A model generated the notes under the pieces. It did not search any database and had not been told where the DNA came from. It was given only the letters and a program-made list of their open reading frames with translations. A DNA stretch of 64,000 bases, from contig CBDDFZ010000001.1 in NCBI GenBank assembly GCA_965227515.1, forward strand, positions 1,696,001 to 1,760,000, in the 5' to 3' direction. The position numbers were made by a program, and so were the translations under genes. Below, one piece after another: positions 1-64,000 of the stretch (positions are counted from its first letter, which is position 1; each line of letters starts with the position of its first letter). Source of the DNA: Alphaproteobacteria bacterium. GTDB taxonomy: Bacteria; Pseudomonadota; Alphaproteobacteria; CALKHQ01.

Positions 1-1442
1 AACAGAGCCTGAGTGCGCTGCGGGAAGAGGACGCCGCGATCTCCGGCATCTTCCATGCCTTCAGCATCGCCGCCATCCTGTTCTTCGCCGTGTTCAGCAT
101 CGCGGTGCGGTTCGGCAACGGCCTGCTCTATGCGGCCCTGTTCGCCATCGCCTTGCTGCTGAACGCGCAGTTGGATGGGCTCGCCTTCCAGTTGCTGTGG
201 CCGGACTGGCCCGGCTGGAACGGTATCGCTGCCCTGGTGCTGATGAACCTGCTGTGCGGGTTCGGGTTCTATGTCGCGGCCCGGCAGCGCGAACGCGAGC
301 GACCGAGCCCGCGATTTCGCCGCGCCGCCTATGCTCTCGCGGTCGTCAGCCTGGCGGTCAATGGCTTGATCCCGCTGATCGGCCCCGGCGCGGTGGTCAT
401 GATCGGCAATCTCTTGTTCGTGGCCATGCTCGCGGCCCAGGCCGCGGCGCTGCTGCCGTGGCTGCGCCGGCCTGATGGCGGCGTCGGCCGCCCCGCGCTG
501 GTGGGCACCGTGCTGGTGGCCGGCGCGAGCCTGGGGCTGGCCATCCTCTATCTGTCGGGCGTCACCCTGCCGCCGCTGGTCGGCTACAATCTGCACCGCA
601 TCTACTATCTGGTGATCACCCTGACGACGATGGCGACCCTGGTCGGCATTGTGGTTCAGTTGCGGCGCGACCACGAATCCGCGCTGTCGCGCGAAGTGGA
701 GGCGGCCCGCCGCGACGCCGCCCTCAACCGCGAGCTGTTCGAGGCGGAGAAGAACTACGCCCAGGCCCGCGAGCTTGCCGCCCAGCGCCAGCGCCGCCTG
801 GCCACGGCAAGCCATGACATCAAGCAGCCGCTCGCCGCGCTGCGCCTGTCGATGGACGCGCTGACCGCTGGCGACGATCCCGAGACCCGCCGAAGGCTGA
901 AGGACGCCTTCGACTATCTGGAGGGGCTGACCGGCAGCTATCTGGTCGAGGCCCGGCCGGAGGAGGCGGGCGAAGGAGAAATTGATGCGGCGGTCAAGGA
1001 TGCCGGGGCGCCCGCCGAACCCTATCCGTTGTCGCTGATCACCGGTACCGTCGAGCAGGTGTTCCGCGAGGAGGCGGTGTCGAAGGGCTTGCGCTTCACG
1101 TGCACCGGCGACGACCGCGAGATCGCGGTGCCGGTGCTGCCGCTGTTGCGGCTGGTCAGCAACCTGACCTCGAACGCAGTGAAGTACACGGTCGAAGGCG
1201 GAGTCTCGGTGAGCGCCGGCGCGGCTGGCGAGGGGGCGTTCATCGCGGTCGAGGACACCGGTCCCGGCATGTCCGCCGACGCGCTCGCCCTGTACCGGCG
1301 TTCGGGCGAGAAGGGCGAGACCTCGCAGGGGGAGGGCCTGGGCATGGCCATCGCCGACGAGATCGCGGCCTCTCTCGGCCTGACCCTGGAGGTCGAGAGC
1401 ACGCTGGGCGAGGGCACCCGGTTCCGCGTGCTAATTCCGTAG
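1..1442 (+). CDS. Membrane-bound sensor histidine kinase (5'-partial; multi-TM input, HisKA, HATPase_c)
   Basis: Frame is open from the window start. Several hydrophobic segments, H-box ASHDIKQPL, N-box NLTSNAVKYT, G1 VEDTGPGM, G2 GEGLGMAI. Confidence 0.9.
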   Translation, partial: QSLSALREEDAAISGIFHAFSIAAILFFAVFSIAVRFGNGLLYAALFAIALLLNAQLDGLAFQLLWPDWPGWNGIAALVLMNLLCGFGFYVAARQRERERPSPRFRRAAYALAVVSLAVNGLIPLIGPGAVVMIGNLLFVAMLAAQAAALLPWLRRPDGGVGRPALVGTVLVAGASLGLAILYLSGVTLPPLVGYNLHRIYYLVITLTTMATLVGIVVQLRRDHESALSREVEAARRDAALNRELFEAEKNYAQARELAAQRQRRLATASHDIKQPLAALRLSMDALTAGDDPETRRRLKDAFDYLEGLTGSYLVEARPEEAGEGEIDAAVKDAGAPAEPYPLSLITGTVEQVFREEAVSKGLRFTCTGDDREIAVPVLPLLRLVSNLTSNAVKYTVEGGVSVSAGAAGEGAFIAVEDTGPGMSADALALYRRSGEKGETSQGEGLGMAIADEIAASLGLTLEVESTLGEGTRFRVLIP

Positions 1443-1518
1443 GGGCTACGGAGGTCGTGATTGCCATTCCAAGACTCATGGCGTCGTCAACACGTTCGGT
1501 TGAGCCCCGACCACCACC

Positions 1519-1548
1519 GTCATGCCCGCACTTGTTGCGGGCATCCAC
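1519..1548. repeat. REP-like palindrome (GTCA-type)
   Basis: GTCATGCCCGCACTTGTTGCGGGCATCCAC hairpin between convergent genes; same layout as the copies at 16558 and 16704. Confidence 0.6.
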
Positions 1549-1694
1549 GTCTTGTTGGCCGCTTACGCGGCCATATCGTGATTTAGTAAACTGTCACCGA
1601 ATTGAGATCTGAATTGCCCATTGGTGATCGGCGCGGTACCCGGCGCTCGTCGCAATGACAGTGAGAATGGGGAAATTGGCGTCACTCGAATTGG

Positions 1695-2561
1695 CTACGA
1701 CCCGAAGTATTTCAGGAACGGGCCGATCACCTGGCGGAAGCCGGCCTCGAAGTCGTCATTGCCGGGGTGGTAGACCTGTTCCAGCGAGACCACGCCGTCA
1801 TAGCCATCGGCCACCAATGCCTGGGCCATCGGCGTGAACTGGTCGGCGAGCTGGCCTTCGCCCATCGGGCGCACCTCCAGCGTTGCCTTCGGCGTGTCGG
1901 CGTAGACATCCTTCACGTGCAAGTGGCCGACATAGCCGCCCTTCACGGACTCCCAGCCGTCCGGCCAGGCCTTCTCGTGCGCCCAGCAGTTGTTCGCCGG
2001 GTCCCACAGCACCCGCAGCACGTCGCGGGCGTCCAGGTCGTCGATCAGCTTGCGCGCGGTCCAGCACGAATTGACCATGGTGCCGTTGCCGGTCTCCACC
2101 ACGAGCTGGATGTCCTCGCGGCGGGCGAGCTCGATGGCCGGCGCGACCAGTTCCAGCATGCTGTCCCACGCGCCCTTGGCGACGTTCCAGTGCTCCGCGC
2201 CATGGCGGCCCCACAGGATCATCTCCTTCTTGCCGGACATGATGCGGACCAGCGGCGCGTCGAGCTTGCGCGACACGTCGATGCAGCGCTTCAGCGTGTC
2301 CATGTGGCGGGTGTGAAGTTCGTCGCCGACCTTGGTCGACATCGGCATGCCGGCGAACACGTGGTGGCAGATGTTGGAGACCTTCTTGCCGTGACGGTCC
2401 AGCAGGTCGCGGGCGCGCGCCACCTCCTGCGCGTCGAGGTTGCCGATCTCCTTGTCCCAGACGAACTGCAGCTCGGCATAGTCCAGGCCGAACTCGTCCA
2501 TGACCGAGAGCGCATGCTCCAGGTCGCGGCTGATGCCGTCGGTGATGACGCCCAGTTTCAT
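1695..2561 (-). CDS. Sugar phosphate isomerase/epimerase, xylose isomerase-like TIM barrel
   Basis: Metal-ligand motifs LVVET, WDPAN, HLHVKD, VSLE. Confidence 0.85.
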   Translation of the reverse strand: MKLGVITDGISRDLEHALSVMDEFGLDYAELQFVWDKEIGNLDAQEVARARDLLDRHGKKVSNICHHVFAGMPMSTKVGDELHTRHMDTLKRCIDVSRKLDAPLVRIMSGKKEMILWGRHGAEHWNVAKGAWDSMLELVAPAIELARREDIQLVVETGNGTMVNSCWTARKLIDDLDARDVLRVLWDPANNCWAHEKAWPDGWESVKGGYVGHLHVKDVYADTPKATLEVRPMGEGQLADQFTPMAQALVADGYDGVVSLEQVYHPGNDDFEAGFRQVIGPFLKYFGS

Positions 2562-2576
2562 GTTCTTGCTGTCCTG

Positions 2577-3476
2577 CTAACGGTGGAGCTCGGCGCCGAC
2601 GATATCCTCGACGACGCGGGTCACCACCCAGTTGTCGCCATCGGGGTGCCTGGTCTTGCCGGCGTGGAAGAGCTGCATGGCGGTGGACGCGGTGAACAGC
2701 GGCACGCCCAGGTCGCGGGCCATGTCGAGCACGATGGTCAGGTCCTTGTGCATGGTGGCGATGTGGCTGCCGGTGCCCTCGAACCTGCGGTCGATGATGT
2801 TTTCCAGCGCCGTGTTGGCGACGCCGCAACCGGCGCCGGACGTGCTGATGACGTCGTAGAGCACCTGGCCGGATACGCCGGCCTTCGCGGCCAGCACCGA
2901 CGCCTCGAACGTCGCGGAGAAGACGGAGCCGATCAGCGACTGCAGGCAGGCCTTCACGGTCTGGCCCATGCCGGGCTCGGTGCCGACCCGATGAATGGTC
3001 TTCGACACCGCTTCCATCGCCGGGCGGGCGCGGTCGAGCGCGGCATCCTCGCCGGCCGCCATCATGGTCAGAGTGCCGCCCTGGGCACCCGGAAAGCCGC
3101 CACTGACGGGTGAGTCGATCAGGTCGATGCCGGTGCCGGCCAGCCCCTCGCCAATCGCGCGCGCCTCGGCCGGCCTGATGGTGGCGGTGAGGATGACCGC
3201 GGCACCGGGCTGGAGCGTCGATGTCAGGCCGTCCCGGCCCTCGGCGCCCAGGATCACCGCCTTGGCCTGGTCGCCGTTCATCACCATCACATAGACCGCA
3301 TCGGCGCCGTCGCCGACCGCCGCGGCACTGCCGGCGGCATGTCCGCCCATGGCCGTGAACGCCGCCATCCGATCTGTGCTGAGGTCGAAGCCAGCGGTCT
3401 CGAACCCCGCGGCAATCAGGTTCTTGGCCAGGCCCGAGCCCATGTCGCCCAGCCCGATGACGCCTACGCGTGCCAT
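2577..3476 (-). CDS. NAD(P)-dependent beta-hydroxyacid dehydrogenase (3-hydroxyisobutyrate/L-threonate dehydrogenase family)
   Basis: GVIGLGDMGSG Rossmann motif, DSPVSGG, catalytic Lys in GQTVKA, MHKDL. Confidence 0.9.
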   Translation of the reverse strand: MARVGVIGLGDMGSGLAKNLIAAGFETAGFDLSTDRMAAFTAMGGHAAGSAAAVGDGADAVYVMVMNGDQAKAVILGAEGRDGLTSTLQPGAAVILTATIRPAEARAIGEGLAGTGIDLIDSPVSGGFPGAQGGTLTMMAAGEDAALDRARPAMEAVSKTIHRVGTEPGMGQTVKACLQSLIGSVFSATFEASVLAAKAGVSGQVLYDVISTSGAGCGVANTALENIIDRRFEGTGSHIATMHKDLTIVLDMARDLGVPLFTASTAMQLFHAGKTRHPDGDNWVVTRVVEDIVGAELHR

Positions 3477-3587
3477 ACGTCCTCCCCTCCGGTTGCTGCG
3501 GCTTGTCGCGCCGCATTCGCCGGCATCATGGCTCGGATCGGGCGACGGGGCGAGGGGAGAGATACGATGCCGTCAGCGGCGGCGCGC

Positions 3588-4139
3588 CTATTGGTCCTCG
3601 TACGACAGGATGCGATCGCGCAGTGCGGTGAACCGTGCCTCGACCTCGGTGCCGAACAGCGGGTCCTGGCGCGCGAGCAGCGGGTGGTCGGACATCGTGC
3701 CGTCACCCGCCGAAAGCGCCTTCTCGGCCTGCGGGAAGAAGCCGTCCTCTTCCATCTGCATGTGATGGCGCTGCGCGGACACGAACTCGCGCGCAGCTCT
3801 GAGAAACTCGTCCCTGGGGACGGCGGCCTCGATGACCACCCGGTCGAGCAAGTCGGCGAAAGCGTGGGTCAGCCGGCCCAGATCCTCGTGCAAGGCGGCG
3901 AGCTTCTTGGCCGACGGACCGGTGCTGCCGATCGTCTGCTCCAGCTCTCTGGCAACCAGATCCTCCTTCGGGTGATGGCAGCTGTCGGGATAGTCGCCGA
4001 AGTACTCCATGATCGACTGCAGCACTTCATAGTCGGGGAGCTCGCCCTGCTCGAACAGGTCGAGCTGGCTGTCCAGCAAACTCAACAGGCGTTCCATGTC
4101 GCGGTGTTCCGCGCGCAGACTCGCAATGATGTCGGACAT
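3588..4139 (-). CDS. Hemerythrin domain protein
   Basis: EHRDM, HHPKED, LHEDL, HMQMEE helical metal-ligand pattern. Confidence 0.85.
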   Translation of the reverse strand: MSDIIASLRAEHRDMERLLSLLDSQLDLFEQGELPDYEVLQSIMEYFGDYPDSCHHPKEDLVARELEQTIGSTGPSAKKLAALHEDLGRLTHAFADLLDRVVIEAAVPRDEFLRAAREFVSAQRHHMQMEEDGFFPQAEKALSAGDGTMSDHPLLARQDPLFGTEVEARFTALRDRILSYEDQ

Positions 4140-4323
4140 GACTGGCCTCCGATGATCTTCGTGGCGCCATACGATCCTTTCTTAAAGGATGGTACGACCG
4201 GTGGCGGTCCCGCAAGCCCACGGGCGCAGATGTCGCAATCTGGCGTCGGCGCTTGCGCGGTAGGACGATCCGGCCGTCCGGCCCTATAATCGGCGGGGGC
4301 GTCCGCGATATCGGAGACGGCAT

Positions 4324-6081
4324 ATGGAAATGGAAGTGGCACTGGGGTTGGACCGCGACGCGCTGCGCGCCGACCTGTCGGTCGCCTATCCGCCGGACGT
4401 TGTCGACCGCCTGGTCACGCGCATCGAAGACGTGGTCGCGCACTACCGCGAACAAATAACGCAGCCGCGCCCCTCCTGGGTCGACGAGGGCGATGCGATG
4501 CTCATCACCTATGGCGATTCCATCGGCGACGGCGCGCGCGCGCCATTGGCCGTGCTCGCGGCGTTCCTGGCCGCCCACGTGGGCGACGCGATCTCCAGCG
4601 TCCACATCCTGCCGTTCTATCCCTACACCTCCGACGACGGGTTCTCGGTGGTCGACTACCGCGCGGTCGACACCGGCCTCGGCGACTGGGACGACGTCGC
4701 GCGCCTGGCGGATCGCTATGCGCTGATGTTCGATGCCGTCATCAACCACGTCTCGCGCCACAGCGTGTGGTTCCAGAAGTTCCTGGCCGACGACCCGGCC
4801 TATGCCGACTACTTCATCGCCTGCGCGCCCGATGCCGACACCAGCCAGGTGACGCGGCCGCGCGCGCTGCCGCTGCTGACGCCGGTGGACTGCGCGTCCG
4901 GGACGAAGCATGTCTGGACGACGTTCAGCGACGACCAGATCGACCTCAACTACGCAAACCCCGACGTGCTGGTCGAGATCGTCGATCTGCTGTTGTTCTA
5001 CGCCGCGCAGGGCGCGCGTTACATCAGGCTCGATGCCATTGGCTTCATGTGGAAGGAGCTCGGCACCACGTGCATGCACCTGCCGCAGGCCCACGCGCTG
5101 ATCCGCGCCATGCGTCAGGCGGTGGACGCCGCATCACCCGGCACGCTCGTGATCACCGAGACCAACGTGCCGCACGCCGACAATGTCAGCTACTTCGGCA
5201 ATGGCGGTGACGAAGCCCACATGGTCTACCAGTTTCCGCTGCCGCCGCTGACCCTGCACGCGTTCCAAACGGGCGACGCCAGCCGGCTGTCGGACTGGGC
5301 AGCTTCGTTGCCGCCGACGACGCCCCAGACCACGTTCTTCAATTTCCTGGCGTCCCATGACGGCATCGGCGTGCGCCCTGTCGAGGGCATCCTGTCGCCC
5401 GCGGAAGTAAAGGCCATGGCGGCGGGCGTGGAGGCGCGCGGCGGGCTGATTTCGGTCCGCAACATGCCCGACGGCACGACCGCGCCCTATGAACTCAATA
5501 TCGCCTATGTCGATGCCATTGCCGAGCCGGATGACGACGATGAGACCCGTGCCGCGCGGTTCCTGGCCGCTCAGACCGTCCTGCTGTCGATGGCCGGGGT
5601 GCCGGGCATCTACATCCACAGCCTGCTCGGCTCGCGCAACGACCTGGCCGGTGTCGCGCGTACCGGCCGCAACCGGTCGATCAATCGGGCGAAGCTTGGT
5701 CTGGGCGACCTGGAGGCCGAGCTTGCACGGCCCGACAGCCTGCGGGCGCGGATTTTGGCGGGGACGCTCAAGCTGCTCGGTCTGCGCCGACAACGGCCGG
5801 CGTTCCACCCCAATGCCGGCCAGCGCATCGTGCCGGTCGACCCGCGGGTGTTCAGCCTGGTGCGCGAGAACCCGCAGGACCGGGTCTGGGTGGCGGTCAA
5901 CGTGTCGGCAGACACCGTCTCGCTGCGGGTGCGATGCGCGACCATCGGGTTCGCGGCGGGCGCGGCGCTGGCAGATGTGATCGGCGGGGCTGAGGTTGGC
6001 GGGGCTGAGGTGGGCGGGGACGCCGAGCACATCGCCCTCACGCTGGCGCCGTTCCAGTCCGCATGGGTGGCGGCCGGCTGA
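4324..6081 (+). CDS. GH13_18 sugar phosphorylase, probably glucosylglycerate phosphorylase
   Basis: LITYGD, HILPFYPYTSDDGFSV, RLDAIGFMWK (nucleophile), ITETNVPH, FLASHDGIG, PYELN loop. Confidence 0.85.
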   Translation: MEMEVALGLDRDALRADLSVAYPPDVVDRLVTRIEDVVAHYREQITQPRPSWVDEGDAMLITYGDSIGDGARAPLAVLAAFLAAHVGDAISSVHILPFYPYTSDDGFSVVDYRAVDTGLGDWDDVARLADRYALMFDAVINHVSRHSVWFQKFLADDPAYADYFIACAPDADTSQVTRPRALPLLTPVDCASGTKHVWTTFSDDQIDLNYANPDVLVEIVDLLLFYAAQGARYIRLDAIGFMWKELGTTCMHLPQAHALIRAMRQAVDAASPGTLVITETNVPHADNVSYFGNGGDEAHMVYQFPLPPLTLHAFQTGDASRLSDWAASLPPTTPQTTFFNFLASHDGIGVRPVEGILSPAEVKAMAAGVEARGGLISVRNMPDGTTAPYELNIAYVDAIAEPDDDDETRAARFLAAQTVLLSMAGVPGIYIHSLLGSRNDLAGVARTGRNRSINRAKLGLGDLEAELARPDSLRARILAGTLKLLGLRRQRPAFHPNAGQRIVPVDPRVFSLVRENPQDRVWVAVNVSADTVSLRVRCATIGFAAGAALADVIGGAEVGGAEVGGDAEHIALTLAPFQSAWVAAG

Positions 6082-6087
6082 GCCGTT

Positions 6088-6873
6088 TCACCGCCCTGCC
6101 GCGGTCTCGAGAAACGCTTCGAGCTTGGCCAGGAATTCGCGCGGTTTCTCGGCGTGGACCCAGTGGCCTGCGCCGTCGACGGTCTCCAGCGTTGCATGCG
6201 GGAACAGGCGGTCGATCGTTGGCCGGTGTCTCGGGCGGATGTAGTCGGACTGTCCGCCGCCGAGAAATAGCGTCGGCCCGTCGTAGGTCAGGTCCAGCAG
6301 GTGCTCGGGAAAGCCGCTCAGGGTGGGCAGGCCGGCGTCGAGCGCCGCCAGGTTGATGCGCCACGCGGTATTGCCGTCGTTGAAGACCAGGTTCTGCAGC
6401 AGGAAGGCGCGGATGGCCGGTTCGGGAATGGCTGCGCTCAGTTCGGCGTCCGCTTCCGACCGGCGGGTCACGCCGCTCAGGTCGATCCCCAGCATGGCCC
6501 GGGTGTAGGCCTGTAGCTTCGGCGCATAGGCGGTCGGCGCGATGTCGACCACCACCAGCGCCGCGACCCGCTCCGGATGCGCCAGCGCCAGGGCCATCGC
6601 GGTCTTGCCGCCGATGCTGTGTCCCACGACCACGGCCCGGTCGATCTGTTGCCGGTCAAGGAAGGCGCGCACGTCTTTGGCCATGGCGATATAGGCCACG
6701 TCGTCGTCCCAGGGCGAGTCGCCGTGATTGCGCAGGTCGAGGGCATGGACGTGCCAGGCTTCGCCCAGGCGCTTGGCGATGCTGGTCCAGTTCCGTCCCG
6801 AGCCGAACAGGCCGTGCAGAAGGATCAGCGGCGGACCGTCTCCGTAGGACTGATGTGCGAGCGCGATTTCCAT
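6088..6873 (-). CDS. Alpha/beta hydrolase (YbfF/ABHD11-like esterase)
   Basis: LHGLFGSGRNW, DLRNHG, GHSIGG nucleophile elbow, GHWVHAE. Confidence 0.9.
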   Translation of the reverse strand: MEIALAHQSYGDGPPLILLHGLFGSGRNWTSIAKRLGEAWHVHALDLRNHGDSPWDDDVAYIAMAKDVRAFLDRQQIDRAVVVGHSIGGKTAMALALAHPERVAALVVVDIAPTAYAPKLQAYTRAMLGIDLSGVTRRSEADAELSAAIPEPAIRAFLLQNLVFNDGNTAWRINLAALDAGLPTLSGFPEHLLDLTYDGPTLFLGGGQSDYIRPRHRPTIDRLFPHATLETVDGAGHWVHAEKPREFLAKLEAFLETAAGR

Positions 6874-6909
6874 GGCCTCAACTGTGCGATGCGGCGGCGA
6901 TGTGCCAGC

Positions 6910-8001
6910 TTACTGCCGTGCGGCAGTGTCGAGCTGGACGTAGTCCGACCCATCGGGTGGGCCGTCGGTGAGGTAGGCGGTGCCCGCGCTCAGGTCCATG
7001 ATCACCGAGAACACGGTCTGCAGGCGCTTGCCCTCCGGGTCCCGCGGGTCCTCCCGGCGGCTGATGGCATCCGGCCCATTCGACTTGTCGCGCAGCACCT
7101 CCATGCACGCCTCGACGTCGATGCGGCCGTGCCGCTCAGCCAATAGGCGCCTGACCCGCGCCAGCCGCGGATAGCTGTCGGGCAGCACCTGCTTGCCCAG
7201 GTCGCGGACTTGCCCCAGGCGCAGGCTGCATACGTGGTTGGTATGGCAGAGCAGATCCTGCTCGGGCAGCAGGACGTCGAAGTCGCCGGGGGTGGCTTCG
7301 ATATCGACCGCCTCGGCACCGGCCTGGGCGACCAGATAGTTGGCGGCCGAGGCGACCGGCCCGCCCGCGACCTGCTCGATGGCGTCGCCCAGGTTCCGCG
7401 CCTCCAGGATGCGCCGCAGCACGACATGCAGCGGCACGCCGTCGGCGCGCATCTGGTCGGTGACCAGCGCATTCAGGCACACGCCCAGTCCGGCCGCATT
7501 GAACCCGATCTTGCCGATGATGCCGCCCTCGGTGAGCATGGTGAGCGACGGGCCGTCCTCCCGCTCGATCGCCACCACCACGAAGGCGTCGCGCTGTGAG
7601 GCGCGCCAGTCCCAGTTCTGGCACAGCAGCACGTTGCCGTTGGCGGTCGCGGCGCCGAACGCGGCAAACGCCGTGCAGCCGTCGACCAGCCGCGCGGACA
7701 GCGCGATCTCCGAGCGCGCGTTGAGCGCCAGGATATCCTCCAGCGCCACCCCGCTGCCCTCCGCCATCCCCTTGATCTCGGCCATCAGGTCCGGCGCATA
7801 GCGCTCGATCGAGGCGGCATAGGCTGCCCCCATGCGTTGCGCTTCCGGCCAGTCGATGCCGACGAAGTCGCGAAACAGGCGCTCATAGGTCCGCAGGGAC
7901 GCCGCAACCTGTTCGGCGGCCGCGGTACCGATGGCGGCACCGCGCGCGGCCGGATCGGTTTCGCTGCAGCGCACGACGGGAAACGGGAAGTTGGTGGACA
8001 T
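6910..8001 (-). CDS. Peptidase C45 / acyl-CoA:6-APA acyltransferase-like Ntn hydrolase
   Basis: LNARSEI...DGCTA (autoprocessing Cys), QNWDW, GFNAAGLGVCLN, HTNH. Start placed at MSTNF after a GAGG RBS. Confidence 0.85.
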   Translation of the reverse strand: MSTNFPFPVVRCSETDPAARGAAIGTAAAEQVAASLRTYERLFRDFVGIDWPEAQRMGAAYAASIERYAPDLMAEIKGMAEGSGVALEDILALNARSEIALSARLVDGCTAFAAFGAATANGNVLLCQNWDWRASQRDAFVVVAIEREDGPSLTMLTEGGIIGKIGFNAAGLGVCLNALVTDQMRADGVPLHVVLRRILEARNLGDAIEQVAGGPVASAANYLVAQAGAEAVDIEATPGDFDVLLPEQDLLCHTNHVCSLRLGQVRDLGKQVLPDSYPRLARVRRLLAERHGRIDVEACMEVLRDKSNGPDAISRREDPRDPEGKRLQTVFSVIMDLSAGTAYLTDGPPDGSDYVQLDTAARQ

Positions 8002-8359
8002 CGAACCCATCCTCGGCTGTCGTTGGCTGCAACCTATGCGGTGGACACGGTGGCCCATGTATTGGCACAGGCATTCTGCCCGGGCGCGAGGAGGTTAGCG
8101 CATTTTTGCTGGCTTTGGGTTGCCGTCACGCGCGACCGGCCTGGTGCCCCTGCAGCAAAACCTCTGACCCGGGTCTGGTCGTGCGTTGGCCATGCCGGGC
8201 GGCATGGCCATGGGTCCTGGGTTCTGGATCGGGATCAGCCTGCGCCAGCGTGCGCCCGTTTTCCCGCGTGCCTTTACGGCATCCGGCCGCCCAGCGACTT
8301 TGACGTTGCGGGGCGGCCGGGCAGGGGAGGGGCCGGTGCGGACTTAGCCGGCCATGCGG

Positions 8360-9358
8360 TTAGCGGTTATCGAACAACTGCTCGACCAGGTATTCGTAGT
8401 TCTGCGCATTGTCGAGCGCGTCGTCCGGGTTGGTGCGGGCCAGCATCTCCATCTCGGAGATCGCATAGACCTCTTCGCCATGGTGGTTGGTGTAGCAAGC
8501 CTCAAGGCGCGGGGTCATGTGCGCCAGCTCGTGCACCACGGTGCCCATCTGGCTGTCCCACCCGCCGACCAGGGCGGCCTGGAAGAAGGCGGCGCCGAAC
8601 GTCAGCTCGCCGCGGCCCTGCATGCCGCACCAGGTGTAGGCGAACAGCGGGTTGTTGGGCTCGCACTTCGCGACGATCGGGTCGGCACCGGCCGACAGGC
8701 GATCCTCGATGTACTTCAGGTTCTGCGCCACCTCGAACCGGCTGGTCTCGTCGCCGAACCAGCGCTCGACCACATCGTCCTCGTAGGTGCCGATGGTCAG
8801 GCCCGACAGGCGGTCGCCGGTCTCGGCCAGCGCTTGCAGCGCCATCGCGACGGCCTGCTCGATGTCCTTGCGTTCCTCGGCGGAGCAGCCTTCGAACTCC
8901 AGCGCCACGTGCTCGTAGTCGAACGCGGCCGACACGGCCGCCGGGCCGGTCGCGACCGGAACGACGTCACCCTGGCCGAAGCCACCGCCATTGCCCTGGC
9001 CGTCCGAGCCACCGACTGCGACGAAGCCGTCGTCGCCGTTCTCGGCCACCACCGGCTGGTTGTTGCCCACCGGGGTGAAGCCAACGATCTCGGGCGCGCC
9101 GCCGCCATTGCCGACTGGCACGAACGCGTCGTTGCCGAAACCCGGCTGGCCGGCGTTCTCGACGGCCGGGCCAACGGTGTTGATCACGTTGCCATTGCCG
9201 TCGATCACGTTGACGATGTTCTGCGCCATCGCCGGCACGACGCCGGCCAGGATGGTGCCTGCGATCACGGCCGCACCGATGGAGGTGCGCTTGGCGCGGC
9301 CCATGGCCGGCGCGCGATGCTCGGTTGCATTCTTGGTCTGGTTGGTCATGGTTGCCAC
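8360..9358 (-). CDS. Secreted M35-family (aspzincin, Lys-specific-like) metalloendopeptidase
   Basis: Signal peptide ending AMA-Q, HELAH zinc motif, C-terminal DNAQNYEY, low-complexity Gly/Asn N-region. Confidence 0.75.
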   Translation of the reverse strand: MATMTNQTKNATEHRAPAMGRAKRTSIGAAVIAGTILAGVVPAMAQNIVNVIDGNGNVINTVGPAVENAGQPGFGNDAFVPVGNGGGAPEIVGFTPVGNNQPVVAENGDDGFVAVGGSDGQGNGGGFGQGDVVPVATGPAAVSAAFDYEHVALEFEGCSAEERKDIEQAVAMALQALAETGDRLSGLTIGTYEDDVVERWFGDETSRFEVAQNLKYIEDRLSAGADPIVAKCEPNNPLFAYTWCGMQGRGELTFGAAFFQAALVGGWDSQMGTVVHELAHMTPRLEACYTNHHGEEVYAISEMEMLARTNPDDALDNAQNYEYLVEQLFDNR

Positions 9359-9502
9359 CTTGCGCTTGAGTGTTGGTGCAGCGCCCTTTGGCGCCGCTGT
9401 TGAGACCGAGATGGCGACGGTCGCGGGCCGGACCTGTGAACTGGGTCACCGGTGCGGGTGGAAATGCGTTAGGGTGCCGCAAAACGGCGTGCGGGTTTGG
9501 CG

Positions 9503-11008
9503 ATGAGTCGGATATTTGCGTGGGGTGCCCGGACGGCGCGGGCCAGAGTGGGCGTGCCAGTGGCGACGCTCGCGATGGCGATGCTCGCTTTGGCGGCGGT
9601 CTCGTGGTCGGGCCAGGCGAACGGCGACTGGATGCCGGAAGCTCGGCCGGAGCTGCGCGTGCCGCAGAGTGCGGCCGAGATGCAGCTCTCGTTCGCGCCG
9701 CTGGTGCAGTACGCCGCGCCGGCGGTGGTCAACATCCTGACCATCGTCAATGTGGCGGGCAGCGACCTGGGGCCGTCGCGGCTGTTCAACGACCCGTTCT
9801 TCCGGGAGTTCTTCCAGGGCTTCCCAGGCGGCCCGCCGGGCCCGTCCATGCCGCGTCAGGAGCTGTCGTCGCTGGGCTCCGGCGTCATTCTCACGCCCGA
9901 CGGTGTGATGGTGACCAACTATCACGTCATCGAGCGGGCGGACGCCATCCGGGTCGTGCTGGCGGACCGCCGCGAATTCGAGGCCGAGATTCTGGGCGTC
10001 GACCGGGCAACCGATCTGGCGGTGCTGAGGATCGGCATCGAGGCGGAGTCGCTGCAGTATCTGGAGCTGGGCGACAGCGATGAGATTCTGGTCGGCGACC
10101 TGGTGCTTGCCATCGGCAACCCGTTCGGCGTCGGCCAGACCGTCACCAGCGGCATCGTCTCCGCGCTGGCCCGCACCGAGATCGGCGTCTCCGACTACAG
10201 CTTCTTCATCCAGACCGATGCCCCCATCAACCCCGGCAACTCCGGCGGCGCGCTGGTCGGCATGGATGGGCGGGTGATCGGCATCAACACCGCCATCTAT
10301 TCCGAAAGCGGCGGCTCCCACGGCATCGGGTTCGCGGTGCCGGCCAACATGGTGCGCACTGTCGTCGGCGCGGTGCTGGAGCATGGGCGCGTGGTGCGGC
10401 CGTGGCTGGGTGCGGAAATGGAGGAAGTCACGACGGAGCTCGCCGTCGTGCTCGGCCTCGCGCGGCCCTATGGCGCGCTGCTGGTGGACATCGCGCCCAA
10501 CGGTCCGGCGATCGACGCCGGCCTACGGCCGGGCGACGTGGTGCTGGCGATCGAGGGCCACGACCTGGAGAACACCAATGCGCTCAGGTTCCGCGTCGGC
10601 ACCTATCCGGCCGGCACCGAGGTGGAACTGACCGTGCTGCGCGACCAGGAGGTGATCGCGGTCCCGGTCACGCTGCAGGACCCGCCCAGCGTGGCGGCGA
10701 TGGCCCAGGCACTGCGCCTGGCCGGCCCGCATCCGCTGAACGGTGCCTCGGTGACCGATATGACCGCCGACCTGGCGGCGGAGTTCGCGCTGGGCGACCT
10801 GCGCATCGGCGCCTTCGTCACGGCGGTGGCGGACGGCACCGCCAGCCGGCAGATCGGCCTGCGTCCGGGCGACATCGTGGTCGGCATCAATGGCGTCGAG
10901 GTGGCCAATGTCGAGGCGCTGGAAGCGATGCTGGCCCGCCCGCAGCCGCTGTGGCGGGTCTCGGTGCTGCGCAATGGCGTGATCCTCAGCGTCACCGTGC
11001 GCGGCTAG
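9503..11008 (+). CDS. degP: DegP/DegQ (HtrA) serine protease with two PDZ domains
   Basis: TNYHVI (His), DLAVL (Asp), QTDAPINPGNSGG (Ser), two PDZ repeats. Confidence 0.93.
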   Translation: MSRIFAWGARTARARVGVPVATLAMAMLALAAVSWSGQANGDWMPEARPELRVPQSAAEMQLSFAPLVQYAAPAVVNILTIVNVAGSDLGPSRLFNDPFFREFFQGFPGGPPGPSMPRQELSSLGSGVILTPDGVMVTNYHVIERADAIRVVLADRREFEAEILGVDRATDLAVLRIGIEAESLQYLELGDSDEILVGDLVLAIGNPFGVGQTVTSGIVSALARTEIGVSDYSFFIQTDAPINPGNSGGALVGMDGRVIGINTAIYSESGGSHGIGFAVPANMVRTVVGAVLEHGRVVRPWLGAEMEEVTTELAVVLGLARPYGALLVDIAPNGPAIDAGLRPGDVVLAIEGHDLENTNALRFRVGTYPAGTEVELTVLRDQEVIAVPVTLQDPPSVAAMAQALRLAGPHPLNGASVTDMTADLAAEFALGDLRIGAFVTAVADGTASRQIGLRPGDIVVGINGVEVANVEALEAMLARPQPLWRVSVLRNGVILSVTVRG

Positions 11009-11026
11009 GGCGCTCGGACCCACGCA

Positions 11027-12403
11027 ATGGCGACGCTGTTCGAAGCCCAGGCGCCACGGCCGCTGGCCGACCGGCTGCGGCCGGAGACCCTGGCCGAGGT
11101 AGTCGGCCAGGAGCATGTGCTGGGGCCGGAGTCGCCGCTGGGCCGCATGGTGGCGGGCAAGCGCCTCAGCTCGCTGGTGCTGTGGGGGCCGCCGGGCTGT
11201 GGCAAGACCACGATCGCGCGCCTGCTGGCCGATGCCATCGGCATCGCGTTCGAGCCGTTGTCGGCCGTGTTCTCCGGCGTCGCCGACCTGCGCAAGGTGT
11301 TCGAGCGCGCCCGCGCCCGGCGCGACGGCGGCGAGGGCACGCTGCTGTTCGTCGACGAGATCCACCGCTTCAACCGCGCCCAGCAGGACGGGTTCCTGCC
11401 CTATGTGGAGGACGGCACCGTCACCCTGGTTGGCGCCACCACGGAAAACCCGTCGTTCGAGCTGAACGCGGCGCTGTTGTCGCGGCTGCAGGTGTTCGTG
11501 CTGCGCCGGCTGGACGATGCGGCGCTGGAAACCCTGCTCGCCCGCGCCGAGGAGATCGAGGGCCGACCGCTGCCGGTGGCCGACGAGGCGCGCCCGGCGC
11601 TGCGCGCGATGGCCGACGGCGACGGCCGCACCCTCCTCAACATGGCGGAGGAGCTGTTTGCGCTGCCGCCCGGCCAGAAGCCATTGACCGCCGCCGACCT
11701 GCCGAGCGTGGTGCAGCGCCGCGCGCCGGTCTACGACAAGGCGCAGGAGAGCCACTACAACCTGATCTCCGCCCTGCACAAGAGCCTGCGCGGCTCCGAC
11801 GTCGATGCCGCGCTCTACTGGTGCGCGCGGATGCTGGATGGCGGCGAGGACCCGCGCTACATCGCCCGCCGGCTGCTGCGCTTCGCCTATGAGGACATCG
11901 GCATGGCCGACCCGCAGGCCGCGGTGCAGGCGCTGAACGCCTGGGAGACCTATGAGCGCCTGGGCACGCCAGAGGGCGAGCTCGCCATCGCGCAGTCGGT
12001 GATCTATCTGGCGACGGCGCCGAAATCGAACGCGGCCTACAAGGCGGAGAAGGCGGCGCGGGCCAGCGCGCGCGAAACCGGCTCGCTGATGCCGCCGATG
12101 CACATTCTGAACGCGCCGACCCGGCTGATGAAGGACATCGGCTACGGCAAGGGCTATGCCTACGACCACGACCAGGAGGATGCATTCTCCGGCCAGAACT
12201 ACTTCCCCGACGGCATGGCGCGGCGGGAGCTCTACCGGCCGGTATCGCGCGGGTTCGAGCGCGAGATCGAGAAACGGCTGGCCTATTGGGCGCGCAAGCG
12301 GGCGGAACGCGCCGCCGCCGAGGGCGATGGCCCCTCCGGTGCCTCTGCCGATGCCCCTGGCGCCGCACCTGCTGGCAGCCCCGACCAGGACGCCGCAGAG
12401 TGA
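11027..12403 (+). CDS. rarA: Replication-associated recombination protein A (AAA+)
   Basis: PLADRLRP, GPPGCGKTT, DEIHRFN, GATTENPSF, SALHKSLRGSD. Confidence 0.95.
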   Translation: MATLFEAQAPRPLADRLRPETLAEVVGQEHVLGPESPLGRMVAGKRLSSLVLWGPPGCGKTTIARLLADAIGIAFEPLSAVFSGVADLRKVFERARARRDGGEGTLLFVDEIHRFNRAQQDGFLPYVEDGTVTLVGATTENPSFELNAALLSRLQVFVLRRLDDAALETLLARAEEIEGRPLPVADEARPALRAMADGDGRTLLNMAEELFALPPGQKPLTAADLPSVVQRRAPVYDKAQESHYNLISALHKSLRGSDVDAALYWCARMLDGGEDPRYIARRLLRFAYEDIGMADPQAAVQALNAWETYERLGTPEGELAIAQSVIYLATAPKSNAAYKAEKAARASARETGSLMPPMHILNAPTRLMKDIGYGKGYAYDHDQEDAFSGQNYFPDGMARRELYRPVSRGFEREIEKRLAYWARKRAERAAAEGDGPSGASADAPGAAPAGSPDQDAAE

Positions 12404-12426
12404 GAGCGGCGGGCTCAGCCGCCTTG

Positions 12427-12645
12427 CCCCTCTCCCATTTCGGGAGAGGGAGGGGCCCGCGAGCCGAAGGCTCGTGGGAGGGTGAGGGCCGGCACGATCG
12501 ATCGCGATCACTCAGCATTTCGGCGCGCGCCAAAGATATCGACTGGCGTCAAGGCGACTGCGCCGGCTCCGCGGCTTCGCCACGGCCCTCACCCTCCCGG
12601 CGCTGGACGCGCCGGGTCCCTCCCTCTCCCGAAATGGGAGAGGGG
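12427..12645. repeat. Inverted-repeat element (REP doublet or MITE-like, CCCTCTCCC...GGGAGAGGG family)
   Basis: Ends CCCCTCTCCCATTTCGGGAGAGGGAGGG and CCCTCCCTCTCCCGAAATGGGAGAGGGG are exact reverse complements; inner GGGAGGGTGAGGGCC pairs with GGCCCTCACCCTCCC. Confidence 0.8.
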
Positions 12646-12686
12646 ATCAAAGCGCGCCGCATTGATGCGCGGGCGAGTGAACTCGT

Positions 12687-13073
12687 ATGTCCGGACTGAC
12701 CATCCTGGCGGTGGCGGCGGGGGGGGCGGTCGGCGCGGTGGCGCGCTATCTGGTGGCGACCGGGGCGACCCACCTGTTCGGCCTTGGCTTCCCGTACGGC
12801 ACCCTGATCGTCAATGTCGTCGGCTCGTTCGTCCTCGGCTGCCTTGCCGAGGCGATGGCGCTGGTCTGGACGCCGTCGCGCGAGCTGCGCGCTTTCCTGG
12901 TGGTCGGCATGCTGGGCGCGTTCACCACCTTCTCGACCTTCTCGCTGGACAGCGTCGCCCTGTTCGAGCGCCGCGAATACGTGTCGGCGGGCCTCTACGT
13001 GGTGATCTCGGTGGTGGTGTCCATCGCTGCCCTGGTCGCCGGCATGCGGCTGATGCGCGTGGTGCTGCCATGA
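12687..13073 (+). CDS. crcB: Fluoride efflux channel
   Basis: GGAVGAVARY, FPYGTLIVNVVGSF, GMLGAFTTFSTFS. Confidence 0.95.
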   Translation: MSGLTILAVAAGGAVGAVARYLVATGATHLFGLGFPYGTLIVNVVGSFVLGCLAEAMALVWTPSRELRAFLVVGMLGAFTTFSTFSLDSVALFERREYVSAGLYVVISVVVSIAALVAGMRLMRVVLP

Positions 13074-14035
13074 GCGGCGTGGAACTCTTGGACGTTGCGG
13101 CCGACGACGACGACGTGCGGCTGGACCGGTGGTGCAAGCGCCACCTTCCCGGTGTGCCCCATGGCCGGCTGGAGAAGCTGTTGCGCACCGGCCAGATCAG
13201 GGTCGACGGCAAGCGCGCCAAGGGCAACCTGCGCCTACGCGCCGGCCAGCAGGTGCGCCTGCCGCCCGTACCCACGGCCAAGACGGACGGGGCGCCTGCG
13301 CCGCAACGCCAGGAGGTGACGCCCGATATGGTCCGCGAGGTGCGCGCGATGGTGCGCCATCGCGACGACGCCATCATCGTGATCGACAAGCCGGCCGGGT
13401 TGGCGGTGCAGGGCGGCAGCGGCACCCACCGGCACCTGGACGGCATGTTGGACGCGCTGAAGTTCGACGCGCCCGAGCGGCCGCGGCTGGTCCACCGGCT
13501 GGACAAGGACACCAGCGGCGTTCTGGTGCTGGCGCGCTCGGCCAGCGTCGCCCGCGCGCTCGCGCGCACCTTCCAGACCCGCGATGTCGACAAGACCTAT
13601 TGGGCGCTGGTCGCCGGCATGCCCCCGTCGGATGAAGGCACCATCAACATGGCGTTGGGAAAGCAGCCGGGCAGCGGCGGCGAGAAGATGGGGCCGGACG
13701 CGCCGGACGCCAAGCCGGCGGTCACGGAGTTCCGGGTGATCGACCGGGCCGGCGCGCGGGTTGCCTGGCTGGAGCTGAAGCCGGTGACCGGCCGCACCCA
13801 CCAGCTGCGCGCGCACTGCGCCTTCACCGGCATGCCAATCCTGGGCGACGGCAAGTATGGTGGCGCGGACGCATTTGTCGGTCCGGAACAGGTGGCGCGC
13901 CGGCTGCACCTGCACGCGCGCGCCATTGCGCTGCCGCACCCCGCCGGCCACCGGTTGCGTGTGACCGCGCCGCTGCCCGCGCACATGAAGGCCAGCTTCG
14001 ACTTTTTCGAATTCGACCCGAAGGACGCCGAATGA
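13070..14035 (+). CDS. rluC: RluA-family pseudouridine synthase (RluC-like, with S4 domain)
   Basis: ATG overlaps the crcB stop. RLDRW S4 motif, KPAGLAVQGG, HRLDKDTSG, GRTHQLRAH, LHLHA. Confidence 0.9.
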   Translation: MSGVELLDVAADDDDVRLDRWCKRHLPGVPHGRLEKLLRTGQIRVDGKRAKGNLRLRAGQQVRLPPVPTAKTDGAPAPQRQEVTPDMVREVRAMVRHRDDAIIVIDKPAGLAVQGGSGTHRHLDGMLDALKFDAPERPRLVHRLDKDTSGVLVLARSASVARALARTFQTRDVDKTYWALVAGMPPSDEGTINMALGKQPGSGGEKMGPDAPDAKPAVTEFRVIDRAGARVAWLELKPVTGRTHQLRAHCAFTGMPILGDGKYGGADAFVGPEQVARRLHLHARAIALPHPAGHRLRVTAPLPAHMKASFDFFEFDPKDAE

Positions 14036-14044
14036 CCGAGAACA

Positions 14045-14722
14045 ATGAGCGATAGACTGCGCCTGGCGCTGTTCGACTGCGACGGCACGCTGATCGACAG
14101 CCAGCGGACCATCCTGACGTCGATGGCGGCAGCTTTCGACAGTGTCGGCCATCCACCGCCGGACCTCGCCGCGATCAGGACCGTCATCGGGCTGTCGCTG
14201 GCCGAGGCCATCGTGCAACTGCTGGGCGATGCCGCCGCGCCGGGCACGGTTTCGGCGGCCGAAGACGCCTATTACGCGGCGTTCGACCGTTGTCACGCCG
14301 ACCCCAACATGATCGAGCCGATGTACGACGGCATGGCCGACGTGCTGGACTGGCTGGATGATGGCGGGTGGTTGCTGGGGGTCGCGACAGGCAAGACCCA
14401 CGCCGGTTTGCTGGCGACCCTGCGGCGGCATGGGCTGGTCGAGCGGTTCCAAACCTTGCAGACCGCCGACCGGGCGGCGGGCAAGCCGAGCCCCGATATG
14501 GTCTATCGCGCGACCCGCGATTGCGGCGTCGATCCCGCCGACACCGTGGTCATCGGCGACACCACATTCGACATGATGATGGCGCGTAATGCCGGCGCCC
14601 GGCGCATCGGCGTAAGTTGGGGCTATCACGACGTCGACGACCTGCACGCGGCCGGCGCCGATACCGTCGTGACCTCTTGTGCCGAACTGCCGGAGGCCTT
14701 GGCCGCAGTGCTGGATCGGTAG
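14045..14722 (+). CDS. HAD-IA hydrolase (phosphoglycolate phosphatase-like)
   Basis: FDCDGTLIDS, ATGK, KPSP, IGDTTFD. Confidence 0.9.
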   Translation: MSDRLRLALFDCDGTLIDSQRTILTSMAAAFDSVGHPPPDLAAIRTVIGLSLAEAIVQLLGDAAAPGTVSAAEDAYYAAFDRCHADPNMIEPMYDGMADVLDWLDDGGWLLGVATGKTHAGLLATLRRHGLVERFQTLQTADRAAGKPSPDMVYRATRDCGVDPADTVVIGDTTFDMMMARNAGARRIGVSWGYHDVDDLHAAGADTVVTSCAELPEALAAVLDR

Positions 14723-14726
14723 GGCA

Positions 14727-15428
14727 ATGAAGCGGTTCTACAAGCAGGCCGCCTACGAGACGCGCGACGACGGCCTGGTCATCGCGCTCGACGGCCGCCC
14801 GATCCGCACGCCGGCAGCACGTCCCTTGACGGTGCCGACGCCCGAGATGGCCGATGCCATCGTGGCCGAATGGAACGGCCAGGGCGATGAGGTCGACCTG
14901 AATGCGATGCCGATCACCCGGCTCGCCGGCACCGGCATCGATCTCGTCGCGTCGCGCCGCGACGAAATTCGAGCCGAACTGGTGCGCTACGCAACCACCG
15001 ATCTGCTGTGCTATCGCGCCGACACGCCGGAGGCACTGGCCATGCGCCAGGCCGCGCTGTGGCAGCCGGTGCTGGACTGGCTGGACGAACGCCACGGCAT
15101 CGTGCTGTCGATCACCTTCGGGGTGGCGCCCATCGAGCAGGCCCCGGCGGCGCTGGAGGCGCTGGACCGGCTGCTGGTGCCGTGCGGGCCGATGCAGCTC
15201 ACCGGGATGCGCACGCTGACCGGCGGTCTTGGCTCGCTGGTGCTGGCGCTGGCGGTCTGGCAGCGTCATGTGGATATCGAGGCGGCCTGGACCGCGTGCC
15301 AGATCGACGAGACGTTCCAGGCCGAGCAATGGGGCGAGGATGCGGAGGCGACGGCGCGCCGCGAAGCTTTGCGCGAGGACGTGCTGACATCGGCGCGGTT
15401 CCTGGAGCTTGCCGGCGATGACGGCTGA
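14727..15428 (+). CDS. ATP12 family chaperone
   Basis: MKRFYK, LDGRPIRTP, DLLCYRA, DETFQAEQWGED. Confidence 0.9.
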   Translation: MKRFYKQAAYETRDDGLVIALDGRPIRTPAARPLTVPTPEMADAIVAEWNGQGDEVDLNAMPITRLAGTGIDLVASRRDEIRAELVRYATTDLLCYRADTPEALAMRQAALWQPVLDWLDERHGIVLSITFGVAPIEQAPAALEALDRLLVPCGPMQLTGMRTLTGGLGSLVLALAVWQRHVDIEAAWTACQIDETFQAEQWGEDAEATARREALREDVLTSARFLELAGDDG

Positions 15429-15738
15429 GACCGATGCCAGCGGCGGGACAATCGCCCGCCATGTGGTGATCTCCGGGCGGGTGCAGGGTGTCTGGTATCG
15501 CGGCTGGACCGTGGGCGAGGCCACCCGCGCCGGGCTGAAGGGCTGGGTGCGCAACCGACGCGACGGCGCGGTGGAAGCCGTGTTCGTCGGCCCGGCGACA
15601 GCCGTCGACGCGATGATAGCCGCGTGCCGGAACGGCCCTCCTTCGGCGCGGGTCGACGATGTGGCGGTCAGCGATGCGACGCCGGACATGACCGCCGGCC
15701 TGGCGCCGGATTTCGAGCAGCGGCCCACGGTTAGGTAG
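15418..15738 (+). CDS. acyP: Acylphosphatase
   Basis: ISGRVQGVWYR, GWVRNRRDGAVE, GPPSARV. Confidence 0.9.
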   Translation: MTAETDASGGTIARHVVISGRVQGVWYRGWTVGEATRAGLKGWVRNRRDGAVEAVFVGPATAVDAMIAACRNGPPSARVDDVAVSDATPDMTAGLAPDFEQRPTVR

Positions 15739-15758
15739 TTTCGGCTTGGAGGCATGAG

Positions 15759-16505
15759 ATGAAGAGCATGATGGTTGCGATGCTGCTTGTCGTCGCGGGC
15801 TCCTCGGCGGCGCTCGCCCAGCAGGACCCGCCACCGCCGCCACCGCCGCCGCCGCCGCCAGGCAGCAACGGGCCGGGCGGCGCGCCGCAGGTCCAGACGG
15901 TCGAGACCGCCGGCAGCGTGCAGATCATGGCCGAGGTCTGGGCCGACAACTGGTTCGCCCTCTACGTCAATGGCGCTCACATCGCCACCGACAGCGTGCC
16001 GATCACCACCGAGCGCTCGTTCAATGCCGAGCGCATCGTGTTCCGCGCCGACTATCCGCTGACGCTGGCGTTCCAGGTCATGGACTACCGCGAGAACGAC
16101 ACCGGGCTGGAATACATCGGCACCAACCGCCAGCAGATGGGCGACGGCGGCTTCATCGCCCAGTTCACCGACATGGCGACCGGCCGGGCGATCGCGGTGA
16201 CCGACAGCAACTGGCGCTGCCTGGTGACCCATGAGGCGCCGTTGGACACCTCATGCGTCCGCCAGCTCAATCCGGCGCCCGGTGTCGGTGCGTGCACCTT
16301 CTCGGTCACGCCGGAGCCGCCGGGCTGGCAGCAGGCGGGGTTCTACGACAGCGCGTGGCCCCATGCGCGCGAGTACAGCGCCGGCCAGGTCCGCCCGAAG
16401 GACGGCTATGATCACATCGACTGGGCGCCGCAGGCGGCCCTGATCTGGGGCCCGAACCTGGAGACCGACAACACGCTGCTATGCCGGTTGCAGATCGGCG
16501 GTTGA
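15759..16505 (+). CDS. Secreted hypothetical protein with poly-Pro linker and probable beta-sandwich domain
   Basis: GGAGG RBS, signal peptide, 11 consecutive Pro, ADNWFALYVNG and GDGGFIAQF segments. Confidence 0.7.
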   Translation: MKSMMVAMLLVVAGSSAALAQQDPPPPPPPPPPPGSNGPGGAPQVQTVETAGSVQIMAEVWADNWFALYVNGAHIATDSVPITTERSFNAERIVFRADYPLTLAFQVMDYRENDTGLEYIGTNRQQMGDGGFIAQFTDMATGRAIAVTDSNWRCLVTHEAPLDTSCVRQLNPAPGVGACTFSVTPEPPGWQQAGFYDSAWPHAREYSAGQVRPKDGYDHIDWAPQAALIWGPNLETDNTLLCRLQIGG

Positions 16506-16557
16506 TGCCGCCGTCTGTCGGTATGCGGGTGTCTGACCTATCATTCCACCATCCCTC

Positions 16558-16732
16558 GTCATCCTCGGGCTTGTCCCGAGGATCCATTTATGTCCGTTGT
16601 TCAATGGGTTGAAGGCGATACGCGGTGCAGTAGGCGGTCGATCGTTGCGCTTTGCCCCGCGAGAACCGACCATTTCAGGCCCGTCTCGCGCCCCGCGATA
16701 CCATGGGTCCTCGCCACAAGGGCGAGGACGAC
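16558..16732. repeat. Inverted pair of REP-like palindromes (REPIN-like)
   Basis: GTCATCCTCGGGCTTGTCCCGAGGATCCA (16558-16586) and the inverted copy TGGGTCCTCGCCACAAGGGCGAGGACGAC (16704-16732). Confidence 0.7.
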
Positions 16733-16939
16733 AAGACTTTTCTTGGAGAATTCGGGCAACCCGCGCCAAGACTTGTGAATGCCACCGGCTTCGAACCGTG
16801 TGCTTTCAAGGAACCGTGCCGCGCCCAGCACGTTGTTGATTCCGGGGCGCTGTGTTGCACGATACCGGTGCGGGCCGTTATCGGCTAACATGCCGGCCAG
16901 GAGGACGTGCTGAGTCACGAACCAGGAGAGTTTCCCAAC

Positions 16940-17446
16940 ATGCTTAGATTTGCATTCGCCCCCAAGCTCGCGCTCGCCGCGGTCGGTCTGTTCCTTGGCC
17001 TGCTGGCGACAACGTCCAGCGCCCAGGCGGCCTGCGACCGCTGGGACACCGTCAACAACGTTGCCGGTTTCGGCACCGGCGCGGTTATCTGCGCCCAAAC
17101 GTCGCCGGACACGCAGTTCCAACTGCTGTGCGGGCAGCTTGGCAACTACACCGTGCGCGTTTCGGAGACCGTGTTCTCGTCCGCCGGCGCACCGAGCAAC
17201 ACCACTGGCCGGCCGCAGCAGTTCACCATGACCACCGACGGCGGTGGGCGCTATGACATCACGCTGTTTCTCGACGACTCGACGCGGATGTTCGTGGGCT
17301 CGATCCCCGCGTCGGACCCGTTCGTCACCTCGATCAAGCGGCACTACTGGCTGACCGTCACCCATACGTCCGGAGTGCAGAACGGGCGCTTCTCGCTGAT
17401 CGGCTCGTCGCGCGCGATCGACTTCATGCGTCGTACCTGCTCGTAG
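16940..17446 (+). CDS. Secreted hypothetical protein
   Basis: AGGAG RBS, signal peptide ending AQA-A, four Cys, host-like codon usage. Confidence 0.7.
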   Translation: MLRFAFAPKLALAAVGLFLGLLATTSSAQAACDRWDTVNNVAGFGTGAVICAQTSPDTQFQLLCGQLGNYTVRVSETVFSSAGAPSNTTGRPQQFTMTTDGGGRYDITLFLDDSTRMFVGSIPASDPFVTSIKRHYWLTVTHTSGVQNGRFSLIGSSRAIDFMRRTCS

Positions 17447-17576
17447 CCGCGCCAGGCAGCACAAGCCTCGGCATGTTCGGCCCGGGTGGAGCGGTTGCGC
17501 TGCCCGGGCTTCAATTTCGGCCTATCGCCCGGCGTGTCCGCAGTTCGGACCCACCTTCATACCCAAGGGGATATCC

Positions 17577-17993
17577 ATGAAAGCCATGTTGAAGCTCGCT
17601 TGCGCGGTCGCGTTGCCGATGTCGGTGCTTGGTGCCTGCAATTCCAGCGGCGGCGGCGACGGTGCGCAGCCCGCCTTCAATCCGCCCGCCGCCACGCCTG
17701 CCGCCACCGGCGGCGCGTCTGCCGGGGTCAGCGGGTTCGACCTGCTGGATGGCCATGGCGATGTCACGGCGACATGGACCGCGATCGGCAACGGGCAGTG
17801 GCAGATCCAGAATTTCGGTAACGGCGAGTCCGGCACCGTTCAGGAGATCGGGCGCTCGGATTGCTGCATCACGTTCCAGGTCACGCCGGAAGCCGTGTGG
17901 AGCGTGGATTTCAACGGCATGGAACTGAACATGGCCCCTGGCGAAAGCGATTCGCGCTTCACCATGGACGTCAGCGGCGTTACCCGGGGCTGA
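17577..17993 (+). CDS. Hypothetical lipoprotein
   Basis: Lipobox LGA-C, AAGGGG RBS, beta-rich C-terminus. Confidence 0.7.
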
Positions 17994-18717
17994 TCGCCGT
18001 CTGCGTTCGGCGGTCGAAAACCTCTTCGAAGGCCTGGAGCAGCGCGATATCGGCGTCTTCCATCGTGACCGGTAGGCCTAGGTCGACCAGTGAGGTGACG
18101 CCGTAGCGCTGCTCCGCGGTCTCCGCGATGCCGCACGGCACGATGCCGGCGAAGTGCTCCAGGTCCGGCTCCACGTTGAAGGCGATGCCGTGGAAGGTCA
18201 CCCATCGGCGCACGCGCACGCCGATGGCCGCGATCTTGTCCTCGCGCCCGCCGCCCCGGTCGACCCAGATGCCGACCCGGCCCTCGCGCCGCTCGCCGCG
18301 CACGTTGAACGCGCGCAGGGTGACGATCATCCATTCCTCCAGCAGGTGGACGAAGCGGCGCAGGTCCCTGTCGTGGTGGGTCAGGTCCAGCATCACATAG
18401 CCGACCCGCTGGCCGGGGCCGTGATAGGTGTACTGCCCGCCGCGCCCGGTGCGGTAGACCGGGAACCGGTCCGGCTCCAGCAGGTCCTGGGGCTTGGCGC
18501 TGGTGCCGGCGGTGTAGAGCGGCGGGTGCTGCAGCAGCCAGACCTGCTCGGCCGCCGTGCCCTCATGAATGGCGGCGGCCCGCGCCTCCATCGCGGCGAC
18601 GGCACCGGGATAGTCGACGACCGGTCGGTCGCTGATCTGCCACTCGACCGGCGGCGGCATTTCGGCTGCGACCGAACCGACTTTTTGCTGGGTGATCGTG
18701 CTGGGATCGGCGTGCAT
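17980..18717 (-). CDS. lipB: Lipoyl(octanoyl) transferase
   Basis: [38 protein letters not shown]. Start is 18717 or 18660. Confidence 0.95.
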
Positions 18718-18782
18718 AGCTTGAAGATATGTAGGCGATTTGCTATTTCCCCACCACTGAATTGAGCGCGAAAGCGCCGTTT

Positions 18783-18869
18783 GCGGTCGTGGCGGAATTG
18801 GTAGACGCGCAGCGTTGAGGTCGCTGTGGGGTAAAACCCGTGGAAGTTCGAGTCTTCTCGACCGCACCA
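18783..18869 (+). tRNA. tRNA-Leu(GAG)
   Basis: GCGGTCG acceptor stem, D-arm GGAATTGGTAGAC, anticodon arm CAGCG-TTGAGGT-CGCTG, long variable arm, GTTCGAG T-loop, CCA end. Confidence 0.97.
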
Positions 18870-18921
18870 TTCCTCAAAATAGCCGCCCACCCTTAGCGGC
18901 CAACGGACCGGGACCTCGCCG

Positions 18922-20316
18922 ATGGCTGATTCCGCCACCGCCCGTGACGATGAGGCCGTGGACGAGGCCGCCAGCCACTTCGGACTGGGCGACGCCGACA
19001 TCCGTGAAGTCGTCGAGGCGATCGACCAGAAGCGCTTCGACCAGGTGGCCGAAAAGGCGGCCTCACTGCATGGCGCCGACCTTGCCGACCTGATCGAACA
19101 GGTCGGTGGCGAGCGCCGCGCGCTGCTGGTCAAAACGCTTCGCTCCCCGATCGATCCCGACCTGCTGTCGCACCTGGACGGCGACATCCGCGAGACCGTG
19201 ATGGGCCTGCTGCGGCCGGCGGACCTTGCCGCGGCCCTCAGCGAGATGGAGAGCGACGACGCTCTCGAACTGATCGAGGACCTGGACGACGAGCAGCAGG
19301 CCGCCATCCTGGAAAAGCTGCCGGCGCCGGACCGCGCCATCGTCGAGCAGGGGCTGGCCTACCCCGAGGACAGCGCCGGGCGCCTGATGCAGCGCGAGTT
19401 CGTGATGGTGCCGATGTACTGGACCGTCGGCGAGACCATCGACCATCTGCGCGCCACCAAGGACCTGCCCGACGACTTCTTCGACATTTTCGTCGTCGAC
19501 CCGCGCCTGAAGCTGGTGGGCATCGCGCCGCTCAGCCGCCTGATGCGCAACCGCCGCCCGACCAAGGTCGCCGACCTGATGACCGAGGAGGTGCGCCGCA
19601 TCCCGGCCGAGATGGATCGCGAGGACGTGGCCTACATCTTCCGCCAATACGGGTTGGTCGACGCCCCGGTGGTGGACGACGACGGCCGGCTGCTGGGCGT
19701 GGTGACGGTGGACGACGTGGTCCACGTGCTGGGCGAGGAAACCGAAGAGGACATGCTGAAGCTGGCCGGCGTGCAGGAGTCCGACCTGTTCAACGCCGCG
19801 CTGAAGACGGCGCGCACCCGCTTCACCTGGCTGTTCATCAATCTGATCACCGCGATCCTGGCGTCCGCGGTCATTGCGCTGTTCGAGGCGACCATCCAGC
19901 AAATCGTGGCGCTGGCGGTGCTGATGCCAATCGTGGCGTCGATGGGCGGCAACGCCGGCACCCAGACGCTGACGGTCGCGGTGCGCGCGTTGGCGACCAA
20001 GGACCTGTCGTCCGCCAATGCGGCGCGTGTCATCGGCAAGGAACTACTGGTCGGCCTGCTGAACGGCATCGTGTTCGCCGTGCTGACGGGCGTTGCCGCC
20101 TATCTGTGGCTGTCGTCATGGGAAATCGGCACCATCATCGCCTGTGCCATGGTCTTCAACCTGGTGGTGGCGGCATTCTTCGGCGCGTTCATTCCGATTA
20201 TCCTGGAGCGCGTCGGCGTGGATCCGGCGGTGGCGTCCAGCGTGCTGCTGACCACGGTGACCGACATCGTGGGCTTCCTGGCCTTCCTGGGTCTGGCCGC
20301 GGTCTTCCTGCTCTAG
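18922..20316 (+). CDS. mgtE: Magnesium transporter MgtE
   Basis: Acidic N-domain, YPEDSAGRLM CBS pair, MGGNAGTQ, DPAVASSVLLTTVTD. Confidence 0.95.
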   Translation: MADSATARDDEAVDEAASHFGLGDADIREVVEAIDQKRFDQVAEKAASLHGADLADLIEQVGGERRALLVKTLRSPIDPDLLSHLDGDIRETVMGLLRPADLAAALSEMESDDALELIEDLDDEQQAAILEKLPAPDRAIVEQGLAYPEDSAGRLMQREFVMVPMYWTVGETIDHLRATKDLPDDFFDIFVVDPRLKLVGIAPLSRLMRNRRPTKVADLMTEEVRRIPAEMDREDVAYIFRQYGLVDAPVVDDDGRLLGVVTVDDVVHVLGEETEEDMLKLAGVQESDLFNAALKTARTRFTWLFINLITAILASAVIALFEATIQQIVALAVLMPIVASMGGNAGTQTLTVAVRALATKDLSSANAARVIGKELLVGLLNGIVFAVLTGVAAYLWLSSWEIGTIIACAMVFNLVVAAFFGAFIPIILERVGVDPAVASSVLLTTVTDIVGFLAFLGLAAVFLL

Positions 20317-20556
20317 CCACCCACCCGTCGCCGCTTCCGGTCGGGCATTTGCATTTTGCAAAAGCCGTTTTCATGACAGATCGTTAATTTTCGCATTTTG
20401 CAATCGAACCGGCGGTTCGTCGTGCAAAGTGCGATGATACGCCGGCTGCCGAAGCCGCGCCGACGATGTGCCGATCTCGGCTATCCTACGGAAATTTCAC
20501 ATTTTTTTCGGCGGACGTCGGGACGTTCGCCGGGGTCGCCGCCGTTCCAGTGTCAA

Positions 20557-20572
20557 TGGCACGCGCCTTGCG
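20557..20572 (+). promoter_or_regulatory. Sigma-54 (-24/-12) promoter
   Basis: TGGCACGCGCCTTGCG matches TGGCAC-N5-TTGC with exact spacing; AT-rich tracts lie upstream in a 500-bp intergenic region. Confidence 0.65.
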
Positions 20573-20823
20573 CATGTCCCTGCAATCGTTGTCATCGCCG
20601 CATTAGGCTCGATGCAACGATCAACGGAGGCAGCATTGGCAAATCGTACGAACGTTTCGTCGCATGCCCTGTCGGCTGTTCGCCCTCGGCGATCCACGAG
20701 GGCGCTTCGGCCGTATGACAACACACGGCAGCGACCAACGATCCGCGATGACGCGTACTCATCCGTTGGCGGCATGACCGCATCCCCCCGAACGCAGGTG
20801 CAGCCGGAAGGAATTTTCCAACC

Positions 20824-21354
20824 ATGCGACAGGTAGCTTCGAGCAATGATGCTCCCCACACACCGCAAGTCATACGTTTTCCCGAGAAGCCGGGCGCCCA
20901 TGTTTCCGAAAGGGTTATGTTGGTCGTTTATGCATTCGACTGTTACGGGCGCGTGATCTGTACCCAGCGGATCGGCACCGGCGACCAGGGGCCGCGCTTC
21001 GCGCTGCCGCACACCGTGGTCGGCGGTCATGAGACGCTGACCCTTGCCGCGCGGCGGCTGTTGCTGGACAGCACCGGTTTCGCGGCACCCGACTGGACCA
21101 GCCTTGGCGCGGTCGCGCTGTCGGGGCGCGAACAGCCGGACCGGGCCCACATCATGGTGGCATCGAACGCCGGCACGCTGCGGGAGCGTAGCGACGACGA
21201 TGACAATGGCGACGTGGCCCTGATGACGCCGAACGAACTGCGCGCGGAATCGCTCAGCGGACGGGTGACCGCGGAGGCCGATATCGTCGCGGTGGAACTG
21301 GTGGAGGCGATGCTGTCGCTGTCGCGCTCGCTGGACAGCGACCTGGACGACTAG
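20824..21354 (+). CDS. Degenerate NUDIX-fold protein
   Basis: ADP-ribose pyrophosphatase-like layout, but the Nudix box reads GHETLTLAARRLLLDSTGF and lacks the catalytic Glu residues. Confidence 0.6.
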   Translation: MRQVASSNDAPHTPQVIRFPEKPGAHVSERVMLVVYAFDCYGRVICTQRIGTGDQGPRFALPHTVVGGHETLTLAARRLLLDSTGFAAPDWTSLGAVALSGREQPDRAHIMVASNAGTLRERSDDDDNGDVALMTPNELRAESLSGRVTAEADIVAVELVEAMLSLSRSLDSDLDD

Positions 21355-21415
21355 TGGTAGGGCAACACCGCCTGTCCCCAACCCAGCGCTTGGCTCGAAC
21401 TGCTAATCCCTTGCC

Positions 21416-21540
21416 GTCATTGCGAGGAGCGCCGTCCATCGCTTGGATGGGAGGCGCGACGCGGCAATCCAGATGGACATGCGGCAACCTCACGCCCAGC
21501 GCCTGGATCGCCACGCCGGCGTGCGCCGGCTCGCGATGAC
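21416..21540. repeat. Palindromic repeat (GTCATTGCGAG...CTCGCGATGAC family)
   Basis: Terminal inverted ends plus internal hairpins (GGCAATCCAG pairing with CTGGATCGCC), between convergent genes. Confidence 0.7.
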
Positions 21541-21579
21541 GCCAGAATATTGTGGTAGTTGGGCGCGTGTGCCCCCAGC

Positions 21580-23223
21580 TCAATCCAACGTGCGGGCGCG
21601 CTCGCGCAGGACGAACTTCTGGATCTTGCCGGTCGAGGTCTTCGGCAACGGGCCGAACACCACGTGCCTGGGCACCTTGAATCCAGCCAACCCGGCACGG
21701 CAGTGCGCGATGACGTCGTCGGCGCCCAGCGCGCCCTCCGCCGTCAGGGTCACGAACGCGCACGGCACTTCGCCCCATTTCTCGTCGGGCCGCGCGACCA
21801 CGGCTGCCTCCATGATGGCGGGGTGGCGGTAGAGCACGTCCTCCACCTCCAGGGTCGAGATGTTCTCGCCGCCCGAGATGATGATGTCCTTCAGCCGATC
21901 CTTCACCTCGACATAGCCGTCGGTGTGCCACACCGCGAGATCGCCGGAGCGGTACCAGCCGCTGCCCATGGCGGCCGCGGTGGCCGTGGGGTTGTCCAGA
22001 TAGCCCTTCATCACGGTGTTGCCCCGGTACATGACCTCGCCGATGGTCTCGCCGTCGCGGGGCACGGCCAGGCCGGTGGCGGGGTCGGCGACGGTCAGGT
22101 CCTCCAGCATCGGATAGGGCACGCCCTGCTGCGCCATGCGCGCGTGACGCGCCTCCGCCGGGCCATCTTTCCATGCCTTCTGTGGCACGCACACCGTGGT
22201 CGGGCCATAGGCTTCGGTGGTGCCATAGAGATGCAGCACCTCGAAGCCGAGCCTCTCCATGGCCGCGATGATCGCCGAGGGCGGGGCCGCACCGCCGGTG
22301 GCGCACAACACGCGGCCGGGCAGAGCGAGCCGCGCCTCTTCCGGCGCGTGAACCAGCAGGTTGAGCACGATGGGCGCCCCGCACATATGGGTGACGCCAT
22401 GGGCGGCGATCTGCCGGAACACGGCCGCCGGCTCCACCTTGCGCAGGCAGACGTGGGTGCCGCCGACCACGGTGACCGCCCAGGTGAAGGTCCAGCCGCT
22501 GCAATGGAACATCGGCAGCGTCCACAGATAGACGCTGTCCTGGTTCAGCCCGAGGGTCAGCGCGTTGCCCATCGCCGCGAGATAGGCGCCGCGATGGCTG
22601 TAGACCACGCCCTTCGGGTCGCCGGTGGTGCCCGAGGTGTAGAGCAGGCAGAGCGAGTCCCACTCGTCCGCCGGGCCGGGCGGCGCGAAGGCCGGGTCGC
22701 CCCCGTCCAGCAGCTCCTCGTAGTCGAGCGCGCCGGCACTTGGCGGCAGCTCGACGTCAGGGTCCGCGATGCCGACGATGGGAATCGGCGTGGTCATGTC
22801 GGCGGTTGCCGCGCGCACGGTATCGGCGAATTCGTCGTCGGCCAGCAACAGCTTGGCCCGCCCGTGGCCCAGGATGAAGCCGACGGTGGCGGCGTCCAGC
22901 CGGGTGTTGATCGGGTTCAGCACCGCGCCCAGCATCGGCACCGCGTAGTGCGCCTCCAGCATCGCCGGCACGTTGGCGGCCATGATCGCGACCGTGTCGC
23001 CACGGCCGATGCCGCGCTTGGCGAGCGCCGAGGCCAGCCGCACGCAGCGCTGGTGGAAGGTGCGGTAGTCGAAGCGCCGGCTGCCGTGGATCACCGCCGT
23101 GCGGTCGCCGAAGAAGCGGGCCGCGCGCACCAGATACGACACCGGCGTCATCGGCACGAAGTTGGCGGCCGAGCGCACCAGCCCGTCGGGTGGCACCTCG
23201 AATGTGGGGTCGGGGGTGGTCAT
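21580..23223 (-). CDS. Acyl-CoA synthetase (LvaE-like)
   Basis: YTSGTTGDPKG, PMFHCSGW, YGTTE, SGDLA, DRLKDIIISGGENI, PKTSTGKIQK. Confidence 0.92.
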   Translation of the reverse strand: MTTPDPTFEVPPDGLVRSAANFVPMTPVSYLVRAARFFGDRTAVIHGSRRFDYRTFHQRCVRLASALAKRGIGRGDTVAIMAANVPAMLEAHYAVPMLGAVLNPINTRLDAATVGFILGHGRAKLLLADDEFADTVRAATADMTTPIPIVGIADPDVELPPSAGALDYEELLDGGDPAFAPPGPADEWDSLCLLYTSGTTGDPKGVVYSHRGAYLAAMGNALTLGLNQDSVYLWTLPMFHCSGWTFTWAVTVVGGTHVCLRKVEPAAVFRQIAAHGVTHMCGAPIVLNLLVHAPEEARLALPGRVLCATGGAAPPSAIIAAMERLGFEVLHLYGTTEAYGPTTVCVPQKAWKDGPAEARHARMAQQGVPYPMLEDLTVADPATGLAVPRDGETIGEVMYRGNTVMKGYLDNPTATAAAMGSGWYRSGDLAVWHTDGYVEVKDRLKDIIISGGENISTLEVEDVLYRHPAIMEAAVVARPDEKWGEVPCAFVTLTAEGALGADDVIAHCRAGLAGFKVPRHVVFGPLPKTSTGKIQKFVLRERARTLD

Positions 23224-23579
23224 GGCTTTGTCGGGCCGCGCCGCGCCAGATAGCGCGGGTTGGTCACCGACAGGGTTGCCTCCAGGTGCGCGCGCAGCGC
23301 CTTGCCGAGGCCGGGCGTCGTGGTTTCGGTGAGCGTGCCGTCGCGCAGCGCTGCCGCCAGCCCGTCGATGTCGGGCGGCGCATCGCTTCCGCAAGCGGCC
23401 AGGAGCGTGCGGTCGGCGGCCGCGGCGTCATGCTGCATCGCCCGCGCGGCGATGCCGAGCGCGTTGCCGATCATCGCGCCGGTGTAGCGCTGGTCCTTGG
23501 CCAGCGCCGGCTGGACGGAGTCCGCGAACGCGGCCCGCGCGCCCTCCAGCAGGTCGATCAGGTCGGTGTTACTGGCCAT
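23220..23579 (-). CDS. Small LvaB/DUF6285-like protein
   Basis: Coupled downstream of the APH-family kinase. YTGAMIGNALGIAAR and LSVTNPRY segments. Confidence 0.7.
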   Translation of the reverse strand: MASNTDLIDLLEGARAAFADSVQPALAKDQRYTGAMIGNALGIAARAMQHDAAAADRTLLAACGSDAPPDIDGLAAALRDGTLTETTTPGLGKALRAHLEATLSVTNPRYLARRGPTKP

Positions 23580-24648
23580 GACCCCAGGATGCCACATAGT
23601 CCTCGATGCCCACGAGCGCTTCGTGGGTCAGTTCCGGCGCCATCATGCCGGTCAGCGCCAGCTCCAGCCGGTTGGCCGGATCGCCGGCGGCACGCGCTCC
23701 CTGTTGCAGCGCAATCACCGCCCAGCGCACCGCGGCCATGATCTCCCAATAGGCGATGGCGCGGTCGTCGATAGGGCGCGGGTCGACCGACTGGTAGCCG
23801 TCGTAGAACGCCTGGCGGGGGGCGATGCCGCCGGCCTCGCGCTCGACCGCGCCGAAGCGCCAGCACGCGGCGCAGAACCAGGCGATGTCCTCGTGGCGGT
23901 CGCTCCAGCCGGCGAATTCCCAATCCAGCACGGCGGTCAGGCGGCCGTCCCCTTCTACGTCCACCATGTAGTTGCCGGTGCGGTAGTCGCAGTGGCAAAG
24001 CACCAGCGCCTGGTCGGCGGGAGCGTGCGCCGCCAGCCACGTCAGCGCGTATTCCAGTGCGGGCTCGGTGGCGCCGATCTCGTCGAGATAGCGGCGGTAC
24101 TGCGCCACGCGATGGTCGCTCGGCCGCTGGTCGGGCACCGGCAGGAAGTCCAGGTCGCGCGTGTCGCCCGGCAAAATCCTGTGCAGCAGGGCCAGTTCGC
24201 GGCCGAGCTGATGGGCCACCGCCGGGCCGAAGGACTCGACCGCCGGATCGCGCACCACGCGGCGCGCCTGGGCGACGCCGGCCACATGCTGCATGACGAA
24301 GAACGGCGCGCCGATGGGGCCGTTGTCCTCGCACAGCGCGATCGGCTCGGCGACGGTCATGCCGACACGCTGCCCGGTGCGCAGCAGGGCGAACTCCTGC
24401 GCGCGCCCGTGGCTGGTGGCCACACCACTGGCGGAGTCGGTGCGCAGCACCCAGCGGTGGGTGCCGGCGCGCGGCCCGCCCGCGACCTCGGCCTCGACCG
24501 ACCAGTTCTCCTGGATCGCGCCGCCGCTCAGCAATTGCGGGTTCGACAGCGTGACACTGTCGGCGCCGATCAGCGGCGCCAGTGCCGCGCCGGCCCGCGC
24601 CAGCCGCTCGCCCCGCAGCCGGCCCCCGTCGGCGGTCTCAGGCGCCAT
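23569..24648 (-). CDS. APH-family phosphotransferase (LvaA / ACAD10-11 kinase-like)
   Basis: LSGGAIQENW, VLRTD, HCDYRTGN, LDWEFAGW, EDIAWFCAACWRFG. Confidence 0.88.
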   Translation of the reverse strand: MAPETADGGRLRGERLARAGAALAPLIGADSVTLSNPQLLSGGAIQENWSVEAEVAGGPRAGTHRWVLRTDSASGVATSHGRAQEFALLRTGQRVGMTVAEPIALCEDNGPIGAPFFVMQHVAGVAQARRVVRDPAVESFGPAVAHQLGRELALLHRILPGDTRDLDFLPVPDQRPSDHRVAQYRRYLDEIGATEPALEYALTWLAAHAPADQALVLCHCDYRTGNYMVDVEGDGRLTAVLDWEFAGWSDRHEDIAWFCAACWRFGAVEREAGGIAPRQAFYDGYQSVDPRPIDDRAIAYWEIMAAVRWAVIALQQGARAAGDPANRLELALTGMMAPELTHEALVGIEDYVASWGHGQ

Positions 24649-25846
24649 CGGCGCCCCAGCGCCAGAACCCGTCGCCGGCCTCGGCGTAGCGCTTTGCCAA
24701 CACCATGCGGTGGACCTCGTCGGCGCCGTCGACCAGCCGCGCCTGGCGGGCGTAGCGGTAGATCCATTCCAGCACCGTGTCCTTGGAATAGCCGCGCGCG
24801 CCGTTGAGCTGGATCGCGGTATCCGCCGCCCGGTGCAGGGTGTTGGCGACGTGCACCTTGGCCATGGAGACTTCGGCGCGCGCCCGGTCGCCCTGGTCCA
24901 GCAGCCAGGCCGCGTGCATCACCGACAACCGCCCGATCTGGATGTCGTGGGCGACCGCGCCCATCAGCAGTTGCACCGACTCCCGGTCGGCGAGCTTGAC
25001 CCCGAACCCCTCGCGCTCGGACGTGTACGCGGCGGCGATCTCCATGCAGCGCTTGGCGAGCCCCAGCCAGCGCATACAGTGGGTGAGGCGGGCGGTGCCG
25101 AGCCGGATCTGGGTCAGCTTCAGACCGTCGCCGACCTCCATCAGCCGGTTCTCGTCGGGGATGACCAGGCCGTCGAAGCGCAGCTCGCAGTGGCCGCCAT
25201 GCTCCTCCGGCCCCATGATCGGGATGCGGCGCTCGATGCGCCAGCCCGGCTGGTCCTTGTCGAACAGGAACGCGGTCAGCCCGCGGCGCGGGTCGTCGCT
25301 GGTGCGCGCGATCAGGATGAAATGGCTGGCCACGCCGGCCCCGGTGATGAACCACTTGTGGCCGTTGACCACCCAATTGTCGCCGTCGCGGGTCGCGGTG
25401 GTGCGGATCATCGTCGGGTCCGAACCGCCGCCGGGGTGCGGCTCGGTCATCGCGAAGGCGGAGCGGACGGTGCCGTCGACGATGGGCTGCAGCCAGCGCG
25501 TCTTCTGGGCGTCGGTCGCCACCTTCTCCAGCACCGTCATGTTGCCGTCGTCGGGGGCGGCGCAATTGAAGCAGACCGGGCCGAAGATCGAGCGGTTGGC
25601 CTCCTCGTACATCACCGCGCGGCCGACCACGCCAAGCCCCATGCCACCGCGCGCGGGCGGCATCTGCGGCGACCACAGGCCGGCTTCCTTCACCTGGGCC
25701 TGCACGACGGCCAGCAGGTCGGGGCGGATGTTCTGGTGGTCGTCGTAGTTGGCCGCGTCGGCCTCTAGCGGCAGGATGTGCCGGTCGACGAAGGCACGGG
25801 TGCGCAGGCGCACGTCCTCTACTGCGGGGTCCAGCGCAAAGTCCAA
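24638..25846 (-). CDS. Acyl-CoA dehydrogenase (LvaC / ACAD11-like)
   Basis: NCAAPDDGNM, FAMTEP, NGHKWFITGA, ARLVDGADEVH. TTG start directly after the upstream stop. Confidence 0.92.
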   Translation of the reverse strand: MDFALDPAVEDVRLRTRAFVDRHILPLEADAANYDDHQNIRPDLLAVVQAQVKEAGLWSPQMPPARGGMGLGVVGRAVMYEEANRSIFGPVCFNCAAPDDGNMTVLEKVATDAQKTRWLQPIVDGTVRSAFAMTEPHPGGGSDPTMIRTTATRDGDNWVVNGHKWFITGAGVASHFILIARTSDDPRRGLTAFLFDKDQPGWRIERRIPIMGPEEHGGHCELRFDGLVIPDENRLMEVGDGLKLTQIRLGTARLTHCMRWLGLAKRCMEIAAAYTSEREGFGVKLADRESVQLLMGAVAHDIQIGRLSVMHAAWLLDQGDRARAEVSMAKVHVANTLHRAADTAIQLNGARGYSKDTVLEWIYRYARQARLVDGADEVHRMVLAKRYAEAGDGFWRWGADGA

Positions 25847-25848
25847 GG

Positions 25849-26820
25849 CTAGTGATCCTCCACGAGGTTTTCGGTCGGCGCGGCGCCGGAGGCGATCAAC
25901 AGCCCACCGGTCAGGGCATCGGCGCGCGGCGTGATCATGCGCGGCTGGATGGTCTCGGGCAACCAGGGCTGCACCGCCGCCGCCATGCCGCCGTGCAGTG
26001 CCGCCGGCCACGCGCCGGCCGGGTCCAGGATCGCGATCAGCCGGCCGATCTCGCGCCCGGCCGCCGCCAGCAGCACCCGCGCGGCGGGATCGCTGTCCCC
26101 GGTCTCCGCGACCATGCGCGCGATGGCGGCGAAATCGGCGGGCTGGGCGCGGGTCAGCCACTCGATGATGGCGACGTGATCGTCGCCGCAATGGGCGCGC
26201 ACCCGGCGCAGCAGGTCTGTATCGGGCGCATGGGCCATGCCGGCGGGCATGGCGTCGGCGTCCGCCGGTATCATCGGCGAGCCAGCGATGTCGTGGGCCA
26301 ACCGGCCCTCATCCACGGCGCGGATTGCCAACGACAGCGCGCGATACCCTGTCCAGGCCCCACCGCCTTCGTCGCCGATGGGAAAGCCCCAGCCGCCGGC
26401 CTGGTGGCAGCCGCCGGCCTCGTCCAGCGCCATGGCATTGCTGCCGGTGCCGACGACCACCAGCACGCCGGGCTTGCCCTCGTGGGCGCCGATCAGCGCG
26501 ATGTAGGCGTCTGAGACGATGTCGAGGCTGTGGGTGGGCGGCAGGGCGGCGATGAACTGCGCCCGCCGCTCCATGTTGCGATGGCCGGCCAGCGCGCAGA
26601 CGACGGCGGTGTCGGCCAGGGCGGTCTGGCCAAGCCCGGCGGTCGCGACAGCCTGCTCGGCCATCGATGTGACGGCGGCAATGGCGCCCTCGGCACTGAC
26701 GGTCAGGCTGGCCGGGCCGGCGGTCGCCTCGGCCAGCACGGTGCCGTCGCGATCGGCCAGCCGCGCGGTGGCGTGGCTCGCCCCGCCGTCCACCGCCAGC
26801 AGGAAGCGCGGTGCGCTCAT
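25849..26820 (-). CDS. BadF/BadG/BcrA/BcrD-type ASKHA kinase (N-acetylglucosamine kinase-like)
   Basis: LAVDGGAS, SDAYIALIGA, VGTGS, GGWGFPIGDEGGGAW. ATG overlaps the soeC stop. Confidence 0.85.
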   Translation of the reverse strand: MSAPRFLLAVDGGASHATARLADRDGTVLAEATAGPASLTVSAEGAIAAVTSMAEQAVATAGLGQTALADTAVVCALAGHRNMERRAQFIAALPPTHSLDIVSDAYIALIGAHEGKPGVLVVVGTGSNAMALDEAGGCHQAGGWGFPIGDEGGGAWTGYRALSLAIRAVDEGRLAHDIAGSPMIPADADAMPAGMAHAPDTDLLRRVRAHCGDDHVAIIEWLTRAQPADFAAIARMVAETGDSDPAARVLLAAAGREIGRLIAILDPAGAWPAALHGGMAAAVQPWLPETIQPRMITPRADALTGGLLIASGAAPTENLVEDH

Positions 26821-27746
26821 GCCCGGGCCTCGCCGTAGTAGAGCGTGACCGTGTGCTTGGCCTCGGCGAAGAACAGCCAGCGGCCGACCAGGGTGCCGGC
26901 CAGGGCGCTGGCGAATGCGAGCAGGCTGAGCACGGCACCGAGCCAGCGGTCGCCTGTCGCCAGCACGATCACGGCCAAGAGGGCGGGCACCGCCGCAGCG
27001 GCCAGTAAAGCGATGACGCGCAGGCGCGTGGCGTGCCGGCGCGCGATCCGGAAGCCCATCTCCTTCATCAGGTAGTTGGGCTCGGTGTGCGGCGGCTCCA
27101 GCATGCGGACCTTTCCGATGTAGCCAAGGCCGGTGGCGGTACCGCTGTCGCTGATCGACGCGGTGCGGTCCATCCGCCACCAATAGGCGATCTGGAGGCC
27201 GCTTGTCAGCGCGGCGGCCGCGAGTGCCTGCCATGCCATCCAGGGCAGGTACTGGCCGAACAGCAGGGCCAGCAGCAGATAGGCCTGCGCGCCGGTCAGC
27301 CAGGCATACGCGAGATACAGCGCCGGGGTGTAGGCGTTGTGCCAGTGCCGCACCGTCTTCAACGAGGCATAGATCATCGCCGTGCACAGCACGGTGACGA
27401 CCGCCAGAACGGCTGTGACCGTGCCCAGGGCGCCGCTGAACTCCTCGCGGAACACCCACAGCGCGCCCAGCACTACGGCCGGCAGGAACGTGACCAGGGC
27501 GGCCACGCCCTCGCGCGACAGCCACGACGACCGCCATTGGCTGAGCGCCCGCCAGGCCCGCTCCGGATGGCCGAGGTGAAAGGTGGAGGACACCAGCCCG
27601 GCTGCGGCCAGCCCCAACGCCAGCGTGAAGCCAACGAGCCCGCTGCCCCATTCCGGTGCCAGCAGCCCCAGCGACAGCAGGAACAACAGCCCGTAGCCGG
27701 CACCCGACAGCGTCGTGAACACGATGATGGAAAGGGCGGGGTGCAT
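26817..27746 (-). CDS. soeC: Sulfite dehydrogenase membrane anchor (DmsC family)
   Basis: MHPALSIIVFTT, HLGHPERAWRALSQWRSSWLSREG, PPHTEPNYLMKEMGF, RWLFFAEAKH. Confidence 0.88.
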   Translation of the reverse strand: MHPALSIIVFTTLSGAGYGLLFLLSLGLLAPEWGSGLVGFTLALGLAAAGLVSSTFHLGHPERAWRALSQWRSSWLSREGVAALVTFLPAVVLGALWVFREEFSGALGTVTAVLAVVTVLCTAMIYASLKTVRHWHNAYTPALYLAYAWLTGAQAYLLLALLFGQYLPWMAWQALAAAALTSGLQIAYWWRMDRTASISDSGTATGLGYIGKVRMLEPPHTEPNYLMKEMGFRIARRHATRLRVIALLAAAAVPALLAVIVLATGDRWLGAVLSLLAFASALAGTLVGRWLFFAEAKHTVTLYYGEARA

Positions 27747-27895
27747 TCGGGCGGAACAGCCGGTCGGTGGATTGGATACCCTTCCTAGCAAATTGGCGGG
27801 CGTTGGCGCGACTGCCGTGTCGGGCCTGAGGCAATGCGCCTGTTTACGCCCATCAAGGTCTTCCCCGCAGGCGCGCCATCGTACATGTTCATGAT

Positions 27896-28348
27896 ATGTA
27901 CACTCTGAAGCCCGGCATCAAGCGCGATCCCATGCGGCGCTGGGCGTTGCCCGACCGTGTCTTCTTCGGCCATGGCGCCTGCCATATTCTGGCCGGTGCC
28001 TATCTGGCGAGGCCGCCATTGCCCGGCTTTCGTGCCGAGCGGATCGTTCCGCGCGACGACTTGGCGGGGAACCATATCTACCTCACCGACGGCGACATCG
28101 CCTTCGACTATCACGGCTATTCCGTGCGCCGGCGTCTGCTCGACCATCATCGCAAGGGCTGGTCGGGCCGATATCCCGGCTGGGATTGCGCGATCGAGGA
28201 GGTCGATTTCGACCTGCTGTGCACCGCGGCGCTGAACGGCCGCAAGATGCTGGGACCGGATCAGTACCTGTTCGATCCGGTGCCGCGCGCCCACCGCTTC
28301 ATCGCCAGGATCGATCACACTCGCGCATCGAGTTGTGCGCAACGGTGA
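27896..28348 (+). CDS. Hypothetical protein, possible Cys-His-Asp papain/transglutaminase-like fold
   Basis: Host-like codon usage; GACHILA...NHIY...FDYHG. Confidence 0.65.
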   Translation: MYTLKPGIKRDPMRRWALPDRVFFGHGACHILAGAYLARPPLPGFRAERIVPRDDLAGNHIYLTDGDIAFDYHGYSVRRRLLDHHRKGWSGRYPGWDCAIEEVDFDLLCTAALNGRKMLGPDQYLFDPVPRAHRFIARIDHTRASSCAQR

Positions 28349-28359
28349 GCGCTCTCCAA

Positions 28360-28983
28360 CTAATCCTCTTGGGGCAGGAAGAACGCCTCGTCCGCCATTT
28401 CCGGCCGGGCGACGATGCTGTCCACCCGCCAGCGTCCGGCGGGCGATTCCCGGAGCAGGAAGGCAACCGGGCCCTCGTTGGTGTCGACCGCATGGACAAC
28501 AACCTGCCTGGCGCCGTCGCCCTGGGTGATCTCGTCGACCGACTGCACCTCAACCGGACCTGCAAAATCGATGGCGTGAATGCCGAGCTGATCGGCCGAC
28601 CACAGGATGACCTGAAAACTGTGGAACACGTCGATGCCAAGGAACGGCCTTTCATAGTCCATCGGGTGCTCATAGGGGCCGAACTGAGCGTCGAAGGCTT
28701 GCCTCTTCAGGTCCTGGTCGGCATCCGGGTCGAGGTAGTCGTCGAACTGGAACCGCTGAACGTGCATCATGAACCGCATCCTGGCCGTCGGGTCGAGCGC
28801 GAAGTAGGCAGCGATGAAATCGTCCTCGGCGAAGACTTCCGAGTAGGTCTGGACCGCCGCTTCGGGGGTCGAGAGGTCCAATACCTGCTCGACCCGCGAC
28901 ATGGGAGGGCTCGCCATGGCGGCTGCCGCATATCCCGTGGCGGTCGCAGCGGCGATGGCAAGACTGAACGTTCGCAGGATCAT
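28360..28983 (-). CDS. Secreted hypothetical protein (NTF2-like)
   Basis: GGAG RBS, signal peptide, STPEAAVQTY helix, terminal GRWRVDSI strand. Confidence 0.65.
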   Translation of the reverse strand: MILRTFSLAIAAATATGYAAAAMASPPMSRVEQVLDLSTPEAAVQTYSEVFAEDDFIAAYFALDPTARMRFMMHVQRFQFDDYLDPDADQDLKRQAFDAQFGPYEHPMDYERPFLGIDVFHSFQVILWSADQLGIHAIDFAGPVEVQSVDEITQGDGARQVVVHAVDTNEGPVAFLLRESPAGRWRVDSIVARPEMADEAFFLPQED

Positions 28984-29005
28984 AGCGATCTCCGTTGATC
29001 GGGGT

Positions 29006-29749
29006 TCAGGGCAGCGCCGACAGCGCGCGGTCGAGCCAGGCGAGGAAGCCCGTGGGCTTGGCGCCGCCATCCTCGGGCACTGGCGCGGGATCGCTGGCAT
29101 CGCGCGACACCTTCGGGCGCGGCGGCAGGTATTTGTTTGTTGGCCGGCAGCCCATTTCCGGCATCAGGTCATAGCCTTGGCGCTCGCGCACCAGTGACGA
29201 AACCGCCGAGTCCGGGTCGGCAAGGTCGCCGAAGTGCCGCGCGCCGGTCGGGCAGGCATTGACGCAGGCGGGCTGGCGCTGCGCCTCCGGGATCGTCTCG
29301 TTCTCGATGCGGTCGACGCAGAGCGTACATTTCTTCATCACCCCGCCCAGCGTGTCCATCTCGCGCGCGCCATAGGGGCAGGCCCAGGCACACAGCCCGC
29401 AACCGATGCACAAATCCTCCTCCACCAGCACGATGCCGTCGTCGGCGCGCCTGTAAGAGGCGCCGGTCGGGCACACGGTCACGCACGGCGCGTTGTCGCA
29501 ATGCAGGCAGGAGCGCGGGAAATAGACCGTGCGGGCATGCGGGCCCTCGCCAACCTCGAACCCGTGCACCCGGTTCAGCCAGGCGCCGGCGACATCCTTG
29601 CCGTAGGCGTTCTCGTCGGACAGCGGCGCGACATGGCCGCCGGTGTTCCACTCCTTGCAACTGGTCACACAGGCCTGGCAGCCGACGCAGGTGTCGAGGT
29701 CGATGACCAGGCCCAGCTTGCGCGGTGGGGAGGGCGGCAGCGAGGTCAC
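29006..29749 (-). CDS. soeB: Sulfite dehydrogenase 4Fe-4S subunit
   Basis: DLDTCVGCQACVTSCKEWN, SCLHC...CVTVCPTG, CIGCGLCAWACPYG, KKCTLCVDR. Confidence 0.92.
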   Translation of the reverse strand: MTSLPPSPPRKLGLVIDLDTCVGCQACVTSCKEWNTGGHVAPLSDENAYGKDVAGAWLNRVHGFEVGEGPHARTVYFPRSCLHCDNAPCVTVCPTGASYRRADDGIVLVEEDLCIGCGLCAWACPYGAREMDTLGGVMKKCTLCVDRIENETIPEAQRQPACVNACPTGARHFGDLADPDSAVSSLVRERQGYDLMPEMGCRPTNKYLPPRPKVSRDASDPAPVPEDGGAKPTGFLAWLDRALSALP

Positions 29750-32649
29750 TTGCCGCCTCCCAGGACTGGGACATCCAGGTAACGCGCGGTCTGGGCGTGG
29801 CGGCTGAAGTCGGCGCCATAGCGCACGTCCTCAGGCGACGGCGGCAGGCCGGGCGGCAGCGGCAGGGCGTCGAAGCGCGGCTCGGTCGCCTCGGCACCCT
29901 CCGCCTTCTCGATCGAGACCCGCAGGTCGAACCATGCCGCCTGGCCGGTGATCGGGTCGGCGACCGGGCGCCGGTGGCCGTAGCCGTCGGCCGGGAGCCG
30001 CTCGTCGATCAGGTGGTTGAGCAGGAAGCCCTTCGTTGCCTCCGGCGCGTCCGGCTTCAGGTTCCAGGCCCCGGCTCGCTTGCCGATGGCGTTCCAGGTC
30101 CACACCGTCTGCTCGTTGACGCCGGCCATCCGCCTGACCTCAACCTTTATGCGGCCGTTGCGGCTGGAAAGCCACGCCCAGTCGCCGTCCTGCAGGTCGT
30201 GCCGGTCGGCCAGTGCGTGGGAGATGTAGAGCACGTTGCGCGCCATGATCTGGCGCAGCCACGCGTTCTGCGATCCCCAGGAGTGGTACATCGCCATCGG
30301 CCGCTGGGTGATGGCGTGGAGCGGATAGGCGGCCTCGTCGGTGGCCTGGTCCTCGTGCGGCGGGTGCCAGAACGGCAGCGGATCGAAATGGCGGGCGATC
30401 CAGTCGCGCTGGTCATCCGGTGGCTGCACCGGGCCGTGGCCCTCGGCGGCGCGGCGGAAGCGCTGCAGCGGCTCGGCATAGAGCTGCAGGATCACCGGAT
30501 CGGGCGTGGCGACGAAGCCCATGCGCTCTGCATATTTCAGGTAGGCGGCGTTGCCGTGCTTGTAGAAGCGCTGGTCGTCGGCCAGCCGGTCGTGCCAGAA
30601 GCAGCCGTTCTCGATGTAGCGGTCGAGCTGGTCCGGATTGGGCGCGCCCTCGCCGTGCTGGGTGCCGCCTTCGCCGCGCCATCCGGCCAGGCTGCCGATG
30701 CCGGGCCGGCGCTCGTGATTGACCAGATAGTCCGGGTAGCCGCCCGGATAGCGCGGGCCGCCGTCCGGCTCGGTCATGCCGGGCAGGCCTAGCCGCGCGC
30801 CCAGGTCCAGCAGCACGGACTGGAACGGCCGCACGTCGCGGTCGGGCTCGACGACCGGCTGCCGGATCGCGTCGGCGGGGCCGTCGGCCTCCGAAATCGG
30901 CCGGTCGAGCAGCGAGACGCAGTCCCATCGCTCCAGATAGGTGGTGTCCGGCAGCACGATGTCGGCGTAGGCCACCGTCTCCGAATAGTAGGCGTCGGAA
31001 TAGACGATGTGCGGGATCTTGTAGTCGCCGGTGGCCTCGTCCTTCGCCGCCAGCCGCTGCATGGTCTCGGCCGTGTTCATGGCCGAGTTCCAGGCCATGT
31101 TGGCCATGTACATGAACAGGGTGTCGATGGGGTAGGGGTCGCCGTCCACCGCGTTGCGGATCACCAGGTGCATCATGCCGTGGGCGGCAATCGGCGCCTC
31201 CCACGAATAGGCGCCGTCGATGCGCATCGGCCGGCCGTCGGCGTCGAGCAGCAGGTCCTCCGGCGCTTGGGGGAAGCCCAGCGGCGGACCCGGCAATGGC
31301 TGGCCGGCGCGGACCTGGTCGGGCTTGCCGGCGGGCAGCGGGCCGGGCGGGGCCGGGCGCGGGAACGGCGCCTTGTAGCGGAAGCCGCCGGGCGCATCGA
31401 TGCTGCCGAGCAGGACCTGCAACAAATGCAGCGCGCGGCAGGTGTGGAAACCGTTTGAGTGGGCGGAGATGCCGCGCATGGCGTGCATGGAGACCGGGCG
31501 GCCGACCATGCGCGAGTGGTGCTCGCCGGTCCAGTCGGTCCACGGCTGGTCGATGGCGATCTCATGGTCGAAGGCGGCCGCGATCAGCTCGTCGCCGATG
31601 CGCCGGATGGTGGCTGCCGGCACGCCGCACTGGTCCGCCACCGCCTCCGGCGCATAGGCCGGGTCGAGATAGCGCTCGGCCAGCAGCTCCAGCACGGGCC
31701 GGGCCTGGCGGCCGTCCTCCAGCGTCACCGCGCCATGCAGGGCGGCCGCCATCGGCGCCTCGCGATGGGGCAGGGCGCGCTGGCGCAGGCGATGCCAGAC
31801 CTGCGGCTGGCCCTCGCCGTCGCGCGCGAACAGGCCATGGTCGGCGGCCTCGGGGTCCTCCACTACCAGCCAGCCGGCATTGGTGAACCTGAGCAGGTAG
31901 TCCAGGTCGATGCGGTGCTTCGACAGCACGTGATGGATCAGCGCCATCACGAACAGGCCGTCGCGGCCGGGCCGGATGCCGATCCATTCGTCGGCGATGG
32001 CGGAATAGCCGGTGCGCACCGGGTTGACCGAGACCACCTTGGCACCGCGCGCCTTCAGCTTGCCGAGCCCCATTTTGATCGGGTTGGAGTCGTGGTCCTC
32101 GGCAACCCCGAACATCAGCAGGTACTGGGTGCGCTCCCAGTCCGGCTCGCCGAACTCCCAGAACGAGCCGCCGATGGTGTAGATGCCAGCGGCCGCCATG
32201 TTGACCGAGCAGAACCCGCCATGGGCGGCGTAGTTCGGGGTGCCGAACTGGCTCGCCCACCAGCCGGTCAGCGCCTGGCTCTGGTCACGCCCGGTGAAGA
32301 ACGCGAGCTTCTTCGGGTCGTCATCGCGTATCGCGCCCAGCCAGCCGGCGACGGTGTCCAGCGCCTCGTCCCACTCGATTTCCTGGAACTCGCCCTTGCC
32401 GCGCTCGCCGACCCGCTTCAGCGGCTTGGTCAGCCGCGCCGGCGAGTTGTGCTGCATGATGCCGGCCGAGCCCTTGGCGCACAGTACGCCCCGGTTCACC
32501 GGGTGGTCGGGGTTGCCCTCAATGTAGCGGACGCGCCCGTCCTTCAGGTGCACTTTGATGCCGCAGCGGCAGGCGCACATATAGCAGGTGCTGGTCTTGA
32601 CCTCGTCACCGATCGGCTGGTTGACCGGGATGGGGCGCCTACTCGTCAT
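29746..32649 (-). CDS. soeA: Cytoplasmic sulfite dehydrogenase, molybdopterin subunit
   Basis: TCYMCACRCG, FFTGRDQSQ, AHGGFCSVNMA, HAMRGISAHSNGF, MYHSWGSQNAWLRQI; no Tat signal. Confidence 0.92.
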   Translation of the reverse strand: MTSRRPIPVNQPIGDEVKTSTCYMCACRCGIKVHLKDGRVRYIEGNPDHPVNRGVLCAKGSAGIMQHNSPARLTKPLKRVGERGKGEFQEIEWDEALDTVAGWLGAIRDDDPKKLAFFTGRDQSQALTGWWASQFGTPNYAAHGGFCSVNMAAAGIYTIGGSFWEFGEPDWERTQYLLMFGVAEDHDSNPIKMGLGKLKARGAKVVSVNPVRTGYSAIADEWIGIRPGRDGLFVMALIHHVLSKHRIDLDYLLRFTNAGWLVVEDPEAADHGLFARDGEGQPQVWHRLRQRALPHREAPMAAALHGAVTLEDGRQARPVLELLAERYLDPAYAPEAVADQCGVPAATIRRIGDELIAAAFDHEIAIDQPWTDWTGEHHSRMVGRPVSMHAMRGISAHSNGFHTCRALHLLQVLLGSIDAPGGFRYKAPFPRPAPPGPLPAGKPDQVRAGQPLPGPPLGFPQAPEDLLLDADGRPMRIDGAYSWEAPIAAHGMMHLVIRNAVDGDPYPIDTLFMYMANMAWNSAMNTAETMQRLAAKDEATGDYKIPHIVYSDAYYSETVAYADIVLPDTTYLERWDCVSLLDRPISEADGPADAIRQPVVEPDRDVRPFQSVLLDLGARLGLPGMTEPDGGPRYPGGYPDYLVNHERRPGIGSLAGWRGEGGTQHGEGAPNPDQLDRYIENGCFWHDRLADDQRFYKHGNAAYLKYAERMGFVATPDPVILQLYAEPLQRFRRAAEGHGPVQPPDDQRDWIARHFDPLPFWHPPHEDQATDEAAYPLHAITQRPMAMYHSWGSQNAWLRQIMARNVLYISHALADRHDLQDGDWAWLSSRNGRIKVEVRRMAGVNEQTVWTWNAIGKRAGAWNLKPDAPEATKGFLLNHLIDERLPADGYGHRRPVADPITGQAAWFDLRVSIEKAEGAEATEPRFDALPLPPGLPPSPEDVRYGADFSRHAQTARYLDVPVLGGGK

Positions 32650-32658
32650 CGGGAGAGG

Positions 32659-32985
32659 TCACGCGCGACCGGTCTTCTCGCCGTTGGCGAACAGGCGGTT
32701 GCCCTGTTCGTCGATGATCTGCTTGCCCTTCGAGATGGCGAAGCTCTCCGCCTCGTCCTTGGACGAGAAGGTGTCTGCGCGCTGGTACTCGCGTTCCAGG
32801 TTTCCGTCATCGCCGCCGGTCTTGACGATGACCCCGGCAAGCCGCCACTGGCTGCCTGCCTTGATCGGGGCGGGGTAGATCGTCAGCCCGGCGTGCTCCA
32901 CCGGATCGCCGCGCCCGGCCGGGCCGCCGTCACCGGATTTCTCGCCACCGCCGCCGCCGAACAGTTTGGATAGGATGCCTGCCAT
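32659..32985 (-). CDS. HlyU-family small protein (alphaproteobacterial type)
   Basis: LSKLFGGG, TIYPAP...QWRLAGVI, RADTF, KGKQIIDEQG. Confidence 0.8.
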   Translation of the reverse strand: MAGILSKLFGGGGGEKSGDGGPAGRGDPVEHAGLTIYPAPIKAGSQWRLAGVIVKTGGDDGNLEREYQRADTFSSKDEAESFAISKGKQIIDEQGNRLFANGEKTGRA

Positions 32986-33155
32986 GCACGCAGTCTAGCC
33001 CGTGCGGCCGGCGCGCGCCAAGACCTGCTTGGAACCCTGGATCGCACCAACCATGATTTGGCCATTTCCGTGCGGCAAAGTGGTTGCTGGCGTGGGCAGT
33101 GTGGCCCATCGTTCTGCCCCATCGTCCGGCCCAAAATGACATAGGCGAGTTTCGC

Positions 33156-33662
33156 ATGGGTACTTTCATCAAGTTCGGTGTCTTCGCAGCCATCGCGTTC
33201 GGCGTGCCGATCGGGCTGGTCGTGTGGGCCATCTATGGCGACGGGCAGTTCGCGCTGTATGCCGGGCTCGGCGGCGGCATCGCGTTCGGCGTCATCATGG
33301 TGGTTGTCATGGCGGCGGTCAGCGCGCGCACCGCGAAGAACCGCCCCGCGCTCGACGACGGCGAGGTGCTGATCAAGGAGGACGCCGCCAACCATTTCGT
33401 CGGCATGGTTGCGGTCGGCGGCTGGCTGTTCCTGACCAACCGCCGGCTGCACTTCAAGTCGCACGCGGCCAACACCCGCAACCACGAGACATCCTATCCA
33501 CTGGCGGAGATTACGGGCCTGGCGGCGACGCGGACCATGGGCCTTGTCCCCAACAGCTTCGTGGCGACCATGGCCTCCGGCGCGGACGAGAAATTCGTGG
33601 TGCGGGGCCGCGCCAAGTGGGTCGCCGCCGTGGAAAACGCGCGGTCAGCCGCTGCCGGCTAG
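33156..33662 (+). CDS. Membrane protein with GRAM/PH-like domain
   Basis: Two TM helices, then ANHF...GGWLFLTNRRLHFKSH. Confidence 0.75.
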   Translation: MGTFIKFGVFAAIAFGVPIGLVVWAIYGDGQFALYAGLGGGIAFGVIMVVVMAAVSARTAKNRPALDDGEVLIKEDAANHFVGMVAVGGWLFLTNRRLHFKSHAANTRNHETSYPLAEITGLAATRTMGLVPNSFVATMASGADEKFVVRGRAKWVAAVENARSAAAG

Positions 33663-34034
33663 GACGCGCTCGGGCTGCGGCATGGGGTTGCGGCGGTCCT
33701 CCGTCGCCTGGGCGGCGAAATCGCGCAATTCCTCGATGGAGAAGTGCGGTTGGAACACGCGCTGGCCGTCGAACCGGAAATGCTCGCGCAGCCGATGCTC
33801 GTGGCTGGTCTTCAGGGCCAGGAACATGGTCTGCACCACCTCGCTGTTGGTGGCGTGGCGGCTGATGTACCACTTGCGGCCGGCCTGCTCGGCCGGGGCG
33901 CCGGTGTGGATGTCGGGCTCGTCGTAGCGGGCCTGGATGAAGTGGCCGTCGCCCATCGGCTCGACCCGCCAACGGTATTCGGGGTAGTCGACGCGCCGGG
34001 TCAGATCGACCAGGTGCTCAAGTCTGTGGTCCAT
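33645..34034 (-). CDS. Hypothetical protein (resembles a phage-type conserved small protein)
   Basis: Host-like codon usage, AGAAGG RBS, GRKWYISRHATNSEVVQT...EHRLREHF...VFQPH. Confidence 0.65.
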   Translation of the reverse strand: MDHRLEHLVDLTRRVDYPEYRWRVEPMGDGHFIQARYDEPDIHTGAPAEQAGRKWYISRHATNSEVVQTMFLALKTSHEHRLREHFRFDGQRVFQPHFSIEELRDFAAQATEDRRNPMPQPERVLAGSG

Positions 34035-34124
34035 ATGCGTGTGCCTTCTGCGTTGCCGCTCTTCACACATAGGCACACACGGTCGTGGCAACAATTGGGT
34101 CGGGTTTCGGTGAGACGTCCAACC

Positions 34125-35063
34125 TCACACCGGGATCAGCGTGATGCCGTCGTTGGTCGCATGGTACTCCGGCAGGATGAACACCATCACGTCGCTGCTG
34201 TTGTAGACGTATGTGTAGGACTCGGTGCCGTTGCCGCCGGTGATGAAATAGCTGCCCTGGATGGAGTCGCCATCCAGGAACGCGTAGTTTTCGATGATAT
34301 CGGGCACGCCGTCGGTGCCGGCGATGAAATAGTCAGCGCCTGCGCCGCCCACCAGCATGTCGGTGCCGTTGCCGCCGTCATAGGTGTCGTCGCCGTCGCC
34401 GCCGTGCAGGTAGTCGGTGCCGTCGCCGCCGAACATCATGTCATTGCCGCCGCCGCCCCACAGGCGATCGTCGCCGGCGTCGCCGTACAGAATGTCGTTA
34501 CCCACCGCGTCGTAGCCGTCGCCGAACAGGCGGTCGTTGGCCTCGCCGCCGTGGATCGTGTCGTGGCCGTACATGCCGTAGATCCAGTCCTCGCCGCCGC
34601 CGCCGTCGATGGTGTCGTTCCAATAGCCGCGGGTGTAGGCCAGTTCATGGTGGTCGCCGTTGATCCAGTCGTGGTCGTCGCCGCCGAATATCCGGTCGGC
34701 GCCGGCGCCGCCATAGAGCTTGTCCTCGCCATCGCCGCCGTCGATCAGGTCGTTCCCGGCGCCACCGAACACCGTGTCGTCGCCGTTTCCGCCATAGAGC
34801 GAGTCGTTGCCGGCCATGCCGTCGATGGTGTCGTGCCCGTCCTCGCCATGGAGCGTGTCGTCGTCCTGCAGGAACGGGTTGGGCGTGCCGTTGCCGATGA
34901 TGATGTCGTTGAACGGCCCGCCATGGATTTCATCGTCCCCGGCGCCGCCGATGAACGTGCCGCCGATCTGGTCGTATTGCGGCTCGGGCGGCGCCTCGCG
35001 CGTATCGGGCGTCCACCGGAGATCGGTCTGGAGGGAACTGGGCGGGGTGCTGCTGCGGGCCAT
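34125..35063 (-). CDS. RTX/hemolysin-type calcium-binding repeat protein
   Basis: Many GGxGxDxLx nonapeptides, no signal peptide, non-repeat C-terminal tail. Confidence 0.88.
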   Translation of the reverse strand: MARSSTPPSSLQTDLRWTPDTREAPPEPQYDQIGGTFIGGAGDDEIHGGPFNDIIIGNGTPNPFLQDDDTLHGEDGHDTIDGMAGNDSLYGGNGDDTVFGGAGNDLIDGGDGEDKLYGGAGADRIFGGDDHDWINGDHHELAYTRGYWNDTIDGGGGEDWIYGMYGHDTIHGGEANDRLFGDGYDAVGNDILYGDAGDDRLWGGGGNDMMFGGDGTDYLHGGDGDDTYDGGNGTDMLVGGAGADYFIAGTDGVPDIIENYAFLDGDSIQGSYFITGGNGTESYTYVYNSSDVMVFILPEYHATNDGITLIPV

Positions 35064-35520
35064 GATATCGCTCCGGAGTCGTGCGTTGCCGGTAGGTCGC
35101 AGCCGGCGTGGGCCCGGTTCATTGCCTCTTGCGGGCGCGCACGCGTGCCTTCGATGTTGGACACATCGCGCTCTGGGACCATATTGTCGGATGCGATTAG
35201 CGGCGATTCCGCCGTTCGCGGGCGCTTGACCGTGAAAATCGGGCCCTCGGCCGTTAAGATTCAGGCTCGACCCGACGCTGGTCTGTTTGTATCAAATGGG
35301 GATGTGTCCGGCAGGTAGGCCGGATGGCATCATCAAGCCCGGTGGGGAAGAAAAGGGGAGTCATGCCGGCTCTGAAAAACCAGCCACCTCGTGGATTGAC
35401 CGGTGCGCCTCTTGTCAGCTTCGCTGCGCCGGCATGTGCGGCTCTTGGGTCCGCGCATGTGCCTGCATGCCATCGCCCATACCATCGCCACGTGGGTTTG
35501 CGAGGCGCCTGGATAGACGC

Positions 35521-38500
35521 ATGAACAAGCAGGTCACCACCAAGCGCGGCCGCCTGAACATCGCCGAAGGCAGCGCCCCCACACAGCCCGACGCGCAGGA
35601 GCTTTCGCACCTGTACCGCGCGATGCTGACGGCGCGCGAGATCGACCGGGTCGAGGATGTGGCGACCCGGCGCGGCGAGGCGTTCTTCCACGTCTCCGGC
35701 AAGGGGCACGAGGGCTCGGCGGCGCTGGCGCTGCACCTGACCAACGACGACTGGCTGCACTGCCACTATCGTGACAAGGCGCTGATGGTGGCACGCGGCA
35801 TCACCGCGCGCGCGTTCTTCGACGGCTTCTATTGCAAGGACGCCTCGCATTCGCGCGGGCGCCAGATGTCGGCCCATATGTGCGATGCCTCGCTGCGCGT
35901 TGCCAGCGTGTCCGGCCCGGTCGGCAATGGCGCGTTGCATGCTGTGGGCATGGCGCTGGCCGGCAAGGACATGGAGACCCGGCCCATCGTGCTGTTCTCC
36001 TGCGGCGACGGCACCACGCAGGAGGGCGAGTTCCTGGAGTCGTGCGCCGAGGCGGCGCGCGCGGAAGCCCCGGTGCTGTTCTTTGTCGAGGACAATGGCT
36101 GGGCGATCTCCACGCCGACCGCCGGCAAGACGTTCTATGCCCTGCATGCGCAGCGGCCGGACGCCTTCCACGGTATCCCGATCCACCGCATCGACGGGCG
36201 CGACGCGATCCAGGCGTGGCGCGAGCTCGGGCCCATCGTTGCGCGCATGCGGCGCACCCGCCAGCCCGCGATCGTCGTGTTCCAGGTCGCGCGCATCGCC
36301 AACCACACCAACGCCGACGACCAGTCGATCTACCGCGACGCGGCCGACATCAAGCTGGCCGAGGAAACCTGCGACCCGATCCCGATCCTGGAAGACCAGC
36401 TCCTGGACATGGGGTGGAGTGCCGCCGATCTGGCGGCGGCCAAGGACGAGATCGCGCGCCAGGTGGCGGAGGCCGATGAGGCGGCGGCCTTCGGGCCCGA
36501 CCCCGAGCCGATGCTGACGGCCGACGTGGCGCCGTCGGCTGCGGTCGCGGAGGCGTTGCAGCCCGGTCGTGCGCGCAAGCCCGCCGCGGCGCCGGCGCCC
36601 GCCGCGGTGCCGAACACGCCGCAGACCATGGGCGAGGCGATCCGTGCCGTGCTGCGCGGCCGGCTGGCCGACGACCCGCGCGTCTATCTGTGGGGCGAGG
36701 ACATCGAGGACCCGAAGGGCGACGTATTCGGCGTAACCAAGGGCCTCAGCACCCAGTTCCCGAAGCGCGTGGTCAACGCGCCGCTGACCGAGTCCACCAT
36801 CGTCGGCGTCGCCATCGGCCGGGCGATGGCCGGCGAGCGCCCGGTGGCGTTCCTGCAGTTCGCCGATTTCCTGCCACTTGCCTACAACCAGATCGTCAGC
36901 GAGCTGGGCAGCATGGCGTGGCGCACCGACGGCGCCTTGACCGCGCCTGTTATCATCATGGTGCCGTGCGGCGGCTATCGCCCCGGTCTGGGGCCGTTCC
37001 ACGCCAGTTCGTTCGAATCGCTGATGACCCACACGCCGGGCATCGACGTGGTGATGCCGTCGACAGCGGAGGATGCGGCCGGCCTGCTGAACGCCGCCTT
37101 CGAGTCAACCCGGCCGACGGTGTTCTTCTATCCCAAGAGCTGCCTCAACGACCCGCGCGGCGCGATGACCGGCGATGCCGGCCAGGTCAGGCTGACGCCC
37201 GGATCGGCGCGCAAGGTGCTGTCGGGCCGCGACCTGACAATGGTCGGCTGGGGCAACACCGTGCGGCTGTGCGAGCAGGCTGCCGAGGCGCTGGAGAAAG
37301 CCGGTGTCGAGGCCGAGGTGTTGGACCTGCGCAGCCTGGGGCCCTGGGACAAGCGGGCGGTGCTGTCGTCGGCGGAGACCAGCGGCCGGCTGCTGGTGGT
37401 GCACGAGGACAACCACACCAACGGCTTCGGCGCCGAGATTCTGGCGACGGTCGGCGAGCAGTGCCGCACCCATGTGGCCATGCGCCGGGTGACCCGGCCC
37501 GACACCTATGTGCCGTGCAATTTCGCCAACCAGATCGAGGTGTTGCCGTCGTTCAAGCGGGTGCTGGAAACGGCGGCCGACATGCTGGACATCGACGTCG
37601 AATGGACGCCGCCGCCGGCCGCCGAGGAAGGCATCGTGCTGGTCGAGGCCATCGGGTCCGGCCCGACCGACGAGACCGTCGACGTGGTCGAGCTGATGGT
37701 CGAGGTCGGCCAGACTGTCGAGCGCGGCGAGGAGATCGCGGCCCTTGAGGCGATCAAGAGCGTGTTCGAGCTGACCTCGCCCGCCTCCGGCGTGATTGAG
37801 GAGATCGTCGTCGGGATCGGCGAGACGGTGCCGGTCGGTGCGCCGCTGATGAAGATCCGCACCGACGACACCACCCAGCGCGCCAAGCCCTTGACCCACG
37901 AGGCGCCCGGCACGCCCACCCTGACCCGGCGCGCCAAGCCGGCGGCACCGGCTGTTGCCGGCAGGGGCGAGGGCGCCGCGGCCCAGCCGGCCGGCACGCT
38001 CAGGGTCGGGCTGTCGCAGGTCGCCACCGTCACCGGCAGCCGGGTGGTGCCGAACGAGGAACTGGTACAGGGCCGCACCGACGACACCTACCGCGATGCG
38101 GAGAAGCTGACCGGCATCCGCGCCCGCCATTGGGCGGCGGAGGGCGAGACGGTGCTGTCGCTCGGCGTGCGCGCGGTGCGTGCGGCGCTGGAGGCGAACG
38201 GGCTCACCGCCGACGACCTCGACCTCGTGATCTGCAGCACGACCACGCCAGATCAGGTGACGCCCTCCGTGGCCTATCGCATCCTGCGCGATGTTGCCGG
38301 CGAGCGCGGCAACCCGGCGGTGGCCGCCTATGACATCAATGCGGCATGCTCGGGCTATCTCTACGCGCTGCAGGCCGCGCACGACTTCCTGCAGAACCAG
38401 CCGCAAGGCCGTGTGCTGGTGGTGACGGCCGAGGTGCTGTCGCGGCTGCTGGACCGCGACGACCCGTCGACCGTGCTGGTGTTCGGCGACGCGGCGTCGG

Positions 38501-38952
38501 CCACCGTGGTCTATGGCGACGCGCATTTCGATGGCGCTGCCGCGCGCCTGTTCCGCCCTGATATCTCCGGAAAGAGCGACGACCGCAACGCGCTGACCGT
38601 GCCGGTGCCAGGCCAGGGCTATGTGCGGATGGACGGCCAGCGGGTGTTCCGCGAGGCGGTGCGCGCCATGGTCGGCAGCCTGAACCGGGTCTGCGCCGGC
38701 CAGGGGCTGGGGCTCGGCGACCTGGACATGGTGGTGCCGCACCAGGCCAACCAGCGCATCATCGACGCCATCGCGCAGCGCACCGGCGCCAACGCCTATT
38801 CCAACATCAAGCATTTCGGCAACACGTCGTCGACCAGCATTCCGTTGTGCCTGGCCGAGGTGCTGCCCGACGCGCCGGCCGGCCAGCGGCTGGGCCTGTG
38901 CGCCTTCGGCGGCGGCTATACCTACGCGGCCGCGGTGCTGGAAACCGTCTAG
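35521..38952 (+). CDS. Fusion protein: 2-oxoacid dehydrogenase E1alpha + E1beta + lipoyl domain + beta-ketoacyl synthase III
   Basis: HYRD and ThDP motif GDGTTQEGEF...EDNGWAIS; GEDI...VFGVTKGL and PLTESTIVG (E1beta); lipoyl LEAIKSVFEL; KAS III triad NAACSG, PHQAN, GNTSS, all in one ORF. Confidence 0.92.
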   Translation: MNKQVTTKRGRLNIAEGSAPTQPDAQELSHLYRAMLTAREIDRVEDVATRRGEAFFHVSGKGHEGSAALALHLTNDDWLHCHYRDKALMVARGITARAFFDGFYCKDASHSRGRQMSAHMCDASLRVASVSGPVGNGALHAVGMALAGKDMETRPIVLFSCGDGTTQEGEFLESCAEAARAEAPVLFFVEDNGWAISTPTAGKTFYALHAQRPDAFHGIPIHRIDGRDAIQAWRELGPIVARMRRTRQPAIVVFQVARIANHTNADDQSIYRDAADIKLAEETCDPIPILEDQLLDMGWSAADLAAAKDEIARQVAEADEAAAFGPDPEPMLTADVAPSAAVAEALQPGRARKPAAAPAPAAVPNTPQTMGEAIRAVLRGRLADDPRVYLWGEDIEDPKGDVFGVTKGLSTQFPKRVVNAPLTESTIVGVAIGRAMAGERPVAFLQFADFLPLAYNQIVSELGSMAWRTDGALTAPVIIMVPCGGYRPGLGPFHASSFESLMTHTPGIDVVMPSTAEDAAGLLNAAFESTRPTVFFYPKSCLNDPRGAMTGDAGQVRLTPGSARKVLSGRDLTMVGWGNTVRLCEQAAEALEKAGVEAEVLDLRSLGPWDKRAVLSSAETSGRLLVVHEDNHTNGFGAEILATVGEQCRTHVAMRRVTRPDTYVPCNFANQIEVLPSFKRVLETAADMLDIDVEWTPPPAAEEGIVLVEAIGSGPTDETVDVVELMVEVGQTVERGEEIAALEAIKSVFELTSPASGVIEEIVVGIGETVPVGAPLMKIRTDDTTQRAKPLTHEAPGTPTLTRRAKPAAPAVAGRGEGAAAQPAGTLRVGLSQVATVTGSRVVPNEELVQGRTDDTYRDAEKLTGIRARHWAAEGETVLSLGVRAVRAALEANGLTADDLDLVICSTTTPDQVTPSVAYRILRDVAGERGNPAVAAYDINAACSGYLYALQAAHDFLQNQPQGRVLVVTAEVLSRLLDRDDPSTVLVFGDAASATVVYGDAHFDGAAARLFRPDISGKSDDRNALTVPVPGQGYVRMDGQRVFREAVRAMVGSLNRVCAGQGLGLGDLDMVVPHQANQRIIDAIAQRTGANAYSNIKHFGNTSSTSIPLCLAEVLPDAPAGQRLGLCAFGGGYTYAAAVLETV

Positions 38953-38971
38953 CCGGCATGGTGGCGGCAGG

Positions 38972-39427
38972 ATGACGGTCCGACGCCGGTCTCTTGCACT
39001 CACCGCTCTGATCGTCGGCGTGCTCGGCGGTCCGTCGTTGAGCGCGGCCGGCGACATTCAAGGGTCCTACTGCGGGCACATTTTCTCGGCCGGCGCCAAC
39101 GAGGCCGGCTACACCCGTTTCGTCACCGACAAGGGCGTGATCACGGGGGCCTATTCGTTTGTCGACAGCGTCCAGGGTGGCGTCATCGAGCGCGGCAGCC
39201 TTACCGATTGCGCGCTCGATCCCGACGATCCATCCATGATTGCGTGCACGTGGGCCGATGCCTTCGGCGAGGGGCGGTTCGAGGCGCAGTTTTCCCCTGA
39301 TGGCGCACGTTTTCGCGGCCATTGGTCCCCGGAAGCCGAACCGGCGCTGATCTTTCCCTGGACGGGCGAGCGCCTTGGTGCGGACGTGTCCGAGGAAAGC
39401 TGCATCGGCTCGGACGCCTATTCCTGA
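38972..39427 (+). CDS. Secreted hypothetical protein
   Basis: Signal peptide, four Cys, WADAFGEGRF...FRGHW beta-barrel-like motif. Confidence 0.65.
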   Translation: MTVRRRSLALTALIVGVLGGPSLSAAGDIQGSYCGHIFSAGANEAGYTRFVTDKGVITGAYSFVDSVQGGVIERGSLTDCALDPDDPSMIACTWADAFGEGRFEAQFSPDGARFRGHWSPEAEPALIFPWTGERLGADVSEESCIGSDAYS

Positions 39428-39434
39428 CGGCGCG

Positions 39435-40238
39435 CTATTCCGATCCGCGGGCTGAGATGCCGCCGTCCACCGGCAGGCAGGCGCCGGTGATGTAGCTGGC
39501 CTCGTCGGACGCCAGGAACAGGATCGCGGCAGCAATCTCGCGCGGCCTTGCCTGCCGCTTCATCAGGCCCGGCCCGCCCTCGTACGGGCGTTCGGTGACG
39601 GCAGGGTCGATGGGCGCGCCGCGTGCCGCCGCCCGCTTCAGGTGGAACTCTGTCAGGGTGGCGCCCGGCAGCACGGCGTTGACCCGGATGCCGGCTTCGG
39701 CATGGTCGCAGGCCAGCGAGCGGGTCATGCCGAGCATGCCGGCCTTCATGGTGTCGTATTGCAGCATGCCCGGGCGGCCCGACTGCGCGTGCACCGACGA
39801 GACGTTGACGATGGTGCCGCCGGCCGGCATCAGCGGAATGACGTGCTTCGCGGCCAGCGCGGCGCCGCGCAAGTTGACGGCGTAGATCGCATCCCAGCTT
39901 GCCTGGTCCGCCTCGGTCACCGGGCCATAGGCGCGGATGCCGGCGTTGTTGACCAGCACGTCGACCCGGCCGTGGCGCTCCGCGCATTGGTCGGCGAGCG
40001 CTTCGATCGCGGCCTCGTCCGCGACATCGACCTCCGCCGGCCAGACGCGCGCGCCAACGTCTTCGCCCACGGCCGCGCCGCACTCGTGGGCAATCGTCTC
40101 AGCCGTTTCTTGTGCGTCGCTGAAGTAACGATCGACCAGAACGACCGTCGCCCCCTCGGCCGCGAACATCATCGCTGTCGCCCGGCCAATCCCCGCGCCG
40201 GCGCCTGTTACAACCGCAATCCTGCCGTCCAGCTTCAT
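39435..40238 (-). CDS. SDR-family oxidoreductase
   Basis: TGAGAGIG, NNAG, NVSS, YDTMK (YxxxK), RVNAVLPG. Confidence 0.92.
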   Translation of the reverse strand: MKLDGRIAVVTGAGAGIGRATAMMFAAEGATVVLVDRYFSDAQETAETIAHECGAAVGEDVGARVWPAEVDVADEAAIEALADQCAERHGRVDVLVNNAGIRAYGPVTEADQASWDAIYAVNLRGAALAAKHVIPLMPAGGTIVNVSSVHAQSGRPGMLQYDTMKAGMLGMTRSLACDHAEAGIRVNAVLPGATLTEFHLKRAAARGAPIDPAVTERPYEGGPGLMKRQARPREIAAAILFLASDEASYITGACLPVDGGISARGSE

Positions 40239-40353
40239 CAATTGCCTCGCTCTTTCTGTCCTTCGATGGCGTTCGGATAACTTCCGATCATTTGACATTC
40301 TTTCTTGGCCGTGCCTACGCTCGATCATCGGGTTTGCAGAAGGCGTTCCCCCA

Positions 40354-40926
40354 ATGGCCGACTTCCCGATTCCGATTGGCGTGGACCGCATGCTACGCGA
40401 CATCGCGGAGGGCATAGGCGGCGCCGCGCGCATACTCCCCACGGTATCCCGGTCCGAGGTCGGAGCGGTTGCCATGCGCCGCGCCACGGTCGCCATCGAC
40501 TTCGAGCTTAGCAGCGCCGCAAAGCGGACAGATGACAGCATCGGTCTGGGCGCAAAGACCTTCCTGTTCGGTTTCGGTGCGTCGACGGAAACGACCGAGA
40601 CGAAGGTGCTGAACCACGGCCGGATCGAGATGGAGATCGTCGCCATCGTCGAACCGGAGGAGGGTGAGCGACCGAAGACCGCCACGCCGGCTCAACCCGG
40701 CCCGCCCGTGAAGGCGCCAACTCCCCTGAGCGCAGATCAGATTCGCCAGGCCCTGGCGATAATCCAGGGGGAACTCCACAACCTTCCCCTGGACGAGGAG
40801 GCACGCGGGAAAATCGAGGCCAAGATCGCGGAAATACACGCTGCGATATCGGCTGGCGACCTGCACCTCGCCAATGAATTGCTGCAATATATCAAGGACA
40901 TTGTGCAGGAAGTCCTGAACCCCTGA
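40354..40926 (+). CDS. Hypothetical protein 1 of three-gene cluster
   Basis: GAAGG RBS; helix, then long alternating beta-hairpin, Pro-rich linker and helical tail. Confidence 0.7.
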   Translation: MADFPIPIGVDRMLRDIAEGIGGAARILPTVSRSEVGAVAMRRATVAIDFELSSAAKRTDDSIGLGAKTFLFGFGASTETTETKVLNHGRIEMEIVAIVEPEEGERPKTATPAQPGPPVKAPTPLSADQIRQALAIIQGELHNLPLDEEARGKIEAKIAEIHAAISAGDLHLANELLQYIKDIVQEVLNP

Positions 40927-40955
40927 GCCGCGCCCCCGCCATATGAGAGGCTGTC

Positions 40956-41384
40956 ATGCCTGACGTTGAAATGAGCCTGGAGGATTTGTTGGACGAATAT
41001 GTGGGCCCGATCATTGGGGACGGCGTCCTGGTGACGGTGAAGAACATGATCAACGAAAATCTGCTGGACACAAAGGTCAAGATCCCCATTCCCAGCGATA
41101 TCATCGACAGCCTGACGGGTGGCGGAGGCGATGACAGTGGGGGCGACGACGGTGGATGGCAGTCGAACAACCTGCCGCCAATTCCGCCCCTGGTGCCGAT
41201 CGAGCCCAAGGCTGCGATGAACGCGATCGCGGCCGCCGTGCGCGATGCCGAGAAGATACTGAACATGGAGAACCTGGCCATCGGCGGGGCGGGCATCGAC
41301 GTGTCGCTGGTCGTTGATGTGGCCGGGGTCGCCGGCGCCAACGCCAACTTCAAGATCACCATCGGGCCGACCCCCAGGCCCTGA
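40956..41384 (+). CDS. Hypothetical protein 2 of three-gene cluster
   Basis: GAGAGG RBS; acidic N-region, Gly/Asp linker, C-terminal helix plus beta-hairpin. Confidence 0.7.
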   Translation: MPDVEMSLEDLLDEYVGPIIGDGVLVTVKNMINENLLDTKVKIPIPSDIIDSLTGGGGDDSGGDDGGWQSNNLPPIPPLVPIEPKAAMNAIAAAVRDAEKILNMENLAIGGAGIDVSLVVDVAGVAGANANFKITIGPTPRP

Positions 41385-41411
41385 ACCGGTTTTCAGTCAG
41401 GAGATAGCGAC

Positions 41412-41864
41412 ATGGCTTTCAGCACTGCGATTTCAGTTGGCGCGTTCTCGGTCGTCCTGGCGGAGACGTTCGCCGCGGTGGCCGCTTCGACCCTGGTGCC
41501 GGCCACCTTCCTGGCCGTCGTGCGCGCCGCCAAGAAGGCCAATGCCCCCGACGACGAGGTCAATGCCGCCGACATGCTGATCGACCGGATGTCCGGCGTG
41601 AAAGAGACGGTGAAGGCAGTGCAGACCGCCGCCGATTCCATCGACGAGATCGACCTGCTGGTGCCGAGGACAGCCAAGATCAACGCCCAGTTCGCGTTCG
41701 AGGCGTCGGAGTCCTATGCCGGCAGCGCGGCGGTGGGCGGCATGGTTAATGTGGTCGCGGTGGCGGCCGGCTATTCGGCGCTCTATGAGACCTCGTCGGC
41801 CAACAAGATTACCCTCGACGTCGAGTTCGCCGCGGTCAACTACACGCTCAGCGAAGCTGACTGA
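41412..41864 (+). CDS. Hypothetical protein 3 of three-gene cluster
   Basis: AGGAG RBS; helix, then long alternating beta-hairpin ending KITLDVEF. Confidence 0.75.
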   Translation: MAFSTAISVGAFSVVLAETFAAVAASTLVPATFLAVVRAAKKANAPDDEVNAADMLIDRMSGVKETVKAVQTAADSIDEIDLLVPRTAKINAQFAFEASESYAGSAAVGGMVNVVAVAAGYSALYETSSANKITLDVEFAAVNYTLSEAD

Positions 41865-41930
41865 ACTCCTGAGGCCGTATCGGGGCGGAGCCACCGCCAA
41901 TAGATGCACGCCTGAAACCGATGCAGCCGC

Positions 41931-42572
41931 TCAATCCTGGCGGTCGTTCGCCGCGCCCAACCGATTGAATTGGGCAATGACGGCGGCCGCGTCGCTGATG
42001 TCGGCATAGCGCCGCTCGACATCGCGCAGGTTGGCGAGGTGCGGCTCCTCCTCATGGTCGCCCACGCAGTCGCGGGCAACGATGGTGCGGAAGCCGAGGC
42101 TGAAGCTGTCGTTGATCGACGCGCGCACGCAGCCCGAGGTGATGCAGCCGGTCACGATCACCGTGTCGACGCACTGCCTGACGAAATACTGGGCGACCGG
42201 CGTGTTGAAGAAGATCGACGGCGCGGTCTTGGTGATGACAATATCGGGGCCGGCGGCGGCGATGCGCGGATCGAGCTCGACCGACGCGTGGCCGACGATC
42301 ATCTCCTCGCGCAGCGGCGCAATCTTCCAGTAGGGCATGGCATCGTGGCTGCCATAGCCCATGACGCAGGCGGCCACCGGCACGCGCGCCGCACGGGCGG
42401 CCCGGATCACATCCACCGTGCGCTCGACGGCGGCATCGATCATCGGCGCGCCGCCCATGCGAAAGGCGGGGTCGGTGAAGCCGCGCTGGAAATCGACGAC
42501 CACCACGCCCGGGCGCTTGCCCCAGCCGATCTCGCCCTCACCGTATCCGCGGTCCCGATAGTCCATGGTCAT
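41931..42572 (-). CDS. Isochorismatase-family cysteine hydrolase (N-carbamoylsarcosine amidase / maleamate amidase-like)
   Basis: VVDFQRGF (Asp), TKTAPSIFF (Lys), GCITSGCVRAS (Cys). Confidence 0.9.
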   Translation of the reverse strand: MTMDYRDRGYGEGEIGWGKRPGVVVVDFQRGFTDPAFRMGGAPMIDAAVERTVDVIRAARAARVPVAACVMGYGSHDAMPYWKIAPLREEMIVGHASVELDPRIAAAGPDIVITKTAPSIFFNTPVAQYFVRQCVDTVIVTGCITSGCVRASINDSFSLGFRTIVARDCVGDHEEEPHLANLRDVERRYADISDAAAVIAQFNRLGAANDRQD

Positions 42573-42673
42573 TCCCTGCTTGCATCCTCGTGGTGGGCAT
42601 TGAAGCATGGTCAGCAAATTGCAAGGACCGTCAAGCCGCTACCGGGCCGGCAGCAGGGGGGACGCACCGAGCC

Positions 42674-44749
42674 ATGAGCTACCGCATTTCCGTCGACACC
42701 GGCGGCACGTTCACCGACATGGTGCTGTTGGATGCCGACGGCGGGTTTCATGTCGGCAAGGCGCTGACCACGCCCGAGCGCATCTCGCAGGGCATGTTCG
42801 CCGCACTCGATGTGGTGGCGGGCGCGGTCGGGCGCACGCCGGCCGAGGTGCTGGCCGACACCGAGATCCTGATCTACGGCACGACGCGGGCGACCAACGC
42901 CATCGTCACCCGGCAGACCGCGCGCTGCGCCTTCCTGACCACGGCGGGCTTCCGCGACGTGCTGGTGTTCAAGGAAGGCGGCAAGCACGGCCCGCACGAC
43001 TACAGCTACGACTATCCGCAGCCCTACATTCCGCGCCGCCACACGTTCGAGATCGAGGAGCGGATCGGCAGCGCCGGCGAGATCCTGCGTGCGCTTGACG
43101 AGGCCCAGGTGCGCGAGGTGCTGGAGACGCTGAAGGCGCGCAAGTTCGAGGCGGTTGCGGTGTCGCTGTTGTGGTCGATCGCCAACAGTGCCCACGAAGA
43201 GGCCATCGGCGGCATGATCGAGCAGGTGCTGCCCGGCGTGCCCTACACGTTGTCGCACCGGCTGGCGCCCATTCTGCGCGAGTATCGCCGAGCGTCCGCG
43301 ACCGCCATCGACGCGTCGCTGAAGCCGCTGATGCAGGCGCACCTGGTCGGCATGAAGGCGGACCTGCAGGACGCGGGCTTCGGTGGCGACCTGTTGATCT
43401 CGACCTCGGTCGGGGGCTGCCAGGAGGTGGAGTCGCTGGTCGAGCGGCCGATCAACACCTTGAAGTCCGGGCCGGCGATGGCGCCGGTCGCCGGGCGGGC
43501 CTACAGCGATGTGGAGAACATGGGCGGCGACGCCATCGTCTGCGACACCGGCGGCACCACGTTCGACGTCGGCCTGGTGCGCGACGGGCAGCTCGTCTAC
43601 TCGCGCGACAGCTGGCTCGGGCCGCGCTGGCTGGGCGATATCATCGGGGCGTCGACCGTGGACGTGCGCTCCATCGGTGCCGGCGGCGGCTCGATTGCCT
43701 GGATCGACCCGGGCGGCCTGCTCCGCGTCGGCCCGCAGTCGGCCGGATCGGTGCCCGGCCCGGCCTGTTATGGCGGGGGCGGCGACCAGCCGACCGTCAC
43801 CGACGCGGCCCTGGTTTTGGGCTACATCGACCCGGACTATTTCAACGGCGGGCGGATCGCGCTGGACCCGGCGGCGGCCGAGCGGGTGGTCGCCGGGCTG
43901 GCCGCCGACCTCGGCAAGGGTGTCGACGAGACTGCACACGCGATCATGGTCATCGCCAACGAACTGATGATCAAGGCGATTGGCGAGATCACCGTCAACG
44001 ACGGCCTGAACCCGCGCGAGAGCGTGATCGTCGCCGGTGGCGGGGCGGCCGGCTTCAACATCATGCCTATTGCGCGCGAACTGGGCTGCGCGACGGTCAT
44101 CCTGCCCCGGACCGCTTCCGCGCTGTCGGCCTGCGGCATGCACTACTCGTCCATCGTGTTCGAGGCGACACGCAGCCGGTTCGTCGATACCAACGCCTTC
44201 GACATCGCGGCGGTCAACACGGCGCTGGACGAGATCGAGGCCGAGCTGATGGCGTTTCGCGACAGCCTGGCGATCTCAGCGACCGCGGCGGTCACGGTCG
44301 AGTTCTTCGTCGAGGCGCGCTACCGGGCGCAGGTCTGGGAACTGGATACGGCCCTGCCCAAGCCGCGGTTCGAGGGCGACGGGGACGTTGCCGGGTTGGT
44401 CGAGGCGTTCCACCGCACCCACGACCGGGTCTATGCCGTGCGCGACGAGGCGAGCCCGGTCGAGTGCGTCAACTGGAAAGGCCGCATCTCGATCAGGCCC
44501 TTCGAGCCGCCACCCGCCCCGGCGCCGGCGGATGACCGCTACCGGCCGCAGGCCGAGACCGACCGGGCGTGCTACTTTGGCGATGGCGCGCGCACCGCGA
44601 CGCCGATTTTTCGCGGCGAGGCGCTGCGCGCCGGCGCCGATATCGCGGGCCCGGCGATCATCGAGGAACCGACCACGACCATCGTGGTCTACCCCGGCAT
44701 GACCGCGACCCTGAGTGCGGCGGGCAACTACATTCTCGATTGCCGGTAA
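42674..44749 (+). CDS. hyuA: Hydantoinase A / oxoprolinase ATP-binding subunit
   Basis: VDTGGTFTD, GTTRATNA, SGPA, DTGGTTFDV, IGAGGGSI, GPQSAGSVPGPACY. Confidence 0.9.
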   Translation: MSYRISVDTGGTFTDMVLLDADGGFHVGKALTTPERISQGMFAALDVVAGAVGRTPAEVLADTEILIYGTTRATNAIVTRQTARCAFLTTAGFRDVLVFKEGGKHGPHDYSYDYPQPYIPRRHTFEIEERIGSAGEILRALDEAQVREVLETLKARKFEAVAVSLLWSIANSAHEEAIGGMIEQVLPGVPYTLSHRLAPILREYRRASATAIDASLKPLMQAHLVGMKADLQDAGFGGDLLISTSVGGCQEVESLVERPINTLKSGPAMAPVAGRAYSDVENMGGDAIVCDTGGTTFDVGLVRDGQLVYSRDSWLGPRWLGDIIGASTVDVRSIGAGGGSIAWIDPGGLLRVGPQSAGSVPGPACYGGGGDQPTVTDAALVLGYIDPDYFNGGRIALDPAAAERVVAGLAADLGKGVDETAHAIMVIANELMIKAIGEITVNDGLNPRESVIVAGGGAAGFNIMPIARELGCATVILPRTASALSACGMHYSSIVFEATRSRFVDTNAFDIAAVNTALDEIEAELMAFRDSLAISATAAVTVEFFVEARYRAQVWELDTALPKPRFEGDGDVAGLVEAFHRTHDRVYAVRDEASPVECVNWKGRISIRPFEPPPAPAPADDRYRPQAETDRACYFGDGARTATPIFRGEALRAGADIAGPAIIEEPTTTIVVYPGMTATLSAAGNYILDCR

Positions 44750-44761
44750 TTGGAGGCTCGG

Positions 44762-46576
44762 ATGACTGATCCGCAGACCACGTTCGACCCGGTGCTGATG
44801 TCGGTGATGGCCAACCGGCTGGACGGCATCGTGCGCGAGATGACCAACACGCTGCTGCGCTCGGCCCGCTCGGCGGTGATCTCGTCGGCGCGTGACTTCT
44901 CGTGCTGCCTGGTGACCGGCGACGACAAGCTGCTGGCCTCCGCCGAGGGGCTGCCGGTGCACATCTTCGGCTGCCACATCCAGACCGCCAACATGCGCCG
45001 CTATCACGGCGACGATATCAAGCGTGGCGATGCCTATCTGGACAACGACCCCTATGGCGGCAACACCCACCCGGCCGACCACACCTTCATGGTGCCGGTG
45101 TTCATCGAGGGCGAGCACCTGTTCACCGCGGTCGCGAAATGCCACATGGCCGATATCGGCAACTCGATCCCGTCCAGCTACTACGTGCGCGCCCGCGATG
45201 TGTACGAGGAGGGCGCGCTGATCTTCCCCGGCGTGCGCATCCAGCGCGACTTCAAGAACGTCGAGGACATCATGCGCATGTGCCGGGCGCGCATCCGGGT
45301 GCCCGACCAGTGGTATGGCGACTATCTCGCCGGCCTCGGCTCGGCGCGCATTGCCGAGCGGCGGCTGGAAGCCTTCTGCGAGAAGTATGGCCGCGAGACG
45401 GTGAAGGCGTTCATGGCCGAGTGGCTGAACTATTCGGAGCGGCGGATGATCGACAACATCCGCCGGCTGCCCAAGGCCAGGCTCGTCAACAAGGGCCGGT
45501 CGGACCCGCTGGAGGGCGTGCTGCCGGACGGGCTGGAGCTGACGGTCAAGATCGACATCGACCCGGATGACGCGCGCATCCACATCGACCTGTCGGACAA
45601 TCCGCCCTCGGTCGACGCCGGGCTGAACACCTCGCTTGGGGCCGCGACCTCGGCCGTGGTCGGCGCGGTGTTCAACGCGCTGGACAAGGATCTGCCGCGC
45701 AACGAAGGCGCGTTCCGCCGGCTGGACTTCACCTATGCCGAGGACAGCGTGGTGGGGGCGCCGAAGTTCCCGCACTCGTGCTCGGTGGCGACCACCAATG
45801 TCGCCGAGCGGCTGGTCAACATCACCCAGTCAGCCTTTGCCCAGCTCGGCGACGGGATGGGCCTGTCGGAAGGGGGCGCCGGCCTGGGCGCCGGCATGGC
45901 GGTGATCTCCGGCCACGACCCGCGGCGCAACGATCAGGCCTATGTCAATCGCCTGATGCTGTCGACCAATGGCGGGCCGGCCAGCCCCGAGGCCGACGGT
46001 TGGGTCAACTATGCGATCCCGGTCATCGCCGGCCTGATGTACCGCGACTCCGTCGAGGTCGACGAGCTGAAGCATCCGATCCGGGTGCAGTCGCTGAGCC
46101 TGGTGACCGACAGCGCCGGCGCCGGCCGCCACCGGGGCGCGCCCGCGCAGCAGATCGAGTACGGCCCGACCGACGGCAGCATGACCGCGATCATCTCCTG
46201 CGACGGCCAGCATGCGGCGCCGCGCGGTGTCGCTGGCGGCCAGGCCGGCAGCGCCGGCGAGACCTGGCTAGTCGAGGATGGCGCGCAGCCGAGCCGGCTG
46301 CCCAATGTGGCGCGGGTCACCCTGGAGCCCGGCCAGCGCATTCGCGGCCGCGACTCCGCCGGCGGTGGGTACGGCGATCCGCTCGACCGCGCGCCCGACC
46401 GGGTGCTGCTGGACGTGATGGAGGGCTGGGAAACGGCCGACAAGGCGCGCGACGTCTATGGCGTGGTGCTCAGCGGCGCCATCGAGGACGAGACGCTGGC
46501 CGTGGACCTCGCGGCCACCGCCGCACAACGCGAGGCCCTGCGCGCCAGCCGCGACGGCAGCGGCGGTCGGCTGTAG
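44762..46576 (+). CDS. hyuB: Hydantoinase B / oxoprolinase subunit
   Basis: ARDFSC, NDPYGGNTHPAD, HMADIG, DSAGAGRHRG, GGGYGDP. Confidence 0.9.
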   Translation: MTDPQTTFDPVLMSVMANRLDGIVREMTNTLLRSARSAVISSARDFSCCLVTGDDKLLASAEGLPVHIFGCHIQTANMRRYHGDDIKRGDAYLDNDPYGGNTHPADHTFMVPVFIEGEHLFTAVAKCHMADIGNSIPSSYYVRARDVYEEGALIFPGVRIQRDFKNVEDIMRMCRARIRVPDQWYGDYLAGLGSARIAERRLEAFCEKYGRETVKAFMAEWLNYSERRMIDNIRRLPKARLVNKGRSDPLEGVLPDGLELTVKIDIDPDDARIHIDLSDNPPSVDAGLNTSLGAATSAVVGAVFNALDKDLPRNEGAFRRLDFTYAEDSVVGAPKFPHSCSVATTNVAERLVNITQSAFAQLGDGMGLSEGGAGLGAGMAVISGHDPRRNDQAYVNRLMLSTNGGPASPEADGWVNYAIPVIAGLMYRDSVEVDELKHPIRVQSLSLVTDSAGAGRHRGAPAQQIEYGPTDGSMTAIISCDGQHAAPRGVAGGQAGSAGETWLVEDGAQPSRLPNVARVTLEPGQRIRGRDSAGGGYGDPLDRAPDRVLLDVMEGWETADKARDVYGVVLSGAIEDETLAVDLAATAAQREALRASRDGSGGRL

Positions 46577-46725
46577 CCGCTGGCGCACACCACACTGAAG
46601 TGACGGTCGAGGAAGGCCTAGGCGATCTGCCGGCCCGACCGCACCAGCGGGTGCGACAGGTCGATGATCTCATCGAGCGGCGGGCGGAACAGATCGACCT
46701 GGCGGTCGTCGCGCGGCCTGCTCAT
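46546..46725 (-). pseudogene. IS5-family transposase N-terminal remnant with internal stop
   Basis: Minus strand reads MSRPRDDRQVDLFRPPLDEIIDLSHPLVRSGRQIA*AFLDRHFSVVCASGYSRPPLPSRL, matching the IS5 N-terminal pattern DLFR..L..IID..HPLV.L...IDW......GRPPLPTRL (Trp replaced by TAG). Confidence 0.8.
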
Positions 46726-46946
46726 GGGTCGGATCCTCAACGCCGAATGCTGCAACGTGGGCTCAACGCCCTGTGAAATCAATGGGTGATATTAATGGCT
46801 TGGCAAGAGCTCACCGGCGCCTATCGAGAGCATATCGTCAAAGAGGTTTTAGTATTTATGTGCGGGCGCTGAGATGTTTTATGTGTTTTTTTGAAGATCT
46901 TTCGTGCCATAAATAAACTCTAAAAGTGTATTGCTCGTCAAGTGTG

Positions 46947-47993
46947 TCATAATTGCTCGACGATATCCGCGGCTGAGTCATACATTTGGACAACGTCGCG
47001 CAACAAATCCGACCTACTGGCCCATCGGGATGCTCTTCGGCATGTCCTGACAGCGGCTTCACGGGTAATGCCAATCTTGTCGCCGGCCAAACAATGTTCA
47101 TGACTCCACCAGGGCCCGTCTCCCTTGTGCGATAGGATCAGGCCCAGTCGAATGCCCATATGCATCGTGCCGAATATGGCTAAGTATTCTAGTGACTCCG
47201 ACGCTTTGTTGGCGCCGACCAATTGTTCCACCCAGGTGTTAAGCGCGGCGTTTTCGAAGTCGCCCAGATCCGTCACATACTCGTCTGCGATCAACCAGGC
47301 GGCATCGTCAATTCGGCTACGGCGGCCACAATGCTCCCAATCAATCCAATAGACCGTATCGTCATCGGCCACGATGGCGTTGCCTGGTCTGGCATCCCAC
47401 TTCACGAGGCCATGTCGTTTCGGCCTCAAGCGCTTGGCGATGCTTTCGATGTTGATTTGCGGTTCGGGCAATCCGAAATGGCGAGCCAGGCGCAACGGGG
47501 TCTCCGCAAATTCCTGGCGCCATGGCCTGTCCAAGCCAATTGTGGCCACGTCGGCAGTCCAACGGCACTGGTCTGCGGCTTGATAGATCGCGCGCAGGCT
47601 CTCAAGTCCGCGGTCAAGCCATGCCAAGGTTTGGATAGGTGACAGGCCGTCCAGGACCTCGGTCAATCGCCTGGTGCCCACATCCTGCTGAATGATGATA
47701 TCTCGGTCGCGTGCGAGAATTGCAGGCACGGGCGCGCCAAGGACACTGAGTTCACTCAGGACTCGGCGCTCAAGCAAGCCGCGATTGCCAGATGAGCGTC
47801 TGGTGCCAATTACGGTCGTCCCGTCAGCCAACCTCAGTCGGATTGAGTCGCGCGATTTGCCGCCCGGGAAGCTAACGTCAACGGCCTTCTGGCCCAGAAG
47901 GCCTTCACACCGCTCTATGAAGAGTTTTCGTTCCTCGCGCCGCAAAGCTGGTACGCCGTATCCTGATGGTTCCGTCAGATTGGCGGCCACCAT
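46947..47993 (-). CDS. APH/choline kinase-like phosphotransferase
   Basis: FPGGKSR Gly-loop, GAPVP, QQDVG, WDARPGN catalytic loop, WIDWEH; lower GC than the host genes. Confidence 0.8.
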   Translation of the reverse strand: MVAANLTEPSGYGVPALRREERKLFIERCEGLLGQKAVDVSFPGGKSRDSIRLRLADGTTVIGTRRSSGNRGLLERRVLSELSVLGAPVPAILARDRDIIIQQDVGTRRLTEVLDGLSPIQTLAWLDRGLESLRAIYQAADQCRWTADVATIGLDRPWRQEFAETPLRLARHFGLPEPQINIESIAKRLRPKRHGLVKWDARPGNAIVADDDTVYWIDWEHCGRRSRIDDAAWLIADEYVTDLGDFENAALNTWVEQLVGANKASESLEYLAIFGTMHMGIRLGLILSHKGDGPWWSHEHCLAGDKIGITREAAVRTCRRASRWASRSDLLRDVVQMYDSAADIVEQL

Positions 47994-48021
47994 ACAGGCT
48001 GCCGGACTGTAGACAAAAAGG

Positions 48022-48053
48022 AATGGCCGCCGGGTACACGCCCGGCGGCCATT
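48022..48053 (-). terminator. Intrinsic terminator after the GS-repeat RTX gene
   Basis: AATGGCCGCCGGG-TACACG-CCCGGCGGCCATT 13-bp stem, followed on the minus strand by CCTTTTTG. Confidence 0.75.
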
Positions 48054-48076
48054 TTAGGATTCGCCGTGATTTGGCG

Positions 48077-49987
48077 TCACGCAAGCGGCCCAACTAGTGC
48101 CACCTCGTCAGTGTAGTCTTGAATGACGAACAGCAGTGCACCATCGGCCTGATGGACGTTTGTGTTGCTGCCATCGACCACTGTGTAGTCGCCACGGACC
48201 ACATCTCCATCGTCGAAGTTGTAGTCCATGATGATGTCCGTTCCGCCATTCTCGAAATTGTCGACCTGGTTGCCGATGCCCTTGTGATCGAAGTGATCGG
48301 CACCCTCGCCACCATAGAGAATGTCGTCGTCGCGGCCACCATTCAGGGTGTCGTCCCCGTCGCCACCATTCAGCGTGTCAACGCCTGTTCCGCCATTGAC
48401 CTCGTCATTGCCGGAACCGCCATTCACGATGTCATCGCCGTCATCGCCCTGCAGGAAGTCGTCGTCGGCTCCGCCATCCAGCAGGTCGTCGCCGAGCCCA
48501 CCGAGCAAGAAGTCGCCGCCATCGTCCCCAAACAGCTGATCCATTCCGTCGTCACCGGACAAGAAGTCCTCGCCGTTTCCGCCGAACAGGGTGTCGTTGC
48601 CGCCGTTGCCAAACAGCGCATCCATGCCGTCCAGCCCGCTGATAACGTCGTCACCTCCCATACCCCGGATGATGTCGGCGCCACTGGTGCCTGTCAGTTC
48701 TTCGGAATCGTCGGTGCCGTTGATTTCGTTGAAATCGTCGGAATCCGGCCCGTGCTTTCCGCCGGAGCCCGAGCCCGAGCCGCTGCCGGAACCCGACCCC
48801 GAACCGCTGCCGGAACCGTGCTTTCCGCCGGAGCCCGAACCCGAACCACTGCCGGAACCCGAACCACTGCCGGAGCCATGCTTGCCGCCGGAGCCCGAAC
48901 CCGAACCGCTGCCGGAACCCGACCCCGAACCGCTGCCGGAACCGTGCTTTCCGCCGGAGCCCGAACCCGAACCACTGCCGGAACCCGAACCACTGCCGGA
49001 GCCATGCTTGCCGCCGGAGCCCGAACCCGAACCGCTGCCGGAACCCGACCCCGAACCGCTGCCGGAACCGTGCTTTCCGCCGGAGCCCGAACCCGAACCA
49101 CTGCCGGAACCCGAACCACTGCCGGAGCCATGCTTGCCGCCGGAGCCCGAACCCGAACCACTGCCGGAACCCGAACCACTGCCGGAGCCATGCTTGCCGC
49201 CGGAGCCCGAACCCGAACCACTGCCCGAGCCGTGCTTGCCGCCGGAACCAGAGCCGGAGCCCGAACCTGATCCACTGCCGGAGCCGTGCTTGCCGCCGGA
49301 ACCAGAGCCGGAACTCTTGGCGTACCAACCGCTGGGCGCAACGCCATCGAGCAGGTAGTCGGAACTATGCTTTCCGCCGGAGCCCGAGCCGGAACCGCTG
49401 CCGGAACCCGAACCCGATCCGCTACCGGAGCCGTGCTTGCCGCCGGAACCCGAGCCGGAGCCCGAACCCGATCCACTGCCCGAGCCGTGCTTGCCGCCGG
49501 ACCCCGAGCCGGAGCCCGAACCCGATCCGCTACCGGAGCCGTGCTTGCCGCCGGACCCCGAGCCGGAGCCCGAACCCGATCCGCTACCGGAGCCGTGCTT
49601 GCCGCCGGAACCCGAGCCGGAGCCCGAACCCGATCCACTGCCCGAGCCGTGCTTGCCGCCGGACCCCGATCCGGAGCCCGAACCCGATCCACTACCGGAG
49701 CCGTGCTTGCCGCCGGAACCGCTACCGGAACCCGAACCCGATCCGCTACCGGAGCCGTGCTTGCCGCCGGAACCTGATCCGGAGCCCGAACCCGATCCAC
49801 TGCCGGAACCGTGCTTGCCGCCGGAACCCGAGCCTGAGCCCGAACCTGATCCACTGCCCGAGCCATGCTTGCCGCCGGAACCCGAGCCGGAGCCCGAACC
49901 CGATCCACTGCCCGAGCCGTGGTAGGCGCCAGAGCCATTGCCCCCACTCAGATAACCTTTGAAATAGAGCTCATCGTACAAGGACAT
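48077..49987 (-). CDS. RTX-repeat secreted protein with Gly-Ser/GGKH tandem repeat domain
   Basis: AGGGGG RBS before MSLYDEL; 20 GGKH-(GS)n units, then GGxGxDxLx repeats and a C-terminal tail. Confidence 0.88.
48750..49925 (-). repeat. Intragenic tandem repeat encoding GGKH(GS)5-9
   Basis: One block has a 54-bp period (49433-49870), the other alternates 60 and 66 bp (48750-49200); they are separated by a unique [17 protein letters not shown] spacer. Confidence 0.95.
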
Positions 49988-50557
49988 TGTGTTCCCCCTA
50001 GTTCGTCGGTTGCGTAGGCCTTCGCCCTCTCCCGTTTCAGTCTCGGAAGCCGGAAAGCACGACAATCGCCAAAGGTTAATCCAAGGGACGAGTTTTTGTA
50101 ATGAATTTTACATATTTTTACATTGCAATCGTTTTCAGGTTTTTCAGTGTTTCTTAGAAACCTTCTAGATCTTACGGAGACACGTTATGGTGGTTGAGTC
50201 TCTCAAGCATCCCGACAGCTTAATCTTGCTCGGTTCGAAAGACTTGGCAGCGATGCGTCCGTGCGAACGATTTAGAGTTTGAGGGCGTCTACCTTTGCAC
50301 ACATCCAGGTGAAGAGCTCGGAAATGGACCAGGTGAGCATCATACGGATCGACCAGCGGGTGGTGTCGGACCGTGGTGACGGATCAACTGCGCAACGACG
50401 TATGCGACGATCTGCTTTGAGCTGGGCCGAGGTGTATCTTTTCGAGCCGTTGTCCGCCGGGTGCGGTTGCTGTAGCGATACCTGTTCGCTTAGACTCATA
50501 CGCACACGGGCTCCGACCTCCGATCATTGGATCAGTCTGTGAAGGGATGGGGTGCGA

Positions 50558-52588
50558 ATGGCAAGTGTAATCGATGGTGTGGCAACGCTTGCCGCTGCTT
50601 ATCCTGGCTTGATCCCAACGCCTGTGGGAAACAGTTCCAGCAGCGCGGCAACGATGCCGAAACGGCGGGATGTGTTGGACGATGCGGGGCAGACACCTGA
50701 TAGCCTGTCCGACCTGCTAGCGCGCCTCGCTGAAGCACAGGCTGGAGCCTGCCGCATGTCTGACGTCTTGGGCCTGTTCCCAAGAGTATCGGCGGCAAAG
50801 CTATGGGACGACCTTCTGCGGTTCCTGCGAACGGAAGACTCAGATTCTGGCGATGACACGGGCGCAGCCGCGTTTTTCACCAAGACCGATACCGCGCGAT
50901 ATTTCAGGCTCTTTTCGACGCGCGCGCCGATGGTCTTGCCTCTGCTGCGAGCGGCGGATGGCCTGCCACCCACCATATGCGTCCCAAACCTGATGCCGGG
51001 CGACCAGACACCACAAGGTGTGCTTTCCGGGACTTGGGAACGTAGCTTAGCCGGCCCCGCTGGCATGCTGTTGCATGCGATGTTGGGCGGATGTGCGGAA
51101 GTTGCTGAATGCCTCGGGCATGGAATCGACCCCGATGCCGAACGTGCGTCGCACACCCAACGACAGCCTACAGATGCCTACGCCAACGCTTTGCAAGCAT
51201 GTGGGTATGCAGGACAGGCCGACCTCGAGCACGGACTGCCGGGAGCCGTTTGCGCTGGTGTGATTGTCGAGATACTCGAACTAGGAAGGAGTTCGTCTGA
51301 GTCCAGCTCGGAGCGAAAGGCTGCTCGAGGCAGAATGCGGCCTCTACTGAGCGATCTGCTCGACATGTGTGATCACCTCGCAATGGCGGACGGGGATGCG
51401 GCACTGGCATGCGCGGCCGACTATGCAGCCAACGGTCGAGGTGCAAGAGCTCGCAATCTCATAAGCCGCTGTGTTGTCCTCTATCCAAACGACCCTGACG
51501 TGCTGGCTCAACTGGCAGCACAGCAGCAGGAGACAGGCAGGGAGGACGAGGCGATTGAAACCTATGAGAAAATTCTTTCACTTGTCCCTGGCCATACCGT
51601 TGCACATGTCGGTCGCGGTGACCTCTATCTCAATCAACAACGGTTTGAACACGCGGCCGATGATTACGAAAAAGCTCAAGTGAATGCGGCGCCCGGGGAA
51701 GAGATTGAACAGCGCGGTAAGCTGTTAATTGAGTTGTCCAGCGCATACCGAGAGGCAAAGCAAAATGATGCAATGCCTACAGTGACTGTCAGCGACGACG
51801 AGTTTGCCACAGGGAAGTGGCATCCCGCTCGGTTGTCACTGGCACTGAATATGTTTCGACAGTATGGTGCGCTGAAGATCGCCAACGCATTCGATGTTGA
51901 CTTGCTCACCGCATGCAATCGCTACTTTGTCAAACGCTATTCATCGTATTTCGACCGTGGATCGAAGTCGGACGCCCTCAATATTGGAGACAAGAGATAT
52001 CAGATCGGAATCTCACTTGATGGAGCGTTCAACAACCCGGGCGTATATGCCAACAAGTTCGTATTGTCCCTGATGCAGGCCCTGTTGGGCGAGGATTTCG
52101 TCCTCGGGTGCACCGTTTGCGCCACCTCGATGCCCGGTGCAAAGGATCAGCACCTGCACAAGGATCATAAGTCATTGTTTTCCATGGATGCCGCGGGGGA
52201 GGCGGTAACACTGCCTCCATTCGCGGTGACAACAATGGTTCCGCTCGTGTCGCTCGACCATCGGATTGGCACCACTAGCGTCCGGAAGGGCAGTCATGTG
52301 CTTGGCAGCCGTGCGTCAAGAGATCTACCTTCACAAGAACCTTTGGTCCCGCTTGGGTCGTGCTTCCTGATGGATTTCCGGTTGTCGCATCAGGGTCTGG
52401 CCAACCAGACCAATACAGTGCGACCGATTATCAATATGGTGTACCAACGGCCATGGTTCTTCGATTCCAAGAACTTCACCAAGCACCCACCGCTCCACGT
52501 ACCCGAGGGCGAATTCAAGAAGGTGCCGTCGGAACACCGCCGGCTGCTGGAGTGGGGGACTCGGCCCGCCCCGCAGATTGCGATCTAG
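50558..52588 (+). CDS. TPR-containing PhyH-family 2-oxoglutarate/Fe(II) dioxygenase
   Basis: Central TPR repeats; C-terminal PGAKDQHLHKD (HxD), KGSH, SHQGLAN (His), RP. Confidence 0.85.
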   Translation: MASVIDGVATLAAAYPGLIPTPVGNSSSSAATMPKRRDVLDDAGQTPDSLSDLLARLAEAQAGACRMSDVLGLFPRVSAAKLWDDLLRFLRTEDSDSGDDTGAAAFFTKTDTARYFRLFSTRAPMVLPLLRAADGLPPTICVPNLMPGDQTPQGVLSGTWERSLAGPAGMLLHAMLGGCAEVAECLGHGIDPDAERASHTQRQPTDAYANALQACGYAGQADLEHGLPGAVCAGVIVEILELGRSSSESSSERKAARGRMRPLLSDLLDMCDHLAMADGDAALACAADYAANGRGARARNLISRCVVLYPNDPDVLAQLAAQQQETGREDEAIETYEKILSLVPGHTVAHVGRGDLYLNQQRFEHAADDYEKAQVNAAPGEEIEQRGKLLIELSSAYREAKQNDAMPTVTVSDDEFATGKWHPARLSLALNMFRQYGALKIANAFDVDLLTACNRYFVKRYSSYFDRGSKSDALNIGDKRYQIGISLDGAFNNPGVYANKFVLSLMQALLGEDFVLGCTVCATSMPGAKDQHLHKDHKSLFSMDAAGEAVTLPPFAVTTMVPLVSLDHRIGTTSVRKGSHVLGSRASRDLPSQEPLVPLGSCFLMDFRLSHQGLANQTNTVRPIINMVYQRPWFFDSKNFTKHPPLHVPEGEFKKVPSEHRRLLEWGTRPAPQIAI

Positions 52589-52606
52589 CGGGCTGCCGAG
52601 GCCGCC

Positions 52607-54166
52607 GTGCACGCCGAGATTATCGACGACTTCAGGAAACTTGAGAACCTGCGCGCGAACTGGGACGAACTCTATCGCAAGGATCCCGATGCGCAGCTAT
52701 TCCTGTCCTGGCCCTGGCTCTCGCATACATTTCGACGTCATCCAAAGCGCACATTTCTGATACTTGCCGTGCGCCCCGACACGCCTCGGGATCACTATCT
52801 TGCGTTCATGCCGTTGAGGCTAAGTTTGCGAAATGATGACAAGCTTGGAGGCTATTGCAACGAGCTCTACATGGCCGGCAACTACTGGGCGGACTATACG
52901 GGCTTCGTCGGCGACCCGGACCGTGACGCAGAAACCATACCGGCACTTGCAGCGGCGCTGAAATCTTTGTGTTGGAAGTCACTGCATCTTGACTTCCTGC
53001 ACATGTCGGAGGCCCGGACGGAAGGTTTGCTCGCTCAGTTCTCCGATGACACATTTCGGGTCGTTCGCCGGACCCGTGTCTCGCCGGTCGATGGCACCAA
53101 TTCCCTGATTTGTCCGTATATTGAGCTACCCAGTGAGTTCGATACTTACCTAGCCACCAATATGAGCGCTAACACACGGCAGAAATTCAGACGCTTTAGC
53201 CGACGTATCGATCAGTCGGACGTACTGGCTATCTCTGAGTCCAGCGCCCAGACCCGCTCGCGGGATCTTGACATACTGCGTCAGTTTTGGGTCGAAAAGT
53301 GGAGAACGCGAAAAGGCGACAGCACTGAGCGGCTTGGACGAAGATACGTCGATATTCTCGCGGCAGCAATGCGCGACGACATGGCCTATATTTGTCTGCT
53401 CTGGCGTGGTGATCAGCCATTGGGCGCGCTTGGCCACTTGATCGACTGGGAGAAGAAGTGCTTGATGTACTATGTCGCTGGTCGTGACGAAAAGGTCCAG
53501 GGCATTCCGATAGGCCTTCTTTTACATGGACACAGTATTCGGTGGGCGATTGAGCAAAAAATTGAAACCTATGATTTTCTTTGTGGTAATGAGTCCTTCA
53601 AGTATTCGTATGGTGTGCGAGAGCGTCAGATCAGGTGCTATGAAATCCGGACCAGGTCCGGATTCAACCTGCACGGCAGGCTCGACCCTCGCACAATGGA
53701 AAAAGCGCTGGAGCGTGCCACCCGGGCCCAAGACCGTGGGCGACTAAGCCGGGCTGAAGCCGGCTATCGGCAGGTGCTCGCAATCCGGCCCACCTCAGCG
53801 CGCGGTCTGCGCCGGCTCTCTCGCTTGCTCGTATCGCAGGGACGCTCGGCGGAAGCCGACGAATTTCTCGAAAGACTCGTTGAGTTGCGAGACAAGAGCG
53901 CGCTGGCGTGGGACATGCTTGGGCGGGTGAAGTTCGACTTGGGCGACTACAGGGAGGCTCGTTCATCGCTTATGCGGGCCGTCTCCCTCGGATCCGATGT
54001 ATCTGATGAGGCAGTCTCTTGTCTTGGTCGCGCCTGCCTGAGAATAGGCGATCCCAACGAAGCTGGTCGATGGTGCGATGTCTTGGCCGACCGTGCTCGA
54101 ACAAAAAACAGCATGTCTGCGCAGGCTCTTGCAGAAAACCTTCGTAATGAAATTGAACGTTCTTAA
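52607..54166 (+). CDS. CelD/BcsL-type GNAT acyltransferase with C-terminal TPR
   Basis: LFLSWPWL, ADYTG, CPYIELP, GLLLHGHSIRWAI, YDFLCGNESFKYSYG, then TPR motifs. Confidence 0.85.
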   Translation: MHAEIIDDFRKLENLRANWDELYRKDPDAQLFLSWPWLSHTFRRHPKRTFLILAVRPDTPRDHYLAFMPLRLSLRNDDKLGGYCNELYMAGNYWADYTGFVGDPDRDAETIPALAAALKSLCWKSLHLDFLHMSEARTEGLLAQFSDDTFRVVRRTRVSPVDGTNSLICPYIELPSEFDTYLATNMSANTRQKFRRFSRRIDQSDVLAISESSAQTRSRDLDILRQFWVEKWRTRKGDSTERLGRRYVDILAAAMRDDMAYICLLWRGDQPLGALGHLIDWEKKCLMYYVAGRDEKVQGIPIGLLLHGHSIRWAIEQKIETYDFLCGNESFKYSYGVRERQIRCYEIRTRSGFNLHGRLDPRTMEKALERATRAQDRGRLSRAEAGYRQVLAIRPTSARGLRRLSRLLVSQGRSAEADEFLERLVELRDKSALAWDMLGRVKFDLGDYREARSSLMRAVSLGSDVSDEAVSCLGRACLRIGDPNEAGRWCDVLADRARTKNSMSAQALAENLRNEIERS

Positions 54167-54483
54167 CAAAATGCAGGTTAATCAGGGAGGCTATTAGTCT
54201 TTTAATTGGTTATTGCTGGCCGATATTAGCGCTCGTGACTTTCTCGCTGGATCAGTCGACTGTGAGGTGCGCTCGGCGTTGGGATCTCAGGCAATCTGCA
54301 GGGCGTTGAACGCATATGCCAGCGATCTGGCGATGGCGCGATCGCCCGCCTGGTCGCCCACGAGATGGCCGGCACCGCCGGCCGCTGACGCCTGATTGGA
54401 ACAGAAAGTGTAACCGTTAGACTTTTCCACGCCCTGTGGAGTCTAACGGCCAGTCGGCTGCGGCGGCTATATCAATGATGCGA

Positions 54484-54532
<49 letters not shown>

Positions 54533-54591
54533 TCAGAACAGTATTGAGAACAATGGCTTATCAATGAATTGTTGCGTCTGTGTCGCACACA

Positions 54592-55692
54592 TCATCCGAC
54601 CAGCGCGAGTTCCGCCGCATCGAGGCGTTCCTGGTCGCGGCCTTCGTCAGGCCACAGGTGGGCATACAGATCCATGGTCATGACGATGGACTCGTGACCG
54701 AGCCGGCTCTGGACTTCCTTCTCGCGGTAGCCCTGGTGGATGAGCCACGAGGCATAGAAGTGCCGCAGGGCGTGCAGGCCATACTTCGGCTTGCCGTCTT
54801 TCGTCAGGCCGGCTTCGATCTGCATCGGATCGAAACCGCGCTGGCGGATGTTGGCGTAGGATTCGACGTTACCCTTGCCGTTCGGAAACACGAGGTCCAG
54901 ACGGCTGGCTGGGCACCGTAGCTTCCATTCCTTGAGAGTGTTGCTGACGAGCTTGCCGATGGGAATGTCGCGAAAGCCGGCTTCGGACTTCGGCGCACCA
55001 ATGGTGCCCCATTCGTCTGCCCGCTGCCGTACATGGATGACGCGATCTTCCGCGTCTTGCCAGCGCAGGGCGCGCAACTCGGACGCGCGGAGGCCCGTCA
55101 TGGCGGCGACTACGACGAATGGACGCCAGCGGTCGGACGCAGCGGCGATGAGCTGTTGAACCTCAGCCATCGTCGGAGGGACCACCCGTTTGCGGTGCCG
55201 CTTTGGCACGTCGATAGTGGTCTTGCTGGCGACGTTCTGTCCGACCAGGCCACGACGTTGCGCGTCGTACAAGACTGACTTGAGGCTGGTCAGCACCTTG
55301 CGTGCCATTGGCCGCGAGTGCTTTTCCAAGAGCCGGTCACGAAACGCCTCTGCATCCGGCGCGGTGAACTGAGTCAATCGAGTGCTTCCAAGCTCCGGCG
55401 CGATGTGCAGACGGACGTGGCGACGATACGCCACCAGCGTGTTGCGCTCGCGCCCTTCGGCTTCCAGGCGAGCCAGCCATAGGTCGGCGGCTTCCTGAAT
55501 GGTCTTCGACGCACCATCGGCTACGTGGGTACCGCGACGCACATCGACGTGGGTCTGGCTCGCCCACGCGTCCGCGTCCTTCTTCGTGGAGAACGTCTTG
55601 AGGCGGCGCTTGCCCTGTCCGTCTTTGTAGTCGACAACCCAGGCCGTCCGATCCTTGCCACCGCTGGACCATTTCCGCTTTCGAACTGCCAC
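54592..55692 (-). CDS. int: Tyrosine recombinase/integrase
   Basis: N-terminal arm-binding region; TGLRASEL (R), PKS (K), HALRH, LGH, LYAH (Y). GTG start after GGAGG. Confidence 0.95.
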   Translation of the reverse strand: MAVRKRKWSSGGKDRTAWVVDYKDGQGKRRLKTFSTKKDADAWASQTHVDVRRGTHVADGASKTIQEAADLWLARLEAEGRERNTLVAYRRHVRLHIAPELGSTRLTQFTAPDAEAFRDRLLEKHSRPMARKVLTSLKSVLYDAQRRGLVGQNVASKTTIDVPKRHRKRVVPPTMAEVQQLIAAASDRWRPFVVVAAMTGLRASELRALRWQDAEDRVIHVRQRADEWGTIGAPKSEAGFRDIPIGKLVSNTLKEWKLRCPASRLDLVFPNGKGNVESYANIRQRGFDPMQIEAGLTKDGKPKYGLHALRHFYASWLIHQGYREKEVQSRLGHESIVMTMDLYAHLWPDEGRDQERLDAAELALVG

Positions 55693-55803
55693 GACCGCCT
55701 CCATTGGTTACGTCGCATTCCCATATTGTTGCAAATACTCCCTGTGTCAATGGTCGTCGCCAGATGAGCGCCGAAAAAAATGTCTGCGTGCCGCAGTTAA
55801 TGC

Positions 55804-56105
55804 TTGCCAGCGGGAAAAAATGTGGGCATCTTCAACGCGGTCCCGAAGTGCGCCCGCGCTCCGGGATTATTTGTGCCCGAACTTCAGGGAATATCAACCG
55901 CAACGGGAATGACCCGTTGACACCCATCCGAAAAGTGAGGTAACACCAACTCGTTCCCGAAGTGCGCCTAAACGGTGGCTTCGGGTTTGTTGTTTTCGGC
56001 CCTCGCGCGGACTCAACGTCCGCTAGAAAAAGCCGTTGACAGCCATCCGAAAATTACTTACCTGAACGTCGGGCCCGAAGTGCGACTGCATTCCGGGCCT
56101 TTTTC
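55804..56105 (+). promoter_or_regulatory. Three tandem promoter + hairpin units (candidate small-RNA array)
   Basis: TTGCCA/TTGACA/TTGACA at 55804, 55917 and 56036, each 38-39 nt before CCCGAAGTGCG (55842, 55956, 56074), which opens a hairpin followed by a T-rich tract. Confidence 0.65.
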
Positions 56106-56107
56106 AT

Positions 56108-56177
56108 GCCCGCCCGGCCGCCGTCGGCGCGGGCTTTTTCATACCCGCCCAGCATCCCGCTGCGGCGGGTTTTTTTT
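56108..56177 (+). terminator. Two stacked intrinsic terminators upstream of xis
   Basis: GCCCGC...GCGGGC-TTTTT and ACCCGCC...GGCGGGT-TTTTTTT. Confidence 0.75.
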
Positions 56178-56195
56178 GTCCGAACGAGGTGAACC

Positions 56196-56405
56196 ATGAC
56201 CGACACGCTGGGTGACGATCTGCTCCACGGCGTCAAAGCCATCGCCGCATACATCGGCGAGAGCGAGCGCCGCACCTTCTACCTGCTTGAGCGCAACATG
56301 CTGCCCGCCACGAAGCTTGGCGCACGGTGGGTGTCCCGCAAGTCCGCTATCGCCAAGCGGTTTGACCTCGATGGCGACCAGCGGGAGACGTGCAATGCAG
56401 CCTGA
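56196..56405 (+). CDS. Excisionase/AlpA-like HTH DNA-binding protein
   Basis: GAGGTG RBS; LLHGVKAIAAYIG...RRTFYLL...LPATKLGARWVSRK winged-HTH pattern; divergent from int. Confidence 0.8.
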   Translation: MTDTLGDDLLHGVKAIAAYIGESERRTFYLLERNMLPATKLGARWVSRKSAIAKRFDLDGDQRETCNAA

Positions 56406-56574
56406 TCTGATTGCCAGGTCGATTATCCGTCGTTGGCGCGAAGGGTTGCGCGGCGATGAACTCCACCTGGCCGTACGCGCGGATTTTCCGGATTGTCCGT
56501 CGGAGGTCTACGGCGCTGCTGCGGCTGCTGCTTGGGCAGAGATGCGAGGTGCGACCAGCGATGATGCGGCCTGA
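56395..56574 (+). CDS. Small hypothetical protein
   Basis: GGGAG RBS; overlaps both neighbouring genes. Confidence 0.5.
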   Translation: MQPDLIARSIIRRWREGLRGDELHLAVRADFPDCPSEVYGAAAAAAWAEMRGATSDDAA

Positions 56575-57256
56575 AACGAAACCGCCGCCTCCGGTTGGCG
56601 GAACCGGGGCGGCGGTGAAATGGAATTGGCTTGGCGGCTCAAATTCCGACACCGAACATACCGCCACCGCCGCAGATGTTCAACTGCCAGTCGACTTGCA
56701 CCACGAGTTGGCCATCGCGCAGCGCCTTGCAGGGCGATATGGCCTGGACAACAAACTTCAGGCCTACGGCATTACCCCTGCCGACCAGATCGAAACCGAT
56801 GTGATAGCAGTCGACCGCATCCTAGTCGGCGCCGGGCGGTACTCCCCACTTCCCCATCATTTGCCTACAGACAGGTTGAGCCGGCCATCCGAGTTGTGGT
56901 GCCTCACCCCGATCCGTTCTCCAGCGGGCGAGGTCTTCAACGTGGTGGCATGGCGGCCGAACAGTCGCCAGACTTACGTGCGGATGCGCTGGCCGGCGCT
57001 ACTGGGCTGCGGCATCGGAGACGATCCCATCGACCGCGCCCTGATCTGTGACGAGCCGCTGGTCGTCTACGGCACAGTCGCGGCGTGGCACAGGCAGGCG
57101 CATGGCCCTGGTGTCGTGTGGTTGAACGACGACGTGTCGGAACTGTGGGGTGTCGACCGCGCCCTGACTGATGACATGGAGACGTTGCGCAAGCTGCGGG
57201 TCGCAGACGTTGACGCGCGGTTCATTGCTGCGGAGGTGGATGCCCATGCAGCATGA
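56561..57256 (+). CDS. Hypothetical replication-module protein (possibly divergent primase/TOPRIM-like)
   Basis: Directly upstream of the helicase; TPIRSPAGEVFNVVAWRP...EPLVVY...PGVVWL. Confidence 0.55.
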   Translation: MMRPETKPPPPVGGTGAAVKWNWLGGSNSDTEHTATAADVQLPVDLHHELAIAQRLAGRYGLDNKLQAYGITPADQIETDVIAVDRILVGAGRYSPLPHHLPTDRLSRPSELWCLTPIRSPAGEVFNVVAWRPNSRQTYVRMRWPALLGCGIGDDPIDRALICDEPLVVYGTVAAWHRQAHGPGVVWLNDDVSELWGVDRALTDDMETLRKLRVADVDARFIAAEVDAHAA

Positions 57257-58304
57257 CAATTCGGCGCGGTGGGAAGCGGCGAGCCCCTATGCCGGCCTGA
57301 CGCTCAGCCTTGATGCGTGGGCCGCACGCGATGTGCCTCCACGGCGCCTGTTGCTGGGCGATATCTTCTCAGCGACGACCCGGGCCATGCTGGTCGCGGA
57401 CACCGGCATCGGAAAGACGCACTTGGGGTTCGCGTTCGCCTTCGCAATGGCCGCTGGCGAGCCCTTCTGCCATTGGGAGGGGCATGAGCCCGCGAAGGTG
57501 CTGATTGTCGACGGGGAGATGAGCATCGGGCTCATGAAAGAACGCCTCGCCGATGCCGAGCGCCGGCTTGGTATCAGGCCGCCCGATCTGCATTGCGTCT
57601 GCCGCGAGGAAGCGGAGCAGATGCCTGCGCTGGACACGCCGGAAGGCCAGGCATGGATGGACGGCTTAGTCCAACACCTTGGTGGCATCGACTTCCTGAT
57701 CCTCGACAACATCATGAGCCTGACGTCTGGGGATATGCTCGACCCGGAAGGCTGGAAGCCGGTCACGACTTGGATGCGCGCGCTTACTGCCCGCCAGATC
57801 GGTTGTCTGTGGATCCACCACACCGGCCACGACGGCAGCCGCAGCTTCGGGACCAAAACTCGCGAATGGCAACTCGACTTGGTGATGGTCGGTGAGAAGG
57901 TGGACGATCTCGCAGCCGATATTGCGCTCAAGGTTACGTTCAAGAAGGCCAGACAGCGCACGCCAGCGACGCGGGAAGACTACGAGACGACCACGCTACG
58001 GCTGACTAAGGACATTTGGACCAGCGACAACGCCGGGCAACGACAGACAGGTAGGGTGTCACCAGCCGGGCTCAAATTCAAAGATGCCTTGGCCAACGCC
58101 CTGTCGCTTCCTGCTGCCGAGCACTTCAACGGACAGCGCGCCGTCACCTTCGATGTCTGGAGGAACGAGTGCGAGCGAATGGGCCTGATCGATGGCCAGG
58201 ACAAGCCCCACAGCGCGCGAGCCCTGCTCTCAAAGTATCGGCGGGAGTTGGTCGCAGCCAACGTTGTGGTCTGCGAGAACGACCTGGTTTGGATGGTTTC
58301 ATGA
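57246..58304 (+). CDS. RepA/AAA_25-type (SF4-like) helicase
   Basis: Walker A ADTGIGKT, VDGEM, Walker B FLILDN, IHHTG, FGT, FKKAR; GGAGG RBS. Confidence 0.85.
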   Translation: MQHDNSARWEAASPYAGLTLSLDAWAARDVPPRRLLLGDIFSATTRAMLVADTGIGKTHLGFAFAFAMAAGEPFCHWEGHEPAKVLIVDGEMSIGLMKERLADAERRLGIRPPDLHCVCREEAEQMPALDTPEGQAWMDGLVQHLGGIDFLILDNIMSLTSGDMLDPEGWKPVTTWMRALTARQIGCLWIHHTGHDGSRSFGTKTREWQLDLVMVGEKVDDLAADIALKVTFKKARQRTPATREDYETTTLRLTKDIWTSDNAGQRQTGRVSPAGLKFKDALANALSLPAAEHFNGQRAVTFDVWRNECERMGLIDGQDKPHSARALLSKYRRELVAANVVVCENDLVWMVS

Positions 58305-58447
58305 CCAGCGCTGAAACCATGGCGAAACCATGGGGCGAAACCATGCGAAACCGCCCTGAAACCATAGTGAAACTGCGGCCTTCGTTGCGCGCAACCATAA
58401 GCGAAACCACCGCAACCGGTCCCTTATGGGACCGTTGCAGTTTCGCA
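58293..58447. repeat. Iteron array, putative replication origin
   Basis: About nine GAAACCAT/GCAACC copies at roughly 11-bp spacing, then the palindrome GGTCCC-TTAT-GGGACC and inverted copies. Confidence 0.75.
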
Positions 58448-58637
58448 GGCCTGTTGATGGCGGGGAAAGAGCCTCTGCAAACCACATCGGGCCACGCGCG
58501 CGAAGGTCTACCAGCGTGTGTTGTTCTGCCGCCTTGTTGCGAAAAGGGATATATTATCCCCGTGTCAGTCGTTGCTTTTCGTTGGGTTTGTGGCATATTG
58601 TTGCGGATGTGTCGCATGAGCCACGAAGGAGGGCCGC

Positions 58638-58826
58638 ATGGCCAGCACGACAGTGAGATACGAGGCTGACGCGGTGTCGATAAAGATCGGCAGCGCGGAC
58701 GCGGGGTATGACGTTCACAACAACCTGACCAGCCACCGTGACCCGGTGCTGCGGACGATTGCGCAAGAGTACGCCACGAACGGCACCACGGCAGGTGTCG
58801 TGACGATCACGGCGCAGGCGGGTTGA
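58638..58826 (+). CDS. Small hypothetical protein
   Basis: AAGGAGG RBS; first gene of the apparent late operon. Confidence 0.6.
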   Translation: MASTTVRYEADAVSIKIGSADAGYDVHNNLTSHRDPVLRTIAQEYATNGTTAGVVTITAQAG

Positions 58827-58828
58827 CG

Positions 58829-59059
58829 ATGGCCAAGATGATCGCCTGCGTCGTTGACGACCAATCGGAGATGAAGGTGTTGCAGGGCCTGCCGGGCGGA
58901 TGCTGGCGCGTCAGCATGGACGTTCCCGCCGGTGGCCTGCACGGCTTGATTGGCGCCCATGGCAGGGGGCCGCTGCGGCAGCACTTCGCCGAAGCTGACT
59001 ACGGCATTGGCAAGACCGAGACGCCTGCCGAGCGCAACAAGCGGCTTGCCGGTCGATGA
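58829..59059 (+). CDS. Small hypothetical protein
   Basis: Tight spacing; ATGA overlap with the next gene. Confidence 0.5.
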   Translation: MAKMIACVVDDQSEMKVLQGLPGGCWRVSMDVPAGGLHGLIGAHGRGPLRQHFAEADYGIGKTETPAERNKRLAGR

Positions 59060-59736
59060 GCGAGACCCCCGCCGAAGCGCAAGAGGCGCTTATCGACGCC
59101 GATGTCGAGGCGTTCCTTGAGAACAAGCCCGCCCCGACAGAGGACCTCGCGGAGTTCGAGCACGACGACCCAACTCCTGGCCTTGCGCCTGGCGTTGAGG
59201 GGCAGAGCCCGGAGTCCCTGCGCAACCTGACGAGCTACTTGTCCAGCACGTTGGGCGACGACGTGCCGACGCCTGCCGAGTTCGCCAAGACGGACCCGGC
59301 CCTTGCGGGCAGCCTCAAGCGGGCCTGGGGCGGCGACTACGACCTGAACGTCCGGTTGGTGCAGTCGGCATTGTCCAGCCTTCCTCCGGCACTGGTGAAC
59401 GCTGGCGTGAAGGCGGGGCTGGACAAGGATGTTGGCCTGTTGTCGGCCCTGGCCAAGCGGGAGCTATCGGCCCGCCGCCAGACGGCATGGCCTGGAATCT
59501 ACGCAACCCCCGCCGACCATGGCGAAGTTGGTGAAAGGAGTGATGGAGTGGAACCCGAGGAATTGAGTGCAACGGAGCGTGCCCGGCTGGAGCGCGCCCG
59601 TCAGAAGGCTGTGGGGCAGTCCATAGATGCAAACAGGCGCGGCGACCGTGACGAAGCCAAGCGGCTGGCCGATATCGGCATGCGGTTGGCGACGCGGCTG
59701 TACGGCGATAAGCCGGCGGATGGCAGCTTGGGCTGA
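59056..59736 (+). CDS. Hypothetical protein, capsid scaffold-like
   Basis: Acidic Pro-rich N-terminus, LKRAWGGDYDLNV...GLDKDVGLLSALAK helical core, C-terminal RLYG; coupled to terS. Confidence 0.55.
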   Translation: MSETPAEAQEALIDADVEAFLENKPAPTEDLAEFEHDDPTPGLAPGVEGQSPESLRNLTSYLSSTLGDDVPTPAEFAKTDPALAGSLKRAWGGDYDLNVRLVQSALSSLPPALVNAGVKAGLDKDVGLLSALAKRELSARRQTAWPGIYATPADHGEVGERSDGVEPEELSATERARLERARQKAVGQSIDANRRGDRDEAKRLADIGMRLATRLYGDKPADGSLG

Positions 59737-60170
59737 TGGCCCGTTACCGCTGGAATCCTCGCATGGAAGCGTTTGCCATTGCCTATGCAGCCGGGAATTC
59801 CGGGGCTGAGGCCGCGCGGCAGGCGGGCTATCGGGGCGGGCGGTACCAGGCACGGGAACTGCTCAAGCGCGACGATGTGAAGGTTCGCATTGCCGAGATC
59901 CAGGCAGAAACGGCCAAGCGGAACGAATTCACCGTCGACAAGTTGATGGAGCAGCTCAAGGAAGACCGGGAGGCGGCACGGGAAGCCGGCCAGCACAGCG
60001 CCGCCGTGAAGGCGAGCGAGTTGCAGGGCAAGCTGAGTGGCCACCTTGTCGACCGGGTAGACGCGCGGGTGCAGATGGACACTCGCACCGACGAACAGAT
60101 CGAGGCATCCATTGCAGCGAAGATGCGTCAGTTGGGGCTGGCCGCAAAGGTCATCGAACATGACGGCTGA
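59736..60170 (+). CDS. terS: Terminase small subunit
   Basis: MEAFAIAY..GNSGAEAARQAGY HTH, ELLKRDDVKVRIAEIQ, AAVKASELQGKLSG. Confidence 0.85.
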   Translation: MARYRWNPRMEAFAIAYAAGNSGAEAARQAGYRGGRYQARELLKRDDVKVRIAEIQAETAKRNEFTVDKLMEQLKEDREAAREAGQHSAAVKASELQGKLSGHLVDRVDARVQMDTRTDEQIEASIAAKMRQLGLAAKVIEHDG

Positions 60171-60942
60171 GGCGCTCAAGGAACTCGACGCCGAGCTTGC
60201 CGAGCTGGCCCGCCGCAAGGCCCGCCGCAAGCTATCCAGGTATCGACCCTATCCGAAACAGGCCGAATTCCATGCCGCTGGTGCCGAGCACCGCGAGCGC
60301 TTGCTGTTGGGGGGCAATCGATGCGGCAAGACCGAGGCCGGCGGCGCCGAAGTCGCGATGCACCTGACTGGCCGATATCCTGACTGGTGGAAGGGCAAGC
60401 GGTTCGGTGAGCCGATAGTTGCCTGGGCATCCGGCATCACGTCCGAGTCCACGCGCGACGTTCCGCAAGAGAAGCTGATTGGCCCGCCCGCCGACAGATC
60501 GTCCTGGGGCACGGGGATGATACCGGGCGATGCCCTGGGGCCGCACTCGATGGCCCGCACGGTTGCCGACGCGCTCGACCAGGTGATCATCAAGCATGTG
60601 ACCGGCGGCCAATCCATCCTGGGCTTCAAGACCTATGAAAAGGGCCGCGAGAAGTGGCAGGGCGCGGCGCTGCATTTGATTTGGTACGACGAGGAACCGC
60701 CCGTCGATATCTACAACGAGGGCTTGGCCCGGCTATCCGACAACCGCGGCATCGCATTGGCGACGATGACACCGCTGTTGGGCATGTCGGAAGTGGTGCG
60801 CGGCTTCATCCACCAGGACGTGGACGAGGGCGAACCCGAACTGGTTGACCCGCCGGGTTGGACCGAGGCCGATGACGACCCGATGGGCGTGAAGATCCCG
60901 CCGAAGCCGCTTCCAAGCCACTACCGGGTGCGGCGCCGATGA
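60160..60942 (+). CDS. terL: Terminase large subunit, N-terminal ATPase part (P22 gp2-like)
   Basis: YPKQAEFH (Q motif), GGNRCGKT, HLTGRYPDWW, FKTYEKGREKWQG, WYDEEPP, TMTPLLGMS. Confidence 0.88.
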   Translation: MTAEALKELDAELAELARRKARRKLSRYRPYPKQAEFHAAGAEHRERLLLGGNRCGKTEAGGAEVAMHLTGRYPDWWKGKRFGEPIVAWASGITSESTRDVPQEKLIGPPADRSSWGTGMIPGDALGPHSMARTVADALDQVIIKHVTGGQSILGFKTYEKGREKWQGAALHLIWYDEEPPVDIYNEGLARLSDNRGIALATMTPLLGMSEVVRGFIHQDVDEGEPELVDPPGWTEADDDPMGVKIPPKPLPSHYRVRRR

Positions 60943-61685
60943 CGAAACACGTCACCTTCCTGACGCTGGACGATGCCGAGCATTTCAGCCCGGAGGAACG
61001 CGAGCGCATCGCTGCGGACTACCCCGCCCACGAGCGCGAAGCCCGTGCCAAGGGCGTGCCGATGCTGGGCAGCGGCCGGGTTTTTCCTGTGGCCGAGGAA
61101 GGCATCACCTGCGCGCCGTTCAAGGTGCCGGACTTCTACGCCTGCATCGGTGGCATGGACTTCGGTTGGGACCATCCTTTCGGCGCCGTGAAGCTGGCCT
61201 GGGACCGCGACGATGACGTGATCTACGTGGCGCAGTGCTATCGGGCGCGCGAGGAAACTCCGGCCATCCACGTCGACGCCATCAAGCCCTGGGGACCGGC
61301 GATGCCCTGGGCCTGGCCGCACGACGGTCACCAGCACGACAAGGGCTCAGGCGAGGCGCTGGCGGGCGGATACCGCCGCCGGGGGCTCAACATGCTGCCT
61401 GAGCACGCGACCCACGAGGACGGCGGCTTCGGCACCGAGGCCGGCATCACTCAGATGCTGGAATACATGCAGGCAGGCCGCTTCAAGGTGTTCTCGCACC
61501 TGGCCGACTGGTTCGAGGAATTCCGCCTTTATCACCGCAAGGCCGGGAAGATCGTGAAGGAAGCCGACGACTTGCTGTCGGCAACGCGCATCGCCGTCAT
61601 GAGCCTGCGCTTCGCCAAGCCGCGCACAGCGGAAAGACGGCGACCAATGCCTACGCACTACAACATTGAACGGAGAAAGAGATGA
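60939..61685 (+). CDS. terL: Terminase large subunit, C-terminal lid + nuclease part (P22 gp2-like)
   Basis: DDAEHFS...YPAHEREARAKGVPMLGSGRVF, GMDFGWDHP, WPHDG, EEFRLYHR, DDLLSATR. Confidence 0.88.
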   Translation: MTKHVTFLTLDDAEHFSPEERERIAADYPAHEREARAKGVPMLGSGRVFPVAEEGITCAPFKVPDFYACIGGMDFGWDHPFGAVKLAWDRDDDVIYVAQCYRAREETPAIHVDAIKPWGPAMPWAWPHDGHQHDKGSGEALAGGYRRRGLNMLPEHATHEDGGFGTEAGITQMLEYMQAGRFKVFSHLADWFEEFRLYHRKAGKIVKEADDLLSATRIAVMSLRFAKPRTAERRRPMPTHYNIERRKR

Positions 61686-62059
61686 CTACCAAAACGCTCG
61701 AAAAGCCGGCGGATCGTCCGCCGGTTCACCTGGGCAGGCAAGACATGGTTCGGACGGACACCAACGGGTCGTGCCCCTCCCACTGGACTTTGATGACCCA
61801 TGCGACGCCGGAGGAAATCTTGTCTCCGGGCTGGTTCGATAACGCCTATGGCGATGTTCTGTTTGTCGACGACGTGATACTCGCACTCTACGGGCCCGGC
61901 GAATTTGAGGCGCAGAAAGCCGGAAACCAGACTTGGCGCGGCGGCGCCAAGCCACACCAGCGCATGAAGCTGTTGGTGACCAATCGCGTGCCTAAGACCG
62001 AAAACATGGGCCTAGTCTCGGCATGGCACATCACGGTCGAGCCGTACGACGGTCCCTGA
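61682..62059 (+). CDS. Hypothetical protein
   Basis: ATGA overlap upstream and TGATG overlap downstream; EEILSPGWFDNA motif. Confidence 0.6.
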   Translation: MTTKTLEKPADRPPVHLGRQDMVRTDTNGSCPSHWTLMTHATPEEILSPGWFDNAYGDVLFVDDVILALYGPGEFEAQKAGNQTWRGGAKPHQRMKLLVTNRVPKTENMGLVSAWHITVEPYDGP

Positions 62060-64000
62060 TGCCGACGCAGGAGTGCATTCAGTCCGTCATTGATGCTTCG
62101 GGCGGTCGGCTTTCGGCCACCGAGGCCGCCGACGTTCTGGAGCGTATGGAGCATCGTCGCGCTGCGTTGCTGGCGTCCGGCAAGATCGATGGGCTGGACT
62201 ATCGCCTTCGAGAGCTGGCCTCGCAGGACGCTGACAGAGTTCGTATGGCGGCCGCTCTCTCAAGGAAGCACGCTGCGCTAAATGCCATCGTGCGAGACAA
62301 GACGGAGGGCGTGGTTGCGGCGCATATGGAGTCCGGTCTGTCACCGCAGCAAGCCGTCCTGGCCGTCCTGGAAGGCGTCAATGCCAATGTCCGCAACGGT
62401 CGGCTGAGCGTAGCGCAGTTGGTCGATGCGTATGAGGCCCGATATCTCACTTCGATGACGGCGGCGTTGAGCCGCGATGTGCCTCTTTGGGAGCGGAGGT
62501 TGCGTGACCGGGGCTTCCTGAATGCTGTGGTCCGCGAGATGTACGAACTGCGTGATGGGGGCCGCCCCGGCACTGTGGGTGACCCTGATGCAGCCAAGGT
62601 CGCCAAGATATTTGCAGAATACTCTGAGCTTGCGCGCCTTGAGTTGAATCGCCTTGGGGCGAACATCAGCAAGCTCGACGGTTGGGCCGGGCCGCAGTCG
62701 TATGACCCGCAGGCGCTGTTGCGGGCCGGACGGGACGCCTGGGTCGATGACATGATCGTCGAACTGGATCTTGACCGCACATTCGAGGGCCTGACGGCCG
62801 ACGATGCCCGCGCAGTGCTGCGCGATATCTGGCTCACGATCACCACCGGGCGCGACAACAGCCTGACGCCCGCCGAGCGGGGCGACTTCACCGGGCCGGC
62901 GAACGTGGCAAAGACGCTGAGCCGGCATCGGGTGTTGCACTACCGCGACGCGGATGCGTGGCTGCGGGTGCAGGAACGCTACGGGCAGGACCACATATTC
63001 GGCGCCATCGCCTCGCACCAGATGCGGGCCGCGCACCTAGCTGCGCAAATGCAGATGCTGGGGCCGAATCCCGAGGTGATGTTGGGCAGCCTGATGGAAA
63101 GCTTGGCGCGCCGGGTGCGTAACGACGCCAACATTCCCGCCGATCAGAAGTCCGGGTTGATCGATGACCTGAGCCTCGAAAACGTCGCCATCAAGTCCGC
63201 GATGGCGGAGATGCAGGGGCTGCACAACACTGTCGCGCCGGGTCGACGGGCATGGACAGCGGCTGCCGTCAGCTCGGCAATCCGGGCGGTGCAGACCATG
63301 GCCAAGCTCGGCACATCGGTGTTCGCCCAGATCAGCGACATCGGCCAGAGCACGGCGCAGCTGCGTTACAACGGCGTACCGATCCATACAGCCTATGAGA
63401 GACAATTCCGCCATGTGCTTGCCGGCCGCCCAACCAAGGAACAGCGTGAAATCGCGCATCTGATTGGTGTTGGCGCAAATGGCATCATCGATAGTGTCGC
63501 GGCGCGGTGGAATGTCGATGGTGGTTTACCAGGGCGCTTCACGCGAGCGGTCAACGGCTTCTTCAAGCTGAACGGCATGACGTGGCTGCAGAACTCTTTG
63601 GAGCGTGCCAATGCACTGATTCTGTCAGCCCACCTTGGCCGGCAAATGACCAAGGCATGGGATGCCGTCGACGCGGACATGAAAAATCAGCTCAACCGCT
63701 ATGGCATTGGAGAGGCCGAGTGGTCGGTTTTGCGCCAGGGCGATTACCGCACGATCGATGGTGAGCGTTACGTCACCGGCGATCGTGTGCGCGATATCCC
63801 GCTGGAAGCCATGGACCCGCTCATCGAAGGCAAGATCACCGAGTTGGCACGCATCCGGGCGCGTGACGACCTGGAAATCAAGCTGCGGACCTATCAGGTG
63901 GACCAGACCTTCTCCGGCATCATCCGACCATCGGCCCGGTCCCGCCGTTGGCTGCTGCGTGGCACCCAGCGCGGCACTGCTGTCGGTGAGGCGATGCGCT
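62059..64000 (+). CDS. Large internal virion/DNA-ejection-like protein (3'-partial; absent from the ORF track)
   Basis: ATG overlaps the upstream TGA and reads MPTQECIQSVIDASGGRLS...LNRLGANISKLDGWAGPQSYD...RHRVLHYRDADAW...LGPNP. It appears open to the window end and resembles epsilon15/BPP-1-type podovirus internal proteins. Confidence 0.75.
   Translation, partial: MPTQECIQSVIDASGGRLSATEAADVLERMEHRRAALLASGKIDGLDYRLRELASQDADRVRMAAALSRKHAALNAIVRDKTEGVVAAHMESGLSPQQAVLAVLEGVNANVRNGRLSVAQLVDAYEARYLTSMTAALSRDVPLWERRLRDRGFLNAVVREMYELRDGGRPGTVGDPDAAKVAKIFAEYSELARLELNRLGANISKLDGWAGPQSYDPQALLRAGRDAWVDDMIVELDLDRTFEGLTADDARAVLRDIWLTITTGRDNSLTPAERGDFTGPANVAKTLSRHRVLHYRDADAWLRVQERYGQDHIFGAIASHQMRAAHLAAQMQMLGPNPEVMLGSLMESLARRVRNDANIPADQKSGLIDDLSLENVAIKSAMAEMQGLHNTVAPGRRAWTAAAVSSAIRAVQTMAKLGTSVFAQISDIGQSTAQLRYNGVPIHTAYERQFRHVLAGRPTKEQREIAHLIGVGANGIIDSVAARWNVDGGLPGRFTRAVNGFFKLNGMTWLQNSLERANALILSAHLGRQMTKAWDAVDADMKNQLNRYGIGEAEWSVLRQGDYRTIDGERYVTGDRVRDIPLEAMDPLIEGKITELARIRARDDLEIKLRTYQVDQTFSGIIRPSARSRRWLLRGTQRGTAVGEAMR

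Follow-up and report, generated by a model that had tools for sequence, protein, structure and literature searches.

The fusion gene and its domains

The window, a stretch of 64,000 nucleotides of an alphaproteobacterial genome, carries on its forward strand a single open reading frame in which the two halves of a 2-oxoacid dehydrogenase E1 component, a lipoyl domain and a FabH-like ketosynthase follow one another. We placed its start at an ATG (35521); the longest frame begins upstream, at a TTG (35287). The coding frame of 3429 nt is intact, and its GC3 (0.90) is similar to that of the adjoining genes. The AlphaFold2 model of the protein (P0002) had a mean pLDDT of 88.6 and a pTM of 0.81. 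The features of the gene are as follows.

35521..38952, +: whole ORF, 1143 aa, ATG at 35521, TAG at 38950-38952
35614..36507, +: E1alpha module, residues 32-329 (Pfam E1_dh, 134 bits, cut-off 22)
36007-36009 (D163) and 36094-36096 (N192), +: ThDP/Mg motif G162-D163-G164...N192 of the E1alpha module
36304-36306, +: His262 in the loop 'HTNADD', matching by alignment the second His of 'HHSTSDD' in human BCKDH E1alpha
36508..36621, +: Ala/Pro-rich linker between E1alpha and E1beta, residues 330-367 (ORF sequence)
36622..37533, +: E1beta module, residues 368-671, pyrimidine-binding and C-terminal domains (Pfam)
Residues 368-542: Transket_pyr (Pfam, 90 bits, cut-off 27)
Residues 561-671: Transketolase_C (Pfam, 96 bits, cut-off 25.9)
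36790-36792, +: Glu424 of E1beta, aligned with the conserved Glu of solved E1beta chains
37000-37002, +: His494 of E1beta, equivalent by alignment to the His of 'HSQS' in solved E1betas
37633..37872, +: lipoyl domain, about residues 705-784 (Biotin_lipoyl at 718-779, 50.4 bits, cut-off 22.1)
37756-37758, +: attachment Lys746 of the lipoyl domain, in 'EAIKS' (sequence; invariant in 120)
37879..37929, +: conserved motif after the lipoyl domain, residues 787-803 (alignment and AlphaFold2 model)
37930..38004, +: flexible linker rich in Ala, Pro and Gly, residues 804-828 (pLDDT below 50 at 808-824)
38005..38949, +: KAS III (FabH-like) domain, residues 829-1143 (Pfam; alignments to 1hn9_A and 4ryb_A)
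Residues 937-1000: ACP_syn_III (Pfam, 69.5 bits, above cut-off)
Residues 1061-1141: ACP_syn_III_C (Pfam, 76.1 bits, above cut-off)
38095-38097, +: Asp859, in place of Trp32 (CoA site)
38260-38262, +: Thr914, in place of Phe87 (pocket)
38347-38349, +: KAS catalytic Cys943
38464-38466, +: Pro982, in place of Arg151 (CoA site)
38740-38742, +: KAS catalytic His1074
38755-38757, +: Arg1079, aligned with the E. coli ACP-docking patch (Arg249)
38779-38781, +: Arg1087, aligned with the E. coli ACP-docking patch
38821-38823, +: KAS catalytic Asn1101

An earlier note made from the letters alone had described one ORF joining E1alpha, E1beta, lipoyl and KAS III domains, and all of them indeed scored above the Pfam cut-offs. 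Its other remarks on the gene agreed with our results as well: Ala and Pro abound in the linkers, the catalytic residues (ThDP motif, Lys746 and Cys943/His1074/Asn1101) are present and conserved, the E2 acyltransferase core is missing, with no Pfam 2-oxoacid_dh match in the protein, and a search for E3, ACP or PKS genes near the fusion found none. We found no operon partners of the gene in its own genome, whose only PP-binding match lies 1.1 Mb from the fusion. The same note had also pointed to lipB, which does lie in the window (18016-18564, - strand) but gives no linkage signal because it is the sole, housekeeping copy in the genome and 17 kb distant.

Distribution and origin of the family

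The same six domains were present in the best 119 database relatives, which were 54-67% identical to our protein. The fusion gene is not unique and belongs to a large family, encoded in at least 585 species genomes (585 of 597 pattern matches) and found mainly in Planctomycetota, Spirochaetota and Kiritimatiellota. All 80 of the listed genome loci matched the protein over nearly its whole length. Contigs of other studies, about 97% identical, span the junctions between E1beta, lipoyl domain, linker and KAS domain; these close relatives differ mostly by substitutions, and no frame-breaking indels were listed within the ORF. An assembly artefact is excluded by the architecture shared among relatives and by the contigs of other studies that bridge the junctions. 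On the sequence evidence, the fusion architecture is under selection.

Conservation was assessed in 120 sequences. Residues G162, G164, N192, H262, E424, H494, K746, C943, H1074 and N1101 were invariant, as were Arg1079 and the whole 'HQAN...GNTSS' signature of the KAS domain, and D163 was nearly so. In the motif that follows the lipoyl domain, R787, P790, E794, G797 and P799 were nearly invariant and the model predicted a beta-strand (798-803). The linker at 804-828 was not conserved in the family alignment; the one between E1alpha and E1beta varied in length among family members and had pLDDT values below 50 at 354-358.

Within Alphaproteobacteria, the fusion occurred in only one of 401 sampled genomes, that of the window itself. 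The family tree mostly tracked the phyla, and the clade of the window sat among Pirellulaceae copies; therefore this genome probably gained the fusion horizontally. No conserved gene neighbour emerged from the 80 loci, in which the largest neighbour cluster comprised 19 and the neighbours were housekeeping genes, a context of primary metabolism; in particular, no tailoring, carrier, export or E2 gene was a conserved neighbour. Family members are annotated as 'transketolase', '2-oxoisovalerate dehydrogenase' or 'FabH', names that are misleading. A literature search returned no publication on this widespread family, which is apparently unstudied.

E1, lipoyl and ketosynthase domains

Both E1 halves were nearest to the branched-chain-type E1 1um9. 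For E1alpha, the closest solved chains were 1um9_A (131 bits) and human BCKDH E1alpha (125 bits), and E1beta matched 1um9_B with 198 bits and a Foldseek TM of 0.94. The best NCBIfam E1 models were of PDH type, all of them far under their cut-offs (188/411, 181/454 and 173/321). The protein thus has the domains and the ThDP, Glu and His residues of a heterotetramer-type E1, without scoring as a PDH or BCKDH equivalog. We take the Glu at position 424 to be the one that activates ThDP, and His262 and His494, the alpha and beta His, to be the residues of reductive acylation, as the title of PDB 1ols also suggests.

In the lipoyl region, the NCBIfam lipoyl models of E2 proteins (1e-16 to 1e-9) performed better than the biotinyl model (2e-7), and Lys746 is presumably lipoylated; the genome encodes bona fide E3, LipA and LipB. 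The domain is all-beta in the AlphaFold2 model and strongly acidic (16 Asp/Glu against 4 Lys/Arg), with a weak Pfam match to GCV_H at residues 719-762. A peripheral-subunit-binding domain for E3 recruitment is absent from the protein.

For the KAS domain, we counted alignment columns in 69 usable fusion domains and compared them with the six best standalone FabHs of the same genomes. The Cys-His-Asn triad was present in 69/69 fusion domains, and an Arg aligned with E. coli Arg249 in 68/69. Arg249 serves E. coli FabH in ACP docking, and its equivalent Arg1079 would do so here. The position of Trp32 was never occupied by Trp in the 69 domains (Asp 55, Ala 6, Glu 5, others 3), nor that of Arg151 by Arg or Lys (Phe 29, Pro 20, others 20), whereas all six standalone FabHs had Trp at the former and Arg or Lys at the latter. 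Passages of PMC4606726 describe these two residues of E. coli FabH as sandwiching the CoA adenine. Judging from the alignment, the CoA-adenine site is lost from the fusion KAS domains. At the position of Phe87, we found Thr in 61 domains, Ser in 7 and Ile in one; in the relevant passages of PMC3734052 and PMC12625853, Phe87 confines the E. coli enzyme to acetyl, and M. tuberculosis FabH owes a larger cavity to the Thr in its place. In addition, the 'GDGAGA' motif is replaced by 'GDA(A/S/T)SA' in the family, and the domain missed the NCBIfam FabH models, PRK09352 marginally (248.3 bits, cut-off 249) and TIGR00747 more widely (214.2 bits, cut-off 292.1). Its fold is close to that of FabH structures (Foldseek TM 0.90-0.92); PqsD and BioZ were among its structural or sequence relatives, the nearest being bona fide FabHs. 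The KAS domain is a divergent FabH relative whose chemistry could differ.

A candidate route to fatty-acid primers and its relation to known systems

The absence of an E2 core together with a KAS domain lacking the CoA nucleotide site points to a direct thioester exchange between dihydrolipoyl and Cys. The reading that we favour, at slightly better than even chances, is that of a self-contained primer synthase, which leads from a 2-oxoacid to 3-oxoacyl-ACP by passing an acyl group from dihydrolipoyl to the KAS Cys and condensing it with malonyl-ACP. The fused E1alpha-E1beta would decarboxylate a 2-oxoacid in a ThDP-dependent manner and reductively acylate its own lipoyl-Lys746, the chain probably acting as a homodimer, as the dimers of E1 and of FabH suggest. 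The S-acyl-dihydrolipoyl arm would reach into the tunnel of KAS III, taking the place of the pantetheine of acyl-CoA, and deliver the acyl group to Cys943, and KAS III would condense it with malonyl-ACP via His1074 and Asn1101. The resulting 3-oxoacyl-ACP would proceed to type II fatty-acid synthesis on the housekeeping ACP, the only candidate for the malonyl-ACP partner since the genome has one ACP match. Free cellular E3 would re-oxidise the dihydrolipoyl arm, much as in the glycine-cleavage H protein. Neither an E2 core nor acyl-CoA would be needed, and alongside ordinary FabH the fusion would give the cell a second way to initiate synthesis, specific for its substrate. This 2-oxoacid is most likely branched-chain or otherwise larger than acetyl; the arguments on its size, from Thr at the Phe87 position and from the similarity of the E1 halves, are weak.

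That the lipoyl arm might acylate the KAS Cys directly, bypassing acyl-CoA, had already been proposed in the earlier note. This idea agrees with all that we tested and now gains indirect support from the CoA-adenine residues (0/69), the triad (69/69), the Arg249 equivalent (68/69) and one fusion-bearing genome without E2; the transfer itself is our inference, and so are the substrate and what becomes of the product. A literature search found no report of a handoff from a dihydrolipoyl arm to a ketosynthase Cys.

The KAS III domain could instead stand in for E2, loading Cys943 with the acyl group of dihydrolipoyl and passing it, without decarboxylative condensation, to holo-ACP or another thiol, to yield acyl-ACP instead of 3-oxoacyl-ACP. 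It does occupy the usual place of the E2 core after the lipoyl domain, KAS III-like enzymes working as acyltransferases exist, and both the Arg249 equivalent and the missed FabH equivalog cut-offs would fit. We nevertheless consider this unlikely: a pure transferase has no need of the malonyl-decarboxylation residues His1074 and Asn1101, present in 69/69 domains, the 'HQAN...GNTSS' signature is invariant, and similarity is greatest to true FabHs. Very unlikely, in our view, is mere co-localisation, in which a separate E2 core would receive the acyl group of the E1-lipoyl part and make acyl-CoA, and the KAS III domain would use it free, as FabH does. Fusions of consecutive pathway enzymes without channelling are common, and E2 cores are encoded elsewhere in nine of the ten other fusion-bearing genomes checked and in the genome of the window, which has three, all outside the fusion gene. 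However, the KAS domains lack the CoA-adenine residues that the standalone FabHs of the same genomes possess, an E2 core acting in trans must accept foreign lipoyl domains, and E2 is not a conserved neighbour. In the single E2-less case, a complete Nitrospirales chromosome (G042) with the fusion, E3 and LipA were present and we found no match for an E2 core.

The same mechanism could also have another output, such as a specialised metabolite or lipid formed by PqsD/OleA/DarB-type non-decarboxylative or head-to-head condensation, or a short beta-keto acid. A canonical FabH was kept in all five fusion-bearing genomes checked and in that of the window (6/6); therefore bulk initiation does not depend on the fusion, which could make a minor or specialised lipid. 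The divergence of the KAS domain (Thr at the Phe87 position, 'GDA(A/S/T)SA', missed FabH cut-offs) and the presence of PqsD and BioZ among its relatives point the same way. Against such an output, which seems to us quite unlikely, stand the lack of a conserved tailoring, carrier or export neighbour in the 80 loci, the one carrier protein of the genome, and the proximity to bona fide FabHs in both sequence and fold. That the copy studied here is an inactive relic of horizontal transfer could be suspected from its occurrence in one of 401 genomes of the class and from its lack of operon partners; its intact 3429-nt frame, complete set of catalytic residues and host-like GC3, and the mostly substitutional differences from relatives about 97% identical, with no listed frame-breaking indels, make this extremely improbable.

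Known ways of initiating fatty-acid synthesis are the use of acyl-CoA by FabH and the decarboxylation of malonyl-ACP. Whether the lipoyl-to-ketosynthase relay amounts to a third, CoA-independent start, with the acidic lipoyl domain docking on the basic patch to which ACP binds, widespread and occasionally transferred into Proteobacteria, we regard as evenly balanced. If the primer-synthase reading is true, type II fatty-acid synthesis would gain an initiation module of a new kind, and the presence of the fusion gene, under misleading names, in at least 585 species genomes would be explained. The relay could also explain branched or unusual starters in Planctomycetota, Spirochaetota, Kiritimatiellota/Verrucomicrobiota and others, and would offer a one-gene part for making branched or odd-chain lipids from amino-acid-derived 2-oxoacids with the CoA pool untouched.

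In Bacillus, Staphylococcus and Listeria, the branched-chain 2-oxoacid dehydrogenase complex makes the acyl-CoA that FabH uses. The fusion shares with this system the E1 chemistry and residues, the lipoyl arm, a Cys-His-Asn enzyme and the logic leading from 2-oxoacid to primer, but is a single chain without E2 core or subunit-binding domain. Since its KAS domain has no equivalents of Trp32 and Arg151, the acyl-CoA intermediate is probably skipped, whereas to our knowledge every route so far described from a 2-oxoacid to a fatty-acid primer uses an E2 core and free acyl-CoA. For quinocarcin (QncN/QncL/QncM) and naphthyridinomycin (NapB/NapD), passages of bioRxiv 10.1101/265645 describe a glycolicacyl-ACP system, which had initially been cited as comprising PDH-like, lipoyl and KAS III proteins; according to these passages, QncL is an E2-type acyltransferase acting with the ACP QncM, not a KAS III. 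Common to both, as far as these passages go, are an E1/transketolase-like ThDP module fused to a lipoyl domain and the handing of a ThDP-derived acyl group to a carrier protein outside central metabolism, as proposed for our protein. There, the end of QncL is an E2-type acyltransferase domain, and its partners are a dedicated ACP and an NRPS; none of these accompanies the fusion, which has a KAS III domain after its lipoyl domain; the fusion has no E2 core and the one ACP of its genome is 1.1 Mb off. M. tuberculosis FabH has the Thr at the Phe87 position in common with 61/69 of the fusion family, but is a standalone enzyme that uses acyl-CoA. A precedent for single-chain 2-oxoacid dehydrogenase fusions is OdhA/KGD of Corynebacterium and Mycobacterium, in which E1o is fused to the E2o catalytic domain without a lipoyl domain. 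The fused E1alpha-E1beta part of our model could be superposed on these single-chain E1s, with about 780-817 columns aligned; OdhA has an E2 core and no lipoyl domain, whereas our protein has a lipoyl domain, no E2 core and a ketosynthase in addition. Finally, the lipoyl carrier of glycine cleavage, the H protein, is re-oxidised by E3 and needs neither an E2 core nor a binding domain for this; it is a small, free carrier of aminomethyl groups, whereas the lipoyl arm of the fusion would carry an acyl group.

The fusion protein and its modules

The fusion protein (P0002, 1143 aa) is encoded by an unbroken frame on the + strand, from ATG 35521 to TAG 38950-38952. In its longest version the frame starts at TTG 35287, the added upstream part having no counterpart in the relatives. 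We recovered six Pfam domains, each above its curated cut-off.

Pfam domains of P0002 (residues)
32-329, E1_dh
368-542, Transket_pyr
561-671, Transketolase_C
718-779, Biotin_lipoyl
937-1000, ACP_syn_III
1061-1141, ACP_syn_III_C

These results agree with the earlier note, which had described E1alpha, E1beta, lipoyl and KAS III modules within a single ORF at 35521-38952, joined by Ala/Pro-rich linkers and devoid of an E2 core; the Pfam search indeed found no match to the E2 core (2-oxoacid_dh) anywhere in P0002. With NCBIfam, the C-terminal 315 residues fell at the edge of FabH (PRK09352, 248.3 bits versus a cut-off of 249), and all the PDH equivalog cut-offs lay far above the scores of the E1 halves. 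Alignment to solved structures located the ThDP/Mg motif (G162-D163-G164...N192), His262 in the loop matching the human BCKDH "HHSTSDD" loop, the E1beta functional residues Glu424 and His494, and the KAS III triad (Cys943, His1074, and Asn1101), the lipoyl hairpin lysine being Lys746. The ThDP motif, lipoyl lysine and Cys-His-Asn triad noticed earlier are thus present, and all the residues named here were invariant across 120 aligned family members, except for D163, which was nearly so.

The AlphaFold2 model of the whole chain had a mean pLDDT of 88.6 and a pTM of 0.81, with low confidence limited to residues 1-15, 354-358, and 808-824. Its parts superposed on 1um9_B (E1beta, TM 0.94) and on FabH structures (TM 0.90-0.92), and the fused E1 half aligned with SucA/OdhA-type single-chain E1s.

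We also observed a nearly invariant motif separating the lipoyl domain from the flexible linker (residues 787-803, window 37879-37929), which includes a predicted beta-strand (798-803 in the AlphaFold2 model). This motif matched no family and might serve as a tether for the lipoyl domain or in the recruitment of E3 (dihydrolipoyl dehydrogenase).

Distribution and origin of the family

A search of 5.8 billion proteins, in which 8000 candidates were scored, gave 1569 relatives at E <= 1e-3. The best 119 of these 1569 (query apart) were 1094-1214 aa long, 54-67% identical over 96-99% of P0002, and all contained the same six Pfam families. The junctions from E1beta through the lipoyl domain and linker to KAS were moreover spanned by contigs from other studies encoding a relative ~97% identical (X2 record 13, X4 record 30); X1 contains an identical copy of the stretch and may be its source. 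The assembly artefact that the earlier note had allowed for can therefore be set aside. When prokaryotic genomes were scanned, one per species, at least 585 of at least 597 pattern matches encoded a relative. Among the matches listed, all 80 loci gave a near full-length match to P0002 (46-60% identity), in Pirellulaceae and other Planctomycetota, Spirochaetaceae, Alkalispirochaeta, Marispirochaeta, Pontiellaceae/Kiritimatiellales, Verrucomicrobia, Lentisphaerales, Nitrospirales, Sumerlaeota, Armatimonadia, one cyanobacterium, and Gammaproteobacteria.

The relatives are inconsistently annotated ("transketolase," "2-oxoisovalerate dehydrogenase E1 component," "beta-ketoacyl-ACP synthase 3"), and this variety of names suggests that the family has no curated function. 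The literature searched, with few subscription journals and no supplements, yielded no paper describing an E1-lipoyl-KAS III protein. The family is widespread and apparently uncharacterised. The protein atlas contained only fragment clusters, with domains as in P0002, and no fusion form longer than 2001 aa was found, which is weak evidence. Shorter database proteins combining lipoyl and KAS III, candidates for a split architecture, started at inconsistent query residues (561-881), mostly on short contigs, and were treated as truncated calls. In a same-class genome, a single open frame of 742 aa (G019:C1:553893-555962) spans E1alpha and E1beta and aligns with residues 9-682 of P0002 at 34% identity; no KAS III part was seen and this may be an intermediate fusion state.

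The host genome comprises 5.52 Mb in two contigs. None of 40 related genomes (3 of the same family, 37 of the same class) had a full-length match to P0002, and in a class-wide draw of 401 genomes (307 genera) the only one reaching E <= 1e-120 was the host itself. We built a FastTree phylogeny of 85 rows (P0002, five database relatives, and 79 of the 80 loci), disregarding eight rows with end or stem branches > 4, which were wrongly extracted ORFs. P0002 and the five relatives, one of them labelled as a gammaproteobacterial MAG, formed a single clade (support 100) nested within a Pirellulaceae clade (supports 97 and 99), and the remainder of the tree branched largely by phylum. We read this tree as that of an old, mostly vertically inherited family, of which the host lineage would have acquired its copy from a Planctomycetota-like donor. 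The codon GC3 of the gene (0.90) matches that of the host, so the transfer was not recent or the donor had a similar G+C content. Synteny with the three same-family genomes was too limited to define an insertion site.

Genomic context

The fusion gene stands alone at its locus, between two genes on the opposite strand.

Genes flanking the fusion gene
34125-35063 (-), RTX-repeat gene, upstream and divergent
39435-40685 (-), short-chain dehydrogenase gene, downstream and convergent

Farther away are a molybdopterin oxidoreductase operon, HlyU, isochorismatase, and hydantoinase A/B. A promoter and terminator scan gave two weak, overlapping promoter-like sites (35158-35187) and no terminator. Across the 80 listed loci, no conserved neighbours were recovered beyond lineage-level synteny; the largest neighbour cluster was present in 19 of the 80. 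Among the neighbours were a histidine kinase, aconitase, NeuB, and seryl-tRNA synthetase. Such surroundings are more in keeping with primary metabolism than with a biosynthetic gene cluster.

Several other features were observed. The short-chain dehydrogenase frame encodes 416 aa with the SDR domain starting at residue 156, hence either a miscalled start or an unexplained N-terminal extension. A second protein with RTX calcium-binding repeats lies ~9 kb downstream of the fusion (48077-50065, -), and the RTX repeat part had dozens of DNA matches in a same-family genome (G001). The lipB gene is in the window (18016-18564, -), as the earlier note had pointed out, though it is the sole copy in the genome. 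Its longest frame (17980-18870, -, 296 aa) overlaps a tRNA-Leu(GAG) gene (18783-18869, +); with the LipB match confined to 18016-18564, translation probably starts farther downstream and the protein is then shorter. Finally, positions 50000-64000 have a G+C content of 0.56-0.64 versus ~0.68 elsewhere, and are probably a prophage or integrative element.

Genes in or just before the integrase region
50552-52588, TPR-PhyH protein, just before
52607-54166, TPR-GNAT protein, just before
54592-55704 (-), phage-type integrase
57171-58304, AAA_25 protein
60112-60942, terminase large subunit

The KAS III domain and the proposed acyl relay

The KAS domains were aligned from 81 fusion proteins (P0002 and the 80 loci), of which 69 were counted after removal of 8 mis-extracted ORFs and 4 without full coverage. 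Eight standalone KAS III genes of the host and five fusion-bearing genomes served for comparison, the six best FabHs being tabulated.

Residues at E. coli FabH positions in 69 fusion KAS domains and six standalone FabHs
Cys112/His244/Asn274: fusion, kept 69/69; standalone, kept 6/6
Arg249: fusion, Arg 68/69; standalone, Arg 5, Lys 1
Trp32: fusion, Trp 0/69 (Asp 55, Ala 6, Glu 5, Ser/Lys/Asn 1 each); standalone, Trp 6/6
Arg151: fusion, Arg/Lys 0/69 (Phe 29, Pro 20, Leu 5, Gln 5, Tyr 3, Val 2, Ala 2, Gly 2, Glu 1); standalone, Arg 5, Lys 1
Phe87: fusion, Thr 61, Ser 7, Ile 1; standalone, Phe 3, Leu/Cys/Met 1 each

We take Arg249 of E. coli FabH to be an ACP-docking residue. Trp32 and Arg151 sandwich the CoA adenine in E. 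coli FabH-CoA structures, according to PMC4606726. The family has thus retained the condensing machinery and the Arg249-aligned arginine, whereas the half of the acyl-CoA site that binds the nucleotide has been lost, both residues being absent from all 69 domains. PMC3734052 and PMC12625853 describe Phe87 as blocking the acyl channel of E. coli FabH, restricting it to acetyl, and a threonine at this position as giving M. tuberculosis FabH a larger cavity; the acyl pocket is thus probably larger in the fusion KAS domains. The E1 halves of P0002 were nearest to Thermus branched-chain-type E1 (131 and 198 bits), and also to human and Pseudomonas BCKDH. Together with the threonine, this similarity hints weakly at primers larger than acetyl.

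The reading that we favour, with somewhat better than even confidence, is a relay from 2-oxoacid to 3-oxoacyl-ACP. E1 would decarboxylate the 2-oxoacid and reductively acylate the protein's own lipoyl-Lys746; the S-acyl-dihydrolipoyl arm would enter the KAS tunnel and acylate Cys943, and condensation with malonyl-ACP would follow, the arm being re-oxidised by free E3. The fusion would then be a second, substrate-specific initiation route beside FabH. A strong standalone FabH (110-132 bits) is encoded by the host and by all five fusion-bearing genomes checked, and is not replaced by the fusion. The host also encodes E3 (above the NCBIfam cut-off), LipA, and LipB. The only PP-binding domain found in it (C1:2856924) is 1.1 Mb from the fusion gene, so any malonyl-ACP partner must be the housekeeping ACP. 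The lipoyl domain of P0002 is strongly acidic (16 Asp/Glu versus 4 Lys/Arg) and ACP is an acidic protein as well; the lipoyl domain could therefore plausibly dock on the basic patch used by ACP. A complex prediction for the lipoyl domain (700-786) and the KAS III dimer (825-1143, two copies) scored 0.00 and was counted neither way.

At G000:C1:832095-835632, the host has a third, divergent KAS III-like gene (395 aa) next to genes for a TetR regulator, a DUF6999 protein, and a haem-oxygenase-like iron enzyme. It was rejected as belonging to an unrelated cluster, which looks like a small, uncharacterised metabolite cluster. A lipoamide dehydrogenase gene 5 kb from it, beyond chemoreceptor and OmpA genes, looks unrelated.

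Among the other explanations, a KAS domain acting as a pure acyltransferase to ACP is unlikely, given that its His and Asn are invariant. An unchanged relay delivering a specialised metabolite appears less likely again. Still less probable is an uncoupled fusion relying on a trans E2 and acyl-CoA. Three E2 cores are encoded elsewhere in the host genome, and E2 cores were found in nine of ten other fusion-bearing genomes checked, but the complete chromosome of a fusion-bearing Nitrospirales (G042) yielded E3 and LipA and no E2 core, and the loss of the CoA site also speaks against this scheme. The E2 independence of the fusion is supported by this one genome only. That the gene is an inactive relic seems very improbable. 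The relay that we prefer includes the lipoyl-to-KAS transfer bypassing acyl-CoA advanced in the earlier note, a proposal that is partly supported, and is strengthened by the loss of the CoA site.

The fusion shares its logic with the BCKDH and FabH pair, although it lacks the E2 core and probably does without acyl-CoA. In OdhA/KGD, E1 is fused to an E2 core and the lipoyl domain is absent. The glycolicacyl system of Qnc/Nap likewise fuses E1beta-like and lipoyl domains, as described in bioRxiv 10.1101/265645. The earlier note had been inexact in citing it as a set with KAS III: according to the same source, the last component of the Qnc/Nap system is an E2-type acyltransferase and its partner is a dedicated ACP, whereas the fusion has KAS III instead.

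Follow-up and report, generated by a model that had tools for sequence, protein, structure and literature searches.

The block at 46947-54166 of the window (the whole 64,000-nucleotide stretch of alphaproteobacterial DNA that was analysed) contains four genes, and the ORF list confirmed that all four are intact and placed them where the sequence-only reading of this DNA had done. A kinase gene and the gene for a secreted repeat protein lie on the minus strand, while the two remaining genes are transcribed divergently from the repeat protein gene. The features of the block and of its borders are as follows.

46621..46725, minus strand: relic of an IS5-family transposase N-terminus, 35 aa, at the left edge of the lower-GC block
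46947..47993, minus strand: APH-fold (eukaryotic-like) kinase, 348 aa, of a T1SS-associated family, recognised from PF01636 in its homologues and from its AF2 fold
48022..48053, minus strand: intrinsic-terminator-like hairpin between the substrate and kinase genes
48077..49987, minus strand: candidate substrate gene, T1SS-type secreted repeat protein, 636 aa, from the ATG at 49987 (the longest ORF extends to a TTG at 50065)
48080..48751, minus strand: C-terminal 224 aa of that protein, RTX nonapeptide repeats (PF00353) and presumed T1SS secretion signal
48752..49939, minus strand: repeat region, residues 17-412, 20 units of (GS)5-9-GGKH, from tandem-repeat and composition analysis
49940..49987, minus strand: N-terminal 16-aa motif, consensus [DN]LxFxxYLxGG, predicted kinase docking site
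50552..52588, plus strand: degenerate APH-like N-domain, TPR (Pfam) and PhyH-type 2OG/Fe(II) dioxygenase (PF05721), 678 aa
52607..54166, plus strand: Fem-like tandem GNAT (PF13480, residues 1-350) and TPR (about residues 360-519), 519 aa, from Pfam, AF2 and Foldseek
54477..54532, minus strand: 56-nt direct repeat with the 3' half of tRNA-Phe(GAA), att site of a neighbouring integrase element and right limit of the block

The repeat protein and the borders of the block

The true start of the substrate gene is, judging from the sequence, likely the ATG at 49987, which has the RBS GGGGGA 5 nt upstream. Glycine (46.5%), serine (36.9%), lysine (5.3%) and histidine (5.1%) make up most of residues 1-415, and the repeat region, whose DNA has tandem periods of 54 and 126 nt, is interrupted once by a 19-residue echo of the N-terminal motif. 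RTX repeats were found in 4 stretches at about residues 450-610 of the long ORF (PF00353, E 4e-21), so that the protein is indeed an RTX protein whose N-terminal 400 or so residues are nearly all G, S, K and H. Between this gene and the kinase gene the anticipated terminator is present as a hairpin with a 13-bp stem of 10 GC pairs and a loop of 6, followed by CCTTTTTG (T tail). The block has no ABC/HlyD pair of its own; four such pairs lie elsewhere on the same contig (C1). Over residues 583-662 of the long ORF, the repeat protein shares 53-55% identity with RTX proteins encoded at 2.720-2.722 Mb of that contig in the host genome (G000), some 10 kb away from one resident ABC/HlyD pair.

With the repeat excluded, the GC content of the block is 0.51-0.61 versus 0.65-0.73 in the left flank, in keeping with the description of four lower-GC genes. 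The relic ORF at the left edge had no Pfam match, and tblastn searches against plasmids gave 65-72% identity (E 1e-6) to the N-termini of annotated IS5 family transposases. Synteny with one relative (G001) stops at about 46571. On the right, no more than the 3' half of a tRNA-Phe is present at 54484-54532, and the 56-nt repeat is present once within the window. An exact second copy at 1762877-1762932 of the contig (window-equivalent 66877-66932) overlaps an intact tRNA-Phe just past the window. The repeats delimit an integrase element to the right of the block, which leaves the four genes outside it; that they are cargo of that element was considered and rejected, since the two repeats enclose the integrase side only. 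Thus the placement of the block between an IS5 relic and a tRNA att site holds for the relic, while the att site bounds the neighbouring element and not these genes.

Short low-depth contigs from four other DNA runs (X2-X5) cover all four genes at 90-100% identity. One of those contigs omits 637 nt within the repeat, which is too weak to serve as evidence on repeat length. The kinase was not found in 60 relatives searched at E<=1e-10.

Folds and catalytic residues of the three enzymes

The kinase matched zero Pfam families, even at E<=10, and thus misses the PF01636 APH model; searches by sequence gave no specific NCBIfam family, a best E of only 0.56 against the PDB, and only "hypothetical/APH domain" clusters in the ESM Atlas. 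Among the matches listed, 88 of 120 homologues carry PF01636, and the AF2 model (pLDDT 91.5) shows the two lobes of a kinase fold and a helical substrate subdomain. The top Foldseek matches to this model were all APH-fold kinases (E 1e-8 to 1e-5), the best being the corramycin kinase ComG (8agy/8ahd; E 1e-8, TM 0.63-0.67, identity 18-19%). The APH-fold coat protein YtaA/CotI (2q83) ranked third, and TvaE-TvaLP (8jsu), a complex of an APH-like protein with a leader peptide, ranked 36th. The homologues and the model together bear out the original assignment as an APH-like kinase. The catalytic loop reads KWDARPGN (D200, N205) and is followed by IDWEH (D218); all three residues are invariant across 30 aligned sequences of the family, with Trp here at the His of HxDxxxxN. 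Judging from the strands of the model, the invariant pair R66 and E75 would occupy the place of the ATP-anchoring beta3 Lys and the alphaC Glu, with Arg instead of Lys. The conserved D200, N205 and D218, together with the modelled fold, predict a catalytically competent kinase. The family was confirmed in 176 stretches among the 185,579 species scanned.

The dioxygenase matched PF05721 PhyH with 29.6 bits (cut-off 22). Its iron ligands, HxD (H536, D538) and H613, and the 2OG-binding R624 are invariant in 6 aligned sequences. The TPR-fused 2OG-Fe(II) dioxygenase that had been proposed is therefore present and of PhyH type, with an APH-like N-domain to be added to the picture. Judged by its sequence this domain is degenerate, the kinase motif CHGDLRPPN of full-length paralogues having become CVPNLMPGD. 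We rejected the possibility that the APH-like domains of the kinase and the dioxygenase are close paralogues, as the hhalign probability was 3% and the catalytic motif alone aligned. The subfamily is small, with 41 relatives found, every one of them listed as TPR-PhyH. Among solved structures, the closest relative in sequence is kanamycin B dioxygenase (E 2e-12), an enzyme that acts on an aminoglycoside.

The last gene begins 18 nt past the dioxygenase gene. Its product matched Acetyltransf_6 with 66.6 bits, had no match in the PDB by sequence of the GNAT domain, and gave an AF2 model with pLDDT 90.9. The best Foldseek match was FemX of W. viridescens (E 7e-12, TMt 0.68-0.70), followed by FemA, Sbb17 and Sba18. 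Ranks 1-11 were all aminoacyl-tRNA-dependent transferases, Sbb17 and Sba18 being aminoacyl-tRNA-dependent peptide synthases, and the acetyl-CoA-using tandem GNATs VipF and PamZ appeared from rank 13. A CelD-type GNAT fused to TPR had been described; the fusion was confirmed and the type is recast as a Fem-like tandem GNAT. FemX adds an amino acid to the Lys epsilon-amine of a peptide. Because the best structural matches use aminoacyl-tRNA, lysine aminoacylation by this enzyme would be no less likely than acylation. The host genome encodes a second Acetyltransf_6 paralogue, which adjoins a CsgG-like gene and has no such substrate nearby.

Neighbourhoods of the kinase family and a shared motif

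We surveyed 80 fetched loci that carry the kinase family, from Alpha-, Beta- and Gammaproteobacteria. A T1SS gene or substrate (RTX, HlyD, ABC or GS ORF) was present within 5 kb of the kinase in 56 of the 80. An RTX ORF lay within 1 kb in 27 loci and an HlyD-type MFP within the same distance in 26; an ABC transporter gene was found within 5 kb in 26, and an ORF with >=80% G+S within 5 kb in 17. In 26 of the 80 loci, relatives of the cassette have ABC+HlyD genes of their own. Pfam confirmed ABC_membrane with ABC_tran, HlyD and TolC-like OEP among the neighbours. Many of the cluster substrates are small (90-140 aa) and Gly/Ser-rich with an acidic C-terminus, and are encoded directly upstream of ABC and HlyD. 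In the other 24 loci the 5 kb around the kinase showed no T1SS-related gene; five or more of them (L019, L046, L048, L066, L078) have full 10-kb flanks, and the copies in Halieaceae are in a housekeeping context. The conserved neighbour families contained no sugar or lipid biosynthesis genes and no immunity-like small membrane protein, and no lanthipeptide-type lyase or cyclase partners were found in these families or among the Pfam-scanned representative neighbours.

The strong linkage of the kinase family with T1SS genes and with substrates of the GS-rich or RTX type gives comparative support to the view of the sequence-only reading that these genes form a system. That reading had also raised the prospect of homologous enzymes residing mostly in polysaccharide loci, which is not where the kinase is mostly found; as far as seen, the same is true of the PhyH subfamily. 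Homologues of the dioxygenase and of the GNAT were found beside the kinase and T1SS genes in 5 and 8 of the 80 loci, respectively; because the loci were chosen through the kinase, these counts are conditional on its presence and form no independent survey. In seven loci (L070, L071, L037, L060, L041, L010, L014) PhyH or GNAT genes stand immediately next to the kinase and T1SS genes, and fusions occur: APH-TPR-PhyH in L070, L071 and L014, GNAT-APH in L037 and GNAT-Aldedh in L070.

The N-terminal motif with an adjoining GS-rich stretch occurred 16 times, in 15 of the 80 kinase loci (1.07 M aa scanned), and once in the six-frame translation of the host genome (11.0 M aa), in the window protein. 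Y12, L13, G15 and G16 are invariant in 6 substrate N-termini from different taxa, and the motif also occurs inside RTX/cadherin/Big_9 adhesin-like proteins of 500-2200 aa. Small GS proteins encoded in L013, L044 and L025 contain the GGKH unit too, and L035 has GKH, so that GGKH and GS(K) units as well as the N-terminal motif are shared by unrelated taxa.

Complex prediction for the kinase with substrate residues 1-60 gave scores of 0.70, 0.69 and 0.71, with 0.01 for the best control; of solved complexes 58 of 80 score this high, and of mismatched pairs 2 of 110. The partner alignment behind these runs was small and self-made, and the partner pLDDT of 40-42 leaves its fold uncertain. The runs share at least 26% of contacts, which join substrate residues 4-9 and 11-16 to kinase residues 152-172, W199/D200, H221 and 280-291, several of the contacting kinase residues being invariant in the family. 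The model has the motif seated in the cleft of the kinase, facing the catalytic Asp, and the residue nearest to this Asp, Leu13, has no hydroxyl; the residue after YL of the motif is S or T in some homologues only. The kinase is predicted to dock on the motif.

Proposed mechanism, alternatives and relation to known systems

The interpretation given in the sequence-only reading is partly supported: the four genes behave as a cassette of one substrate plus its enzymes, and we consider it rather probable that the block is such a cassette from a widespread, undescribed T1SS-associated family for protein modification. Beside the observed gene content, folds, conserved catalytic residues, neighbourhood linkage and shared motif, we infer every chemical step, the order of the steps and the export. 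The substrate would be an unfolded, export-competent chain made up of the motif, the long (GS)n-GGKH repeat and the RTX/secretion-signal C-terminus. As the core enzyme, the APH-fold kinase would dock on the motif and phosphorylate the substrate in the cytoplasm before export, most likely on serines of the GS repeat, or alternatively on the invariant Tyr or the residue following YL. The dioxygenase and the GNAT, each with a TPR peptide-binding module, would work on this same substrate chain, most plausibly on the Lys of each GGKH: the former may add a hydroxyl to the side chain or remove its amine oxidatively, and the latter may move an acyl or aminoacyl group onto the epsilon-amine. Since the window copy comes without an ABC/HlyD pair, the product would leave through one of the four resident T1SS. 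A further and tentative proposal, to which we give a rather low probability, is a new and widespread bacterial pathway in which the motif recruits the kinase to T1SS substrates and in which the kinase, the Fem-like transferase and the PhyH dioxygenase jointly turn (GS)n-GGK(H) repeats into a densely phosphorylated polymer whose lysines are branched or oxidised. Such a polymer would be the equivalent in prokaryotes of silaffins or phosphophoryn, and once exported it would serve in adhesion, in cross-linking of a matrix or in the binding of metals or minerals.

The GS-rich proteins might instead be microcin-like or bioactive peptides, with the kinase serving, like ComG, in self-protection or maturation so that the product is inactive until export, and with no polyphosphorylated structural or metal-binding polymer. 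The small Gly/Ser-rich substrates upstream of ABC and HlyD would fit such a role, as would the end of the N-terminal motif in GG, which is also how double-glycine leaders end. The nearest solved structure is likewise an antibiotic-inactivating peptide kinase (extract of PMC10996006). What makes us regard this explanation as fairly improbable is that none of 11 cluster ABC transporters, whose membrane domains begin at residues 22-43, has the C39 peptidase that processes double-glycine leaders; that the motif is found inside large RTX and other adhesin-like proteins; that conserved neighbours include no immunity-like small membrane protein; and that the window protein itself has 636 aa and an RTX domain. 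Because C39 is lacking in all 11 transporters, the related suggestion that cleavage at GG releases RiPP-like peptides is also unlikely, and with the motif internal in large RTX adhesins it was rejected.

There is, we judge, a small chance that the kinase and the RTX protein alone are linked, and that the TPR-PhyH and GNAT-TPR proteins act on a polysaccharide, a lipid or a small molecule and merely share the island. The few kinase loci with PhyH (5/80) or GNAT (8/80), the aminoglycoside target of the nearest solved PhyH relative and the host-genome GNAT paralogue beside a CsgG-like gene all agree with this, and PF13480 proteins are frequently annotated as CelD/BcsL-type proteins of cellulose loci. 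The GNAT-APH and APH-TPR-PhyH fusions argue against it, as do the seven loci in which PhyH or GNAT genes flank the kinase and T1SS genes, the TPR module kept in 41 of 41 PhyH-subfamily relatives and the conserved neighbour families, which are free of sugar and lipid biosynthesis genes. It is very improbable that the genes were brought together by chance in a decaying island, where a fast-evolving low-complexity RTX gene would lack enzymes dedicated to it and the cassette might not be active. Lower GC, a position between the IS5 relic and the att site without a transporter, a kinase not found in the 60 relatives and the degenerate APH-like domain of the dioxygenase could be so explained; however, the four ORFs are intact, near-identical copies of all four genes occur in the contigs of runs X2-X5, and the linkage, the motif and the GGKH unit recur across bacterial classes.

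The cassette reading has its closest precedent in HlyC and CyaC, dedicated cytoplasmic enzymes encoded beside their RTX/T1SS substrates, which acylate lysines of RTX toxins before export. The likeness is a dedicated enzyme gene adjoining an RTX/T1SS substrate gene. The candidate enzymes here are instead an APH-fold kinase, a PhyH dioxygenase and a Fem-like GNAT, no HlyC/CyaC-family acyltransferase is among the Pfam matches of the four proteins, and a low-complexity repeat with a short docking motif common to substrates takes the place of two specific lysines in a pore-forming toxin. RiPP and class IIb microcin clusters likewise have a short N-terminal motif ending in GG before a Gly/Ser-rich region, and enzymes beside an ABC/HlyD exporter, but here 11 of 11 ABC transporters are without a C39 peptidase domain, the motif is found inside large adhesin-like proteins as well, and no lyase or cyclase was seen. 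Silaffins and phosphophoryn are eukaryotic secreted biomineral proteins of Ser/Lys-rich low complexity, densely phosphorylated and with modified or hydroxylated lysines; the enzyme set of the window could make similar marks, which is an analogy and not homology. With FemX and the FemABX family the GNAT shares the tandem fold, at identities of 11-16%, and it differs in belonging to PF13480 and not to the FemAB family, and in its TPR fusion.

Two kinases provide further comparisons. CotH, an atypical kinase, polyphosphorylates the serine-rich SKR repeats of CotB and CotG in the Bacillus spore coat, according to an extract of PMC7821199. As is proposed here, the kinase acts on a low-complexity repeat, rich in Ser and Lys, of a structural protein outside the cell, whereas spore assembly is Gram-positive, involves no secretion system, uses a kinase of another fold family and has no dioxygenase or Fem-like partner. 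ComG, in the extract of PMC10996006, is an APH-fold resistance enzyme that inactivates a small peptide antibiotic. It shares its fold and a peptide substrate with the window kinase, which also resembles AmiN, PsiK and homoserine kinase II, APH-fold kinases of peptides or small molecules; unlike the small-antibiotic resistance of ComG, the setting here is one of T1SS genes with large or small GS-repeat proteins.

The recurring pairing of kinase and substrate beside exporters points to chemical decoration of exported proteins by an undescribed route, and full-text searches of the literature returned no description of such a T1SS/RTX kinase-dioxygenase modification system. To our knowledge, HlyC-type lysine acylation of RTX toxins is the sole textbook case of a dedicated modification of T1SS substrates. 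If true, a T1SS-tied kinase family would be a second and chemically different layer of control on Gram-negative export, one with a docking motif by which substrates can be recognised and with the dioxygenase and Fem-like partners as optional additions. It would also give a function to several sets of proteins that now carry only the labels "phosphotransferase", "hypothetical protein", "phytanoyl-CoA dioxygenase family protein" or TPR protein, namely APH-like kinases, a TPR-PhyH subfamily and the GS(K/H) low-complexity proteins of methanotrophs, marine Gammaproteobacteria and Alphaproteobacteria.

Gene content and borders of the block

The four-gene block observed in the sequence-only reading (46947-54166) was confirmed, with every gene intact. 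It comprises a kinase and an RTX repeat substrate on the minus strand and a 678-aa TPR-PhyH protein and a 519-aa GNAT-TPR protein on the plus strand, with a conserved ORF of 608 aa (stop codon at 46576) on its left and a fragment of tRNA-Phe (54484-54532) on its right. The GC content of the block is 0.51-0.61 (repeat excluded) versus 0.65-0.73 on its left side, and DNA synteny with a same-family relative (88% identity) breaks off at approximately 46571. The features of the block and its right-hand neighbor are as follows.

46621-46725, minus strand: IS5-family transposase relic of 35 aa at the left edge of the block, 65-72% identical to annotated IS5 transposases
48053-48022: strong terminator-like hairpin between the substrate and kinase genes
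54477-54532: 56-nt repeat at the right edge of the block, with an exact second copy in the host genome at G000:C1:1762877-1762932
54533-64000, continuing to window-equivalent 66876: integrative element in tRNA-Phe, about 12.3 kb, bounded by the 56-nt direct repeats
54592-55704: tyrosine integrase, within the element enclosed by both repeats
57171-58304: AAA_25 protein carried by the same element

A tRNA attachment site had been proposed as a border of the block. The site is real, but since the 56-nt repeats enclose the integrase and its element, it belongs to that neighboring element and the four genes lie outside of it. The second repeat copy overlaps an intact tRNA-Phe just past the window end; the sole complete tRNA within the window is tRNA-Leu(GAG) at 18783-18869.

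The substrate gene starts at ATG 49987, as judged by its ribosome binding site and homologues, and encodes 636 aa: a 16-aa N-terminal motif, 20 (GS)5-9-GGKH units interrupted once by a 19-aa stretch, and a 224-aa C-terminal part with RTX repeats (PF00353, E value 4e-21). A contig from another sequencing run (X4) bridges 637 nt of the GS repeat (window 48730-49368) with 22 other letters between, and rearranged joints in the repeat are also present in run X2; these joints may represent either variation in repeat length or an artefact of short-read assembly.

The block contains no transporter gene. Four ABC/HlyD pairs exist elsewhere in the host genome, one of them, at C1 2.731-2.734 Mb, some 10 kb away from RTX/cadherin proteins that share 53-55% identity with the window substrate at the C-terminus. 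The kinase was not found at E<=1e-10 in 60 relatives, and near-identical pieces of all four genes are present in contigs of four other runs. The picture is one of a cassette acquired horizontally.

The kinase and its gene neighborhoods

The 348-aa kinase matched no Pfam model, and PF01636 was present in 88 of the 120 listed homologues by our count. Its predicted model is an APH-fold kinase (pLDDT 91.5), with corramycin kinase, YtaA/CotI, homoserine kinase II and amicoumacin kinase as the closest folds, and D200, N205 and D218 are invariant across 30 family members. The expected ATP-binding beta3 lysine is apparently Arg66, which is family-invariant and paired with E75 (a position taken from the model); an arginine at this site (residues 60-75) is unusual among APH-fold kinases.

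An alignment of 30 kinase homologues was used to search the contigs of one genome per species. From 212 pattern matches, 176 were confirmed and the best 80 of these 176, which are not phylogenetically independent, were retained as loci.

Genes found near the kinase in the 80 loci
RTX-type ORF (three or more GGxGxD), within 1 kb: 27/80
HlyD-type MFP, within 1 kb: 26/80
ABC, within 5 kb: 26/80
GS-rich ORF (80% or more G+S across 50 aa), within 5 kb: 17/80
Any RTX-type ORF, MFP, ABC or GS-rich ORF, within 5 kb: 56/80
PhyH homologue, within 5 kb: 5/80
GNAT homologue, within 5 kb: 8/80

The ABC, HlyD and TolC-like assignments were upheld by Pfam. Where a GS-rich ORF is present (17 loci), it usually lies about 3.4 kb from the kinase, immediately upstream of the ABC-MFP pair. 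Two layouts were apparent: a mostly gammaproteobacterial one consisting of GS-protein, ABC, MFP and kinase, with or without a GNAT, PhyH or 400-aa P-loop protein, and a mostly alpha- and betaproteobacterial one in which an RTX protein is beside the kinase, as is the case in the window.

Counting against the linkage, the remaining 24 loci had no T1SS-type or GS-rich gene within 5 kb; many of these have short flanks and five have full 10-kb flanks. Two of the five are Halieaceae MAGs (L048 and L078) in which kinase homologues of 34-37% identity, around position 10000, lie in a housekeeping context, preceded by genes that we presume from their N-terminal sequences to be carA, carB and greA. No T1SS gene was found within 10 kb of either kinase, so clustering with presumed substrates is not a constant trait of the family.

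The family of approximately 400 aa precedes or follows the kinase in 8 of the 80 loci (members include L013:4625-5830, L020:5698-6918, L058:11067-12254 and L077:2203-3405) and is absent from the window; Pfam gave only a weak P-loop (AAA_29) match, in one member. In the Methylomonas MAG locus L013 (5839-14493), a PhoR-type sensor kinase gene (Pfam) directly abuts the cluster, followed by genes whose sizes and N-termini alone suggest phoB, phoU and pst. No such neighborhood was seen in L020, the sister locus.

A shared substrate motif and its predicted docking

Six substrate N-termini from different lineages were aligned and found to share invariant Y12, L13, G15 and G16 within the consensus [DN]LxFxxYLxGG. 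When required to lie no more than 60 aa from a GS-rich stretch, [FYL]xx[YF]LxGG matched at 16 sites, spread over 15 of the 80 loci; among them are internal sites of large RTX proteins (for example, ...GSGADLSFNDYLDGGAGND...). In a six-frame translation of the host genome (11.0 M aa), motif plus GS stretch occurred once, in the window substrate. Small GS proteins with the GGKH unit are also encoded in Methylomonas (L013), Methylomarinum (L025) and a gammaproteobacterium (L044), and GKH is seen again in a 594-aa alphaproteobacterial protein adjoining a kinase (L035). Larger substrates contain Big_9, cadherin-like, SdrD_B, PA14 or thioester domains and therefore look like adhesins.

When the kinase was modeled together with substrate residues 1-60, using custom alignments as input, the predicted complex scored 0.70, 0.69 and 0.71 (best control 0.01), with at least 26% contact agreement between runs and a partner pLDDT of 40-42. 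Of 80 solved complexes, 58 attained the score mark used, as did 2 of 110 mismatched pairs. The confident predicted contacts are exactly the conserved motif (substrate residues 4-9 and 11-16), which in the predicted complex packs on kinase helices 152-172 and 280-291, W199/D200 and H221. This prediction supports the proposal that the kinase may bind the motif.

The TPR-fused enzymes and possible chemistry

The 678-aa protein combines TPR repeats with a PhyH domain in which the iron and 2OG ligands are intact. Over its first 280 aa it aligns with an APH domain; this domain is intact in 742-aa paralogues (CHGDLRPPN...DWD) and degenerate in the 678-aa protein (CVPNLMPGD...TWE). The PhyH subfamily is small, with only 41 relatives found among 5.8 billion proteins, every listed one a TPR-PhyH. 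The 519-aa protein (PF13480 plus TPR) is modeled as a tandem GNAT (pLDDT 90.9), and FemX, FemA and aminoacyl-tRNA-dependent peptide synthases make up its top 11 structural matches.

Loci in which PhyH and GNAT homologues adjoin the kinase and T1SS genes are L010, L014, L037, L041, L058, L060, L070, L071 and L072. The activities are also linked by gene fusions: APH-TPR-PhyH fusions in L070 (Pfam) and in L071 and L014 (by alignment), a Fem-like GNAT-APH fusion in an ORF cut off by the contig end (L037:5279-7975), and a Fem-like GNAT fused to a full aldehyde dehydrogenase (L070:2199-4745), which hints at an aldehyde intermediate. The nearest solved relative of the PhyH protein is kanamycin B dioxygenase, which catalyzes oxidative deamination of an amine-bearing carbon. 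Because of this kinship and the GNAT-aldehyde dehydrogenase fusion, we infer that Lys-to-allysine chemistry is a possibility alongside hydroxylation. A second Acetyltransf_6 paralogue in the host genome (L090:7707-10102; G000:C1:3477706-3480101), 33% identical to the window GNAT, adjoins a CsgG-like gene close to a LuxR-type response regulator, and neither a kinase nor a GS-repeat gene was seen nearby.

No description of such a modification system was found in the literature searched. The closest known systems are HlyC-type activation of RTX toxins, FemX, leader-guided RiPP enzymes and CotH polyphosphorylation of Ser/Lys repeats (PMC7821199), but none is a match at the family level. Three lines of evidence, namely gene linkage, a shared substrate motif and predicted docking, support the proposal that the block is a protein-modification system.
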